Source: Scyliorhinus canicula (Eukaryota). Taken from it: a DNA stretch of 64,000 nt. The position numbers were made by a program, and so were the translations under genes. Positions 1 to 64,000 of the stretch are shown piece by piece. The notes beneath the pieces were generated by a model, which saw only the letters and a list, made by a program, of their open reading frames with translations, was not told the origin of the DNA and searched no databases. The stretch covers positions 192,839,199 through 192,903,198 of the forward strand of contig NC_052146.1 of the NCBI RefSeq assembly GCF_902713615.1, in the 5' to 3' direction. Within the stretch, counting starts at the first letter, position 1. Every line of letters starts with the position of its first letter.

Positions 1-468
1 TAAAGGCAGTTTAGCATGTCCAATCCACCTAACCTGCACGTCTTTGGGCTGTGGGAGGAAACCGGAGCACCCGGAGGAAACCCATGCAGACATGGGGAGA
101 ACGTGCAGACGCCGCACAGACACTGACCCAGCGGGGAATCTAACCTGGATCCTGACACTGTGAAGCCACAGTGCTATCCACTTGTGCTACTGTGCTGCCC
201 AGGCATTTGCTTGAAATTAATTTGCTGTACAAAAATAAGGACACTCAAGACTTGTGCCTCCAAGTCACCATTTCATAGAGCATCATGGAGCCTCATTTGC
301 ACATATGAAGTTTACACTCATTCTCAACCAAGTTGCAAATGTCTTAATTTGCTGATACTCCGGCCTGGCCGTACTGACCCAGAATTGATTCATCAATCAG
401 CCAACAGTGCTAAACACAGCCCTCTCTGAATCCCCAGAAAGTTAAATGGGGAGTGAAACTGCAACAAG

Positions 469-1115
469 GGGCGGGATTCTCCCCTGCGGGGCGGGGGGTC
501 CCGGCGTAGCGGAGTGGCGCCAACCACTCTGGCGTCGGGCCTCCCCAAAGGTGCGGAGTTCTCTGCACCTTTAGGGGCAAAGCCCTCACATTGAGGGGCT
601 AGGCCCGTGCCGGAGTGGTTGGCACCACACCGGCTGGCACCCAAACCGGCTCCAGCGGCCTTTGACGCCCGGGGCTGGCCGAAAGGCCTTCGCCGGTTTG
701 CGCATGCGCCGGTGCGTCAGCTGCCGCTGACGTCACCACCGGCGCATGCATGCTGGGGGATTCTCTTCCGCCTCCGCCATGGTGGAGGCCGTGGCGGCGA
801 CGGAAGAAAAAGAGTGCCCCCACTGCACTGGGCCGATCGGTGGGTCCCGATCACGGGCCTGGCCACTTTGGTCCGATCGCCCCCCCCAGGGGCCCGATCC
901 CGCCACCACCAGAGGTGGTTCAAACCACGGCGGCGGGAGAGGCCTCCCAGCGGCGGGAGTTCGGCCCATCGCGGGCCGGAGAATCGCCACAAGGGGCTCG
1001 CCAATCGGTGGGGCGTGATTCGCGCCCCCGCCAATCCCGGGTGGGGAGAATTTCTGCCACGCTGGGGGCGGGATTTTCGGCGGCCCTGGGCAATTAGGGT
1101 CGGAGAATTTAGCCC
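469..1115. mobile_element. GC/CpG-rich Harbinger/PIF-type MITE
   Basis: TIRs gggcgggattctcc…ggagaatttagccc with a 3-bp TSD aag/aag. Confidence 0.85.
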
Positions 1116-2488
1116 AAGGTATGTGATCACAAGTGGGACTACATTTTTTGACTTCCAAGGGTGAATTCTATTGTTGATGTGTTACATGTGGTCCATACAC
1201 AACTGGTTGTTGGATGGAAGACAAAATACTTGCATTTTTATAGTGTCTTTTGCAAACTCTAGACATCCCAAAGCCCCTTCCAGCCAGCAAAGTTATTTCG
1301 GAATGTAGTCACTATTGTAATGTAGGACCGTGTTTTTCAACTATTTTTCTCGGGACCTACTTTTATCAACTGGTTGACCTTCGGGACCCAGCTGATCGCT
1401 GGCACAGACACAATGGGCCGAAGGGCTGTAAAACTGATTCTATGAAAGAGAGAAATGCAAAGTGCAGACGGGAGCCGCGATGTTGATGTTTAAATTATGG
1501 AAAAATACAAGATTTGAATTGTGCTAGCACCATCGCAACTACATGAATTCAAAATAGTTTGCAGCCAATGAAGTACAGTCACTGCTGTAATGTGCACCGC
1601 AAACTCCCATAAACAGCAATGTGATAAAGACCAGGTAATTTTTTTTTTTTGTCATGTTGATTGAGGGATAACTCCCTGCTTTTATTCAATGTAGTCCCCT
1701 GGAATCTTTTACATCCACATGAGAGACAGCCTGCATTTACAATGGCATCTGGAAAACCGCATTTCTAACAAGATAGCACCACTGCAGCACTCCACTGGGG
1801 TGTTGGCCTAGATGTGGAGCTTAACCCAAAACAGTGTTATCTGGACTCGAAACGTTAGCTTTTTTCTCTCCCTACAGATGTTGCCAGACCTGCTGAGATT
1901 TTCCAGCATTTTCTCTTTAGTAATAAATTATTCTATTTCACTCAAAAATATAACACAAGTCTGTCTAACAGCGTCTAAGGAATTTTGGACAGCCTCTGAT
2001 TTCTGTGTGCTGCATCAATAAATAGCTTTTGACACTTTGAAGAGCTAAACCCAAATCTTAGCCAGTTTAGTGTTCACTGGCAATTATGAGAAAGAATCTT
2101 TGATGGTAATATGATTGCATCAGATGGAGAATGCTGCAGTGTAAGTCTAGAATCTGACAGGCTTGATAGCCTATATTCTTGAGTTATTGTGACTCTGGTC
2201 TCTTGTGTATCTTTATCCCCTCTCCTTTTGCTCCTCTATTGACTAACATGTTTTCAGCTGCCTCGGCCCAACAGTGTGAAATTCCCTCTCAGTCCATCTA
2301 CTCTTCTCTCCTCCTTTTTTAATACCTTCCTTAAAACCCATTTTTCTGACTTGAGCATCCAAGAAATGAACTATAGAAAAATGTTTCCATACTGCACTTA
2401 AATCGGTCAAGGTGATTCTTTTCAGTTACAATGGATTTTGGTTACGAGAGAGTTTCTGCAGCTGATTAATGAGTTTATTACATATACA

Positions 2489-3898
2489 TGGTGGAAGACA
2501 CCAGTGGATGCCAGAGCTCCAGGAGAACCAGGGGGCAGAGGTGAGTGCAGTGACCATTACTAAGGAGAAGGTTCTGGGGAAACTGAAAGGTCTGAAGGTG
2601 GATAAATCACCTGGACCAGATGGACTAAACCCCAGGATTCTAAAAGAGATAGTTGAGGAGATTGTGGAGGCATTGGTGGTGATCTTTCAAGATTCGCTGG
2701 AGGCAGGAAGGGTCCCAGAGGACTGGAAAGTGGCTAATGTAACACCGCTGTTTAAGAAGGTAGAGAGGCAGAAGATTGGAATTATAGGCTGGTTACCCTG
2801 ACTTCCGTCATTAGTAAGATATTAGAGTCCATTATTAAAAATGAGATTGCAGAGTACTTGGGAATGCATGACAAAATAGGACTGAGTCAGCACATCTTTG
2901 CCAAAGGAAGGTCATGTCTGACAAATCTGTTCTTTGAGGAGGTAACAAGGAAGTTAGATAAAGGAGTACCACTGGACGTGATTTATTTAGATTTCCAGAA
3001 GGCCTTTAACAAGGTGCCACATAGGAGGCTGTTAAATATGTTACGGGTAAGATCCCGGCATGGATAGAGGATTGGCTGACTGGCAGAAGGCAGAGAGTGG
3101 GGATAAAGGGGCCTTTTTCAGGATGACAGCTGATGACAAGTGGTGTGCCTCAGGGGTCTGTACTGGGTCCACAACGTTTTACAATATACATTAATGATAT
3201 GGACGAAGGAACTGAAGGCACTGTTGCTAAGTTTGCAGATGATACAAAGATCTGTAGACTGACAGGTAGTATTGAGGAAGCAGGTGGGCTGCAGAAGGAC
3301 TTGGCAGGCTAGGAGAGTGGGCAAAGAATTGGCAAATGGAATACAATGTGGAAAAGTGAGGTTATGCACTTTGGAAGGAGGAATGGAGGAATAGACTATT
3401 TTCTAAATGGGGAAATGCTTAGGAAATCAGAAGCACAAAAGGACTCGGGAATCCTTGTTCAAGATTATCTTACGGTTAATGTGCAGGTTCAGTCGGCAGT
3501 CAGGGAGGCAATTTCAATGACAGCATTCATGTCGAGAGGCCTAGAATACAAGACCAGGGATATACTTCTGAGGCTATATAAGGCTCTGGTCAGACCCCAT
3601 TTGGAGTATTGTGAGCAGTTTTGGGCCCCTTATCTAAGGAAGGATGAGCTGGCCTTGGAAAGGGTCCAGAGGAGGTTCACAAGAATGATCCCTGGAATGA
3701 AGAGCTTGTCCTATGAGGAACAACTGAGTATTCTGAGTGTCTTTAAGACGGAGATAGATAGGTTCTTGGTTAATAAGGGGATCAGGGGTTATGGAGAGAA
3801 AGCAGGAGAATGGATGAGAAAAATATCAGCCATGATTGAATGGCGGAGCAAACTCGATGGCCTGAGTGGCCTAATTCTGCTCCTATGTTTTATGGTCT
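2489..3898 (+). mobile_element. CR1-clade LINE (HER1-like), 5'-truncated and decayed
   Basis: KSPGPDG, DWKVANVTPLFKK, GRSCLTNL, YLDFQKAF, KFADD and LVRPHLEYC, followed by a CR1 3' UTR. Confidence 0.92.
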
Positions 3899-4418
3899 TG
3901 CATCAGCCTTTTGTTGGTGTAGAGGTACAGATTTTATTCAAAATAGAAATGGGCGATAAGTTTTAATTTATTGGAAAACAAAGATGCTTCGTTGTTTTTA
4001 TGCGGGCAGGGATTTATTGTCAGTGAACAGATGTTCATTGCTATTTTGCCTAAGAAGAACAAGGCAATTTGAAACCTTAAACGATATTGAATAGCAAAAG
4101 AAACAACATTTACTGAGTTGTCCTGTTCTGGGACTTCTGTTTAGTCTGTACATGGAATATCTCACTCGTTCAATAAATTATGCAGCTGACAATTGTGGTC
4201 ATACAGGTTAGTCCCAGTGTCTGATGAGGAGTTCCTGGTTTAAAGCTGCAGGTTTTAGTTAAGCATTTTGCAATTAGCAAAAATATAGTGAGGGTAGGTA
4301 TAGACAGAGCATGGACTGAAAACTGGATCATAACAAGCAATCTTCCATCGGACACTTAAATATTGGAGCATCTGGAAACCTGAAAGCATAAACAGAACAA
4401 AGCTGGTCAGGCAATGCC

Positions 4419-4694
4419 CAACACCCTGACTCCGTCCCTCTTCACCACCCTCCTTTCCCCTCTCTCCCCACCACCCCACTTCCTTTCCTTTCTGTTGGCA
4501 CTGAGGCAAGGGTATCTGGTCTGTCCAGCACACTGTTTAGTGCAACTGTGTTGTGAACTGTTTTAATAAACAGTATCCTACGCCCCTTCCCCGTACGTTG
4601 GTACTGAGGGGAGGGTACCTTGTTTCTCCAACACAGTTATTGTTTGTACCGTTTTGTCTTGTATATATTTTTTTACGGTTTTAATAAAAAGATA
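4419..4694 (+). mobile_element. Two tandem 3'-end units of a Tx1/L1-type retroelement with a degenerate 15-bp TSD
   Basis: tggtcaggcaatgcc (4404-4418) versus tggtcaagcagtgcc (4695-4709). The unit ttgg(c/t)actgagg..agggta…tcca.caca…taataaa appears twice. Confidence 0.6.
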
Positions 4695-4951
4695 TGGTCA
4701 AGCAGTGCCTGTCCTGAGGAAGTCTCGATCCTTGAAATGTCAGTTAACTGGCTTCTGTTTCTCTGTTGATGCAACCTGACCAGCTGATTATTTACGGATT
4801 TTTTTTTCTTCAGTCTTTGTCTTCCATTTACCACAATGTTCCCAACTTTTGCCAGGTAAATTGGAAGGGTTTGTGGGCAAGCCTTGGTGTTGAACTAGAC
4901 ATGATCAGGGATGTGACAGCCTGGCTGACCTTAATGGAGCTTCATTTAGAT

Positions 4952-5280
4952 CACTGTTTTTCAAACTTTTTTGCCCAATTTTACCAACGGGCCGACCTTC
5001 ACGACTTACGGCGGCCGATCTTTACGCCCCACACCAGACATCAGGAGGAGGCAGTGTTTCTCTCTGGGCTCTGGACATGCGCACTGACGAGTAGGCATGC
5101 ATGTTCAGCGTGTCCACATTTTTAAAGCCGCTCGCAGCCGGCATTTTTAAAAGCTGGCTGCTGCGGCCGTTGCGCCTGAATTCACGTGATTGGGGACGCC
5201 TCCATGGATGGCTCAGCGACCCTCCCGACACCTGCCCATGACCCACCTGCGGGTCGCGACCCCCACTTTCAAAATGCCTG
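4952..5280. mobile_element. hAT (Charlie-type) MITE
   Basis: Perfect 8-bp TSD atttagat (4944-4951 and 5281-5288). Termini cactgtttttcaaact…actttcaaaatgcctg. A related 5' fragment lies at about 1328-1390. Confidence 0.85.
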
Positions 5281-5958
5281 ATTTAGATGACATCTCCTGA
5301 GCTTACGCCCAACACCAAGCTGGACACATTATAGTACAGTCAAGCGGGGAAAGGAATTTGGTGGCAGGTAACTGCTGCCAGGAATCGCAGGCATGTAATT
5401 GGTAGTCAGTAAGAGGGAATTCTTTGCAGTGAGGTTGGGACTTCCTGATTCCCGTTGCAAGTTGGGAGTGGTGTGAGGTGCTGCTGAGGTGGCCCACAAA
5501 CTCCTTGAGGGACCTGGGAGGCACACTAGCCTGCGAGGAGTTTGAAGAGAAGGTAATTTTACAAACTTAGCTAATCAGTTCCTAGCACCCTGGTTTTGCA
5601 GGACTCGCCCAATACTCACCTTGATGGGGTCCAGTCCAGCAGCTGCATAGAGTCATACAGTACAGAAGAGGCCATCCGATTCATTGCGTTTACAACGACA
5701 AAACTTCACTAAATCTCCACTAATCCCACTTTGCAGCACTTGGCCCATAGCCTTGAATGTTATGACATTTTATGTGCTTGTCCACTTTTTAAAGGGCACA
5801 TAGGTTTGTGGGGTTTTCCACCTCTACTACCCTCCCAGACTGTGCATTCCAGGCTCTCACCACATCTGGGTGAAAAACGTTTTTCTCAAATCCCCCTGCC
5901 CCTCACTTCGAGGTTATGCCCCCACGTTATTGACCCTGCAACTAAGGGGAATTGCAAG

Positions 5959-7540
5959 GAGGATGAGCAAACTGACCACAGGACTGTGTTACAAGGAGCC
6001 ATTCAAGTGGGGTGAGGAAAGAAATCTGGGCGTAATTAGGGATAGTATCGTTAGGGGCATTGACATTATTCTGTGACCAGGATCGAGAGTCCCGAAGGTT
6101 GTGTTACCTGCCTGGTGCTCCGGTTTGGGACATCTCAGCTGGGCTGCAGAGAAACCTGGAGTGGGAGCATTAAGATCCAGTTGTAGTGGTCCACGTACGT
6201 ACCAACAACATAGGTAGGACAAGAACGGAAGCTCTGCTGAAGGAATATTAGGGGCTAGGGCAGCACGGTGGCAGAGTGGTTAGCACTACTGCCTCATGGT
6301 GCCGGGGACTCTGGTTCGATCCCAGCCCCAGGTCACTATCCGTGTGGGGTTTGCACGTTCTCCCCGTGTCTGTGTGTGTCTCACCCACGTAACCCCAAAA
6401 GATGCTCAGGGTAGGTGGATTGGCCATAATAAATTGGCCTTTTAATTGGGGGGAAAAAAAGAATTGGGTAGTCAACTTTATATTTTTTTAAACGAGCAGC
6501 TAGGAACTAAAGTAAAAAGCAGAGCCAAAAGGGTAATAATGTCTGGATTACTACCTGAGCCACGAGCTAATTGGCAATATTAAAGAAGTAAATGTGTGGC
6601 TTGAAGGTTGGCGTGGGAGAAATGGGTTTGAGTTCATGGACTGGCACCAGTCATGGGGAAGGAGGGAGTTGTTTCAATCGGACAGTCTTCACCTGAACCA
6701 AGCTGGGACCAGAGTCCTGACGAATTGCATAACTAGGGCTCTAAACTAAATGGTGGGAGGGGAGGGTTCATCTGTGTGGAAAATTAGAAAATCACAAAAA
6801 GGAGACAGTGAGAGTGCAGGAGAATAATGAGGAGTTTAAATTAGTTAAAGGGGCAAGGGCTCAGGAGAGGTTAGTAAAGGCTCCAGCACATGTAATAGAA
6901 CAGAAAGCAGCAGGAATCTAACTTCAGGCACAGTAAAAACAGATAAAGCTATGGGAAGGTGAGGTGGTCAACGCAGGACTGAGGGTGTTGTACCTAAAAG
7001 CACGCTGTATAGGATAAAAGGTAAACGGTCAGAAGACATTGAATCTGTGGGTAGAGTTGAGGAATTACAAAGAAAAAAAAACCCTGATGGAAGATATGCG
7101 CAGGCCCCCGAGCAATAGCCAGTATGTTAAACAGAAAATCAGGAGATAGAAAAGGCATATAAGAAAGTGAAGGGACAGTGACCACAATATGTTAGAATTC
7201 ACATTGCAGTTTGAGGGGGAGAAGCTGGAATCAGATGTAATAGTGCAATTAAATAAAGGTAACTACAAAGACTTGAGGGAGGAGCTGGCCAGAGTTGATT
7301 GGAAGAGGAGTCTAGCAGTGAGGACCAGCAGTTTTGCGGGTTGTTTGGAAGGCACAACAGAAATTCATCCCAAGACGGAGGAAACAGGCTATGGAAAGGA
7401 CAAGGCAACCATGGCTGACAAGGGAAGTCAAGGAGAGCATAAAAGCAAAGGAAAAAGCATACAATGTGGCAAGGAATAGGGGGAAGCCAGAGCATTGGTA
7501 AGCCTTTAAAAGCAAGAAGAGGACAACTAAAAAAGCAATG
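5959..7540 (+). mobile_element. CR1 LINE 5' part (SGNH-esterase-type ORF1 plus deleted ORF2); its probable 3' end resumes at 11273-11422
   Basis: DSIVRG and LPGA…DPVVVVHV.TNN esterase-like ORF1 remnants, and NKGNYK…ELARVDW from ORF2. Interrupted by a SINE and by the L1. Confidence 0.8.
6258..6492 (+). mobile_element. Short V-SINE (further copies or fragments at about 22583-22807 -, 27279-27410 +, 41410-41518 -, 43464-43653 -, 63337-63564 +, 63826-64000 -)
   Basis: Same tRNA head and V-domain, with an aattgg…aattgggta.tc tail. Confidence 0.9.
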
Positions 7541-7544
7541 GGGA

Positions 7545-10500
7545 GGGCTGGGGGCTATGGGCAGTGCAAACAACAACGGCAACAGTGGGCACCTGCCTTG
7601 TACCCCTGTGTAATTCAAAGCTTCGTGAGCTCATCTCATTAGTTCGCACACTCCTTTGGTGCCACATATAGCAAGCGCACCCAAACCTCGAACAAGTACT
7701 GCCACCCAACCCGGTTGAATGCCTTCTCCGCGTCCACGGACGCCACTACTTCCGGTACCAGGGCACCTGATGGATTCATGACTACATTCAACAACCTTCT
7801 TGTATTACTCGCGAGCTGCCTGCTCTTTACGAAGCTGTTTGATCCTCCGCAGCCACTCCCGGGACACAATCCTCCATCCTACCCACCAGAAATTTAGCCT
7901 ATACTTTCACATCAGTATTCAACAGTGATATGGCCTGTACGACCCACATTCCACCAGGTTTTTCCGCTTTTTCAGGGTTAACGTAATCACTGCCTCCGAG
8001 GGGCAGCACGGTGGCACAGTGGTTAGCATTGTTGCCTACGGCGCTGAGGACCCGGGTTCGAATCCCGGCCCTGGGTCACTGTCCGTGTGGAGTTTGCACA
8101 TTCTCCCCGTGTCTGCGTGGGTTTCGCCCCCACATTCCAAAAGATGTGCAGGACAGGTGGATTGGTCACGCTAAATTGCCCACTTAATTGGAAAAAATAA
8201 TTGGGTACTCTAAATTTATAAAAAAAAAAAAAAAAAAAATCACTGCCTCCGTTATCATTTCCGGCAGCTCCCTCTTCAACGCCCCCAAAAGCTGTGTGCC
8301 AGGTCTGTCGCGAATTCCTTCTAAAATTTTCCCGGATATCCATCCAGCTCTGCGGCCTTCCCTGACTTCATACTCCTGATACTATCCAACACCTCTCTCA
8401 GCCCCAGGGGCTCCTCCAGCGCTTGCCTCTTTATTTTTTCCAACTGGGGAAACTGCAGCTCTCCAAAAACCATCCCAAGTCCCTCTCCTTTGGCCTAGGA
8501 TCCGCCTCGTACAATCCCTGGTAATACTCCCTAAAATGCCTCATTTATCTTCCCTGGCTCCGACACCTCATCCCTAGTCCGTTTCCTCAGTATTTCCCTG
8601 GATGTGGTCTGCTTCTGCAGCTGGTGCGCTAGCACGCTACTCGCCTTCTCCCCATATTCATACTGCACCCCTCTAGCCCTACGTAGCTGTCTACCGCCTT
8701 CCCCGTTGTCAGCCTGTCACATTGCCCCAGCAACCTTTTCCTCCTCCAAAGCCCCTCGACAAAACTACACTAAATCTCCACTAATTCCCCTTTCCAGCAC
8801 TTGGCCCATGGCCTTGAATGTTATGATATTTCACGTGCTCATCCACTTTTTAAAGGTTGTACAAAGATACGTAGGTTTCCCGCCTCTAGTACCCTCCCAA
8901 ACAGTGCATTCCAGGCTCCCACTACCATCTGAATGAAAAACCCTTTTCTCAAATCTCCTCTAAACCTCCTGCCCCTCACTTCAAGATTATGCTCCCTCGT
9001 TATTGACCCTGTAACTAAGGGGAATTGCAGAAAAACAGATCTGTATGAACCTGAACATGCTGCAAATAGCTGAAAACTTCATTGCTTACAAGGCAGCAAA
9101 ATGCACCTGTTTGTCTGCACCTCCGTGGTGGGCACCCTTGAATACTCCCTATCCACCTCCATTATCTCGCTCTTTAGGCGGTCATCTGCCAAAAACCCTG
9201 AATCAAACCTCCACCCTGACCTCTGCTCTCATCCCGGTCTAAGCCGAATCTCCAACCAGTGGGGCACGTTGTCCGAAATAACTATCCCCGAGTACTCTGC
9301 CCCCTCCACCCCAACCAAAATCTCCCGGCTCACCACAAAATGAATACACCTTATAAATGTGTGGGAGAAAAAAAGGAATACTTCCTTCCCCCCAGGTTCT
9401 TGAAGCGCCGCGGATCCACCATAACCATCCTTTCTATAAACCCACCCAGCTCTTTTGCCATTCGTACCCTACCCATCGACCTGGGGCTTGACCTATCCAC
9501 CTTCGTCTCTAGGACACTTAAAATCTCCCATAATCAACTGGTGCGTTGCCAAGTCCGGAATTGTTGCCAGCAACCCTCTCATAAAACCTACATCATCCTA
9601 ATTTGGTACATACACGTTTGCCAACACCACCAGCCTCCCTTCCAATACCCCACTCACAATCACATATCCCCCACCCAGATCCCTCACTTCCTTCAAACTC
9701 ACAAATCTCATTTTCTTACTCATTAAAATTGCCACTCCCCTCGATTTCGAATCGAATCCAGAGTGGAAAACCTGCCCGACCCACTCATTCCTTAACCAAA
9801 CCTGGTTCTTTACACGGAGGTGTGTCTCCTACAGAGAGACCACCTCCACTTTCAAGCTCCCGAGGTGCACAAACACCCCCGATCATTTAAACGGTCCATT
9901 AAATCCTCGGATGTCTCCCGTCACCAACCTTACCGGAGGCTTACGCCTCCGTTTCCCACTACCATCCATCCTGCTGACCTTGCCCTCTCCGACCTAAATG
10001 AAGACTCAACCTGAATTCCAGGTCACCTCCCCAAAAGCAAACGATAAACACAAACAGCCCCATAAAACAAGAGGGAGGATGCACATAAACCTTCGACCCG
10101 TACCAACCCAACAGTAAACAACAAACCCAAAAAAGGACGCCCTCCAAATCGGAGGGAGCAAAAAGAAAAACTCCCTACCCCCACTTAAACCATATTCCCA
10201 ACCATTCCGAAATGCCAGTTCCCCAGCATCGTTCCACTCCGTTCTACCCAAGTTTATGCTCCTTGATGAAGTCCTCGGCCGCTTCTGGGATCTCGAAGTA
10301 ATATTCCTGGCATTCAAACATCACCCATAATTTCGCTGGGTAGAGTACACCACACCTGATCCTTCGCCGGCACAACTTCACCTTGGCCTTCTTGAACCCT
10401 GCCCGCCGTTTTGCCAACTCGGTCTAATGTCGTGATATATTCGGACCTTGTTCTCCTCCCATTTTCAGATACACTTCTCCCTAGCCCAACGCAACATCTC

Positions 10501-11272
10501 TCTCCACAAATTTGTGGAGTCTCTCAATCACCACCCACAGAGGCTCCCCAGCTCTAGGCTTCTGCCTCGGACCTGTGTGCTCTGTCCACTTCAGGGGCCT
10601 TATCTAGCACCCCCTCCACCACCAGCCCGCCAGCATCTTTGAAACGTACCTCATGGCACTCGCACCTTCCTTTCCTTTAGGCGGGCCCACTATTCGCAGG
10701 TTCTGCCTTCTCAAGGTGTTCTCCTGATCCTCCACCTTTGCCCTCAATGTTTTGCACGGGTCTCCTAAGAGCCCCAGCTTCACCTCCAGTGCAACCACTC
10801 GATCGCTGTGGTCCGAGATCACGCCTTCGATCTCTCTGATCTGCGACCCTGCATCTCCAAATACTTCTTCAGACATTCCATCAGCTTTTCAGGGATGCCC
10901 CAGCTCCTTTGATGGCCTCCAGCGAACCTCCTGCATCTCCTTCCTTTGCTGGTGGAATTCCTCGCGAGTAAAAGTCATCAACTGCTCCACCTGGGGCTTT
11001 CCGCCTGACAGCAGCCCTTCTCTGCAGCCATCCTTACACCGACTGCTGCACCACAGATGTCCTTCAAGTCTTTGGTCAGGTCTCTCACCGTCTTATGTCT
11101 TGTTTGGTAACCAGCGGACATACCACTCCTGGGGAAAAACTACTCCGACCTTCAACTACACCTTTTTGTTGAAATTGCACCCAATATCGGGTAAAAAGAG
11201 CTCTTTCCTATGCCTTAGAGCAGGAACTGCCCTGTGTGCGACCACTCACACCATATCCGCCACCAGAAGTCC
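7545..11272 (-). mobile_element. Older, internally deleted L1-clade element with its 5' end intact, inserted in a CR1
   Basis: 5' end GGACTTCTGG at 11272. ORF1 remnant (RRQNLRIVG, 10604-10876), EN remnant (about 9100-9900) and RT remnant (VDAEKAFNRVGWQYL, 7639-7869). CR1 sequence lies on both sides. Confidence 0.85.
8001..8237 (+). mobile_element. Short poly(A)-tailed tRNA/V-SINE (HE1-related)
   Basis: A box tggcacagtgg, B box ggttcgaatcc, V-domain and an A-tail of about 20 nt. 14-bp TSD aatcactgcctccg (7985-7998 and 8238-8251). Confidence 0.92.
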
Positions 11273-11909
11273 TAAGTCAGAGATAGATAGTTCTTGATTA
11301 ATATGGGAATTAGGGGTTATGAGGAGAAGGCAGGAGAATGGGGATGAGAAACCTATCAGCCATGATTGAATGGCGGAGCACTCGAAGGGCCGAATGGCCC
11401 AATTCTGCTCCTATGTCTTGTGGAACAGCTGTTTCATATCCACCCTGTCCGTGCCCACATAATCTTGTGCACTTCAATCAGTTCCTTGCTCATTTTAAGT
11501 TCTCGCTCGCTCGCCTCATCCAGGGCCTGAATCACCAGCAATAACAAACAGCACTGAAATTAGCAGCCAGGTAACCTGTTTTGTGATGGTGGTTTAGATA
11601 TTGACCAGGTCACTGGGAGAATGTCCCTTCAGAATAGTGCAGTGGGATGTTTTCGGCCCAGCTGAGAGTGCAGTTAATAATAATAATCTTTATTGTCACA
11701 AGTAGGCTTACATTAAGACTGCAATGAAGTTACTGTGAAAAGTTGGGGCCCAGGTCTAACATTTCACCTGAAAGATGACACCTCAAAAACAGTATAGCAC
11801 TCCTTTAGTTCTGCACTGGAATGTCAGTCTGGAATATGTGACCAAGTTGTGCTTGAGCCCACATCCTTCTGGCTGATGATGCAATAGTTCTACTAACTGG
11901 GCCATGTCT

Positions 11910-12144
11910 TTTTTTTTCTTCTTCTAAAATTTAGAGTACCCAATTAAATTTTTCCAATTAAAGGGCAATTTAGCGTGGCCAATCCACCTAGCCTGCACAT
12001 CTTTGGGTTGTGGGGGCGAAACCCACGCAAACACGGGGAGAATGTGCAAACTCCACACGGACAGTGACCCAGAGCCGGGATCGAACCTGGGACCTTGGCG
12101 CCGTGAGGCAGCAGGGCTAACCCACTGCGCCACCGTGCTGCCCG
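11910..12144 (-). mobile_element. Short poly(A)-tailed V-SINE
   Basis: 15-bp TSD aactgggccatgtct (11895-11909 and 12145-12159). Confidence 0.92.
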
Positions 12145-12914
12145 AACTGGGCCATGTCTGACAAGTAGTCAGGTAATGGGTTGATTTATGACAATTTTGT
12201 CCCTGTTACAAATGTGCTTGCAGTGGCTACAACAATGCAGGATTGCTACGTTGACGATATCTGCTGTGGACCACAGCCAAGCGAGTAAAGATATGAGGTC
12301 TTTAAATAAACTGTGAAAGCACTATAGTGTCATCCTGGGAAAAACACTTGCTTATTTCATGTAGCTCCCCCGTCTCACTGCCTGAAAAATGAAGGGCTCA
12401 GACAAATCGGGACACATCCTATCAACACTCAACGCTTGACAGTATCCAGACAGAGAGTGCAAGGCAAGGTCATATTGAACTTTTCTCTGCTAATTGGCTA
12501 GAGTGGTGGTAGTGGGATGGATTTAGATGGTCAGTAATGTTTTGGCATCAAATCAAATTTGGCATGGAGAGGAGACTAATGGAAGAGCTGGTCATTTTGT
12601 TTTTGTGTTTATGGTCCGAATGTTTCTTAAATCAAAGTAACCTTAAAGTATCTGAGGAAAGTATTTTCACATATTTATTTAACCCTTATTCCGAGGAAAT
12701 ATGCAATTGCTACCAAAGGCAGAAGCTGGAACTCCGGTTAGAAAATGAAGCCCCAAGGACTGAATAAAAAAACACTTGCATTTTTTTAGCGCCTTCAACA
12801 AAGCACTTTACAGCCAATTATGTATTTTGAAGTTTAGTCGTTGTAGAAAATGCTGCGGCCAATTTGAGCAGAGCAAGCTCCCACAAACGCCAATGAGGTA
12901 ATGACCTGGCTCTG

Positions 12915-13480
12915 CTTATTCCCGCTTTTGTTACTTCCTAGACTCAACTATTCCAATGCACCCCTGGCTGATCGCTCACATTTTACTTTCCATAAACTTG
13001 AGGTCATCCAAATCTCTACTGCCTGTGTCTTAGTCTACACCAAATTTTGTTCCCTTTTCATCCCTGTGCATGCTCACCTACATTAACTCCTGGTCAACAA
13101 CTTCTTGATTTTTACCATTCTCATCCTTTTCAAATTCCACCATGGACTCGGTCACCCCTATCTCTGTAATCTTCTATCTTCTTCATTCCCACAGCCCTCT
13201 TGAGATATCTGCGCTTCTCTAGTGTGCCTTCAGTTGCCCAGGTCTCAATCTCTGGGGTTTAAACCCCCCCCCCCCCCCTCCCCCTCCACGCCTCTCCGCC
13301 CTTCTGCCTTGCTTTCCTCCTGTAAAACATTCCTTAAAACCAACCTCTTTGACCAAGCTTTTAGTCATTTGGCCTAATATGTCTATATATGGCTCTGTGT
13401 CATACTTTGTTCTTTAATGTTCCTGTGAAGCAGCTAGGGATGTCTCATTACGACAAAGGTGCAATCTAAAAATAAATTGT
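12915..13480 (+). mobile_element. L2-clade LINE 3' fragment (similar remnants at about 26080-26540, 37620-37806, 52300-52580 and 55860-56220)
   Basis: RLNYSNA…HKLEVIQ…IPVHAHLH, followed by an L2-like 3' UTR. Confidence 0.7.
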
Positions 13481-14419
13481 TTTTGATTTGAGAGATAAAT
13501 ATTAGCCAAGAAATTGAGAACGCCCTGGTTCTTGGTGCCATGGATCTTTTACGCCTACCTGAGAGGGCTGAGATGGCCTTAGTTTAATGTCTTATTTGAA
13601 AGATGGCACCTATGGTAGTGTAGCACTACTTCAGTACTATATGGGAATGTCAGCCTGAATCTGTAAAGTGGGTCTTGAACCCACAACTTTATGACTCGGA
13701 GGTGAGAATGGCACAAACTGAGCTGTGGGTGACACTTTGAAGAACCGCAAAGCTGATGCCCAAAGTAAGAGTCTTCTATGAGGAAAAACTAGAGATACAA
13801 GCGGTTGAACTTGCAAAGGTAGTTTCCAAGAGCTGATCTTGTGTAGGAACCATGAAGGAAATGGTAAGGAGATATCTAGATTATTATTTCAAGGTAAATT
13901 GTAGTAGTAGGACAAAAGATTGATGGCAGAAATATTTCTTGCAGCGTGTGAGCAATGCATGGAATTTTGTCGCCACGGCAAAATCCTGGATGCTGCAAAG
14001 AACTGGATGAACTAGAATGGGCCTCATGTACATAGTTATTGTGATTTGGTGACAACATTGTGTTTTAAAGGCCATAGGCTGAAGGAGTAATAAAATCCTG
14101 CTGGAAGTAAGGTTTCCAATTTTAAATTTGTTGGGAGAAGTAAATGCATGAGAAATCGTTCATTTGGAGTTGAGGAGAAATGAGGTTGCCAAAACTGACA
14201 GCTTGGTAAATGGGTATATCAATGACCAGTCCGGCACTTGGAGGGTTATCAAGTTTTATTTTTTTAAATCTTATGATTAAAACTGGAGAAATAAGTATGT
14301 GGACAAGGATTTTTGAACTGAGGGTGAAGATCCGACTGTTGGAGCTGGACTCGATGCCAGGGATCCAAGGCAATAAGGGGCTGTTCACTATCCTAATATA
14401 TTCCTCAGCCCCGATACAA

Positions 14420-14810
14420 TGAGTAGCAATCACCTCTTAAGGCTGTGGGTTCAAGTGCCATTCCAGCGACTTTGAGTGCCGAATTTGGGCTGTGCCTCCC
14501 AATACAATGCTACGGGACTGTTGTATTGTTGGAGGTATTGTTTTTAGGATGAGGCATTAAAACAAAGTCATGTCTGCTCTCTCAGATCAGTGTATGAAGA
14601 AAAGCAGAGGAGTTCCTTTTGACATCCAGATCAATATTTATCCTTCAATCAACCACATTAGATAAACATCTGGTCATTATCTCTTGATGTTTATGGGACC
14701 GTATTGTGTTCAAATCATGCAATGGTTACACTTCAAAAATGCAGCTTTAGCTGTAGTGTTTTGGGGTGCCTTAATGTTGCAACGGCAGTATAAAAATGCA
14801 AGTACTTTTC
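14420..14810 (+). mobile_element. DeuSINE (SacSINE1/AmnSINE1-related), old copy; others at about 1215-1815, 11545-11905, 13485-13735, 15370-15612, 18075-18412, 25520-25950, 36740-37455, 42640-43060, and 45115-45335 plus 51370-51545
   Basis: Recurrent Deu-domain-like text: aatatttatcc.tc…gattatctggtcatta…ttgctg..tg.gg.agcttgctgtgc..aaattggct, with tail gtgactacacttcaaaa…aaatgcaagt. Confidence 0.7.
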
Positions 14811-15116
14811 AGAACATGGATGAATCTGGCACATTGTCTGTATATTTTCTCTGCATTGATTCCAGTGTTTGAATGTTTTCCTTGAATCTCAATGACCAGA
14901 ATGGGACAGTGCTACTTGTGCAGTCTGACCAGAGTCCTGTATTATGTGTTCATAACTTCCTCAAATTCTTTTTGTCTATGTCCTTTCAACTTCCTACTGG
15001 GCTTTGAGAAATGAGACTTCCCAGTTTATCATGTTTCCTTTCCAGGTTTTCAGTTGACCTCAGCCTTGACTCCTTTGCTTCAATTTGCAAAAACAACAAT
15101 CACCCTCTCCTCTGAA

Positions 15117-15305
15117 GAAAACGAAATGAAATGAAAATCGCTTATTGTCACGAGTAGGCTTCAATGAAGTTACTGTGAAAAGCCCCTAGTCGCCACATTC
15201 TAGCGCCTGTTCGGGGAGGCTGGTACAGGAATTGAACCGTGTTGCTGGCCTGTCTTGGTCTGCTTTCAAAGCCAGCGATTTAGCCCAGTGTGCTAAACCA
15301 GCCCC
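15117..15305 (-). mobile_element. tRNA-derived SINE with a (TTTCA)n tail
   Basis: Head ggggctggtttagcac…ggttcaattcc. The tail module (gtcac.agtaggct…aatgaagttactgtgaaaa on +) recurs at about 11690-11741 and 55206-55290. Confidence 0.75.
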
Positions 15306-17056
15306 TATGGTAGTGGTTTAAAAATAAAAGTCCAAATTCAGGAGGAGGTTTTTGCTCTCCTGTGTGTATGTTTTAAATCAATCGCTAGAGATAGCTGTCC
15401 TGCTCTTAAATAGTACCATGAAATCTTTTACATCCGTCCAAGAAGGCAGCCAAAGCCTCAGTTCATCCGAAAAACAGCGCTATCGCGGTGCAGCACTCTC
15501 TGTGGTGTATTTCAAAGTCAGCCTTGAGCACAAAGAACAGGTCCTGAAGTGGAATTTGAACCCACAACCTTCCAACTATAGGTGAAAGTGCTACCAACTG
15601 ACTGCAGCTGATAAGTGTTCAAAATTGGGCGTTTTAAGAGTAAATAAGGATAAACTAATTCCACTGACTAAATCTAGCTGTGACTAGAACAGATTTAAAA
15701 TAAATGGCAAAAAGATCAGGGGGGGTGATGGGTTTCTATGCAGCAATTTATTTATTTTAATTTGTTTTTAAATATCTGCATAAGAGTGCGATGGAACCAG
15801 ATTCATAATTTTCAAATGGGAATTGGATAAATTCTAACATCTTGCATAACATGTCAATAGTTTGGAGGAGGGAAGGGGGTTGGTAGGGGAAAGCCGATCA
15901 GTGGGGCTAATTGGGTAGCTCTTTTGCGGAGCTGCCATTGGCATGGTGGGTAATGGGTCATCTCGTGTTGTATGATTTTGTGAAAACTTTAAATTGACTA
16001 TATGTTTATTTTTGTGGGATATTAAAGGGTATGGAGAATGAATAGGACACTGAGATTAGTGAATAAGAGAGTGGAATTACACTGGGTGGGCAGGATTTTA
16101 ACGCAGGGTTTGGAACCTCAAAGTTCGGACTAACTGGTGGACCTGAGCCTGCACTTGCTGGCAGTATGACAAGCTCAGCAATTTAACCAGTGGTAGTTTC
16201 CTAATTGGCCCTCTTGAGTTCATTGTTCAATTAAGGGCACAGACCCTGGTTGCTGCCAGTTCAGTCAAAGGACAAGCAGGATTGGGAGAGTGCCTCACCA
16301 TGCAGACATCCTATTAAGAATTAAGTGTAAAATGAAAATTCAGAGGGACCAAACCAAACAATCGGGCTGCTCCAGATAACCTGTTGCAGCCATGGTGGAG
16401 GGAGGTCTGATCTTCCTTGTCCACAGCGCATCCTTCCCTAACTGGGGCCATAATTACTTAAATCAGCTGCCTGCCTTCATTCAACGAGCAGCTGATGTGC
16501 ATCACATCCTGCTCCAGCAGCAGGAGCTGAGTCAGAGCTACGTCTCCCAATCCATCACTCTGAGGATGGGAAAACCTTGTCTGATGTGATATTAAAGGTC
16601 TGGGAATTGGGATTAAGATGTGTTCATGTGATAGTAAATTGATGGGCAGAATGTCCTTATTCAGTAGAATGATAACAGAAAATTGGGGGACCAGATTAGG
16701 ATATGTAGAATATGCCTTTATTCTGCAGCATACGCTGTAACATTGTTGAATGCAACCTGTTTTTTTTAATGATGCAGTTAGTCTACCAGTCATAATACAG
16801 TCATTTTTACGCACAATTTAATTATCCAAAATTTCACATCAAGTAGCCCAATTAAAATAGCAATGTTTTATTAAAAAAAGAACACAACAATGATTCTCCA
16901 GGGAACAGGGTACATCCATTTTATAAAAGATAAATGATCCACTGATACAACATTGATGCAATTATTTCCTTCGATCTATCCCCTTTTTAAGTTGAAACAT
17001 TTTCTTTTGGTGTGCATATATAATATATATATGCACTATAGAAAATCCACCATCTG

Positions 17057-17541
17057 TTTTTTTTTATAAATTTAGAATACCCAATTCATTTTTTCCAATT
17101 AAGGGGCAATGTAGCGTGGCCAATCCACCTAGCCTGCACATCTTTTTTTTAAATAAATTTAGATTACCCAATTATTTTTATTTATTTTTTCCAATTAAGG
17201 GGCAATTTAGTGTGGCCAATCCACCTACTCTGCACATTTTTGGGTTGTGGGGGCGAAACCCACGCAAACATGGGGAGAATGTGCAAACTCCACACGGACA
17301 GTGACCCAGAGCCGGGATCAAACCTGGGACCTCAGCGCCGTGAGGCAGCTGTGCTAACCACTAGGCCACCATGCTGCCCTTAGCCTGCACATCTTTTGGA
17401 TTGTGGGGGCGAAACCCACGCAAACATGGGGAGAATGTGCAAACTCCACACGGACAGTGACCCAGAGCCAGGATCGAACCTGGGACCTCGGCGCCGTGAG
17501 GCAGCAGGGCTAACCCACTGCGCCACCGTGCTGCCCTGAAC
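17057..17541 (-). mobile_element. Short V-SINE carrying a second copy (about 17146-17380) inserted in its body
   Basis: Outer TSD atccaccatctg and inner TSD tagcctgcacatcttt. Confidence 0.92.
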
Positions 17542-18412
17542 ATCCACCATCTGCTAACTCTAATAATTCAAAAGATTTTATTGATCGGTAAAGTGAGGTG
17601 CCTGCTTGTTTGGTGAACTGAACATTCTGAATTCTCCGTCAGTGTACCCGAACAGGTGCCACTGGAATGTCACTCAGCATCTTGAACCAGCCATCCAACC
17701 AACTGAGCTAAACCTGCCCAAAATAAACAGTAGCAAGCTGGGAGAATGGGAGAAGTGAGATTAATAGTAAAGGAAAGTCGCCATAGACCCAGATGAGCAT
17801 AGGCTGCTTCCCCCTTTGAGGGGTAGAGCTGACTGGTGGTGATTTAACCTGAGGGTCACCGCACCTCGGCCAAAAGGGCAAGGTTGAGAAAGCGGTGCCT
17901 TCATGAATAACCTCAGCCGGTACAGGAATTGAACCTGCACTGTTCACCTCACTGCATCGCGAACCAGCTGTCCAGCCAACTGAGCTAAACCTCCTCTCCC
18001 CTCACCCTGGCTTCCTATACAATAAATTCATTCAGACCCAGCCTTTGAGGTTTTCTTGTATAATGCAATACTGAGGAACTTATGGTAGTACAGCCTCTCA
18101 GTCGGAAAGCTATGGGTTCAAGCCCTACTCCAGGACTTGAGCATGTTATCCAGGCTGTGCTGACCCTCCATCAGTACTGTCAGAGGTGCTGCATTTCAGA
18201 TGCAATGTTGAGCCAAGGCCCAGTCGGCCCCCTCAGGTGGATGTTAAAGATCTCTTGGCACAATTCGAAGAAGACCAGAAGGGTTCTCCCTATTATATCC
18301 TGGTCAGCATTTGTCCCCACACCAAGTTACCATAAACAGATTATCTTGTGATTACCACATGGCTGTTTGAGGAAGCTTGCTCTGAGTAAATTGGCTGCTC
18401 ATTTTCTACGTA

Positions 18413-19337
18413 ACAAAGAGCAGTACAGCACAGGAACTCCAAGCCTGCGCCGATCACATGTCCTTAATAGACCAACTGCCTGTATCCTTCTATACCCTGT
18501 CTGTTCATGTGCCTATTCAGATAAGTCTTAAAGGTCGCTAACATATCTGCCTCAACCATCTCATTTGGCAGTGCATTCCAGGCCACCACCACCCTCTGTG
18601 TAAAAACAATAAAATAAAACTTCTCCCGCACATCTCCACTGAATCTTTCCCCCGTCACCTTGAACTTGTGTCCCCTTGTAATTATCGTTTCCGCCCTGGG
18701 AAAAAGCCTCCAACTATTCACCGTATCTGTACCCTTAATTATTTTATAAACTTCTATCAGGTCGCCCCTTAGCCTCCATCTCTCTTGGGAGAACATTCTC
18801 AGTTTATTCAATCTCTCCTCATAGCTAATACCCTCCATACTAGGCAACATCCTGGTACGTCTTTTCTGTACTCTCTCCAAAGCTACCACGTCCTTCTGGT
18901 AGTGCGGTGACCAGAATTGGACACAGTATTCCAAATGTGGCCGAACCAACGTTCTATACAATTGTAACATAATTTTCGAGCTTTTATACTCGATACCCCG
19001 TCCTAAGAAGGCAAGCATGCGATATGCTTTCTTTACCACCATTTCCACTTGTGCTGCCATTTATAAGAATCTGTGGACCTGCACGCCCAGATCTGTGTCT
19101 CTTTGCTCCTGATGGTTCTGCCATTTATTTTATAGCTCCCACCTGAATTGGATCTACCAAAATGGATCACTTCACATTTGTGCGGGTTAAGTTTCATCTG
19201 CCATTTTGCTGCCCAATTGTGCAGCCTATCTATATCCTGTTGTATTCTCTGACAATCTTCATCACTATCCGCAACTCCTGTAATCTTAGTATCATCCGCA
19301 AACTTGCTAATCAGACCCACTACATTTCTTCCAAGTC

Positions 19338-19373
<36 letters not shown>

Positions 19374-20030
19374 CAAAGAGCAGAGGTCCCATAACCGATC
19401 CCTGCAGAACACCACTAGTTACAGACCCCAAATCGGAAAACACTCTTCCACTGCCACCCTCTGTCTTCTGTGGCCAAGCCAGTTCTGGATCCATCCAGCT
19501 AGTTCACCCCTGACCCCATGTGATCTAATCTTTTGCACCCAACCTGCCATGAGGGACCTTATCAAATGCTTTACTAAAGTCCATATAGACAACATCCACA
19601 GCCCTTCCCTCGTCAATCATTTTTGTCACCACCTCAAAAAATTCAATCAAATTAGTGAGACATGACCTCCCTTGTACAAAACCATGCTGTCTATCACTAA
19701 GAAGACCAGTCACTTCCAAATGTGCATAGATCCTATCTCTGAGAATCTTTTCCAACAATTACACTACGACTGACGTCAAGTTCACTGGCCTATAATTATC
19801 CGGATTATCTTTGCAACCCTCTTAAATAACAGCACAACATTGGCTATCCTCCAATCCTCTAGGATCTCACCTGTGGCCAATGGGGACACAGATTTCTGTC
19901 AGGCCCAGCGATTTCATCTCTTGCTTCCCTCTGAAATCTGGGATAGATGCCATCTGGCTCTGGGAATTTGTCTACCTTAATGCTTTTTAACACACCTAAC
20001 ACTTCCTCTCTCATAATAATGACCTGTTCT
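18413..20030 (-). mobile_element. CR1/HER1 LINE, 5'-truncated, inserted in a DeuSINE
   Basis: QHGFVQGRSCLTNL, YMDFSKAFDKVPH, SKFADDTK and LVRPHLEYCVQFWSP. Its 3' tail (gtgctgtactg.tct) is shared with the long HE1 SINEs. Confidence 0.92.
19341..19370. repeat. (TA)15 microsatellite inside the CR1
   Basis: Directly visible. Confidence 0.95.
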
Positions 20031-21485
20031 AATCCAATTATTTAGCTGTAAAGTGCTTTGGGATGTCCTGAAGTTGTGGAAGACACTACTAATCCAAGTC
20101 TTTCTTTTCAATTTGATAATGGTGAAGAAAGTGACCTTTTAATTAATTCACCCCGAGACCAGGAGAGCAACAAAAGAGCACAAATGGAAGGGTATATTCT
20201 GTCCGTGATAAAAGCTCTTCCAATGGTGAATAAAGATGTATTAAATGGATGAAATGGTAAATGGGGAAATATTTACACTTCTGTTGTTATGGCAAACTAA
20301 AGAATAGTGGTCACATTCAGTGTCATTTAAATTTGATTCAGTCGAAAGTACCTGGAAGTTTTGCTGCCCTTCGGTTTGAGATATGCTATGGTGTACTGAC
20401 ATTTAGTGACCACTGGTCGCGGCACAGTCACTCACCTCTGTTGGCAGAGCAGGAGATCTAGAGGCACTGCACTTGAATCCTGTGTATATTTAGCCCTGTT
20501 GCTATACACACCAGCAGACCACGTTTTGCTGCAGTTCATCCAAATACCCATTTCTCACAAAAGCAATGAATCTCAGTAGTTCAATATGCTGCCTCTCCAA
20601 AATTTCATATGCTCATGCAGACACTCTCTTACGCAACCTTGCATACTTATACATGCGCACACCCACTCAGAAACACACCCTTGCATTATACACAAGAGGT
20701 GACATGGTGACACAGTGGTTAGCACTGCTGCTTCACCAAGCCAGGGACCCTGGTTCAATTCCAGCCTTGGTTGACTGGAGTTTGAACTTTCTCCCAATGT
20801 CAGCATGGGTTTTCCCCTTGTCTGCATGAGGCAGCCCCACGCCATCAGGGAAACCCCTGGGCTGCCGGCAAAACGGAGCATCCCGCCGGTGGAAAATCCA
20901 GCCCTTGGTTTACATCAATTCCCTTTTGGAAATTATTATTGATACCACTTTCACCACCTTTCTGGCAGTCCCTTCTAGATCATAACTCATCTCCCCTCTA
21001 GTTCTTGTCCCAGTTACCTTAAATCGTTTGGATGCAGATCATCCTACTATGGAAACAGTCCTTTCCTATTTAGTCTATCAAAATCCCCTCATTTCGTACA
21101 TCTCTTCATTTCTTGATGACCTGCTTTCCTATTCTTTGCCCAGATTCTGTAACTTCTCCACCTAACTCTCTGGGACCATTCCAGGAAATCTTCTTTGCAC
21201 CCTCTTTCTTCCTAAAACGTGGTTCCCTCAATTGGGCATGATATTGCAGCTGAGGTCTATCCCGATCATTTGCAAAAGTTTCATGTAACTCCTGGCTTTT
21301 GTAATTTGTTAGAAAGCCTTCATGGTTTTCAATAGCCTTCTCGACTTGCCACCTTCAGAGATTTGTTTATGTAAATCCCAATTCCCTCTGTTCCTGCATC
21401 CCTTTAAAATTGTACTATTTAGCTTATGTTGCATCTTCTCATTCTTTCTTGTGTCACTTCACCATTCAAATTTTTCATTTTACAG

Positions 21486-21593
21486 ATGCCCATTGTGGAA
21501 AAGATTCGCACTATAGCACAGAAGGTTTACGGGGCTGAGGATATAGAGCTGTCACCTCATGCCCAAACTAAGGTGGATCTGTATGTCAATCAG
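21486..21593 (+). CDS. MTHFD1L: MTHFD1L internal coding exon (108 bp, phase 0/0), FTHFS domain: MPIVEKIRTIAQKVYGAEDIELSPHAQTKVDLYVNQ
   Basis: Polypyrimidine tract plus tacag| acceptor and cag|gtgaga donor. The peptide matches the formate-tetrahydrofolate ligase C-terminal region. PIV, IRTIAQ, VYGA and ELSP agree with recalled MTHFD1L rather than MTHFD1 (LPVEDKIRIIAQKIYGA). Confidence 0.95.
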
Positions 21594-21868
21594 GTGAGAA
21601 ACATTTAATGACCAAATTGCCTGTGAAGGCTTGGTATAGTATTTTTTTCTTGCTAAACAGAAGTATCGGGAGCTTAGATGAAGATATTCAAAAAAAGCCA
21701 CCCATGAGTTGTAATCCATGAGTTGTTTATGCAGTTTCTTTATTGCAGAGTAAACAATTATCGCAAGAAGCTTCACAGGGAAGTGAAATGGGCAACCGCA
21801 AATGGGAAAGTTGGGCAAAGTGAGCCAAGAACCGGGTTCCAATAGAAGGCTTTTCAGGATATGTTGGT

Positions 21869-21900
21869 TGGGGGGGGGGGGGGGGAAGAGGTGGTTGGGT

Positions 21901-21935
<35 letters not shown>

Positions 21936-21943
21936 GGAGGAGG
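21869..21943 (+). repeat. Poly-G tract (runs up to 34 G), G-quadruplex-capable
   Basis: Directly visible, about 275 bp downstream of the 21593 donor. Confidence 0.9.
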
Positions 21944-23977
21944 AGTACCAGAGAGGAGCGTAGATTGTACAGCAGAGAGGGCGAGAGTGCACATTGCAGG
22001 TAAAGGACATATCACTGATTGTACAGTAGGAGAGCATGTTGGACAGCTGAAGGCAGTATCGTTCAATAGCAATGGGAGAGAAAAAATACGTTCAACCCTT
22101 GATTTACATAGAATAAAAGGAAAGTACCCTGCAGACTAAGGATATTAAAGATTGCCATATTTTCACAAATCCTAGTCATGCAGCACAGAAAAGGCCCTTT
22201 GGCCCATTGAGTTTGCGCCAGTCAAAAACAACCACCTAATGATTGTAATCCCACTTGACCCATGGCCTTGTATGCCTTGGTATCAGAAGTGCACATCTAA
22301 ATACTTCTTAAATGATATGAGGATCTCTGCCTCCACCACCCTTTCAGGCAGGGGGTTCCACACTCGCACCACCTTCAAATCTGGCAGAATTCCAATGGAA
22401 ACCTTTTTTTAAAAAAAAGATACATAATAAACTACGTGTATTTAAAACAAAAAAAAAATTAAATTGGGCTTGTGCTCAAATGCAATCCATATGGGGATTA
22501 AATGTTTATCTCTAAAATAGCTTTTTGGGTGTAAGGAGTACATGTCAGAAAGTCACTGTACAGATTTTAAAAATTAAAATAACTTTTTTTTTAAAGTGTA
22601 AATTTAGAGTTCCCAATTCTTTCCAATTGAGGGGCAATTTAGTGTGGCCAATCCATCTACCCTGCACATCTTTTGGGTTTTGTGGGGGTGAGACTTGCGC
22701 AGACACGGGCAGAATGTGCAAATTCCACACGGACAGTGACCCAGGGCCAGGATCAAACCCGGGTCCTCGGTGCCATGAGGCAGCAGTGCTAACCACTGGG
22801 CTACCCCAATGAAAATAAATTCTTGACTTAGGCAGGGTGCAGAAGAGGTTTACTGGAATGGTATCAGGGATGTGTGACTTCAGTTACATGGAGAGACTAG
22901 TGAAACTGGGATTGTTCTCCTTGGAGCAGAGAAAGGGGATCAGACAGGTTTCAAACTCGGGTACAGTTTTGGTAGAGTATAGAAACATTAACTGTTCCAG
23001 TGGCAGAATGGTCAGAAACTAGAAGACGCTCATTTAGGCAGTTGGTAAAAAGCCAGAAGGAACATGAGGGGAAAATTTTTACAGTGTGTTATGATCTGGA
23101 ATGCAGCTCCTTGAAAGAATGCTGGAAACAGATCAATTTAATGGGAAATTACTTATTTGAAGAGGAAAAAAAATGGCACAGCTGAGGGGAAAAGGCAGAT
23201 GACTGGGCTCATTCAAAGAGCCAACACATGCACAGTGGACCAAATAGACTCCTCCTGAGTTCTACCATAGCTTGAACTGAAAGGCTTAAACTATCAGGAA
23301 AGATTGACCCTCCTGGGACTCTTCTCTGGAGAGGTTACAGAGTGGTGACCTAATAGAGGCCTTGGTTAAGAAGTCTTAATAGGGTAAACATAAGGAACAT
23401 GTTTCCCTTTGTGGGAGGCACCAAGACCAAGGGCCATAAATATAAGATGGTCACTAATAAATCCAATAAAGAATTCAGGAAAAGTTTATGAACCCAGAGA
23501 GTGGTTTAAAAAGTTTAACTTGTAACCATATGAAGCAATTGATGCAAATCATATAGATGCATTTATGGGAAAGCTAGATAAGTACATGAGGGAGAAAGGA
23601 ATAGAAGGATATATCATTGAGGTTATATGAAATAAGATGAAGGTGATGCATGTAGAGCATAAATACTGACGTGGACCAGTTGGGTTGAATGGACCGTGCT
23701 GAACATTCTAGTAATTTTATTTTAAAAGTACATGTTTGTAGAGTTGAGACTTATTTTGATAATTGTTTGACAGAAACGGATTAGGTTTTTAAAAATAATT
23801 TAAATCATTATCCGTTTTTGTAAACATGGTCCATGTTTGATCTGTCTTTTGTCGTGTGAAGATTCTGCCTTCAGTACAGGTCCAGTTTAACCAGTCCGAA
23901 GTATGTTCAATGTAGTTAACACCCGTGTCTGCTTTCCTGACGTGCTCAGTGACTAGTGTTTCTCCTTCCTGACTCAG

Positions 23978-24130
23978 GGCTTCGGGGAGCTGCCAATCTG
24001 CATGGCGAAGACCCATCTGTCACTTTCTCATCAATCCGAGCGTAAGGGGGTTCCCAGTGGATTCACTCTGCCAATCCGAGATGTGCGTGCCAGTATTGGG
24101 GCTGGCTTTATCTACCCGTTGGTGGGCACG
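23978..24130 (+). CDS. MTHFD1L: MTHFD1L internal coding exon (153 bp, phase 0/0): [51 protein letters not shown]
   Basis: tccttcctgactcag| acceptor and acg|gtaggt donor. Carries the [19 protein letters not shown] motif. SHQ and [13 protein letters not shown] are MTHFD1L-type residues. Joins in frame to both neighbouring exons. Confidence 0.96.
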
Positions 24131-24911
24131 GTAGGTAACAAGTTCCCAAAATGTGCGACATTTAACACAGGCCAAAGGGGTTGAAATTATGTAAATCCAT
24201 CAACACAGGTTGGCTAGATTTTCATTCTTCTCAATTGGGAGCAAAATGTTACCTTACTGTGAAGTAACTAGCAAAAGATTTGGATGAGAAATGAAGAGAA
24301 ATAATTTCCTTTGGGGCTTTCTGAGGTTGTGAAAGACATTGAATAAATGCAAGCTCTTCCTTTCTTACAAATTGCTTTCTTACTGCTTTCTTTTTACTGA
24401 TCCTTTGCTGGATCAAAATCCTGAAATCCCTCCCTAACAGCACTGAGTGTACCCACAGCACATGGACTGAAGCGGTTCAAGAAGATAGCTCACCACCACC
24501 TTTTCAAGGACAATTAGGAATGGGCAATAAATGCTGAACTAGTCAGCAACACCCACATCCCACAAATGCATTTTTAAAAACCACAAAAACAGTCGGTCGC
24601 TTATTTCTAATTATGTAATTATGCAATGAGGCAAATTCATTTTTTAAGAATGATACTGGGGATGAGAGATTTCAGTTATGTGCTGGAGTTATTCTTTTCC
24701 TTAGAACAGAGACAGTTATGGGCAGATTCAGTAAGAACATAGAACAGTACAGCACAGAACAGGCCCTTCGGCCCTCAATGTTGTGCCGAGCAATGATCAC
24801 CCTAATTAAACCCACGTAACCCATATACCCGTAACCCAACAATCCCCCCATTAACCTTACACTACGGGCAATTTATCATGGGGTGTATATAACTTTGGTA
24901 GAGTAATGAAA

Positions 24912-25121
24912 TAAAGTCGCCATAGTTACTGATTGCCGTAGGCTGCTTTCCCCGAGGTGACTGGTGATTTAACCTGAGGATCACCACACCTCAGGTGAGG
25001 GGCAAGGTTGGGAAGGCGGGCCTTCATGAATAACCTCAGCCGGTACGGAATTGAATCTGCACTTTTGGCCTTGCTCTGCATCACAAACTAGCTGTCCAGT
25101 CAATTGAGCTAAACCGGCCCC
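24912..25121 (-). mobile_element. tRNA-derived SINE with the same head type and a different tail (second copy at about 17765-17990)
   Basis: Head ggggccggtttagctc…gattcaattccgtacc and tail cctcaggttaaatcacc…ctatggcgacttt. Confidence 0.7.
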
Positions 25122-25245
25122 CATGTAGAGTAATAAGGAGAAACTGTTTCCGCTGGCAGGTAGGCCATTGACCAGAGGACACAGATAATTCAGGTTGTTA
25201 TCAAAAGAGCCAAAATGAGAATTTGTTTTACTCGGCAAGTGTGGA

Positions 25246-25392
25246 GGGGGGGGGGAGATATGATACATGCGTTGATACGGTCTGGGGGTGTTACAGTTGT
25301 TATGGGTTATTTTGTTGCATTTCATTGTTTGTTATATTTTATATTTTCTGTAAAAATAAATTCCAATAAAAATGATTTAAGAAAAAAAGAAA
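25246..25392 (+). mobile_element. Extreme 3' end of an L1 from the same family as the full-length copy
   Basis: tattttctgtaaaaa…ttccaataaaaa.gatttaa plus an A-run matches the reverse complement of 45351-45480. Confidence 0.75.
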
Positions 25393-26544
25393 ATGCTGGC
25401 ACAGGCCAGTTGGACGAAATGGTCTTTTGTGTTATATAATTCAATGAAAGAGGGGCCTTAATTCTGAGTCTTAGTACTGTACCAAGTAGAATGTAAGAAT
25501 GTTCCTTCTTGCAGAGAGAAAAAGAACAGGCATTTAAATTCACATCATTGGGACGTCCCTAAGCACTTCACAGTCAATTAAATACTTTTTATGATATCAT
25601 CCCTGCTGTAATGTAGGAAATGTGATAGCCAGTTTGTGCTCAGCAAATTCCCACATTCAGCAATGTGATAATGATCAGATTATGTATGGTAATCCTGTTT
25701 GAGTGATAAATATTGACCGACACTGGGGAGAATTCTGTGCTTTCCTTCAAAAATGATGCTGGTTTCTAATACATCCACCTGAGAGATTGAATGTTTCATC
25801 TGAAAGATGCCACTACCAGCAGTGCAGCACGCCTTCAGTATATCACTGTAATGTCAGCCCAGATTTTCCTCTAATCTCTAAGTACAATGTGTACGTGCGA
25901 TCCTCTGACACTGAGGCGTGAGTGCTATTAACTGAATCATAGTTGACCATTTGTAAGAATGTTCAATGCAAGTTAGAGGTCAATGTGCTTAGAAAACATT
26001 CTCATGGAAAAGGACTTGGTTGGATTTGTAATTGGTGTCACTGAGGTTTTAGCATTTTGGGTACTTAATGGGTCACTGCAGTGCATGTTATTTGGAATAC
26101 TTCCAGTTAATTGTTTCCTGCTCACTTCCACCTACATAATGTTGCTGGTTTCCATCCTTACCCCAACTCATTTGATGCTGGGACTCCAATGCCATTTATT
26201 ATCTCTGGACCTGCCTATTTCAATACTATCCTGGTTGAACTTGCATCCACCGCAAAATCTTTGCCAACCTCTCTATCCCAACTCAAACCGAGTTCCATTC
26301 ACCCATCACAGCTGTGGTCGCCAACCTACATTGAGGCTTTCTAGTATATGTGCCAGTGTTAAATTCTGATCCTTATTTTCAAATCCCTGCAGTCTGATAT
26401 CTCCATATCTCTGTAACTTTGTCCCAACCTATGACCCTCCAATTCTGACCTTTTGCACATCCATGATTTTCATCACTTCATTGTTAACTGTGCCTTCAAC
26501 TGCTTCAGCCCTAAGCTTCCTAAACCCTCTTCCTTAAAGTGCTT

Positions 26545-27161
26545 GGACTGGTCGTGTGTGTGTGTCACAGAGTCTCGCTCTATGCAGACTGTATGTACGG
26601 ACCCATTGGAGGGGATGGAAGAAATCATGAGGATTCTAGGAGAATTTGGCCGGTTTTCAGGGTATAAGTTAAATATGGGGAAAAAGTTAGATGTTTGCGA
26701 TCCAGGCGAGGGGACAGGAGAGGCAATTGGGGGGGGGGGGGGGGGGGGGGCTGCTGTTTAGATTAGTAGGGGGAAGCTTTAGGTACCTCGGCATTCAAGT
26801 GGCACGGGAATGAGACCGGCTGCATAAATTAAATCTGGCCTGGCTAGTAGACCAAATGAAGGACGATTTTCGGAGATGGGACGCGCTCCCGTTGTCATTA
26901 GCTGGGAGGGTGCAGATGGTGAAGATGACGGTCCTCCTGAGGTTCCTGTTCATGTTTCAATGTCTTCCCATCACTGTTAGGGTTCGTCGACTTCTTTGCA
27001 GAAAATCAATCATCAGCAGAAGGGGGGGGGTTAATAAATGTGGGACCTGTAGGGGAGGGAGACGGCTTTTGCACTATATTTATAGTTTCATGTGCATTGT
27101 TTATTGTGTTGTTGTCATAATACCCAAAAATATCTCAATAAAATGTTTATTTAAAAAAAAA
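26545..27161 (+). mobile_element. 5'-truncated, internally deleted L1 (RT fragment fused to the ORF2 end, 3' UTR and A-tail)
   Basis: SLYAD, FSGYKLN and RWDALPLSLAGRV..KMTVL..FQCLPI, then a jump to the ORF2 end. AATAAA plus an A-run at about 27137-27161. Confidence 0.85.
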
Positions 27162-27549
27162 TGTTTGAGAATCGCATTGGGACATTTTACCACATTAAAG
27201 GTGATGTATAAATGAAGTTTAAGATGGTTGTCGTTGGGATGTTGGCATTGTCCATTATCCCCTTCCACTTCGAAATAACATTCTCCCTGTGTCTACGTGG
27301 GTCTCACTCCCACAACCCAAAATTGTGCAAGTAGATGGATTGGCCACATTAAATTGACCCTTATTTGGGAATAAAGGAATTCGGTACTCTAAATTTATTT
27401 TTAAAAAGAAATAAGTATGAGGATTTTTTTGGAAGACCTTCAAATTCCCTAAATTTGAAGAATAGATTTTAGGAAGGCAGGAAAAATTGATGCCTGATCA
27501 GCAAACCTCTCCAATTCCAAATTTTGCTAAATTTCATCTGAAGGATCCT

Positions 27550-28113
27550 GGGCGGAATGCTCCGATCCTGGGTGTTGACTCCGCCGTAAATGCCAGATCG
27601 TTTTCCAACGGCGTCATCTGACCCCTAGGATCAGCGATCCTGTGCCGCACAGGGGGCCAGCATGGCACTGGAGAGCCTTGGGCTGCTCCAGCTGCCAAAA
27701 CGGGCGTCAGCACGGGCGGCGTGAGTTCGCGCATGCACACAACGGCCTGTGAGTACACGCATGTGCGTGGGTTGCCATCTCCGCACCGGCCCTGACGTAA
27801 CATGGCAACGGCCTACAGGGGCCCGGCACGGAGGAAGATAGGCCCCCACCGGGATACGCCCGCCCGCCGATTGGTAGGCCCCGATTGCGGGCCAGGTCAC
27901 AGTGGAGCCCCCCCCCTGGATGTCGGATCCCCGCCACCCCTCAACCAGGCCGTTCCCCGCAGCATGAACGCGGAGGTCCCGCCAGGTAGGACCGCACCAG
28001 AACGACGCCGGCGGAATTCGGCAAGCACTCGGCCCATCGCGCGGGGGGAATCGCTGGGGCGTGGCCCCCCCCAGCGATTCTCCGACCCAACGCGGGGTTG
28101 GAGAATCCAACCC
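27550..28113. mobile_element. GC/CpG-rich Harbinger/PIF-type MITE
   Basis: TIRs gggcggaatgctcc…ggagaatccaaccc with a 3-bp TSD cct/cct. Confidence 0.85.
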
Positions 28114-31100
28114 CCTGTATTTAAATAAAAATAAAATGCAGTGTATTCTCTACATAGTTCACACTGCAGTCACAGCACTGGTGGTGGAGGGAGTGAACAT
28201 TTAACCTGTGACATCAGTTGTTTTGTTTCTATCAAACTGCCATAAATTGATCAGTGATTGATATTGGAATGCTTCCGATGAGGCGCGGAAAAAAATAGAA
28301 TTTGACATTCTCTTTTAAATATGAAAGGATTGTGGAGCAAATCCCTCGCTGACATCCAAAATTCATCCTAGATTTCTGTGAAACATGATGTGCATAAAGA
28401 GAAACGTACATTTCAAATTTGAGTTGTTTTTTCCCCTGGAGAATTATGGTATAGAACTCCAGGCTAGTGCTCGTAAGGCTCGGGACTAAATCTGTGACAT
28501 CTATGTGTAATTTGTAGTTGGCAATTGCTGGAATATCTGAATTATTCAGCACTCTTTGCAGGAGCCGCCAACATTCTTCCTCCCAGTGTAATGTGGGCCA
28601 TATGTTATATGATTAGCTCATGTATCTGCCCACCTGAATTTCATCAGACTTAACATTGCTACTCATGGTTCTGACCTCCATGTAATAAAAAGGGGCACTC
28701 AATATCTGTAAAACTGAGGGATTTGCTTATTGAGGAAGTTTTAACAGGCTTGGGGTTCTTTTCTCTAGAGAACGCTGTGAACGGTCTTTAAAATTATATA
28801 GGGGTTTAATATAATTGACTACAATGCTTCCACTTGGGTCAGAACATAACGAGGAGTTCTAAAAGTAAGGTAGTCATTGAGAGATTCAGGAGAATCCTCC
28901 AACTGATTGGAATGTGGGACTTTCGTTTGGATGAATGGCATAGATGCATTTAAGGGAAAGTTGCATAAGTAAATGAAGAGTGGGAGGAGGATACGGTCAA
29001 GTGCACAGACACCAGCATAGAGCAGCTGGACTGAATGACCTATTTCTGAGCTATGCATTTTATGTATTCGGTGTTTCCCAACAATGCGTCTGATGCCTTG
29101 GTTTCCCAACTGAACATTTTTCTCATCCAAGACAAATTTCCAGGTTAATTCCAAAGGTGGCTGCTGCTCATTCTGGAGGAAGACTTGCAAACATGTACAT
29201 AATGGATGTTTTGATATCTCCATTGCTCAGCGCGTCATGACATTACTTTATACCACCTCTGCCATTTTGGTGTCTTGTCTAGTTAGCATGTAACTTTGCA
29301 TTTGGATGTGTTATCCTTCACTTGCAGCAGGTAGAATGTGTATTTACTAATTTTTTTTTTTGTATTGAATTATTGGGTGGATCACTACTTTCTGTCAAAT
29401 GTACTGAAAACACCTACTTCGAGGCCAACTCCATTTTAAGAGTCTGCATTTTAACAAGCTTGTAGGTAGTGCCGCCACCAACCCCACATATTCGAAATTA
29501 TAGATTCCTATTCTTAATCCCCAAACTGAGACTTCACTTACCTTTGTCTTTTCCTCTTGTCATTAATGGCAATGCCCCCTCACCTCCCTGCTGAGAACAT
29601 GGCCCACTGAACCAGGAGAACTCCCTTACCCCTCCCTTCTCGCTTTTCCTTTCCCTCCTCCCAGGTCCCTCTCCACTTCTCACCTCTCCATACTCTGTAA
29701 TACTCAGTACGTTGAGTGATGGTGGGCCAGAAGTAGTGTTAGGTTGATGCAGGACGGTGTTTAAATACCTTAATGAGACTCTGAGCAGGGTTTGTTCTGG
29801 AGCTGGTGATTTTTTTTTCCCATCTCTAGTTTTTTTAGGAACAACAGTCGAAGGTAATGTCAGGAGCATAGTGTTTCATGTCCAAACATGGAGAGAGGTT
29901 CAGAGTAGATCTGACCCTGGGGCAAAGAAATGCATCCAGCTGCCTCCCTGATCTCTAACATCACCACACAAAGGTTATTTTTGACTGTTATGGCCAACTT
30001 GATTGCACTTGGGGCCCAGCATAAGCTTTTTCACCATGCTTTACTGTTGTGTTTAACTTGATGGTTAGAAGTTATAATATTTCCTTGAGTGCAAGAGATT
30101 GAATGGTTATCTGATGGAGTTTTTTAAGACGATTTGAAGGATTTGATGGTGTAGATAGAAAAAAAAAATTCTGTTAATGGAGAAACCCAGAACAAAGAGG
30201 CATAACCATAAAATTAGAGCTTGGATGTTCAGGGATGAAATCTGGAAGCATTCGTTCTCTCAAAAGGTAATGGTTGTTGGGTCAAGGTATTAAGTGAAAT
30301 GGAGCAAAGATAGGTAAATTGAGTTGAGTTACAGATCAGCCATGATCTGATTGAATAATGAAGCAGGTCCAATGGGCTGAAAGGTCTCCTCCTGTTCCTC
30401 TCTGTTAGTCAATAAACTAAATCTCAATATCACTGCTGATCATACTGTGATTTTATAGTTGAATGTAGCCTTTCATGATATGGCCATTAGACACAAACAA
30501 CACACTAAATCCCACTAACTGTGATTCTGCAATTGCATGCAGGGAGCATAGCTCATTTTGCATGCAGATTGAAATTTTAGATATCGGCAGTCAGTTTGTT
30601 GTCTCGGTTTGGTAGGCAACCAGGGATGCTAAATTCTGACAGTAGTGTTCCCCAACCAATTTGATTTGTACCAAAATCCCAAAAGTTGTGTTAAAAAGAT
30701 CATGCTGATTTTCCTACCAAATAATGCTGACGTTTGGTTTGTTTGCTCAGTCTGACCACTTGGCACACTTCCGTTTCTGTTACGCTCTGCTTTTTTGGCA
30801 TTTCCAGTGATGCATGGGTCAAAGAGCAGCAATGTTAACTCAGTCCCACTCTGATCTCAAGTGCACTGAAGCCACAGTCCTGTGCCACCTTGAACATCAC
30901 ACTGGCTGCAGTACAACTCCAGCCCATTACAAGTGCCCAGAGGAGCTCCTTTTTGCTGACAGTACGCCCATCAATGAAGTGCAACCACTAGGATAACTTG
31001 TGTCCTATCTTCGCTCCATCCTTTTTCCTCTTGCCCAGCCCCTTCCCATCTATATCGGCAAACTTCCAGTTCCCTGGCTCTAACTACCACCTCTTTGCCA

Positions 31101-32185
31101 TGGATTTCCAATCCCTCTATATCTCCATTTCCCACCAGGTTTGAGAGCTCTCCGCTTTTCCTCGAGCAGAGGCCTGAACAATCCCCATCCACCACATTCT
31201 CCTCCGTCTGGCTGAACATGCCCTCTCACAAAACAATTTCCTCTTTCCCTTGTCTCACTTCCTCCAAACCAAAGGTATGACTTTGGGTAGCCGCATGCGT
31301 CCTGATTTGCCTGTCACTTTATGGGGTATCTGGAACACTACTCCAGCCCCATCCCACAACTCTTTTATTGGTGCATTGATGACTGTTTCAGTGCCGCTTC
31401 ATGTTCCCGTCTGGACCGGGACACAATTATTAATTTTGCTTCTAAATTCCACCCCTCTGTCACCTTCACGTGTCCATCTCTGACGGTTCCCTTCCCTTTC
31501 TTGACCTTCCTATCTCCTTTTCTGGGGATAGACTGTCTACTAATATCCATTACAAGCCCACTGATCCTTACCTCAAATACTACTCTTCACACCCAACATC
31601 CTGTAAGGAATCCATCCCATTCTCCCAGTTCCTTCGCCTCCATTGCATCTGCTCTGATGATGCCACTTTCCAGAATGGTGCTGCTGACATGTCTTCATTC
31701 TTCTTTAATCGTGGTTTCCCACCCACTGTGGTCGACAGGGCTCTCAACCGTATCCGACCCATCTCCCGCACCTCTGTTCTCACCCCTTCCCCACCCTTCC
31801 AGAGTCAGAATAGGGTCCCCTTTATCCTCACTTTTCACACCACCAGCCTTCGCATTCAAAGGATCATCCTCCTCCAGTTCTACCTTCTCCAACATGATGC
31901 CATCACCAAACACTTCTTCCACTTACTTCCCCCTGTCAGCATTCCACAGAGACCATTCCCTCCAGGATACCCTGTCCATTCGTATATCATCCCCAACACC
32001 CCTCTCTCTCTCTTCCCATGGCATCGTCCCATGCAATCACAGGTGTAACACCTGCCCCTTTACTTCCTCCCTACTCACCTTCCAAGGGCCTAAACACTCT
32101 TTTCAGGTAAGGTGGTGCTTCACGTGCACCTCCTTCAATCTGGTCTATTGCATTCACTGCTCCCAATGCAGTCTACTCTACATTA

Positions 32186-33619
32186 TATTACGCTCCCATA
32201 CCAGTGGCTAGGATACCTGCCAGAACCCCCAGGGCGCGATTCTCCGCAACCACGATGGGTGGGAGAATAGCGGGAGGTCCGTTCCCACTGTTCTCTCTCT
32301 CTCCCCCCCAAATGGCATGTCCGGTTTTCCGACACGCCGCTCGGAGAAACGTGGGCCGCCATTTTTCACGGCGGCCCGCAATTCTCCGACCCGGATGGCC
32401 GAGCAGCCTGCCGTTCCCGACCTGTTCACGACGGCGGCAACCACACCTGGTCGCTGACGTCGTGAACATGGTACGCCAGGTAAGTGGGGGGGGGCGGGGG
32501 GATCGGGGATCGAGCACCACGACTGTGCTCGGGAGGACTGGCCCACCGATCGTCGGGCCGGCGTCTCAAGGGGACGCACTCTTTCCCCTCCACCGCCCCG
32601 CAAGATCAAGCCGCCACATCTTTGGGGGTGGCTAAGGGGAAAGATGGCAACCGCGCATTTTGCGGGTTTGAGCTGTCCAACCCGCGCATGTGCGGCTGAC
32701 TTCATTAGGCTCTGCCGCGGCATCATTCCTGGCGCGCCGAGCCTTGAAGCCAGGGACCAGGCCCGGCCGCCGAGTTTCCCGGTACGGCCCACCTATCCCC
32801 CCGAATAGATGGCCGGGAGAGGCTTCCGACGCCGTCGTGAACCTCTCCAGGTTTCACGACGGCGTCGGGCCTTGCGGAGAATTCCGCCCCCAATATTTTA
32901 TTTTATTTTGTAAGACTGTGCGGAAAGAATACTTCACTGTAGGAGTGATTGCACAAAGGAATAGGGATTTGGTTATTTAAAACAAAGCTTTATTATAAAC
33001 TTAATATTAAACTCTTTAACATCACACCTGAAGATAGCTTACAATTACCCCTGAAACAATACTACTCAATACAATAAATACAATATCCTTAATTACTATC
33101 TCTGTTCCCAATTAAGCAAAAGAAAGGAGAAAACATACAGCTCTCAATCCATCCTATATCCCACTGGCTTTCCAGAATCAATTTGGCTCCTGTTAGAACG
33201 CCTGCAAACTTTGGCTGGATGTCTTCAAAAAGCTATTTCAACTGTTTATTGTCCCCCTTGTCACAAGTCTGCATTGCGTTAAATATTTTGTTTACTATGC
33301 AACTAAGAGCAAAATACCTTAATTGTGATCTAAAAGTGATAGCCAGATCAAAACTCATCTCAGAAGCTCTCTCAAAAAATCTGAAGCCTTGGCTCCACTC
33401 AGCAATTACATCTCCCCAAGCTGAAAACAAATTGACTCCTCCTAGTCAAACAACTAGGCTTTTTACTTTGGACAATTTCACCTCTGCGTCTTTAAAAGCT
33501 TTCTGGCCTTGCAAAACAAGATTATTTTAAAAACATGACAACTGCAGTCAAACACACTCTAACCCAGGCTTTTAACTCTTAAATTGCCCTAATAAACCCA
33601 AAATTCTGCATTTGTCACA
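32186..33619 (-). mobile_element. Probable solo LTR (about 770 bp without the nested MITE)
   Basis: Precisely interrupts the Penelope GIY-YIG motif. Termini tattac…gtcaca, 4-bp TSD atta/attg, and a minus-strand AATAAA at 32989-32994. Confidence 0.7.
32232..32889. mobile_element. GC/CpG-rich Harbinger/PIF-type MITE nested in the solo LTR
   Basis: TIRs gggcgcgattctccgc…gcggagaattccgccc with a 3-bp TSD cca/cca. Confidence 0.88.
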
Positions 33620-34496
33620 ATTGGAGAGGCTCTGTGCAGAATGGGTTAACTTTTTGCAGAACATCCGCAAGTAGGACACAGACCTTCCTGTCACTTGCCA
33701 GTTCAACTCGCCTTCATGCTCTTATGTCCACATGTCTGTCCTTGGTCTGCTGCTATGTTCCATTAAAGCCCAGCATAAACTGGGGGAACACAAGCTCATT
33801 TTTCTATTTAGGCACGTTATAGCCTTCTGGACTCAGAGTTCAACAACTTCTGACTGTGAATTCTCTCCTCCACCATCACCCCATTTTTATTTCTATCAAT
33901 TCATTTTAATTTCTTCTATCGATCAGTTTTCCCTCACCGTTGTCTCCTCCCTCTGCCCCCTCCTCCACTTGATCTATCTGTTCCCTGTTCCAAGTTGGCC
34001 TTTGATACACTGCTCACCTTGGTTATGCCATTAACATATTTTGATCTCCTAGTGCACCACTATACTATCAGCACTCTTCTTAGCCATTACCTCCTCACCA
34101 TTTACATTCCCTTTGCCTTTTTGTCTACAACATCTTTGTCAATCTCCACCTATCGCTGGCCTTCTATCCAGCTGCCACCGTTTGGGCAGCATGGTAGCAC
34201 AAGTGGCTAGCACTGTGGCTTCACAGCGCCAGGATCCCAGGTTCGATTCCCCATTGGGTCACTGTCTGTGCGGAGTCTGCACGTTCTCGTGTCTGTGTGG
34301 GTTTCCGCCGGTTGCTCCAGTTTCCTCCCAGTCCAAAGACGTGCAGTTTAGGTGGATTGGCCACACTAAATTGCCCTTAGTGTCCAAAAAGGTGAGGAGG
34401 GATTATTGGGTTACGAGGATAGGGTGGAAGTGAGGGCTTAAGTGGGTTGGTGCAGACTCGATTGGCTGAATGGCCTCCTTCTGCACTGTATGTTCT

Positions 34497-35098
34497 GAGA
34501 AAGCACGACAGTGCCTATACTTCCTCAGGAAACTAAGGAAATTCGGCATGTCCGCGTTAACTCTTAACAACTTTTACAGAAACACCATAGAAAGCATCCT
34601 ATCTGGCTGCATCACAGTCTGGTATGGCAACTGCTTGGCCCAAGACCGCAAGAAACTTCAGAGACTCGTGAACACCGCCCAGTCCATCACACGCACCTGC
34701 CTCCCATCCATTAACTTCATCTCCACCTCCCGCTGCCTGGGAAAAGCAGGCAGCATAATCAAAGACCCCTCCCACCCGGCTTACTCACTCTTCCAACTTC
34801 TTCCATCGGGCAGGAGATACAAATGTCTGAGAACAGACTCAAAAACAGCTTCTTCCCCACTGTTACCAGATGCCTAAACGACCCTCTTATGGACTGACCT
34901 CATTAACACTACACCCGGTATGCTTCATCCGATGCCGGTATTATGTACTTGCATTGTGTACCTTGTGTTGTCCTATTATGTATTTTCTTTTATTTCCTTT
35001 TGTTTTCATGTACTTGATGATCTGTTGAGCTGGCCGCAGAAAAATACTTTTCACTGTACCTCGGTACACGTGACAATAAACAAAATCCAAAAAAAAAT
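34497..35098 (+). mobile_element. Rex1/Babar-type LINE 3' fragment
   Basis: KARQCLYFLRKLRKFG…FYR.TIESILSGCITVWYGNC…DRKKLQR (DUF1891-like region), then a 3' UTR ending caataaacaaaatcc. Confidence 0.85.
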
Positions 35099-35577
35099 CC
35101 CACTCCACACATACACACACAATAGTATAAATCTGCTCCTATTTACAGTTCTCACTAGCTTTGACAGAGTCATCCAGACTCAACATTAACTCCCTTCTCT
35201 CTCCGTAGATGCTGTCAGACCTACTGAGATTGTCCAGTTTTTGTTTCAGATTTCAGCATCTGCAGTCATTTGTTTGTATAACTTAAGTCTCTGCACATCA
35301 CATATAGTGCCTGGAGTGTTGGATTTCCAATGAAAGAATTGTGAAAAATGTTAAGAGTAGGTGGGGCGAAGCTGTTTTCACTGGCAGGGATATTAATAAC
35401 CAGAGGGCATGGATTCAACTATTGTCTAAAGAACCAGGGAAGATGAAATTTTTTTCTGCAGAGTTGTGAAATGGAATGCACTGCCTGAAGAAGTGATGAA
35501 AGCAGATTCAAACTGACTTTCAAAAGGGATATGGATGTATCTTTGAAAAAGAAATGTGGGTCTCTGGGGAAAGATGG

Positions 35578-36222
35578 AGCGCAATTCCCATGGTGGGGTG
35601 GGGGGAGTGTTTCCCGCTGCAGAGGCTGACTGGCAGGCATGACCATAGCTTCCTTCGCTGGCATAATTAATTAGGCATCGGGGGTTGTTGTGCTATCTTC
35701 CATGGTGGAGTGGACTTGATTGAACACGTCTTGCTCTCATATCTGTGTGCCGTATTTAAAAGTCACTCCCAACACCACTTATGCACTGTTGAAGAAAGAA
35801 GATGGGCCTCTGGGAACATTGAAGCTGGAAGATGGACCGTATCAAAAACATGAAAGTTGAAAGAGCCACCTAAAGATGCTCTTCCCTATGTGGTGTTCCA
35901 GCGTCGCTAGTGGCTTCCATCCTGACCTCCGGAAGCAACCCTAGGCCACCTTCAGCTAAGTTCTGACTTCTGCATATCACCTTAGTCCAGATGTATTCTG
36001 AACCGGCGTGCTTTCCTGCTGAATGTGGCGTTGTGGGAGATTTCATTCGGGTCTTCATCTGCATCCCATTGGCGGAAGGCAAATCGGCTTCACACCAGCC
36101 TTCTGCAGGATTCCCGATCCGTCATGGTGGGCAGTATTGGAAGATCCCACTTATTTTTGGGTGTCTTGCTGACTCCACCCCCCCCAACCCATCCGGCTGG
36201 CGGGGGTGTCGGAGAATTCTCA
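35578..36222. mobile_element. Older degenerate Harbinger-type MITE
   Basis: Ends gagcgcaattccc…ggagaattctcat resemble the MITE TIRs. It interrupts a CR1 3' fragment. Confidence 0.45.
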
Positions 36223-36761
36223 TGGAGGTTGGGGAAATTAATTGAATAGCTACTTAAAGAGCCAGCACAAGCACTTTGAGCTGAATGGCCTGATGTACTG
36301 CACCCGCAATATTAACAGAAACATTTGGATTCACACCTGATCCTGATTGAAATGACGATTGTGAAACCATTCTGTGCCCTGCATCAGTTGTATTCCACCA
36401 GTCCACATCCCTCAGTAACACAACTGGGTTCAAACCAAAAAAGAACAGATCTGTGATATCTACTTTTGTGATCCAAGTTGAACAATGGCTGGAAGGTTTT
36501 GACTGGAACAATTGCCCTGAACTAGAGAAGCTGTCAAAATCAATTCCTCCTGGAAAAGATTGGCATGCTTTGAATGGAAATTTTATCTTTAGCATTCAGG
36601 AGTCAGTCTTTTAACTGGTTTCCAACACAACCAATCTCAGCATGCACTCCTTCGTGCAGCTCCTACCATTCAAAACATTCAGTTGCTTTTCTCAACCAAT
36701 AGGAAATTACCATTGACTATTTAATGAATGCCAGTAATAGATGTCAGCCTTGGCCCCACGT

Positions 36762-36792
<31 letters not shown>

Positions 36793-38749
36793 AAATTCAA
36801 GTCTGACTCCAGAGACTTGAGCATGTAATCCAGGTCAGTGCTATACTGTCTGAGGTGCTGTCTGACATCCCAGTACTATTTTAAAGAAGCAAATAGGAGT
36901 TTTCCTTCATCTCCTTGACATATTCTCCTGGACAATCTTTATCTGCCAGCCATGATCTAAAACAGTTTATCTATTCGGGGTGGCACGGTGGTGAGCACTG
37001 CTGCCTCACAGCTCCAGGGACCCAGGTTCAATTCCGACCTCGGGTGACTATTTGTGGAGTTTGCACTTCCTCCCCGTGTCTGCATGGATTTCTTCTGGGA
37101 GCTCCGGTTTCTTCCCACAGTCCAAAGATGCACAGGTTAGGTGGATCAATCATGCTAAATTGCCCCTTGGTGTCCAAAAAGGTTAGGTGGGGTCACGGGG
37201 ATAGGGTGGAGGAGTGGCCTTAAGTAGGGTCTCTTTCCAATTTGATGGGCAGAATGGCCTGCACTGTAAATTCTATGATTCTATGTCACATTGCTGATTT
37301 GAGGAACCTTGATATTTCCAAATTGGTTGCTGTGTTTCCCTACATCATAACAGTGACTGCACTTCAAAAGTACCTCATTGGCTGCAAAGCACTTTGATTG
37401 TGCTTTAAATCCGAAGATTGTGAAAGGCACTTTGTAAATGCGATTTCTTTCTTTGATTCACATCAGTTCCAAATTTTTTGTACTGAGATTACGGAGTTTA
37501 TTTCAGACCCAAACAGCTGGAGGCCATAGATTATCTTGATGTTGACACTGCTGATGATGGGTGCTCTAAACTTCTTGCATCCAATCGTTTTCATTCACTG
37601 GAGTGTTGTGAAACAAAGTTTGACACCAAGGCTATTAACGTGCTATTAGGGTGGGAAGCAGATTTCAAGCAGTAATTTAAGAAATTACTAGGCTTCCCAA
37701 GGACTTTCCAAAGCTTAGGGCCCAGGCTGATGAAGGATTGGTTGCTAAGGGTGATTAAAGTTGGGAATGCGGCAGTGGCTAGAATTGGAGACGCGCAGAG
37801 ATCTTCAAGGATGACAGCATCTCCTTGGAGTGCAAGGTCAACTGGAGGAATCCCATCGCCTTCTGTCCAAGGAGATGTGCTATCACTCCCACACAACGAG
37901 GCCAACACTGCAAGGGTGGGGTCCGCAGTGGTGACCTTGGCACATGACGTGCAGAGAATGTCCGCTCCATGGTTCAGCTCATGGTCTCCATGGTGCAAGC
38001 ACTGGTGGGAATTGACGAGCGTCGGCGCCAGAGGACAGCGGGGCTTCTGGATCTCGCACCAGCTGCCCCCCTCTATCCCATGGAGAAGCACAGGGGCCCC
38101 CGACATGCAAAGGGAAGAGGATCATCAGAAGCGCAGCCCTGAGTCCTCCCTTCTGACACTGTCTTCCTGTGAACGACATTTCTCCAGCCCAGCACACCGG
38201 GCAGGGTAGCACTGCAATCCCTGTGCTGCCCAAAGGCAGCTCCACGTCCCCCAGGGGATGCCTGACAAAATCATCTCTGGTAACAGGGCCTGGATGGCAG
38301 CAGGCTGCTCAACCTCAGCTGTGGATCCTGAGGAGACACTAGACGTGGTGAGAAAGAGTAAGAAACTGTAGGCACCTAGTGGGCCCAGGTGAACCTAGGC
38401 ACTAGTTGAGATGGACGCCATTGTAATATAGCTCTTGTGTTAAGCATTACTTTGGTCACGAGCAGATCCTCCACCAGGTCATTTCATGGCGCCATGTTCT
38501 GCAAGCCTCCGGCACACCCGGAGCTTCATTCCTGTGGACTGCGAGAATGTCTCTCACACTGATGACTCAGTAAGAAGCACTGCTGCTGCTAGCACAGGAC
38601 ACCACCCCCATCAGCGCTAGGGCCTAATTTCTGCAATTCTTCTCCAGTGATAAGGAGGCCATAGGGTTGCAAAGTGTAGAGTGGCTGGCCATCTCTGATG
38701 TTGTTAATTGGAGTAAATCACCAGGACCCCTGACCTTGGATGGATCTGC

Positions 38750-39480
38750 AGCAGATGAGAGGTCATCCAGTGTCTCTGAAACCCATAATAAGCCCGTTCA
38801 CTGGCAGGACACTTTCAGCTCTCTGTTAGGCGATCAGCATTCACATCGATGCTTGAGCCTCATTGTAGGAGTCTCTGCAGACGTTTGTGGCCTCCATACT
38901 TACATCATCAGCCACCTCCTGAGTGGGTACGCCCTGTCCTTGAAGAGCCATCCCTCCAGCCGCTGCTCTCCCTCTAAATCAGGAATTCTGCGAGCTCCCC
39001 AAGATGCAACTGTCTTGGACCCTCCCTGGGACACAGGCACACACCTTTATTATGCGTATTGTGTGGTCACAAATGAGTTGTACATGGAGCGAGTGGGATT
39101 GCTTGCGGTTCATGAATGACACTGCATGATACCATGGAGACCACAGGACCACATGGGTGCAGTCTATCACACCCTGCACTTGGGGCATGCCTATGAAGCC
39201 CATAATCCTGGATCGTCTGGTCCAGGTTTAAATACATGTGGGATCTTGCATAAAGGGCATCTGTTACTTCCCTTGTGCATTTGTGCGCGACTGAGTGGGA
39301 AATACCACACAGGTCACTGCTGCTGCCCTGAAACGAGCCACCTGCATAGACGTTCAGAGCCACAGGCAGTGGGTGTCCACCCATTCCATGTGATGCCAGC
39401 TCTTACTGGTCCTGGCAAAGGTAGTCCACCGTCCCCTGGGACAGACGCAGTCTTCTCCAGCACTGAAGCTTCGACAGCTG
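38750..39480 (-). pseudogene. Harbinger (HARBI1-like, DDE_Tnp_4) transposase pseudogene
   Basis: YAGGSFQ…DLCGIS, MPQVQGVIDCTHV, NRKQSHSLHVQLICDH, PGRVQDSCIL and DRAYPLRRWLM lie in different frames, with frameshifts and stops. Confidence 0.88.
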
Positions 39481-39600
39481 CAAGATGGATGTCCGACGTT
39501 AGAAGACCCGTTGTATCTTTTTTTAATATAAAAAGTACGCAATTATTTTTTTCCCTCCACTGCAGCTACGTTCACAGCCAGGTGTCCCTGGAGAGGGAGC

Positions 39601-40110
39601 ATGCCCCAGAGGATAGGGACGTAGAGGTAGTGGTCGCAATAGATGCAGAGAAGGCATTTGACCGGGTGGAATGGGATTATCTGTGGGAGGTACTGGGGCG
39701 GTTTGGATTTTGGCGGGGCTTCATTGACTGGGTCAGGCTGCTGTATCAGGCGCCCGTGGCAAGTGTTCGGACAAACAGGCTGACATCAGGCTATTTTAGG
39801 CTGCACCGGGGGACGAGGTGGGGATGCCCCTTCTCCACGCTGTTGGCACTGGCCATAGAACCGCTGGCAATTGCGTTGAGAGCCTCAAAGGGCTGGAAGG
39901 GACTGGTCCAGGGGTGGGTGGAACACAGAGTCTCGCTATACGTGGACGATCTGCTCTTGTATGTCTCGGACCCATTGGAAGGGATGGAAGAAATTATGGG
40001 GATTTTGGCCAGTTTCGGGCTGCAAATTGAACATGGGGGGGGGGGGGGGGAGTGAGATGTTCGCGATCCAGGCAAGGGGGCAGGAGAGGCAATTGGGGGA
40101 GCTGCCATAA
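39601..40110 (+). mobile_element. L1 RT fragment inserted in the Harbinger remnant
   Basis: IDAEKAFDRVEWDYLWEVLGRFGF…HRVSLYVDDLLLY. Closely similar to the 26545 fragment where they overlap. Confidence 0.88.
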
Positions 40111-43100
40111 GTGGCAGGGTGGTGCCCTGGCACTGCTAAGGTGTCAGGCTGGCATTTTTGCACGTGCGCAATTGGGCCGGGTTGCCCACCCTGGGTGTTA
40201 GAGGGGCCAAGGGACCCTTCTATGTTGCTTTCGGGCTGGGGTGAGGTCAGGGATTTTATTTGTGGTCCTCTGAGATCGGGAGGAATGGCGTCCTGATCTC
40301 CCGCTACAACGGGCATTTCCGGCGAGCAGAGCTCCCCATTGTATAAAACGAACAGGGCTATGTGCGGCCTCGGCCACGCAATCCCCGTTCAGGTACCTTA
40401 TTCAACACGAGTAGCATTGAATAGCCACTTGTTTCTCGGCATTACGAGTGCCAGGAAACACTAGGCTAAACACGCTCGCTAGGGGACTTTGTTCCCTCTT
40501 TGGGAAGATTGCGCCTATTGTCACCTTTTTGCCAGAGATTTGTACTGCTAATTTACTGCTCTTATTGCTTTTCCAAAAGCCACCTATATCACTACACTAT
40601 ACACTGCTATGTCTATCTCAATTTCGATTGATCAGTCTGTCTCTTCTAAGATGTGCGAGAGATCTGCTTGACAGAATTGTCTCCATTTACTTGATGTAAC
40701 GGTGATTTTCTTTCAAAATGGGCAAAGCAGATGGACATCCACAGATCAACCTGAAATTTGTTATGCCTGCACACTGTAAAGTGAACTATTAAAGGCCCAG
40801 TAATTTTCAAACCAACCCATAACCACACTTGCTAATGATGCAGATGTTTATCATTGCATTTGATTGGAAACTTCTGTACTTTCAGTCAATCTATCTTTAT
40901 GAGGCTCAGAATAAATGGTGGGATAACTTTTGGTCATTTCCAGGATTTATTTGATATGGATGCTGATTTTACCATTACATTTCACATTCGCAAATTACAC
41001 CTCAGCAAATGTGAATTTGAAGCAAATGTCAAAGAGGAACAAAGATGGTTCATGTTGCAATGCTGCAGAGTTTGGATAAATTATTTGTATAGACTATGTA
41101 ATAAACAGTGGGGTCCTCAGTGCAGACCTGTTCTGGTTTTGCAGCCTTAAATAAAAATAGTATTTTAAAATAACCTCAAAAGATCAAGTAAAATGTTGTG
41201 AATTACTTTTCAGTAATTTGCGAAGTTGGAGAGTTAGCTGCACTTGTGTTTGTGTCTTTCTTTGTGCGTCTGTCTGCATGTGTCTTTCTGCATGCTTGCC
41301 AGCATTAACATTTTAAACAAACATTGCTTATAAACTTCGAATAAATTCAGGGACTTGTGCCAAGTAAGATATTACTTTACGTTTTAAAGGTCTGTTGCTT
41401 GTTTCCTTTTTTAAATAAAATTTAGAGTACCCAATTTTGTTTCCCCAACTAAGGGGCAATTTAGTGTGGCCAATCCACCTATCCTGCACATCTTTGGGTT
41501 GTGGGGATGAGACCCACATGTTTCCTTTCTAATGTCCCAACTTGCTGTGTTGCTGTAAATTCTCTGATTTACTATTCATGGCAGTAATTTACTGTTCACA
41601 GTTTTCCAGTAAAGATAATAGATCCAAAGCACTGTTAAACCGCTGGAGCGTTGGATGTGCCTTCAGCTAAAGGAAACCTGAGCTGAATGCTGATCAACTG
41701 ATTCCTCCTCAAAGTTCAGGTCCCTAAGAATCCAGTTCAGAGGGTGTCATACTGTGTTTAGGAAGGGAAAAGGAACCATTACATAATCCATATAATAACA
41801 AGTCTGTTTAGCTTGTAACTGTTTATGCTAATCTCGTGAAGCAAAGATAGCCAAATGTAGGGAAAGGAGAATTCAGTCTCAGGGAATTTGATAACTGATG
41901 CAAGTTTCTGTCCCTTTTTGTTTCTGCTCTTCACTGAAAGTTTCAAACTGTATTACATGAGCACTAAGATTCTTGCACCTTTAATTTTGCTACATTTCGC
42001 TTAAATAAATACCTTGAACTCTCCATGCTAGTTTGTAAACCAAATACTCTGTCGTTGGCTACGGTGTTCAGTGCAAAACTAGTAGTTAATAGGTCACGTT
42101 TTCTTTTTAAATTTGGATGTGCCTTGAATTATGCACTTCAGATAAACTGTGTACAGAAGAAAGAATGTTTGAAACATTTCCAGCACTTCTCATCACATGA
42201 CACTGATATGCAATCAAACAGATGGAGAGTAATTGGATGAATTCATGAATGGGATACCTCTTGCATTGATTGAGTTGGTGTGGGTGTCTTTTGGTGAAGG
42301 ATGTGAATCTTTGGGAGCACTGAAAGGTGGTGAGAGGAAAGGGGGAAAGTTATAGGATTAGCAGGGAAGGGAAAATTAAAGAATTTTATTGATGTGTCAA
42401 TGGGCTAAGACAAATGCTTTTTTCATTTCTGATTTTAATAAAGAAGAACTGCTTGCAAAACATTGCCCAATGTCAGACTAACTGGACATCCTACTTATAG
42501 TAGCAGCTTCAATGCGCAGCTCTAGGGAGAATAAAATCAATACAATTGTCTGCTGAATATAGCCAGACAGTGGAACAAGCACTTAGCAATTCTGGATGAG
42601 CTATGCTGTCTTTTCTCTAAGTGATAACGTGACTCACGTATGGCACTATCCCCTCAGTGTTAAGAGAGTGGAGGTTCAAGTCCCACTGCAAAAACTTGAA
42701 TATGATCCAGGCTAACATTCCCAATGAAATGCTGAGGGGCTGATGCACAGTTATAGACAGCTATTCAAATGAGAAATTAAACCAAGGCCCAGCCTACCCC
42801 TTCATGGATGTAACAAAGCCACTTGTATGTAAGCATTGGGTTGGAAATGCTAATTTGTGTTCAGCATGGTCTCCAAATGGCAATGTGATTAAAGACCATA
42901 TTATCTTTGTCAGCAGTATTGGTTGAAGTAAAGATATTGATGAGGACACCAAAGTGAACTCCCTTATTGTCCTTTGATGTAGTGGGAGCCATGGGAGCTT
43001 TTATTTATCTCAACCTGAGAGGGTAAAGGGTGCCTTGATCATCTGAAAGATGACATCTCCAATATTTTTAAGGTAGATAATATATGGCGTCAGCAGATCT

Positions 43101-45605
43101 GGAAGGTGCCAGAATTGGGTTTGACACTGGTTTTACTCCCTATCTCTGAAGTGTAATGTTGAGCAGAATGTAGAACATTCTAGCTGACCCCATGGGATTG
43201 CTGCCCAGCCAGTGGGGTTTAAATTGCCCCTTTTATATGTTTGCAAAAAGCAAGAGCTGCCTCACTTGCTAGCATTCATCTTTGCCCCGTCTCAACCCAA
43301 TCATGCGAGCACCAGCCTGAGAATTGAACTAAAGTGTTTTGCAAATGGAGAACCTGGAGGCATTTCCATTCACTGGACCAGTGGGCTCATTTGAGATTTT
43401 TTGTTCATCTCTGACCTGGTATATAGCATGTTACTTGATGAAAGACAATTTAAAGAAGAGTTGTTTTTTTTTTAAATTTAGAGTACCCAATTAATTTATT
43501 CCAATTAAGGGGCAATTTAGCATGGCCAATCCACCTATCCTGCATATCTTTGGATTGTTGGTGTGCGACCCATGGAGACACGGGGAGAATGTGCAAACTC
43601 CACACGGACAGTGACCCAGGGCCGGGATCGAACCTGGGTCCTCGGCGCCGTGGGGTAAAAAAGAGTTTAATGTTAACCCTGACAGCTCCACAGCTGAGCC
43701 TGGGTGCAGTTAAAAAAAAAACACTTCCAGGTACGTTGCATTTTACAGCTGAAATTATTCCATGCTATGCTACAGGCAGAATCTTTTAAATGATAGTAAA
43801 GGAGATCTTTAAATCCAGTCTTCGTGTAAATGCAGCTCTAATGAATATTTTTTCAGTGCTTCTTCCAGAATGAAGGCAGAGAGGAGGAAGAAAGCAAATA
43901 AAATGATTTGCAATTATTACATTAAGAAAGGGGGGTGTAACAATTAAGGTAAACTCCTTAGAATAGCGACGGTTATGGGTAGATTTAGTAAAGGAGTCCA
44001 AAATTGAGGTTTTAATAAGAGTAGATGGGAGAAAAACTGACAAAATAATTGGAGGGGGAAAGCCAGAGGGGACTTTTATCTCAGTGAGTTCTGGTCTGGA
44101 ATGTGCTGATTGAGTGTGTGATAGAAGCAGATTCATTGATAAAGGGAACTGGAGGGAGGAAAGATTTTCAGAACTCTAGCAAAAGAGCAGGTGCTAATTG
44201 GATAGCTTTTTCGAAGGGCTGGCATAGGCACAATTGGCCAAGTAGCCTCAGTCCATGTCTATCGTGTTGTTATTTGTAAAATAAGGGAATGGAATAGAAT
44301 ACTCTAGGAGAAAAATCAGAGTGAGCAATGAGAGTGCTTTCTTTCTTTATTTCTTGGATTTTAGGGTAATTCAATAATAAATCGCTATGAGAAGTTTTAT
44401 CGCCTTGGCAAAGTGGGGCACAAGTTAATGGCTTAAATGACTGCTTCGCCTTTGGCTACTGTTATTCCCTAGAATTTGAAGAGTTAAATTTAATATAAAC
44501 CAGACAAGCAACTCCCACGCAGTCTGACCATTTTTGACAATGAGTGATTGCTTTACTTGGACTCTGCAATACAAAGCAGTGAGTAATGTTTTCTCCAGAA
44601 AGTAGGAAAAAGACTCATGCTGGGTTATTATATTCGGTTCTAGGAGTCTGCCTTGCAAGTGGATCGTCCACAGTTCTCTGTACCTCATTAATAATGACTT
44701 TCTATTTCATAAGGACAAAGACTTATACAGGCAACTGGTTTATTTTTACACTAATCCACCAAAATCTCATGTCGTCGACAGTAGAACTTGCGCAATCTGT
44801 CAGATGCTGTTTTAATTATGTGCCCTTTTATAGCTTGTATCCTGTAACCCCATTAATGATCAGGACATAATGAACTGCAGATGGTATTGAACTAGTGCCG
44901 TATTTCAGCCTGAATCTCTGAACATCATAAACACAGCACTCTTCACTAAGAAAATGGAGAATGATCCAGTTCATTTAAGAAAAAAATGTTTGATCCCTGT
45001 TGTTTCATGAGGGCTTTGCCTTTTAATCTTTGTTCTTGACAATTGCTGTGAAAACATTTCTGCAACTGGGAACCACCTTTATTCTGGTTTGCCTATATCC
45101 CATCCAAGGTGTCAACTGTAGCTTAGTTGGTGGAAACTCTGTGCCAGGAAGTTGTGGTTCAAAGTCTCAGTCCAGAGATTTGGGCAGAAGGCTGACTGTC
45201 TCATATGCAGTACCGAGGGAATGCGGCTCTGTCAGAGGGTGCTATCTTCTGGATATGGATGTTAAAGTTAGGTCCCATTTGCTTTTCCGGGAGAACGGAA
45301 AAGGTCCCTCGGTGCTATTTCAAAGGCGAGTTCACCAGGCAGTCATTCCTTTTTTTTAAATAATTTTTATTGGAATTTTTTACAGAAAATATAAAAATAT
45401 AGCAACAAGCAGTAATATGCAACTAACAGCCCCATAACAACCACAATTCCCCCCATACCGTAACATCACATTCCCCCCATCCCCCCCAACAAGAGAACTT
45501 AACCATAAATTAAAATTAAATAAATCAATTTTAAATAAAATAAGTAAACATAATCGACGTTCCCCCCCCACCCCCCCGGGTTGCTGCTGCTACTGTCCCA
45601 GTACC

Positions 45606-48600
45606 CTATCGTTGAGCCAGAAAGTCGAGGAAATGTTGCCACCGTTTAAAGAACCCTTGCACCGATCCTCTCTGGGCGAATTTAACCTTCTCAAGCTTAA
45701 TGAAGCCCGCCATGTCATTGATCCAGGTCTCCACGCTTGGGGCCTCGCGTCCTTCCACTGTAGCAAAATCCTTCGCCGGGCTACTAGGGACGCAAAGGCC
45801 AGCACACCGGCCTCTTTCGCCTCCTGCACTCCCGGCTCTACCCCAACCCCAAAGATCGCGAGTCCCCATCCTGGCTTGACCCTGGATCCCACCGTCCTCG
45901 CCACCCCCTTCCAGAACTCCTCCAATGCCGGGCATGCCCAGAACATATGGGCATGGTTCGCTGGACTCCCCGAGCACCTGACACACCTGTCCTCACCCCC
46001 AAAGGACCTACTCATCCTCGTCCCAGTCATGTGGGCCCGGTGCAGCACCTTGAATTGGATGAGGCTAAGCCGCGCACACGAGGAGGAAGAATTTACCCTC
46101 TCCAGGGCATCAGCCCATGTCCCATCTTCGATCTGTTCCCCCAGTTCCCCCTCCCACTTCGTTTTCAGCTCCTCTACTGACGCCTCTTCCACCTCCTGCA
46201 TAAGCTTGTAGATATCGGATATCTTCCCCTCCCCGACCCAGACCCCCGAGAGCACCCTGTCACTCACCCCCCTCGCGGGGAGCGCAGGGAATCCCTCCAC
46301 CTGCCGTCTAGCAAATGCCTTTACCTGCAGATATCTAAACATGTTTCCCGGCGGGAGCCCAAATTTCTCCTCCAACTCCCCCAGGCTCGCAAACCTTCCG
46401 TCGATAAACAGGTCCCTCAGCTGTCTAATGCCCGCTCTATACCATCCCCGAAATCCCCCATCCATGTTCCCCGGGACGAACCTATGGTTCCCCCTTAACG
46501 GAGCCTCCATCGAGCCCCCCACTTCTCCCCTATGTCGCCTCCACTGCCCCCAAATCTTGAGGGTAGCCGCCACCACCGGACTCGTGGTATACCTCGTGGG
46601 AGGGAGCGACCACGGCGCCGTTACCAGGGCCCCCAGGCTTGTATCCCCACAGGACGCTCTCTCCATCCGTTTCCATGCTGCCCCCTCCCCCTCCATCACC
46701 CACTTACGCACCATCGACACGTTGGCCGCCCAGTGTACCCCGAGAGGTTGGGCAACGCCAGCCCCCTCCACTCCACCCCCCCCCCCCCCCCCCCCCCCCC
46801 CCATCTCTACTCCGCTCCAAGAAGACCCTCTTCACCCTCGGGGTGCCATGCGCCCAAACAAATCCCATGATGCTGCTGGTCACCCTTTTAAAAAAGGCCC
46901 TAGGGATAAAGATGGGCAAGCACTGGAAGAGGAACAAGAACCTCGGGAGAACCGTCATTTTGACGGAGTGCACTCTGCCCGCCAGCGATAGCGGCACCAT
47001 GTCCCACCTTTTAAATTCCTCCTCCATCTGTTCCACTAGTCTGGTGAAGTTAAGCTTATGAAGAGCCCCCCAACTCCTGGCCACCTTCACCCCCAGGTAC
47101 CTGAAACTCTTCACTGCCCTCCTGAAGGGGAGCCTCCCAATTCCCCCCTCCTGATCTCCCGGGTGCACTACAAATACCTCGCTCTTTCCTAAGTTTAGCT
47201 TATAGCCCGAGAAGCCCCCAAATTCCGCTAACAGCTCCATCACCCCCGGCATTCCCCCCTCTGGGTCCGCCACATATAACAGCAGGTCGTCCGCATACAG
47301 CGATACCCGGTGCTCCTCCCCACCCCGCACCAGACCCCTCCACCTCCCTGACTCCCTCAACGCCATGGCCAGCAGTTCAATCGCCAGTGCAAAGAGCAGG
47401 GGGGACAGGGGACACCCCTGCCTGGTCCCACGATAAAGCCTAAAATACTCCGATCTCCTTCCATTTGTGACTACACTCGCCATCGGCGCCACGTAAAGCA
47501 GCCTCACCCATTTGATGAATCCCTCCCCAAATCCAAACCTCTCCAGCACCTCCCACAGGTACCCCCACTCAACTCTATCAAACGCTTTCTCTGCGTCCAG
47601 CGCCACCACTATCTCCGCCTCGCCCTCCACTGCCGGCATCATGATAACATTGAGCAGTCTCCGCACATTCGTGTTGAGCTGCAGCCCCTTGACAAATCCT
47701 GTCTGATCTTCATGAATTACCTCTGGCACACAATCCTCTATCCTGGTAGCCAGGATCTTCGCCAGCAACTTAGCGTCTACGTTAAGGAGCGAGATAGGCC
47801 TATATGATCCGCACTGCAAGGGGTCCTTATCCCGTTTTAGGATCGAAGAGATCAGTGCCCGTGACATCGTCGGGGGCAAAGCCCCCCCCCACCCCCCCCC
47901 CAACACGCCTCATTGAAAGTTCGCACCAGCAGGGGACCCACCAGGTCCGCATATTTTTTGTAAAATTCTGCCGGGAACCCGTCCGGCCCCGGGGCCTTAC
48001 CTGACTGCATTTGCCCGATCCCCCTGACTAGCTCCTCCAACACTATCGGCGCCCCCAGCCCCTCTACCAGCCTCTCTTGAACCCTTGGGAAACATAGCCT
48101 GTTCACGAAGCTCTCCATCCCCTCTCTCCCCCTCGGAGGTTCCGACCGGTACAATCCCTCGTAAAAGTCCCTAAAGACCCCGTTTACTTCTGTCCCCCTC
48201 TGCACTACATTTTCACCCCCATCCTTCACTCCACCAATTTCCCTAGTCGCATCTCGCCTACGGAGCTGATGCGCCAACATCCTGCTCGCCTTCTCTCCAT
48301 ACTCATATACCGCGCCCTGCGCCCTCCCCCACTGTGTCTCCGCCTTTCTGGTGGTCAACAAGTCAAAATTGGCCTGCAACCTGCGCCGTTCTCCCAGCAA
48401 CCCTTCCTCCGGTGCCTCCGCGTATCTCCTGTCCACCTCCAGAAGCTCTCCCACCAGTCTCTCCCTCTCCCTCCTTTCCCTGTGGGCCCGGATGGAGATC
48501 AGCTGCCCCCCGGATCACTGCTTTCAGAGCCTCCCAGACCATCCCCACCCGGACCTCCCCTGTATCATTGGTATCCAGATACCCCTCAATTCTTCTCCGA

Positions 48601-49430
48601 ACCCTCTTACACACCACCTCCTCCGCCAGCATCCCCACATCCAGGTGCCAAAGCGGGCGCTGGTCCCGCGCCTCTCCCATCTCCAGATCAACCCAGTGCG
48701 GGGCATGGTCCGAAATCGCTATGGCCGAATACTCTGCATCCTGCACCCTCGGGATCAATCCCCTGCTCAGGACAAAAAAGTCTATCCGGGAATAAACCCT
48801 ATGGACGTGAGAGAAAAAGGAATACTCCCGCGCTCTCGGTATCCCAAACCTCCAGGGATCCACCCCTCCCATCTGGTCCATGTATCCCCTCAGCACTTTG
48901 GCCGCCGCCGGTCTCCTACCCATCCTTGAACTGGACCGGTCCAGTGTGGGATCCAGCACTGTGTTAAAATCTCCCCCTATGATCAGGCCCCCTGCCTCCA
49001 GGTCCGGGATGCGGCCCAACAATCGCCTCATGAAGCCAGCATCATCCCAATTCGGGGCATAAACGTTCACCAGCACCACCTTCTCTCCCTGCAGCCTACA
49101 CCTCACCATGATATATCTGCCCTCCTTGTCCGACACCACCTCAGCCGCCTCAAACGCCACCCTCTTCCCCACTAGAATCGCCACCCCCCGGTTCTTTGCG
49201 TCCAATCCTGAATGATAAACCTGCCCCACCCACCCCTTCCTCAGACGAACCTGGTCCGCCACCTTCAGGTGGGTCTCCTGGAGCATAGCCACGTCCGCCT
49301 TCAACCCCCTTAGATGGGAGAACACCCTGGTTCTCTTAACCGGCCCGTTCAGCCCCCTCACGTTCCAGGTAATCAGCCGGATCAGAGGGCAACCCGCCCC
49401 CCTCCCCTGCCGACTAGCCATAGCTTGGCA
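45606..49430 (-). pseudogene. L1 ORF2 (APE endonuclease + reverse transcriptase + C-terminal Cys/His motif), split by frameshifts
   Basis: TWNVRGLN, LQETH, GGDFN, YSRIDF and SDH (EN); KAPGPDG, YRPISLLN, LDAEKAFD, GTRQGCPLSP and YADD (RT); CVRC..HMFWAC. Spread over ORFs 48363-49514, 47852-48454, 46704-47906, 45590-46804 and 45606-45986. Confidence 0.93.
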
Positions 49431-50048
49431 GATGTTCGCCCCAGGCCAGCACACCCCGCTCGACCCGTTCCCCATGGCGATAGCGACTCTCCCCCCCCCC
49501 CCCCGCGCCTCCATCGGCTCCTTCCTAGTCGTTCCAGCAGCAACCCGGTATCCCCCCCGAGGCTAGGACCCCTCCTAGCCGCGACGCACCCTCCATGGTA
49601 CTTCCGTGAGTCAGCTGACTTCTGCTGACCCCGGCAGCTCCCGCCAAAACCTATCCCCTCCCGGCTTGGGGTCATCCCCCTCTTGCCACACCTCCTTGGC
49701 ATTACTGCAGCGCGGGAAAAAAGACCCGTAGAGGCCCCGCCCCCCACCGCCCCGCAGCGCGGGAAACCAGAGGAAAGCCCGCGCTTTCACACTGCCACAC
49801 CCCACCCTTCTGACGCAGTTCCCCAAAATCCAGTTTCCCCTCAATCCCCAGCCCCGTACAGAAGAGAACATATAGAACACAAACCCCCAACACTCCCCAC
49901 CTAACCCACAACCATGCCCAACAAACAAACCCACCCGTAACCAGAGCAAACAGAAAACCAGCATACATAACACACATGCCGAAGTTGAAACAGTTGGAAT
50001 AAAACAGCCACAGCGGAAACAACGCCGGCCAAAGTATGTCCCCAGGCC

Positions 50049-50810
50049 CTAGTTAGAGTCCAGCTTCTCCGCCTGTACAAAGGCCCACGCCTCCTCCGGG
50101 GACTCGATGTAATGGTGCCGGTCCTTGTATGTCACTCACAGGCGCGCAGGCTGCAGCATTCCAAACCTGACCTGCTTAGCATGAAGCACCGCCTTCGTCC
50201 GGTTGAACCCGGCCTGCCGCTTAGCCACCTCCGCACTCCAGTCCTGGTAGATCCTCACTACCGAATTCTCCCATTTACTGCTCCTCTCTTTCTTGGCCCA
50301 GCGCAGCACACACTCCCGGTCACTGAATCGATGGAACCGCACCAGCACTGCCCTCGGGGGCTCACCTGCCTTGGGCCTCCTGGCCATCACTCGATGAGCT
50401 CCCTCGAGCTCCAGGGGCAAATGGAAGGACCCCGCTCCCATCAACGAGCTCAACATCGTGGTCACATACGCCGGGAGATCCGACCCCTCCGCCAGGCCCA
50501 GGATCCTCAGATTCTTTCGCCTCGTGCGAACGTCCAGCTCCTCCAAGCGGTCCTGCCACTTTTTATGAAGTGCCTCGTGCAACTCCACTTTCCCATCGAG
50601 GACCACGGCCGCCTCCTCTCTTTCACCGGCCTGCCGCTGCAACTCCCGAATAGACTCCTCCCAAGCCGCCTGGGTCCCAAGCAGCTTGGTCGTAGTTGCA
50701 TTCATGGAGTCCAGCAGCTCAGCCTTCAGCTCAGCAAAACAACGTAGGAGCGAGGCCTGTTGCTCCTGCGCCCACTTCCACCAGTCCTCGGGTGTTGCGC
50801 CGGCCGCCAT
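50049..50810 (-). pseudogene. L1 ORF1 (coiled-coil + RRM, Transposase_22-like) with a premature TGA at 50136-50138
   Basis: RRKNLRILGL, LEGAHR, VLVRFHRFSDRE and IYQDWS motifs are typical of vertebrate L1 ORF1p. The frame continues past the TGA to a natural TAG at 50049-50051. Confidence 0.88.
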
Positions 50811-51162
50811 TTTGTTTTTCTTCCCCCTTTTTTTGGGGGAGTTGCTGCAGCCTTTTTCACCATATAGTGTGGGGCAAGTTCTTCCAGGCACCTTCCTCCA
50901 CCGGGATGCGTAGAAACAGCGCCGTTTGGGGCCCTCAAAACGGCCCAAAAGTCCTTAAATAGCGGGAGCGCCGGCCGCCATTTTGTTTTTCTTCTCCCGT
51001 TTTTTTGGGGGAGTTACTGCAGCCTTTTTCTTCTTCCCACTCCGGGTGAGCACCATATAGTGTGGGACAAGTTCTTCCAGGCACCTTCCCCCACCGGGAT
51101 GCGCAGAAACAGCGCCGTTTGGGGCCCTCGAAACGGCCCAAAAGTCCCTAAATAGCGGGAGC
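50799..51162 (-). repeat. Tandem duplication (about 170 and 190 bp units) of the L1 5' UTR plus ORF1 N-terminus
   Basis: gccggccgccattttgtttttcttc…aaatagcgggagc occurs twice head-to-tail. The ORF1-proximal copy lacks 21 bp. Confidence 0.93.
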
Positions 51163-54100
51163 TGCCGAACATGCGGCTTAGCTCCGCATAGCCTGCAACC
51201 GGAAGTCCTACCCAGGCAGTCATTCCTATCGCACACTCCCATAATGATGTAATTTGAAATTACTTCCAATATTACCATTTTACGTTCCACATCAGCCATT
51301 CTAATATTCTTTGCATGCCATTTGCCTACTGAACTGGAAACAAACTATAGGTGAGCTCTGTTAGCTTTGAATATTTATCCCTCCAGCTGATTACCTGGTC
51401 ATGATCACATTGCTTTGTGTGGAAGCTTGCTGTGCTTAAATTGGCTACCGGGTTTCCAATAGTGACTACACCATGGCAGTATTTAATTTGTTGTAGTGTT
51501 TTGGTATATCAAGGGATTGTGAACAGTGCTGTATAAATATAAACTCATTTGTCATTGGGCAAAATCTTTAAGCGTGTTATATTGGATGCTGCTGGTTTAT
51601 CCTGCAGAGTACTGTGTTTGTACTTCAGTGGTTCTTTCAATGGGCTTTTGATGTTTAGAAAAAACAGATACGAGTTTGAGATAGATTTTTGAATCGAAGC
51701 TGCAAAGAAAGTCCGGACTGAGAATCTTCCAGGATAAAATCAAATTTGGCGCATGATAAGAAACGGATTGATCGCTTGGATATTTTGATAGTTTGGGTTT
51801 ACCTTCTAAACATTTTATACTCCGTGATATGTAATCTTTTGAATGGTGTTCTTGTACTTGGGCTAGCGTATTAATATTTACTGGTGGAAATATAGTGTCA
51901 CTTAAGTGACTACTGTAGAACCCCTGCAGTGCAGAAGGAGATAATTTGGCCCATCGAGTCTGCACTAATCCTCTGAAAGAACACTCTACCTAGATCCACT
52001 CTCCCACCCTATACTCGTAACACCACCTAATGTTTGGACACTAAAAGGGCAATCTAGTCTGGCCAATCCATCTAACCTGCATATCTTTGAACATGGGAGG
52101 AAACCAGAGCACCCGGAGGAAACCCACGCCGACACCAGGGGAACTCCACACAGTCACCCAAAGTTGGAATTGAACCGATGTCCCTGGAGCTCTGAGGCAG
52201 CAGTGCTAACCACCCTGTCACTCTTATATTTAAATACTTTATTTGTTGTAATATGCTTTGGGGTGGTGGGAAAGGCAGTGGACAGGTGACGTAAAATTGG
52301 GTCAGAGGTAGATTTTAAAGACCGCCTTAAAGGAAGGAGAACTTGGGAGAGAATCCAGAGCTTAGTGGCCAGAAAGCTAAATGTAGGGTTACAATGCTGG
52401 AGTGATTAAAATTGATCATGCACAAGATATCAAAATTGGAGGACTACAGAGAACTTGGAGAATTATAGAGTTAAGGAGGGGTGAGGCCATCGGGGAAATT
52501 GAAAATTTATAATTTTACAATCAAGATGCTGCAGGATTGGGAACCTAATATAGATCAGCAAGGAAATGGGTGATGGACATTTATATAAATGCATGTTTGT
52601 TCCTTGTTATTACAAAGAATTAATCTCTTGCAACGGCCATGTAATGATTTTAGCCCATTTTCTAGCACATCAGGGATATGGTGACATTTACAGTGAGATT
52701 TAATAGAAGTATTGAAATCATGAAGGGTTTTGCTAGAGTAAATAGGAAATGTTTTCGCTGACATGAAGGGCAATAACCAGAGAATACAGATTTTTTGAAA
52801 AGAAACTATATCAGAATAAGTTACTTTAACACAGTTGAGTTGTTACGATCTGGAATACTTTGCTTGAGAGGCTGATTGAAACAGACTCAGTAGTAACTTT
52901 CAAAAGGGAATTGAATGTATACTTAAAAGTGAGAAATTTTCAGAGCAGTAGGAATAGAGCAGGGGAGCGAGACTAATTGGATATCTCTTTCACAGAAGGA
53001 GCCCAATGGGCCAAATTTCCTCCTCCTGGGCTATAAGGTTCTGTGATTCAGCCCAACGAGCAAAAGATGTTATTGCAGTTTTGCGAGAAGACCTTCTCAT
53101 GACTGTCTTAATTTGATTTCACGGTTTGTCTTTTTGGAATTTGTGTACTGGCCTGTAAACAGGAACTCACAAGATTTGTCCCATGAGCTTTGTAAATTTG
53201 GACAAAATACTCTTTCTCTCTCTCTCTCTCTCTTTCCCCACCCCCCCCCAAAAAAAAAATACCCAGCCCAGCAGTTCTTGTAGAGAAGATATCCTTGGTA
53301 CAGATCTCCATTCGATTTTTCATTGAATTAGAATGCCTAGCTCAATGCAAGCAGTGTTCTATTAACACAGATCTGCATTGCCCATCAGTGATGAGCATAC
53401 ATGTTGATCAAATGACCTGCAGATTTCAGTTGAGTAGGTAAAGGTCATGTAAACAATACTCTTAGAATAGTTGGTAAATCTGTAATATTGGAAGTAATAT
53501 CGAATCACACTATTATATGTGTGATGGGAATAACTCTGTATGCCTGGAGTCGCATTACATATTCAATTATTCTGCCGCCTAGACCGGTTTCTGCTGTACT
53601 CACCTCTGATTGATTGAGGCTGCCAAGCTAAAAGCTGCAGTATTTGCACTTTCCTTCCTGATTCAGTTGGACCTTGAAAGTGCTTCTTTATCAGTATGGC
53701 TTCCCATCAGTCGCCTACCAAAGTTTTTTTGGGTGAGATGGATTATGCAGTTAATTAAACCAATCTTTGGTAACACTAAAGGATTTACCGGATTATTGCG
53801 AGGTCCAGCATCCAATAATGACTGGCAAGATACTTTGTGTTCCAGCACAAAAAGCTGATGCTAACTTGCCTCTTGTTTCAGCCTGGTGCTGATTTATTGC
53901 CGAATCATGGAATCAGTACAGAAGGAGACTCTTTGGCCCATCAAGTCTGCACTGACCCTTTGAAAGAGCATTCCACCACAGTCCACTCCCACACCCTATC
54001 ACAAAACCCTTAACCTAACCTACACATCTTTTGATATTAAGAGGTAATTTAGCTTAGCTAGTCCACCTAACCTGCGCATTTTGTACAGTGGGAGGAAACC

Positions 54101-54406
54101 CATGCAGACACGGGGAGAATGTGCAAACTGCACACAGTCACCCAAGGTCGGAATCAAACCCGGATCCCTGGCACTGTGAGTGCTAACCGCTGAGTGAAGA
54201 TATTGGTCAAATTCTCGGGTATTCACTCACCAACCATTTGGAGTCTCCTTGTTAAAGCTGCACTCTGTTCCTCACATGGTTTTCTTCCCTGTTTTCGGCA
54301 CAGTAAATAATGCAGAACAGAATTACAGATATAGTAAGCTACTGTCTTAGCTTTAGAACATAGAACACACAGTGCAGAAGGAGGCCGTTCGGCCCATCGA
54401 GTTTCA

Positions 54407-54749
54407 GGGGCAGCACGGTAGCATGGTGGTTAGCATTAATGCTTCACAGCTCCAGGGTCCCAGGTTCGATTCCCGGCTGGGTCACTGTCTGTGTGGAGTC
54501 TGCACGTCCTCCCCGTGTGTGCGTGGGTTTCCTCCGGGTGCTCCGGTTTCCTCCCACAGTCCAAAGACGTGCGGGTTAGGTGGATTGGCCATGCTAAATT
54601 GCCCTTAGTGTCCTAAAAAGTAAGGTTAAGGGGGGGTTGTTGGGTTATGGGTATAGGGTGGATACGTGGGTTTGAGTAGGGTGATTATTGCTCGGCACAA
54701 CATCGAGGGCCGAAGGGCCTGTTCTGTGCTGTACTGTTCTATGTTCTAT
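54407..54749 (+). mobile_element. Long HE1-type V-SINE with a CR1-derived (TGTTCTA)n tail, nested in an opposite-strand copy (54354-54918)
   Basis: tRNA head, V-domain and tail gggcctgttctgtgctgtactgttctatgttctat. At most a 4-bp duplication (gagt). Other long-type copies or fragments at about 1-200, 24733-24880, 34183-34493, 36977-37285, 51915-52215, 53905-54190, 55427-55755 and 60221-60387. Confidence 0.9.
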
Positions 54750-57700
54750 GAGTCTGCACCGACCCACTCAAGCCCTCACTTCCACCCTATCCCTGTAACC
54801 CAATAACTCCTCCGAACCTTTTTGGTCACTAAGGGCAATTTATCATGGCCAATCCACCTAACCTGCACGTCTGTGGACTGTGGGAGGAAACCGGAGCACC
54901 CGGAGGAAACCCAAGCAGACGTTAAAATGGAAGATTAACGATCTCCGTGCCTTTGCAAAACATCTCTTCACACAGAAGATTCTCTTGTCAATTTGAGGTT
55001 GTAACCTGTGCACTCCGTGGGTTGGGGGTGGGGGGTGGAGAACCTTTGTGCAATAGTGCAATATTGGTTAAAATCCAATTACTGAGCTCTGAAATGGTTA
55101 ATTCACTGTGCAAATGCATATGCCAAAGTGAGGGTATAGCCATTGGGACACACTGTGAACATAGTTTTAAACTGTAACAATTTGCATTTATGTAAATAAT
55201 CTATTAGTGTCACAAGTAGGCTTGTATTAACACTGCAATGAAGTTACTGTGAAAAACCCCTAGTTGCCACACTCCGGTGCCTGTTCGGGTACACAGGGAG
55301 AATTCAGAATGTCCAGTTCACCTGACAAGCATGTCTTTTGGGACTTGAGGGAGGAAACCGGAGCACCCGGAGGAAACCCACACAAACACGGGGAGAACAT
55401 ACAGACTCCACACAGACAGTGACCCAGGGCTGCACGGTAGCATAGTGGTTAGCACAGTTGCCTCACAGTTCCAGGGTCCCAGGTTCAATTCCCGGCTTGC
55501 GTCCCTGTCTGTGTGGAGTCTGCACGTTCTCCTTTTCTGTGTGGGTTTCCTCGGGTGCTCCGGTTTCCTCCCACAGTCCAAAGATGTGCATATTAGGTGG
55601 ATTGGCCATGCTAAATTGCCCTTAGTGTCCAATGGGGTTGCTGGGTTACAGGTATGGGTGGGGCGGAGTTGTGGGCTTAAATGGGGTGCTCTTTCCAAGG
55701 CCAGTGCAGGCCCGATGGGCCGAATGGCCTCCTTCTGCACTGTAAATGTCTATGAAAGCCGGGAATCAAACCTTGGGGACCCTGGCGCTGTGAAGCAACA
55801 GTGCTAACCGTGCAAAACATCTCCAGTTGCTTCACAGGAGGTATTGGCACCCATGGCCAAATGTTTAGTCAACAAGGTTAGTGTTTTAAAATGTGGAAAA
55901 AGAGTGGAGAGATTCGGAGAGGGGATTCCAAAGCTTAGGACTCGAGCCATCCAAAGACAGCTACCAGTGCTGTGTAATCTGGGAATTTCCAAGAGGCCTG
56001 GATTGGAAGAATGCACAGTTCTATAGGACAGAAAGACATTAGGAGTAAGGAAGGGGGTGAGGCTACAGAAATTTGAAAACCATGATTAGAATTATTTAAA
56101 AATAGAGAAACCAGGAGCCAATGTAGGCCATCAAACACAAATGTTGATGGGTGAATGGGGCTGGGTGCGAGTTAGGAGATGGACATTAGTGTTTTGGTCA
56201 ACTCAAGTTAGGGAAGGATGCTAGATGCAAAGCCTTGTCAAACATGGTTCAAGATCAGGTAGAATCTCATTATTGGAAATTATCCGATTCACCCCCATAT
56301 AGAAGCTGTGGGGGGAGAAACGGTGTAAATAGCAGAGCCAAAAGGCAATGGGCTGGACTTAATGGGGCATCATAGTACCCACACCACTGGCTAAATAGTC
56401 GAATGCCAGCCACAATCCTGATAGTGGCTACACAACCATTTAACACCAGGTGGAATGTTAATTAGTTGTCTTCAGGACTTCTGCCCCTCTCAGGAGGAAG
56501 TTCTGCCTTAGAGTAAAGATGGCCAGCAGCTCTGTAGTTTCAGCAGCATCTGTGGGAACAGTGGCCACAGCTGGGACAACAGGCAATCTTGCCATGCTGA
56601 GGAGCCTAAGTAAGACTGGGGTCACTCTGGAGCCAGGTTAGTTGACCCCAGTGAAGGGGGTGAGGGGCTGGGTCTGTGAGGCAGAGGGTGTTAAAGGATG
56701 GGGCAGTGGCATGGGGACGTTGCCTCTGATCAGCCTGGGGGCCTACAAAAGAAGTTGTAACTGCCCTGCCCAACACCAACTCATGTGCTCAAACCTGCCA
56801 GGCAGGTGGGGCCCTTAAGTGGCAAATGGCAGGCCTCCCCTATTAAATTGAAGTAAAAGAACCGATGGCAGGTATGTGATGGGTATGGATTATTTTGCGT
56901 GCGACCTCCAAGCACGCTGACAGAGGAGCGTGCTATACAGCACAATGGTTTCAGTCTCCCTAATATCTAATTATAGAGACAATTGGACATAGTGCATACC
57001 CAGTAAAAGGGAGTATTTATTATTCATGCCCCAGTGTTGTGATGAGATGGATATTGTTGAATTATGATTGCGATGAGACTCGCTTGCACTTCTCTCTGGC
57101 TGTTTGTGGAAGGACGGCCTTGTGTTTACAAGCTTAACTTTTTAAATCTTTTATCAGTTTAAATTGAATTTACTCCCAACTGTGCAGTAATTGCAGTCAT
57201 ATGTAGGAACGACAATTTGTTCCTCCTTTTGTCCATTTGTTGTTGAAGCCTTTCACCATAAATATTTTCAGAATATAAGTAGTACAGTGAATCCATCAAT
57301 CAGGGAATCCAAGCATATTTCAAGAGATAGAGAGGAGCATAACGTATGGTATGGCAATCTAATGGTTTTGAACTGAACTATGAACCAGGAGTCCCACTGC
57401 AGAAAGTTATGAAATTGAATTCAATAAATCTACTCATTTGTGGCTGGCTGCAGGGCAGTTTACCATGAAGCTGTTAAATCATTGTGACTTGGTTCACTCA
57501 TCCTTCATGAGGTGGGGATCTATTGTCCTTGCCTGGACTGGCCTACTTTGACTCTGGTCCCAGCTCATGTGGTTAACTCTTGATGAGCTCAAGACAACTC
57601 GGGTTGGGTAATGACCGTATGTGCAATGCACATGATTCTCCCACCACACTCCCTGCAATGTATTGTATAGGACATGCATGCTACCTTGTTGAAAGTCATT

Positions 57701-58074
57701 AAGACCCATAATGTGCACAAGTCATACTCCAAGTAGTCAGTGCCCATTTAGGATGTCAGTAAAAGTAACCATGAAGCTTATTAGATTGATGTTCAAAATA
57801 AATCCTCAAATGATGCACTAATGCTCTTCAGGGAAGGAAATCAGCTGTCCATTTTTTCTATTCATTTACAGGATGTGAGCATTGCAGACTAGGCTGCTAT
57901 TTGTGGCCTGTTCAGCATTTATTGCCTTGCCCTAACTATCCTCGTGAAGCCTTCTTGACGGCTGAGTGGTTTGCGAGGTAGATTCAGTCATGGTTAAAAA
58001 TTAATTGCATTGCTGTAAGTCTGGAGTCAGATGTCGACTAGACCAGATAGGAATGGCTGGTTTCCTTCCATAAA

Positions 58075-58459
58075 TGCTGACATTATGAGAAATGTACAGA
58101 ACCATAAGGGTTAATGTTATGTCCGTTTCAAACACTAGAGGGAGCAAGATGCAGACCTATATAAAACATCAATGCTGAGCCTTCTAGGAGAGAGTTGAGG
58201 AGAAGGTTAGCGAACAGACTGTAGGAAAGATAGTGTGAGTAAGAGCAAATCATTGTTATTGCATTAGTGTAGAGATTAGTGATAGATGAGTGTAGATAGT
58301 ATGATTATTGTCAATTGTTTATTATATAGAAGTAAGAGTCTAATTCAATTAAGGAGTGTAAATAAATCTTTAGCTTTGTTTAATATAAAAGCTAGTTGTG
58401 GTCTTTGTGAACCCCTATGCCAACCATCCTAGGATCTGAACTACACAAAGATCACCACA
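58075..58459 (+). mobile_element. Probable solo LTR (Gypsy-like) interrupting a SINE
   Basis: The host SINE breaks at ttccttccataaa and resumes agggccattagtaaacc. TATATAAAA at 58158, AATAAA at 58361, and the element ends caccaca. No clear TSD. Confidence 0.6.
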
Positions 58460-60862
58460 AGGGCCATTAGTAAACCAGGTAGGTTTTTACAATTGATAGT
58501 GACATGGTCACAATTACTGGTACCTACTTTTATTTCAGATTTACCTAACAGAATTAAAATGGGATTTGAATTTGTGTCTCTGATCAGTAGTCCTGGCCTC
58601 TTGATTTCTAGACTGCTCCTATTACTACTATTCTGCCGTTCCCATAATCTTGTCTGGTCTGGCTTATAATATAGCTTCAGTCCCACACCATTGCTGACTC
58701 CTTTGAAATAGCCTTGCCAGCCACTTGCTTGTATCACCACATCCTCAGAGTGACTATGGACAAGCAATAATGGCAGCTTTGACAAATACAAATCCCAAAG
58801 ATGTTTGAAAAATATAATACTATGCCATTTTAGTGACATGGAAGGCTAGTAATGTGGGGGAGTGCCATGGATTTGTTTGAATATTTAAAAAATTTCTTGA
58901 AGCTATGCAATTCTTGTACTTTTTACCTGACGGCCTCATAACTGCCAGAATTTTAATAGATTTCATGAGTCATTGCCTGCTCCAGTACCACCAATCTAAT
59001 TAAAAGAATGATTTATGGTGTTTTTTTTAATATCTCGCTATTTAAAATTCAGGTGGGATAGCTGCGCAGCAAGTCTTGTCGGTGCTGCAGTGTGAAATGT
59101 AGACTAGACTACAGAATGCACCTTCGTATTGATGCCCTTCTTCCTGCTCTGTTTCCTGGCAATGGCCGCTGTGCAGACTAGGCCCATGAGTTTATTGCAG
59201 CCTCTGCTGCCAATCCTGAAGCAGTTCAATTCAGTTCTGGAAAAGCAGTGCATCCTATTGTTACTGTAAGAAAGGAAGAATTATTATTTGAAATACATAG
59301 AATATACAGCCCAGAAACAGACCAAACTGATCCATGCTGATGTTTATGCTCCAAACAAGTCTCCTCCCTTGTTCTCTCTCTCCCTTTATGAATATCCTTC
59401 CTTTCCTATCTCCTCCATGTGTTTATCTAGCTTTCCCTTAAATGCTATTGACCTCATCTGCTCCTAGCATTCTAACTATTTCCTGGGTTAAAGATATTTC
59501 TTCTGATTTGCTTATTGGATTTGTTAGTGACCATCTTGTATTTATGGTCCTTCGAATTGGACTCCGCGACTCGTGGGAACATCATCATAAAAACACAGGA
59601 GGCCATCAGTCCATGGAGACTAGCTCAGCTCTCTAGAGCAATGTGGTCACTCCCATTCTCCCACTCTCTAACCATAGCCCTGCAAGTTTATTTCCCCCAA
59701 GTGTCATCTGATTTCCTTATGAAATCATTCACCATCTCCACTTCCACCACACTTGTACATAGCGAGTTGCAGGTCATTACCACTCGCGATGTAAGGAGAA
59801 CAGCCCCAGCATCTCCAAACTAACTTTATAGCTAAAATCCCTCGGCTCCAGAACCATTCTAGTTAATCTCCTCTGCACCCTTTCAAGGACCCTCGCATCC
59901 TTCCTCAAATGTGGTGACTAGAACTGGGTGCAACATTCTAGTTGTGACCTAACCAGAGCATTAGAAACATCCAGTATGACTTCCCTGTTTTGTACTCCAT
60001 ATCTCCATTTATGAAGTGTATGACCTTGTCTGCTTTGCTAACTATCTCAATATGTCCTGCCACCAGATGAACCACCAGTCTTCTCTGTCCCTGAACACAT
60101 ATTAGAACCCTCCCATTATGTAAATATTGTGTCTCCTTAATACTTCTGTCAGAATGCATCACTTCAAACTTCATTGCATTAAATTAAACTGAAAGTGACA
60201 ATTCCGAAGGTGGAGCCTCTTAGAACAGTACAGCACAGAACAGGCCCTTCGGCCCTCGATGTTGTGCCGAGCAATGATCACCCTACTCAAGCCCACGTAT
60301 CCACCCTATACCAGTAACTCTACAACCCCCATTAACCTTTTTTTTTCAGACACTAAGGGCAATTTAGCCTGGCTAATCCACCTAACCAATCCATCTTGCC
60401 AAGTTTACATGACCCATCCTTCTAATATAACTCTTTCAGCCCTATTATCATTTTGGTGAATCTGCACTGCACCCCCTCCAAGGCAAGTATATCCTTCCTG
60501 AGGCATGATGCCCAGAGCTGACCCGAATCCTCCAGATGGGGTCTGACCAAGCTTTATACAATTGAAAAATCACTTCCTCTCCCTTTGTATTCCAGCCCCC
60601 TTGAGATAAAGGCAAACATTCCATTAGCCTGTTGTCTTTTCGCTAAGATGAACATTTCCTTTCAGGAACATAAATAATAATTGTTGAAATTAGCAGACTA
60701 TTTTTCCCCATATTTTATAAACAAAACCTAATACAAAGATTACAAGTTAGTGGGGAAACTGTTAAAACAATTAAATGTTCAAATGCTTTTAAAGACATGA
60801 TTTATTTTTGCACTGACTCCTTGATTTAGTTCTGATCACTCCATGTTCTTTTTATGTGTTAA

Positions 60863-60910
60863 AGTATTTGAATTGCCTAATACTTGAATTGAGCAATACT
60901 TGAATTGAGC
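60863..60910. repeat. 16-bp tandem repeat (aatacttgaattgagc x2 plus one degenerate unit)
   Basis: Directly visible. Confidence 0.85.
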
Positions 60911-62714
60911 AATTAAAGAAGAACTTAGTGAAAATGTATTTTTTGTATAATCTTTCTGAATCTGTGGTGTATTTTTATATTCTATAACTTTATTTAGGTG
61001 GTCTACAAAACTCCTTAACAAAATGAATTGCACTATGCTATTCTGCTTTTGATGGCCATATTTTAATTTAATTCCTATGATTGCAATTATTGTCCATCCC
61101 TAGTTGCCCAGAGATTTTGATATAACTGTGGACCTTGCTCGGCCACTTCAGAGGGCACATAAGAGTTAACCAGATTAGTGTGAGGACTGGAGTTAAATAT
61201 AAGCCAGACCAAGTAGGTTGCCAGATTTTCTTCCTTCCCTAAAGGACATTAGAGAACCAGTTTATGATAATCCAACTAGTTAAACTGAATTCAATTTTTT
61301 AAATTGCATATTAGGACTTGGATCTCTGAATCACTTGTCCAATAACACTGTATTATCAAAGCATGTCACACTCTGCTTTGGGCTACCTATAGTTTGAACT
61401 TTAAATTCTGTTCCTGTGGTTTTAATACGGCAGTGTGTGGCCACCTGGGTTGGCCACTTCCTGACTTTAAAATGGAGGTCCGCTAAGAATGCAGGGAGAA
61501 ATGGACAGGCACAGGGAAGGAAGCAGATGCAAAGCTTCCTGTGTATTAGAACTTGCAGAAACCCAGACAGCACTGAAACTAACAACCATCTACATATTGA
61601 TGAGCGATCCCCGGGAACAATTGTGGCCATTAACGTTGATAATAAAATCCATGTCTTTCGTGTGCATTGGATGATTTTATCTGCTGTGTGAAAGTAGGTT
61701 AGCTTTCATCTGCTTAAAAGTATGTTTTATTTCCCCCAATCGTGGTTTTGTAAACCCTCCCCATTTAGAGTAATTGGGTACTCTAAATTTATTTTTAAAA
61801 AACAAAAATAAAAAGATAAGATTAGTGGAAATCCAGAACACACTTCCCCAAAGTTCTGGATACTGGAGTTCAATTGAAAATTTCAAAATGTGATCAATGC
61901 ATTTTTGTTGGGTAACGGTCGGGGAATAAAGGTGGGTAAATGGGTTCAAGGTACAGATCAGCCCTCACCTACCAGTAAATGAATGGCAGTAAAGATTGGA
62001 GAGGCTGAATGGCCTGCTCCTCTATGTAACATTATAGGCTGCATCAGGAAACTAAAAACTGATCAGCGTATTCTCTACACCTACATAGATGGGCACATGT
62101 ACACAGGTACATGCATGCACAGATATGCATGTAGACACACGCACAGACACGTAAAGGCCTTATTTTGATACGGGTGGAGAATACTTTTGAATGAAAAATT
62201 GTTGGAGTATTTGTGAATGGAATCAATTTGAAAATGACATGTTCACCTATTCTGGTTGGGAGGTAGGATTTGAGGGCTTCTCAAGGATGTAGTACTGGGC
62301 AGGAGTGTATGGCAGCTGTTGGTTAGCAGTGTGTGAGGGCTGTTGTTTAGCAGCGTACAGTGGTGCGCAGTTTCTCGTAGGTTTTCTGCAATGATTCGTC
62401 TGATCTTCTAGCCTACGTTTGGGGGATGCCCTCCCCTGAAAAATTGTTTGTCTTGTTTGGGGATCCTTCCAGTTACTTCAAGAGATCTGTCCTGAGGGAC
62501 AGTAAAATATTGCAGCCCTTGTGTCTTCACCCTATGATTACTGTCTCTGAGTCAGAGTGTATCTTCACAGTTTAACTTGCAATTTGTGCAATTAGCACCT
62601 GTTCATGAACTAGCAGGGGACAAATGGGATAAATGACCTCCCTCTCTGCTCTATATTCTGTAATATGTATTTTTAACTCTCCCTTTCAATCTTTTGCTCT
62701 TTGATTCCTTACAG

Positions 62715-62804
62715 ATGAGCACCATGCCAGGACTACCCACTCGGCCCTGTTTCTACGATATTGACCTTGATTCGGAAACAGAGCGGATTACAGGATTGTT
62801 CTAA
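62715..62804 (+). CDS. MTHFD1L: MTHFD1L last coding exon: [29 protein letters not shown]
   Basis: Long polypyrimidine tract plus ttacag| acceptor at 62714. Canonical [19 protein letters not shown]...GLF C-terminus with TAA at 62802-62804. Too short to appear in the ORF track. Confidence 0.96.
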
Positions 62805-62824
62805 AGGCAACAGCTATGAAACCT

Positions 62825-62833
62825 CAGGTATTG
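62825..62833 (+). promoter_or_regulatory. MTHFD1L: Probable splice donor of a 3'-UTR intron (cag|gtattg), 23 nt after the stop codon
   Basis: CAG|GTATTG with the intron starting at 62828. The sequence downstream is CR1 and SINE debris like the other introns. Confidence 0.6.
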
Positions 62834-64000
62834 CTTCCCTGATGCACTCTTATCCTCAGAAAGTGACAGAAAACATTATCCTTCATGTTAAATACCCTTG
62901 GCTTATATTCCCTTGAGTTTAGAAGATTATAGGGTGATCTATTTGACGTTTTTGATAAGAAGGCAGGATCTAATAGATACAGAGAAGCTGTTTCCTCTGT
63001 TGGGGAAATCCAGCTCAAGAGGGTGCAATTTTATTTAAAATTTGAGTCCAGTCATTCAGAAGGGAAATCAGGAAACACATTTTCGCGCACACAGTAGAAG
63101 AAATGGGGAACTCTCCCTCAAATGTGGATGATGGAGGCCATTGGAGCACTCAAGAATGAGATCAATAGATTTTTGTGAGAATAGGGTATTGGGTGAATGA
63201 TGTTTAGGTGTACATCAACCATGATCTAATTGAATGGTGGAGCAGGCCACAGGGCCTGAATAACTGTTTCCAGTTCCTTCGGTCCAGAAGTAAAGCGACT
63301 ATCTAACCCACTGCATCATCTAATGCGCATGAGCCAGGACGGCATGGTGGCTCAGTGGTTAGCACTGCTGCTTCACGGCGCCGAGGACCCGGATTCTATC
63401 CTGGCCCCGGGTCACTGTCTGTGTGGAGTTTGTATATTCTCCCAGTGTCTGCATTGGTCTCACCCCACAGCCCAAAAATGCAGGTGAGGTGAGTTGGCCA
63501 TGCTAAATTATCCCTTAATTGAAAAAAAAAAATAGAATTGGGTACTTTAAATTGATTTTATTAAAATGAACATGAGTCTAAAACATAAAACTGTCCCTAG
63601 TTTAGAACTATGTTTTGCAACAGTCAACAAGACCCAAGAATGGTCAGCTTGGAAGAAAATAAAACTTGAGTTGGAAAAAAAAAAACTTGACATCCGGTTT
63701 TATGTAGACCAAAGTGAACAGCGCCGTTTTCAAGACACACAACACATCAGGATTTCTTCTCAATATTCAACTCCTGGCTATTGGGTAGTTCCTTGCCCTT
63801 TATTGATTGGTAAATTCTCTAGAGTTCTTTTTTAGAAATAAATTTAGAGTACCCAATTATTGTTTGACGTGGCAATTTAACGTGGCCCATCCAACTACCC
63901 TACATATCTTTGGGTCGTGGGGTGAGACCCCGCAAACACGGGGAGAATGTGCAAACTCCACACGGACAGTGACCCAGAGCCAGTATCGAACCTGGGACCT

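What the first reader, a model, noticed from the sequence alone, without database searches (positions are those of the whole stretch)
7985..8251. A shark V-SINE that appears to have switched partner LINE from CR1 to L1
Seen: the same tRNA-head/V-domain SINE body has two tails. Long copies (e.g. 54407-54749) end in a (TGTTCTA)n tail shared with the CR1 at 18413 and have little or no TSD. Short copies of about 235 bp have lost that tail, end in tctaaattt plus an A-run, and carry long TSDs: 14 bp (8001), 15 bp (11910), 12 and 16 bp (17057 nest), 10 bp (5'-truncated copy at 41410) and a degenerate 14 bp (63337). The resident full-length L1 has the same signature (A-tail, 16-bp TSD), and I see no extended tail homology between SINE and L1. 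Established: HE1 SINEs share their 3' end with HER1 (CR1 clade). Poly(A) plus a long TSD is the signature of L1 ORF2p retrotransposition, best known from mammalian SINEs such as Alu. Inference: an Alu-like, poly(A)-dependent SINE/L1 partnership arose independently in this shark lineage from a CR1-dependent ancestor. I cannot tell whether this has been published.
Basis: partly seen in the sequence, partly recalled or inferred. Interest (0 to 1): 0.72.

Follow-up and report, generated by a model that had tools for sequence, protein, structure and literature searches.

The report
A-tailed shark SINE with L1-style insertions
One branch of a common shark short mobile element has swapped its usual CR1-type tail for a short A/T tail and inserts between long duplications like the L1 elements beside it, so L1 probably copies it, as L1 copies Alu in humans; this is not proven.

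Summary
The window has 13 copies of a ~235-bp tRNA-head/V-domain SINE ending in AATTGGGTACTCTAAATTT, a variable T-rich stub and an A-run.

- **Short form:** ten copies can be scored for target-site duplications (TSDs). Eight have clear ones (7-17 bp, median 14); two are marginal.
- **Long forms:** seven long copies, with two different LINE-type hairpin tails, have none above chance (Mann-Whitney p=0.00035).
- **A-runs:** they are not copied from the target, and TSDs start A-rich (p=0.007).
- **L1:** the resident 5.9-kb L1 (endonuclease and reverse transcriptase match human ORF2p) has an A-tail and a 16-bp TSD. Four L1 3' ends in the window show no significant similarity to the SINE tail.

L1 as the driver is the best reading but is only inferred. 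The origin of the last ~40 nt is unknown, and a LINE carrying that tail elsewhere in the genome is not excluded. "Independent origin" was not tested.

New here: the body/A-run junction varies, and T-runs lengthen as A-runs shorten. This resembles mammalian T+ SINEs, but AATAAA occurs in only 3 of 13 copies.

This scan found the same subfamily before on other DNA of this genome, with the same verdict.

The parts
7999..8239 (+). Short A-tailed V-SINE copy (the finding): tRNA-like head with A and B boxes, V-domain, tail AATTGGGTACTCTAAATTTAT, then A20. TSD AATCACTGCCTCCG at 7985-7998 and 8238-8251. Inserted into an old antisense L1 fragment (7551-9900).
11909..12143 (-). Short SINE, full length, A9 tail, perfect 15-bp TSD AGACATGGCCCAGTT. 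It is 97% identical to the 5' part of the 17384 copy.
17057..17536 (-). Nest of two short SINEs. The outer copy (17384-17536 plus 17057-17146) has a 16-bp TSD with 1 mismatch. It is split by the inner copy (17143-17379), which has a perfect 17-bp TSD made of SINE sequence.
22584..22805 (-). Short SINE lacking about 9 nt at the 5' end, A9 tail, 11-bp TSD with 1 mismatch.
27278..27409 (+). 5'-truncated short SINE. Tail is TTTATTTTT plus A5. TSD is 7 bp.
41404..41517 (-). 5'-truncated short SINE, A6 tail, perfect 10-bp TSD AAAGGAAACA.
43464..43654 (-). 5'-truncated short SINE, A10 tail directly after TCTAAATTT, 12-bp TSD with 1 mismatch.
6258..6497 (+). Old short SINE (73-80% identical to the others). 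T7 run plus A3. Only a 6-bp repeat, at chance level.
63337..63568 (+). Old short SINE with a degenerate 14-bp TSD (11 of 14 matches).
63825..64000 (-). Short SINE cut by the end of the window. Tail is TTTATTTCT plus A6.
61771..61803 (+). Tail-only fragment of the short SINE (TTTATTTTT plus A6), preceded by a 10-nt inverted copy of TACTCTAAAT. No TSD found.
39517..39560 (-). Tail-only fragment of the short SINE next to an L1 RT fragment. No TSD found.
54407..54751 (+). Long V-SINE, tail type 1: a stable hairpin GGGCCGAAGGGCC inside an outer stem, then (TGTTCTA)n. Target duplication about 3-4 bp. Further copies at 24733-24885(-) and 60221-60389(-).
55427..55737 (+). Long V-SINE, tail type 2 (..GTGCAGGCCCGATGGGCCGAATGGCCTCCTTCTGCACTGTA..). 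Inserted into another SINE with a 0-1 bp duplication. Further copies at 34184-34470(+), 36977-37244(+), 51920-52222(-) and 54763-54920(-).
18413..19060 (-). CR1-clade LINE 3' fragment. Its last ~27 nt match tail type 1 at 24 of 27 positions.
45350..51221 (-). Near full-length L1. A 270-aa ORF lies in the ORF1 position. ORF2 is in four frame-shifted pieces (endonuclease, reverse transcriptase, zinc knuckle). The 3' end is CAATAAAAATTATTT plus A8. TSD AGGAATGACTGCCTGG at 51212-51227 and 45335-45350.
26560..27161 (+). Fragment of a second L1 family. Its 3' end is CAATAAAATGTTTATTT plus A9.
25267..25386 (+). 3' UTR fragment of the same family as the full-length L1 (77.6% identity). It ends CCAATAAAAATGATTTAAG plus A7.

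Best explanation
The stretch is one young copy of an abundant subfamily of the elasmobranch tRNA-derived V-SINE (HE1-like). This subfamily lacks the CR1-type hairpin tail. It ends in AATTGGGTACTCTAAATTT, a short T-rich stub and poly(A).

**Shown:**
- The subfamily exists.
- Its A-runs are not part of the target.
- It inserts with 7-17 bp staggered-break duplications.
- Its TSDs start A-rich.
- It is often 5'-truncated.
- It kept inserting over time, including into its own copies.

**Inferred:** its RNA carries a 3' poly(A) that anneals to a T-rich nicked target strand and is reverse-transcribed in trans by the ORF2 protein of an L1-clade LINE, without a shared 3' sequence. This is the 'relaxed' recognition known from mammalian and flowering-plant L1. 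The long forms use CR1-type enzymes that recognise the hairpin tail and leave almost no duplication.
For: - Thirteen short copies share one tail. The 15-mer GGGTACTCTAAATTT occurs 12 times against 2.3 expected.
- TSD scores are far above control in 8 of 10 scorable copies and at control level in all 7 long copies.
- Left TSD copies carry 0-4 A where the right side has A6-A20, so the A-runs are real tails.
- 21 of 36 of the first four TSD bases are A, against 12.3 expected under a control with the same extension bias (p=0.007).
- TSD lengths (median 14) fit the L1-clade range of 7-18 bp, mode 13-15. The RTE mode is 10-12, and L2 TSDs are short and variable (PMC6007223 and PMC12801901, both citing Ichiyanagi and Okada 2008).
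- The window holds true L1s. The RT piece matches human ORF2p at E=4e-82 and the endonuclease piece at E=3e-44. One is near full length with an A-tail and a 16-bp TSD.
- There is no significant similarity between the SINE tail and four L1 3' ends.
- The short tail has no stable hairpin (-7.5 to -9.9 kcal/mol, z -1.0 to 0.0). Tail type 1 folds at -18 kcal/mol.
Against: - Only 64 kb could be examined.
- The ~40 nt after GCTAAATTGCCC are not significantly similar to the long body, so they could come from a LINE not present here.
- The base before the TSD is not enriched for T (3 of 9), so the classical TT|AAAA site is not demonstrated.
- Seven of 13 copies have T4-T7 directly before the A-run. 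This would end a polymerase III transcript before an inherited A-tail.
- A-tails and long TSDs are not exclusive to L1.
- No evidence on timing or on an intact L1 source.
Confidence: 0.6

Rival explanations
1. Stringent partner. The last ~40 nt of the short form (ATTGGAAAAAATAATTGGGTACTCTAAATTT) were taken from the 3' end of a specific LINE that lies outside this window. This could be an L1 family with that 3' UTR or another A-tailed clade such as RTE. That LINE recognises the sequence, as in classical SINE/LINE pairs.
For: - The segment is well conserved among copies.
- It has no significant similarity to the long body.
- A weak recurrent helix, GCCC(C)UUAAUU / AAUUGGGU, appears in three of four folds.
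- L1-clade LINEs with stringent recognition plus poly(A) are known in maize and Chlamydomonas (PMC3472496).
Against: - No LINE in the window carries the tail. Every match to it is a SINE copy or a tail-only scrap.
- The folds are no better than shuffles.
- TSDs of 14-17 bp are above the RTE mode.
- The RTE signature (TSD starting with T, with a T-stretch about 10 nt upstream) is not seen.
Confidence: 0.22
2. T+-type route. L1 is still the enzyme, but the A-tail is not inherited. Polymerase III stops in the T-run TTTATTTTT and the transcript is polyadenylated afterwards, as in mammalian B2, Dip, Ves and C1 SINEs.
For: - The body/A-run junction varies: TTT|A, TTTAT|A, TTTATTT|A and TTTATTTTT|A.
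- Seven of 13 copies have T4 or longer directly before the A-run.
- A-run length falls as T-run length rises (Spearman -0.71, p=0.0066). The same pattern is described for T+ SINEs (PMC12984919).
Against: - AATAAA or ATTAAA lies within 60 nt of the tail in only 3 of 13 copies, and the consensus there reads AAAAAATAAT.
- Slippage in old A/T tracts, or subfamily differences, could give the same correlation.
- The sample is only 13 copies.
Confidence: 0.12
3. The flanking repeats are chance matches or alignment artefacts, and the A-runs are A-rich target DNA rather than tails.
For: Two old copies (6258, 63337) have only chance-level perfect repeats.
Against: - Five copies have 10-17 bp perfect repeats, seen in 0.07% or less of controls.
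- One TSD is made of the host SINE's own sequence, so the pre-insertion site is known.
- Left TSD copies lack the A-runs.
Confidence: 0.01

Closest known systems
HE1 / V-SINE superfamily with HER1 (CR1-clade) partner, described from sharks and rays including Scyliorhinus torazame (Ogiwara 1999 and 2002, as tabulated in PMC3747384)
   Same: tRNA-like head with A and B boxes and a conserved central domain. The long forms here end in a hairpin tail shared with a CR1-clade LINE.
   Different: The short form lacks about 100 nt of distal body and the whole CR1-type tail. It ends in poly(A) and has long TSDs. I could not compare it with the published HE1 sequence, which is not held.
Mammalian L1-dependent poly(A) SINEs of the T- class (Alu, B1)
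   Same: A-tail, no 3' similarity to L1, TSDs of L1 length, A-rich TSD start.
   Different: tRNA/V-domain origin. Frequent 5' truncation (at least 5 of 13 copies). A T-run lies before the A-run in many copies. The host is a cartilaginous fish. The TT|AAAA site is not demonstrated.
Mammalian T+ SINEs (B2, Dip, Ves, C1), reported only from placental mammals (PMC12984919)
   Same: A terminator-like T-run directly before the A-tail, with longer T-runs in copies that have shorter A-tails.
   Different: The defining AATAAA signal is absent from most copies.
Poly(A) SINEs of flowering plants with relaxed L1-clade partners (PMC3472496, PMC3747384)
   Same: Poly(A) end, no LINE tail similarity, L1-clade LINEs in the genome.
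   Different: Different kingdom. Here the same SINE body also exists with CR1-type tails.
RTE-related SINEs (PMC6007223)
   Same: TSDs longer than CR1/L2 types. A/T-rich 3' ends.
   Different: RTE TSDs peak at 10-12 bp and start with T downstream of a T-stretch. Here the median is 14 bp and the start is A-rich.

Membership tests
V-SINE / HE1-like SINE | tRNA-derived head with polymerase III A and B boxes | tested here: met
   TGGCGCAGTGG and GGTTCGATCCC are at the expected spacing in copies 11909 and 17384. ARAGORN calls no tRNA in the 11909 head, as expected for a decayed head.
V-SINE / HE1-like SINE | Conserved central V-domain shared across subfamilies | tested here: inconclusive
   Short and long forms share the central block at about 75% identity. 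No reference V-domain sequence was available, and places 8077-8126 could not be sent to search tools.
V-SINE / HE1-like SINE | 3' tail shared with a CR1-clade LINE | tested here: not met
   Met for tail type 1 of the long forms (24 of 27 positions; CR1 clade by homologues in birds, turtles and elasmobranchs). Not met for the short form, which is the subject.
L1-mobilised poly(A) SINE (Alu-like, relaxed recognition) | Non-templated 3' poly(A) directly abutting the TSD | tested here: met
   A5-A20 on the right side against 0-4 A at the start of the left TSD copy.
L1-mobilised poly(A) SINE (Alu-like, relaxed recognition) | TSD length in the L1 range (7-18 bp, mode 13-15) | tested here: met
   Lengths of 7, 10, 11, 12, 14, 14, 15, 16 and 17 bp (plus the 11-of-14 repeat at 63337 read). 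The resident L1 has 16 bp.
L1-mobilised poly(A) SINE (Alu-like, relaxed recognition) | Target consensus TT|AAAA | tested here: inconclusive
   The TSD start is A-rich (p=0.007), but the base before it is T in only 3 of 9 copies. The sample is too small for a logo.
L1-mobilised poly(A) SINE (Alu-like, relaxed recognition) | No 3' sequence shared with the L1 partner | tested here: inconclusive
   No significant similarity to the three L1 3' ends scored, and none by eye to the fourth. The shared TTTATTT is compositional. Other L1 families of the genome could not be reached.
L1-mobilised poly(A) SINE (Alu-like, relaxed recognition) | Mobilised by L1 ORF2p in trans | not testable with these tools
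   Needs a retrotransposition assay.
T+ SINE | AATAAA signal upstream of the terminator | tested here: not met
   Present in 3 of 13 copies and absent from the consensus.
T+ SINE | Polymerase III terminator (T4 or longer, or TCTTT) directly before the A-tail | tested here: inconclusive
   Present in 7 of 13 copies, mainly the older ones. The youngest copies have T3.
L1 clade (the resident LINE) | APE-type endonuclease plus RT plus C-terminal zinc knuckle, with closest relatives being L1 ORF2p | tested here: met
   Pfam Exo_endo_phos, RVT_1 and a weak zf-RVT. Human ORF2p matches at E=4e-82 and E=3e-44. Teleost proteins named LINE-1 ORF2 are among the hits.

The most novel reading that the evidence does not exclude
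The short form is a T+-type SINE outside placental mammals. Polymerase III would stop in the terminal T-run, the transcript would be polyadenylated, and a shark L1 would then copy it. This would mean that both polyadenylation of polymerase III transcripts and relaxed poly(A) recognition by L1 exist in a cartilaginous fish.
Probability: 0.1. Interest if true: 0.75.

Novelty: new member of a known kind. Interest (0 to 1): 0.5.

Why it matters
Reviews place 'relaxed', poly(A)-only template choice by L1 in mammals and flowering plants and treat it as parallel evolution (PMC3472496, PMC3747384). SINE/LINE pairs listed for fishes all share a tail.

A high-copy shark SINE that rides on poly(A) would show that vertebrate L1 could do this long before mammals, or that it evolved again. 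It would also offer a natural pair for comparison: the same body with a CR1 tail or an A-tail. This would let researchers study how a SINE changes partner.

I found no paper describing this form in the searchable library. Repbase and Dfam could not be checked.

Tried and rejected
- **Reads:** This lost the genome-wide consensus, the depth step and the empty-site test.
- **Metagenome scan for the 19-nt tail:** 9 hits, all unrelated chance matches.
- **Idea that the short tail is a shortened long body** (ATTGGGTAC against TTGGGTTAC): not significant against shuffles.
- **Idea that the SINE took the last nucleotides of L1** (shared TTTATTT plus A-run): not significant.
- **Idea that the A-run belongs to an A-rich target, as in RTE-type signatures:** rejected, because left TSD copies lack it.
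- **ARAGORN** finds no tRNA in the head of the 11909 copy.
- **Pfam** gives nothing for the L1 ORF1-position ORF beyond a weak coiled-coil hit.
- **Literature searches** found no description of an A-tailed shark V-SINE. The V-SINE paper PMC155270 is not held.

Full report
**What is there**

Window 7999-8239(+) is a 240-bp retroposon. It has a tRNA-like head, a conserved central block, the tail AATTGGGTACTCTAAATTTAT and A20. It lies between two perfect copies of AATCACTGCCTCCG, at 7985-7998 and 8238-8251.

BLAST of this copy against the window finds 13 copies or fragments with the same tail. The tail 15-mer occurs 12 times against 2.3 expected. At least five copies are 5'-truncated. One copy (17143-17379) sits inside another (17057-17146 plus 17384-17536), with a 17-bp duplication made of the host SINE's own sequence. 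This fixes the pre-insertion site.

Pairwise identity ranges from 73% to 97%. Two sub-lineages are visible.

**Long forms**

The same head and centre (about 75% identity) continue into roughly 100 nt of extra body. They end in at least two different tails:
- Type 1 carries the hairpin GGGCCGAAGGGCC and (TGTTCTA)n.
- Type 2 ends ..GATGGGCCGAATGGCCTCCTTCTGCACTGTA(AATTCTATG)n.

A further tail type is at 55051-55427.

The last 27 nt of type 1 match the 3' end of a LINE fragment at 18413-19060(-) at 24 positions. That protein's relatives are the abundant RT proteins of birds, turtles and elasmobranchs, which places it in the CR1 clade. Type 1 tails fold at -18 kcal/mol. The short tails fold at -7.5 to -9.9 kcal/mol, no better than shuffles.

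**Duplications**

I scored flanking repeats with one rule for all copies and for 3000 random element-sized pairs of sites.
- Short copies scored 14, 15, 12, 17, 10, 8, 7, 7, 6 and 6.
- Controls reach 7 in 1.8% of cases and 10 in 0.07%.
- All seven long copies scored 0-2, against a control median of 1.
- Short versus long gives Mann-Whitney p=0.00035.

Two long copies interrupt known repeats, so their targets can be rebuilt. The duplication is 0-1 bp at 55427 and about 3-4 bp at 54407.

**The tails are real poly(A)**

The left TSD copy begins with 0-4 A where the right side has A5-A20. This rules out an A-rich target. The first four TSD bases are A in 21 of 36 cases, against 12.3 expected under a control that mimics the extension bias (p=0.007). 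The base before the TSD is T in only 3 of 9 copies. This fits priming of a poly(A) RNA on a T-rich nicked strand. It does not establish the TT|AAAA site.

**L1 in the window**

45350-51221(-) is a near full-length LINE.
- A 270-aa ORF lies in the ORF1 position.
- ORF2 is in four frame-shifted pieces with endonuclease, RT and zinc-knuckle domains.
- The 3' end is CAATAAAAATTATTT plus A8.
- The TSD is a perfect 16 bp.
- The RT piece matches human L1 ORF2p at E=4e-82 and the endonuclease piece at E=3e-44.
- The best named relative is a Scyliorhinus torazame protein at 71% identity.

Further L1 fragments and 3' ends lie at 7551-9900(-), 16800-16879(+), 25267-25386(+), 26560-27161(+) and 39600-40022(+). 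The SINE tail and the L1 ends share TTTATTT before the A-run. However, local alignments are no better than shuffles.

**Where the short tail comes from**

The short and long forms part after GCTAAATTGCCC. The next ~40 nt of the short form are not significantly similar to the long body. They match nothing else in the window apart from SINE copies. Their origin is open, and this keeps a stringent partner possible.

**A detail not in the finding**

The junction between body and A-run varies among copies: TTT, TTTAT, TTTATTT or TTTATTTTT, each followed directly by A. Seven of 13 copies have T4-T7 there. A-run length falls as T-run length rises (Spearman -0.71, p=0.0066).

Mammalian T+ SINEs show the same relation (PMC12984919). 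In those, polymerase III stops at a terminator and the transcript is polyadenylated. The class is reported only from placental mammals. Its defining AATAAA is present here in only 3 of 13 copies, so I rate this reading low. It is cheap to test genome-wide.

**Comparison with the literature**

- HE1 with its CR1-clade partner HER1 is the published elasmobranch V-SINE (PMC3747384, Table 1).
- TSD lengths are clade-specific: L1 in mammals and zebrafish 7-18 bp with mode 13-15, RTE mode 10-12 (PMC6007223), and L2 short and variable (PMC12801901). All three cite Ichiyanagi and Okada 2008.
- The short form (median 14) falls in the L1 range.
- Relaxed poly(A) recognition by L1 is described for mammals and flowering plants (PMC3472496).
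- Tail exchange between SINEs is a known habit (PMC5499810, PMC11481361).
- I found no paper on an A-tailed shark V-SINE in nine searches.

**Earlier notes of this scan**

At least four follow-ups on other windows of this genome reached the same reading: short-tailed V-SINE, L1-like footprints, L1 likely but unproven. Many first-reader notes repeat it. These are not independent proof, but they show the subfamily is spread through the genome.

**Limits**

The metagenome scan gave only chance hits. Everything therefore rests on 64 kb.

**Verdict**

L1 as driver is the best-supported inference (about 0.6). Neither 'independent origin' nor 'Alu-like' is tested. This is a new shark example of a known kind of SINE behaviour and is of moderate interest.

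Noticed in passing
46776-46802, 26729-26750, 40035-40050, 49491-49504: Long G homopolymers (G27, G22 and G16 on the L1 sense strand) lie just downstream of the RT domain in three separate L1 copies from at least two families. In the full-length copy the reading frame changes there. Another G14 lies near the ORF2 start.
   Followed up: partly
7970-7998 and 43655-43690: The short SINEs at 8001 and 43461 both sit 2-4 nt downstream of the same 11-mer, TCAGGGTTAAC. The flanks are otherwise unrelated (local score p about 0.04).
   Followed up: partly
61750-61803: A 44-nt SINE tail fragment is preceded by a 10-nt inverted copy of TACTCTAAAT. This may be a snap-back or twin-priming scar.
   Followed up: no
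55051-55427 (-) and 35030-35097 (+): A V-SINE carries yet another tail type (..TTTCACAGTAACTTCATTGCAGTGTTAATACAAGCC..). A related tail ends in A9.
   Followed up: no
54350-55740: A dense nest of long SINEs. The 54407 copy is inserted into an antisense type-2 tail, and the 55427 copy into an antisense SINE. Both give reconstructable targets.
   Followed up: yes
21870-21934: A G-rich homopolymer tract (G16 plus G34) of unknown origin. It matches the L1 G-run in BLAST only because both are G-runs.
   Followed up: no
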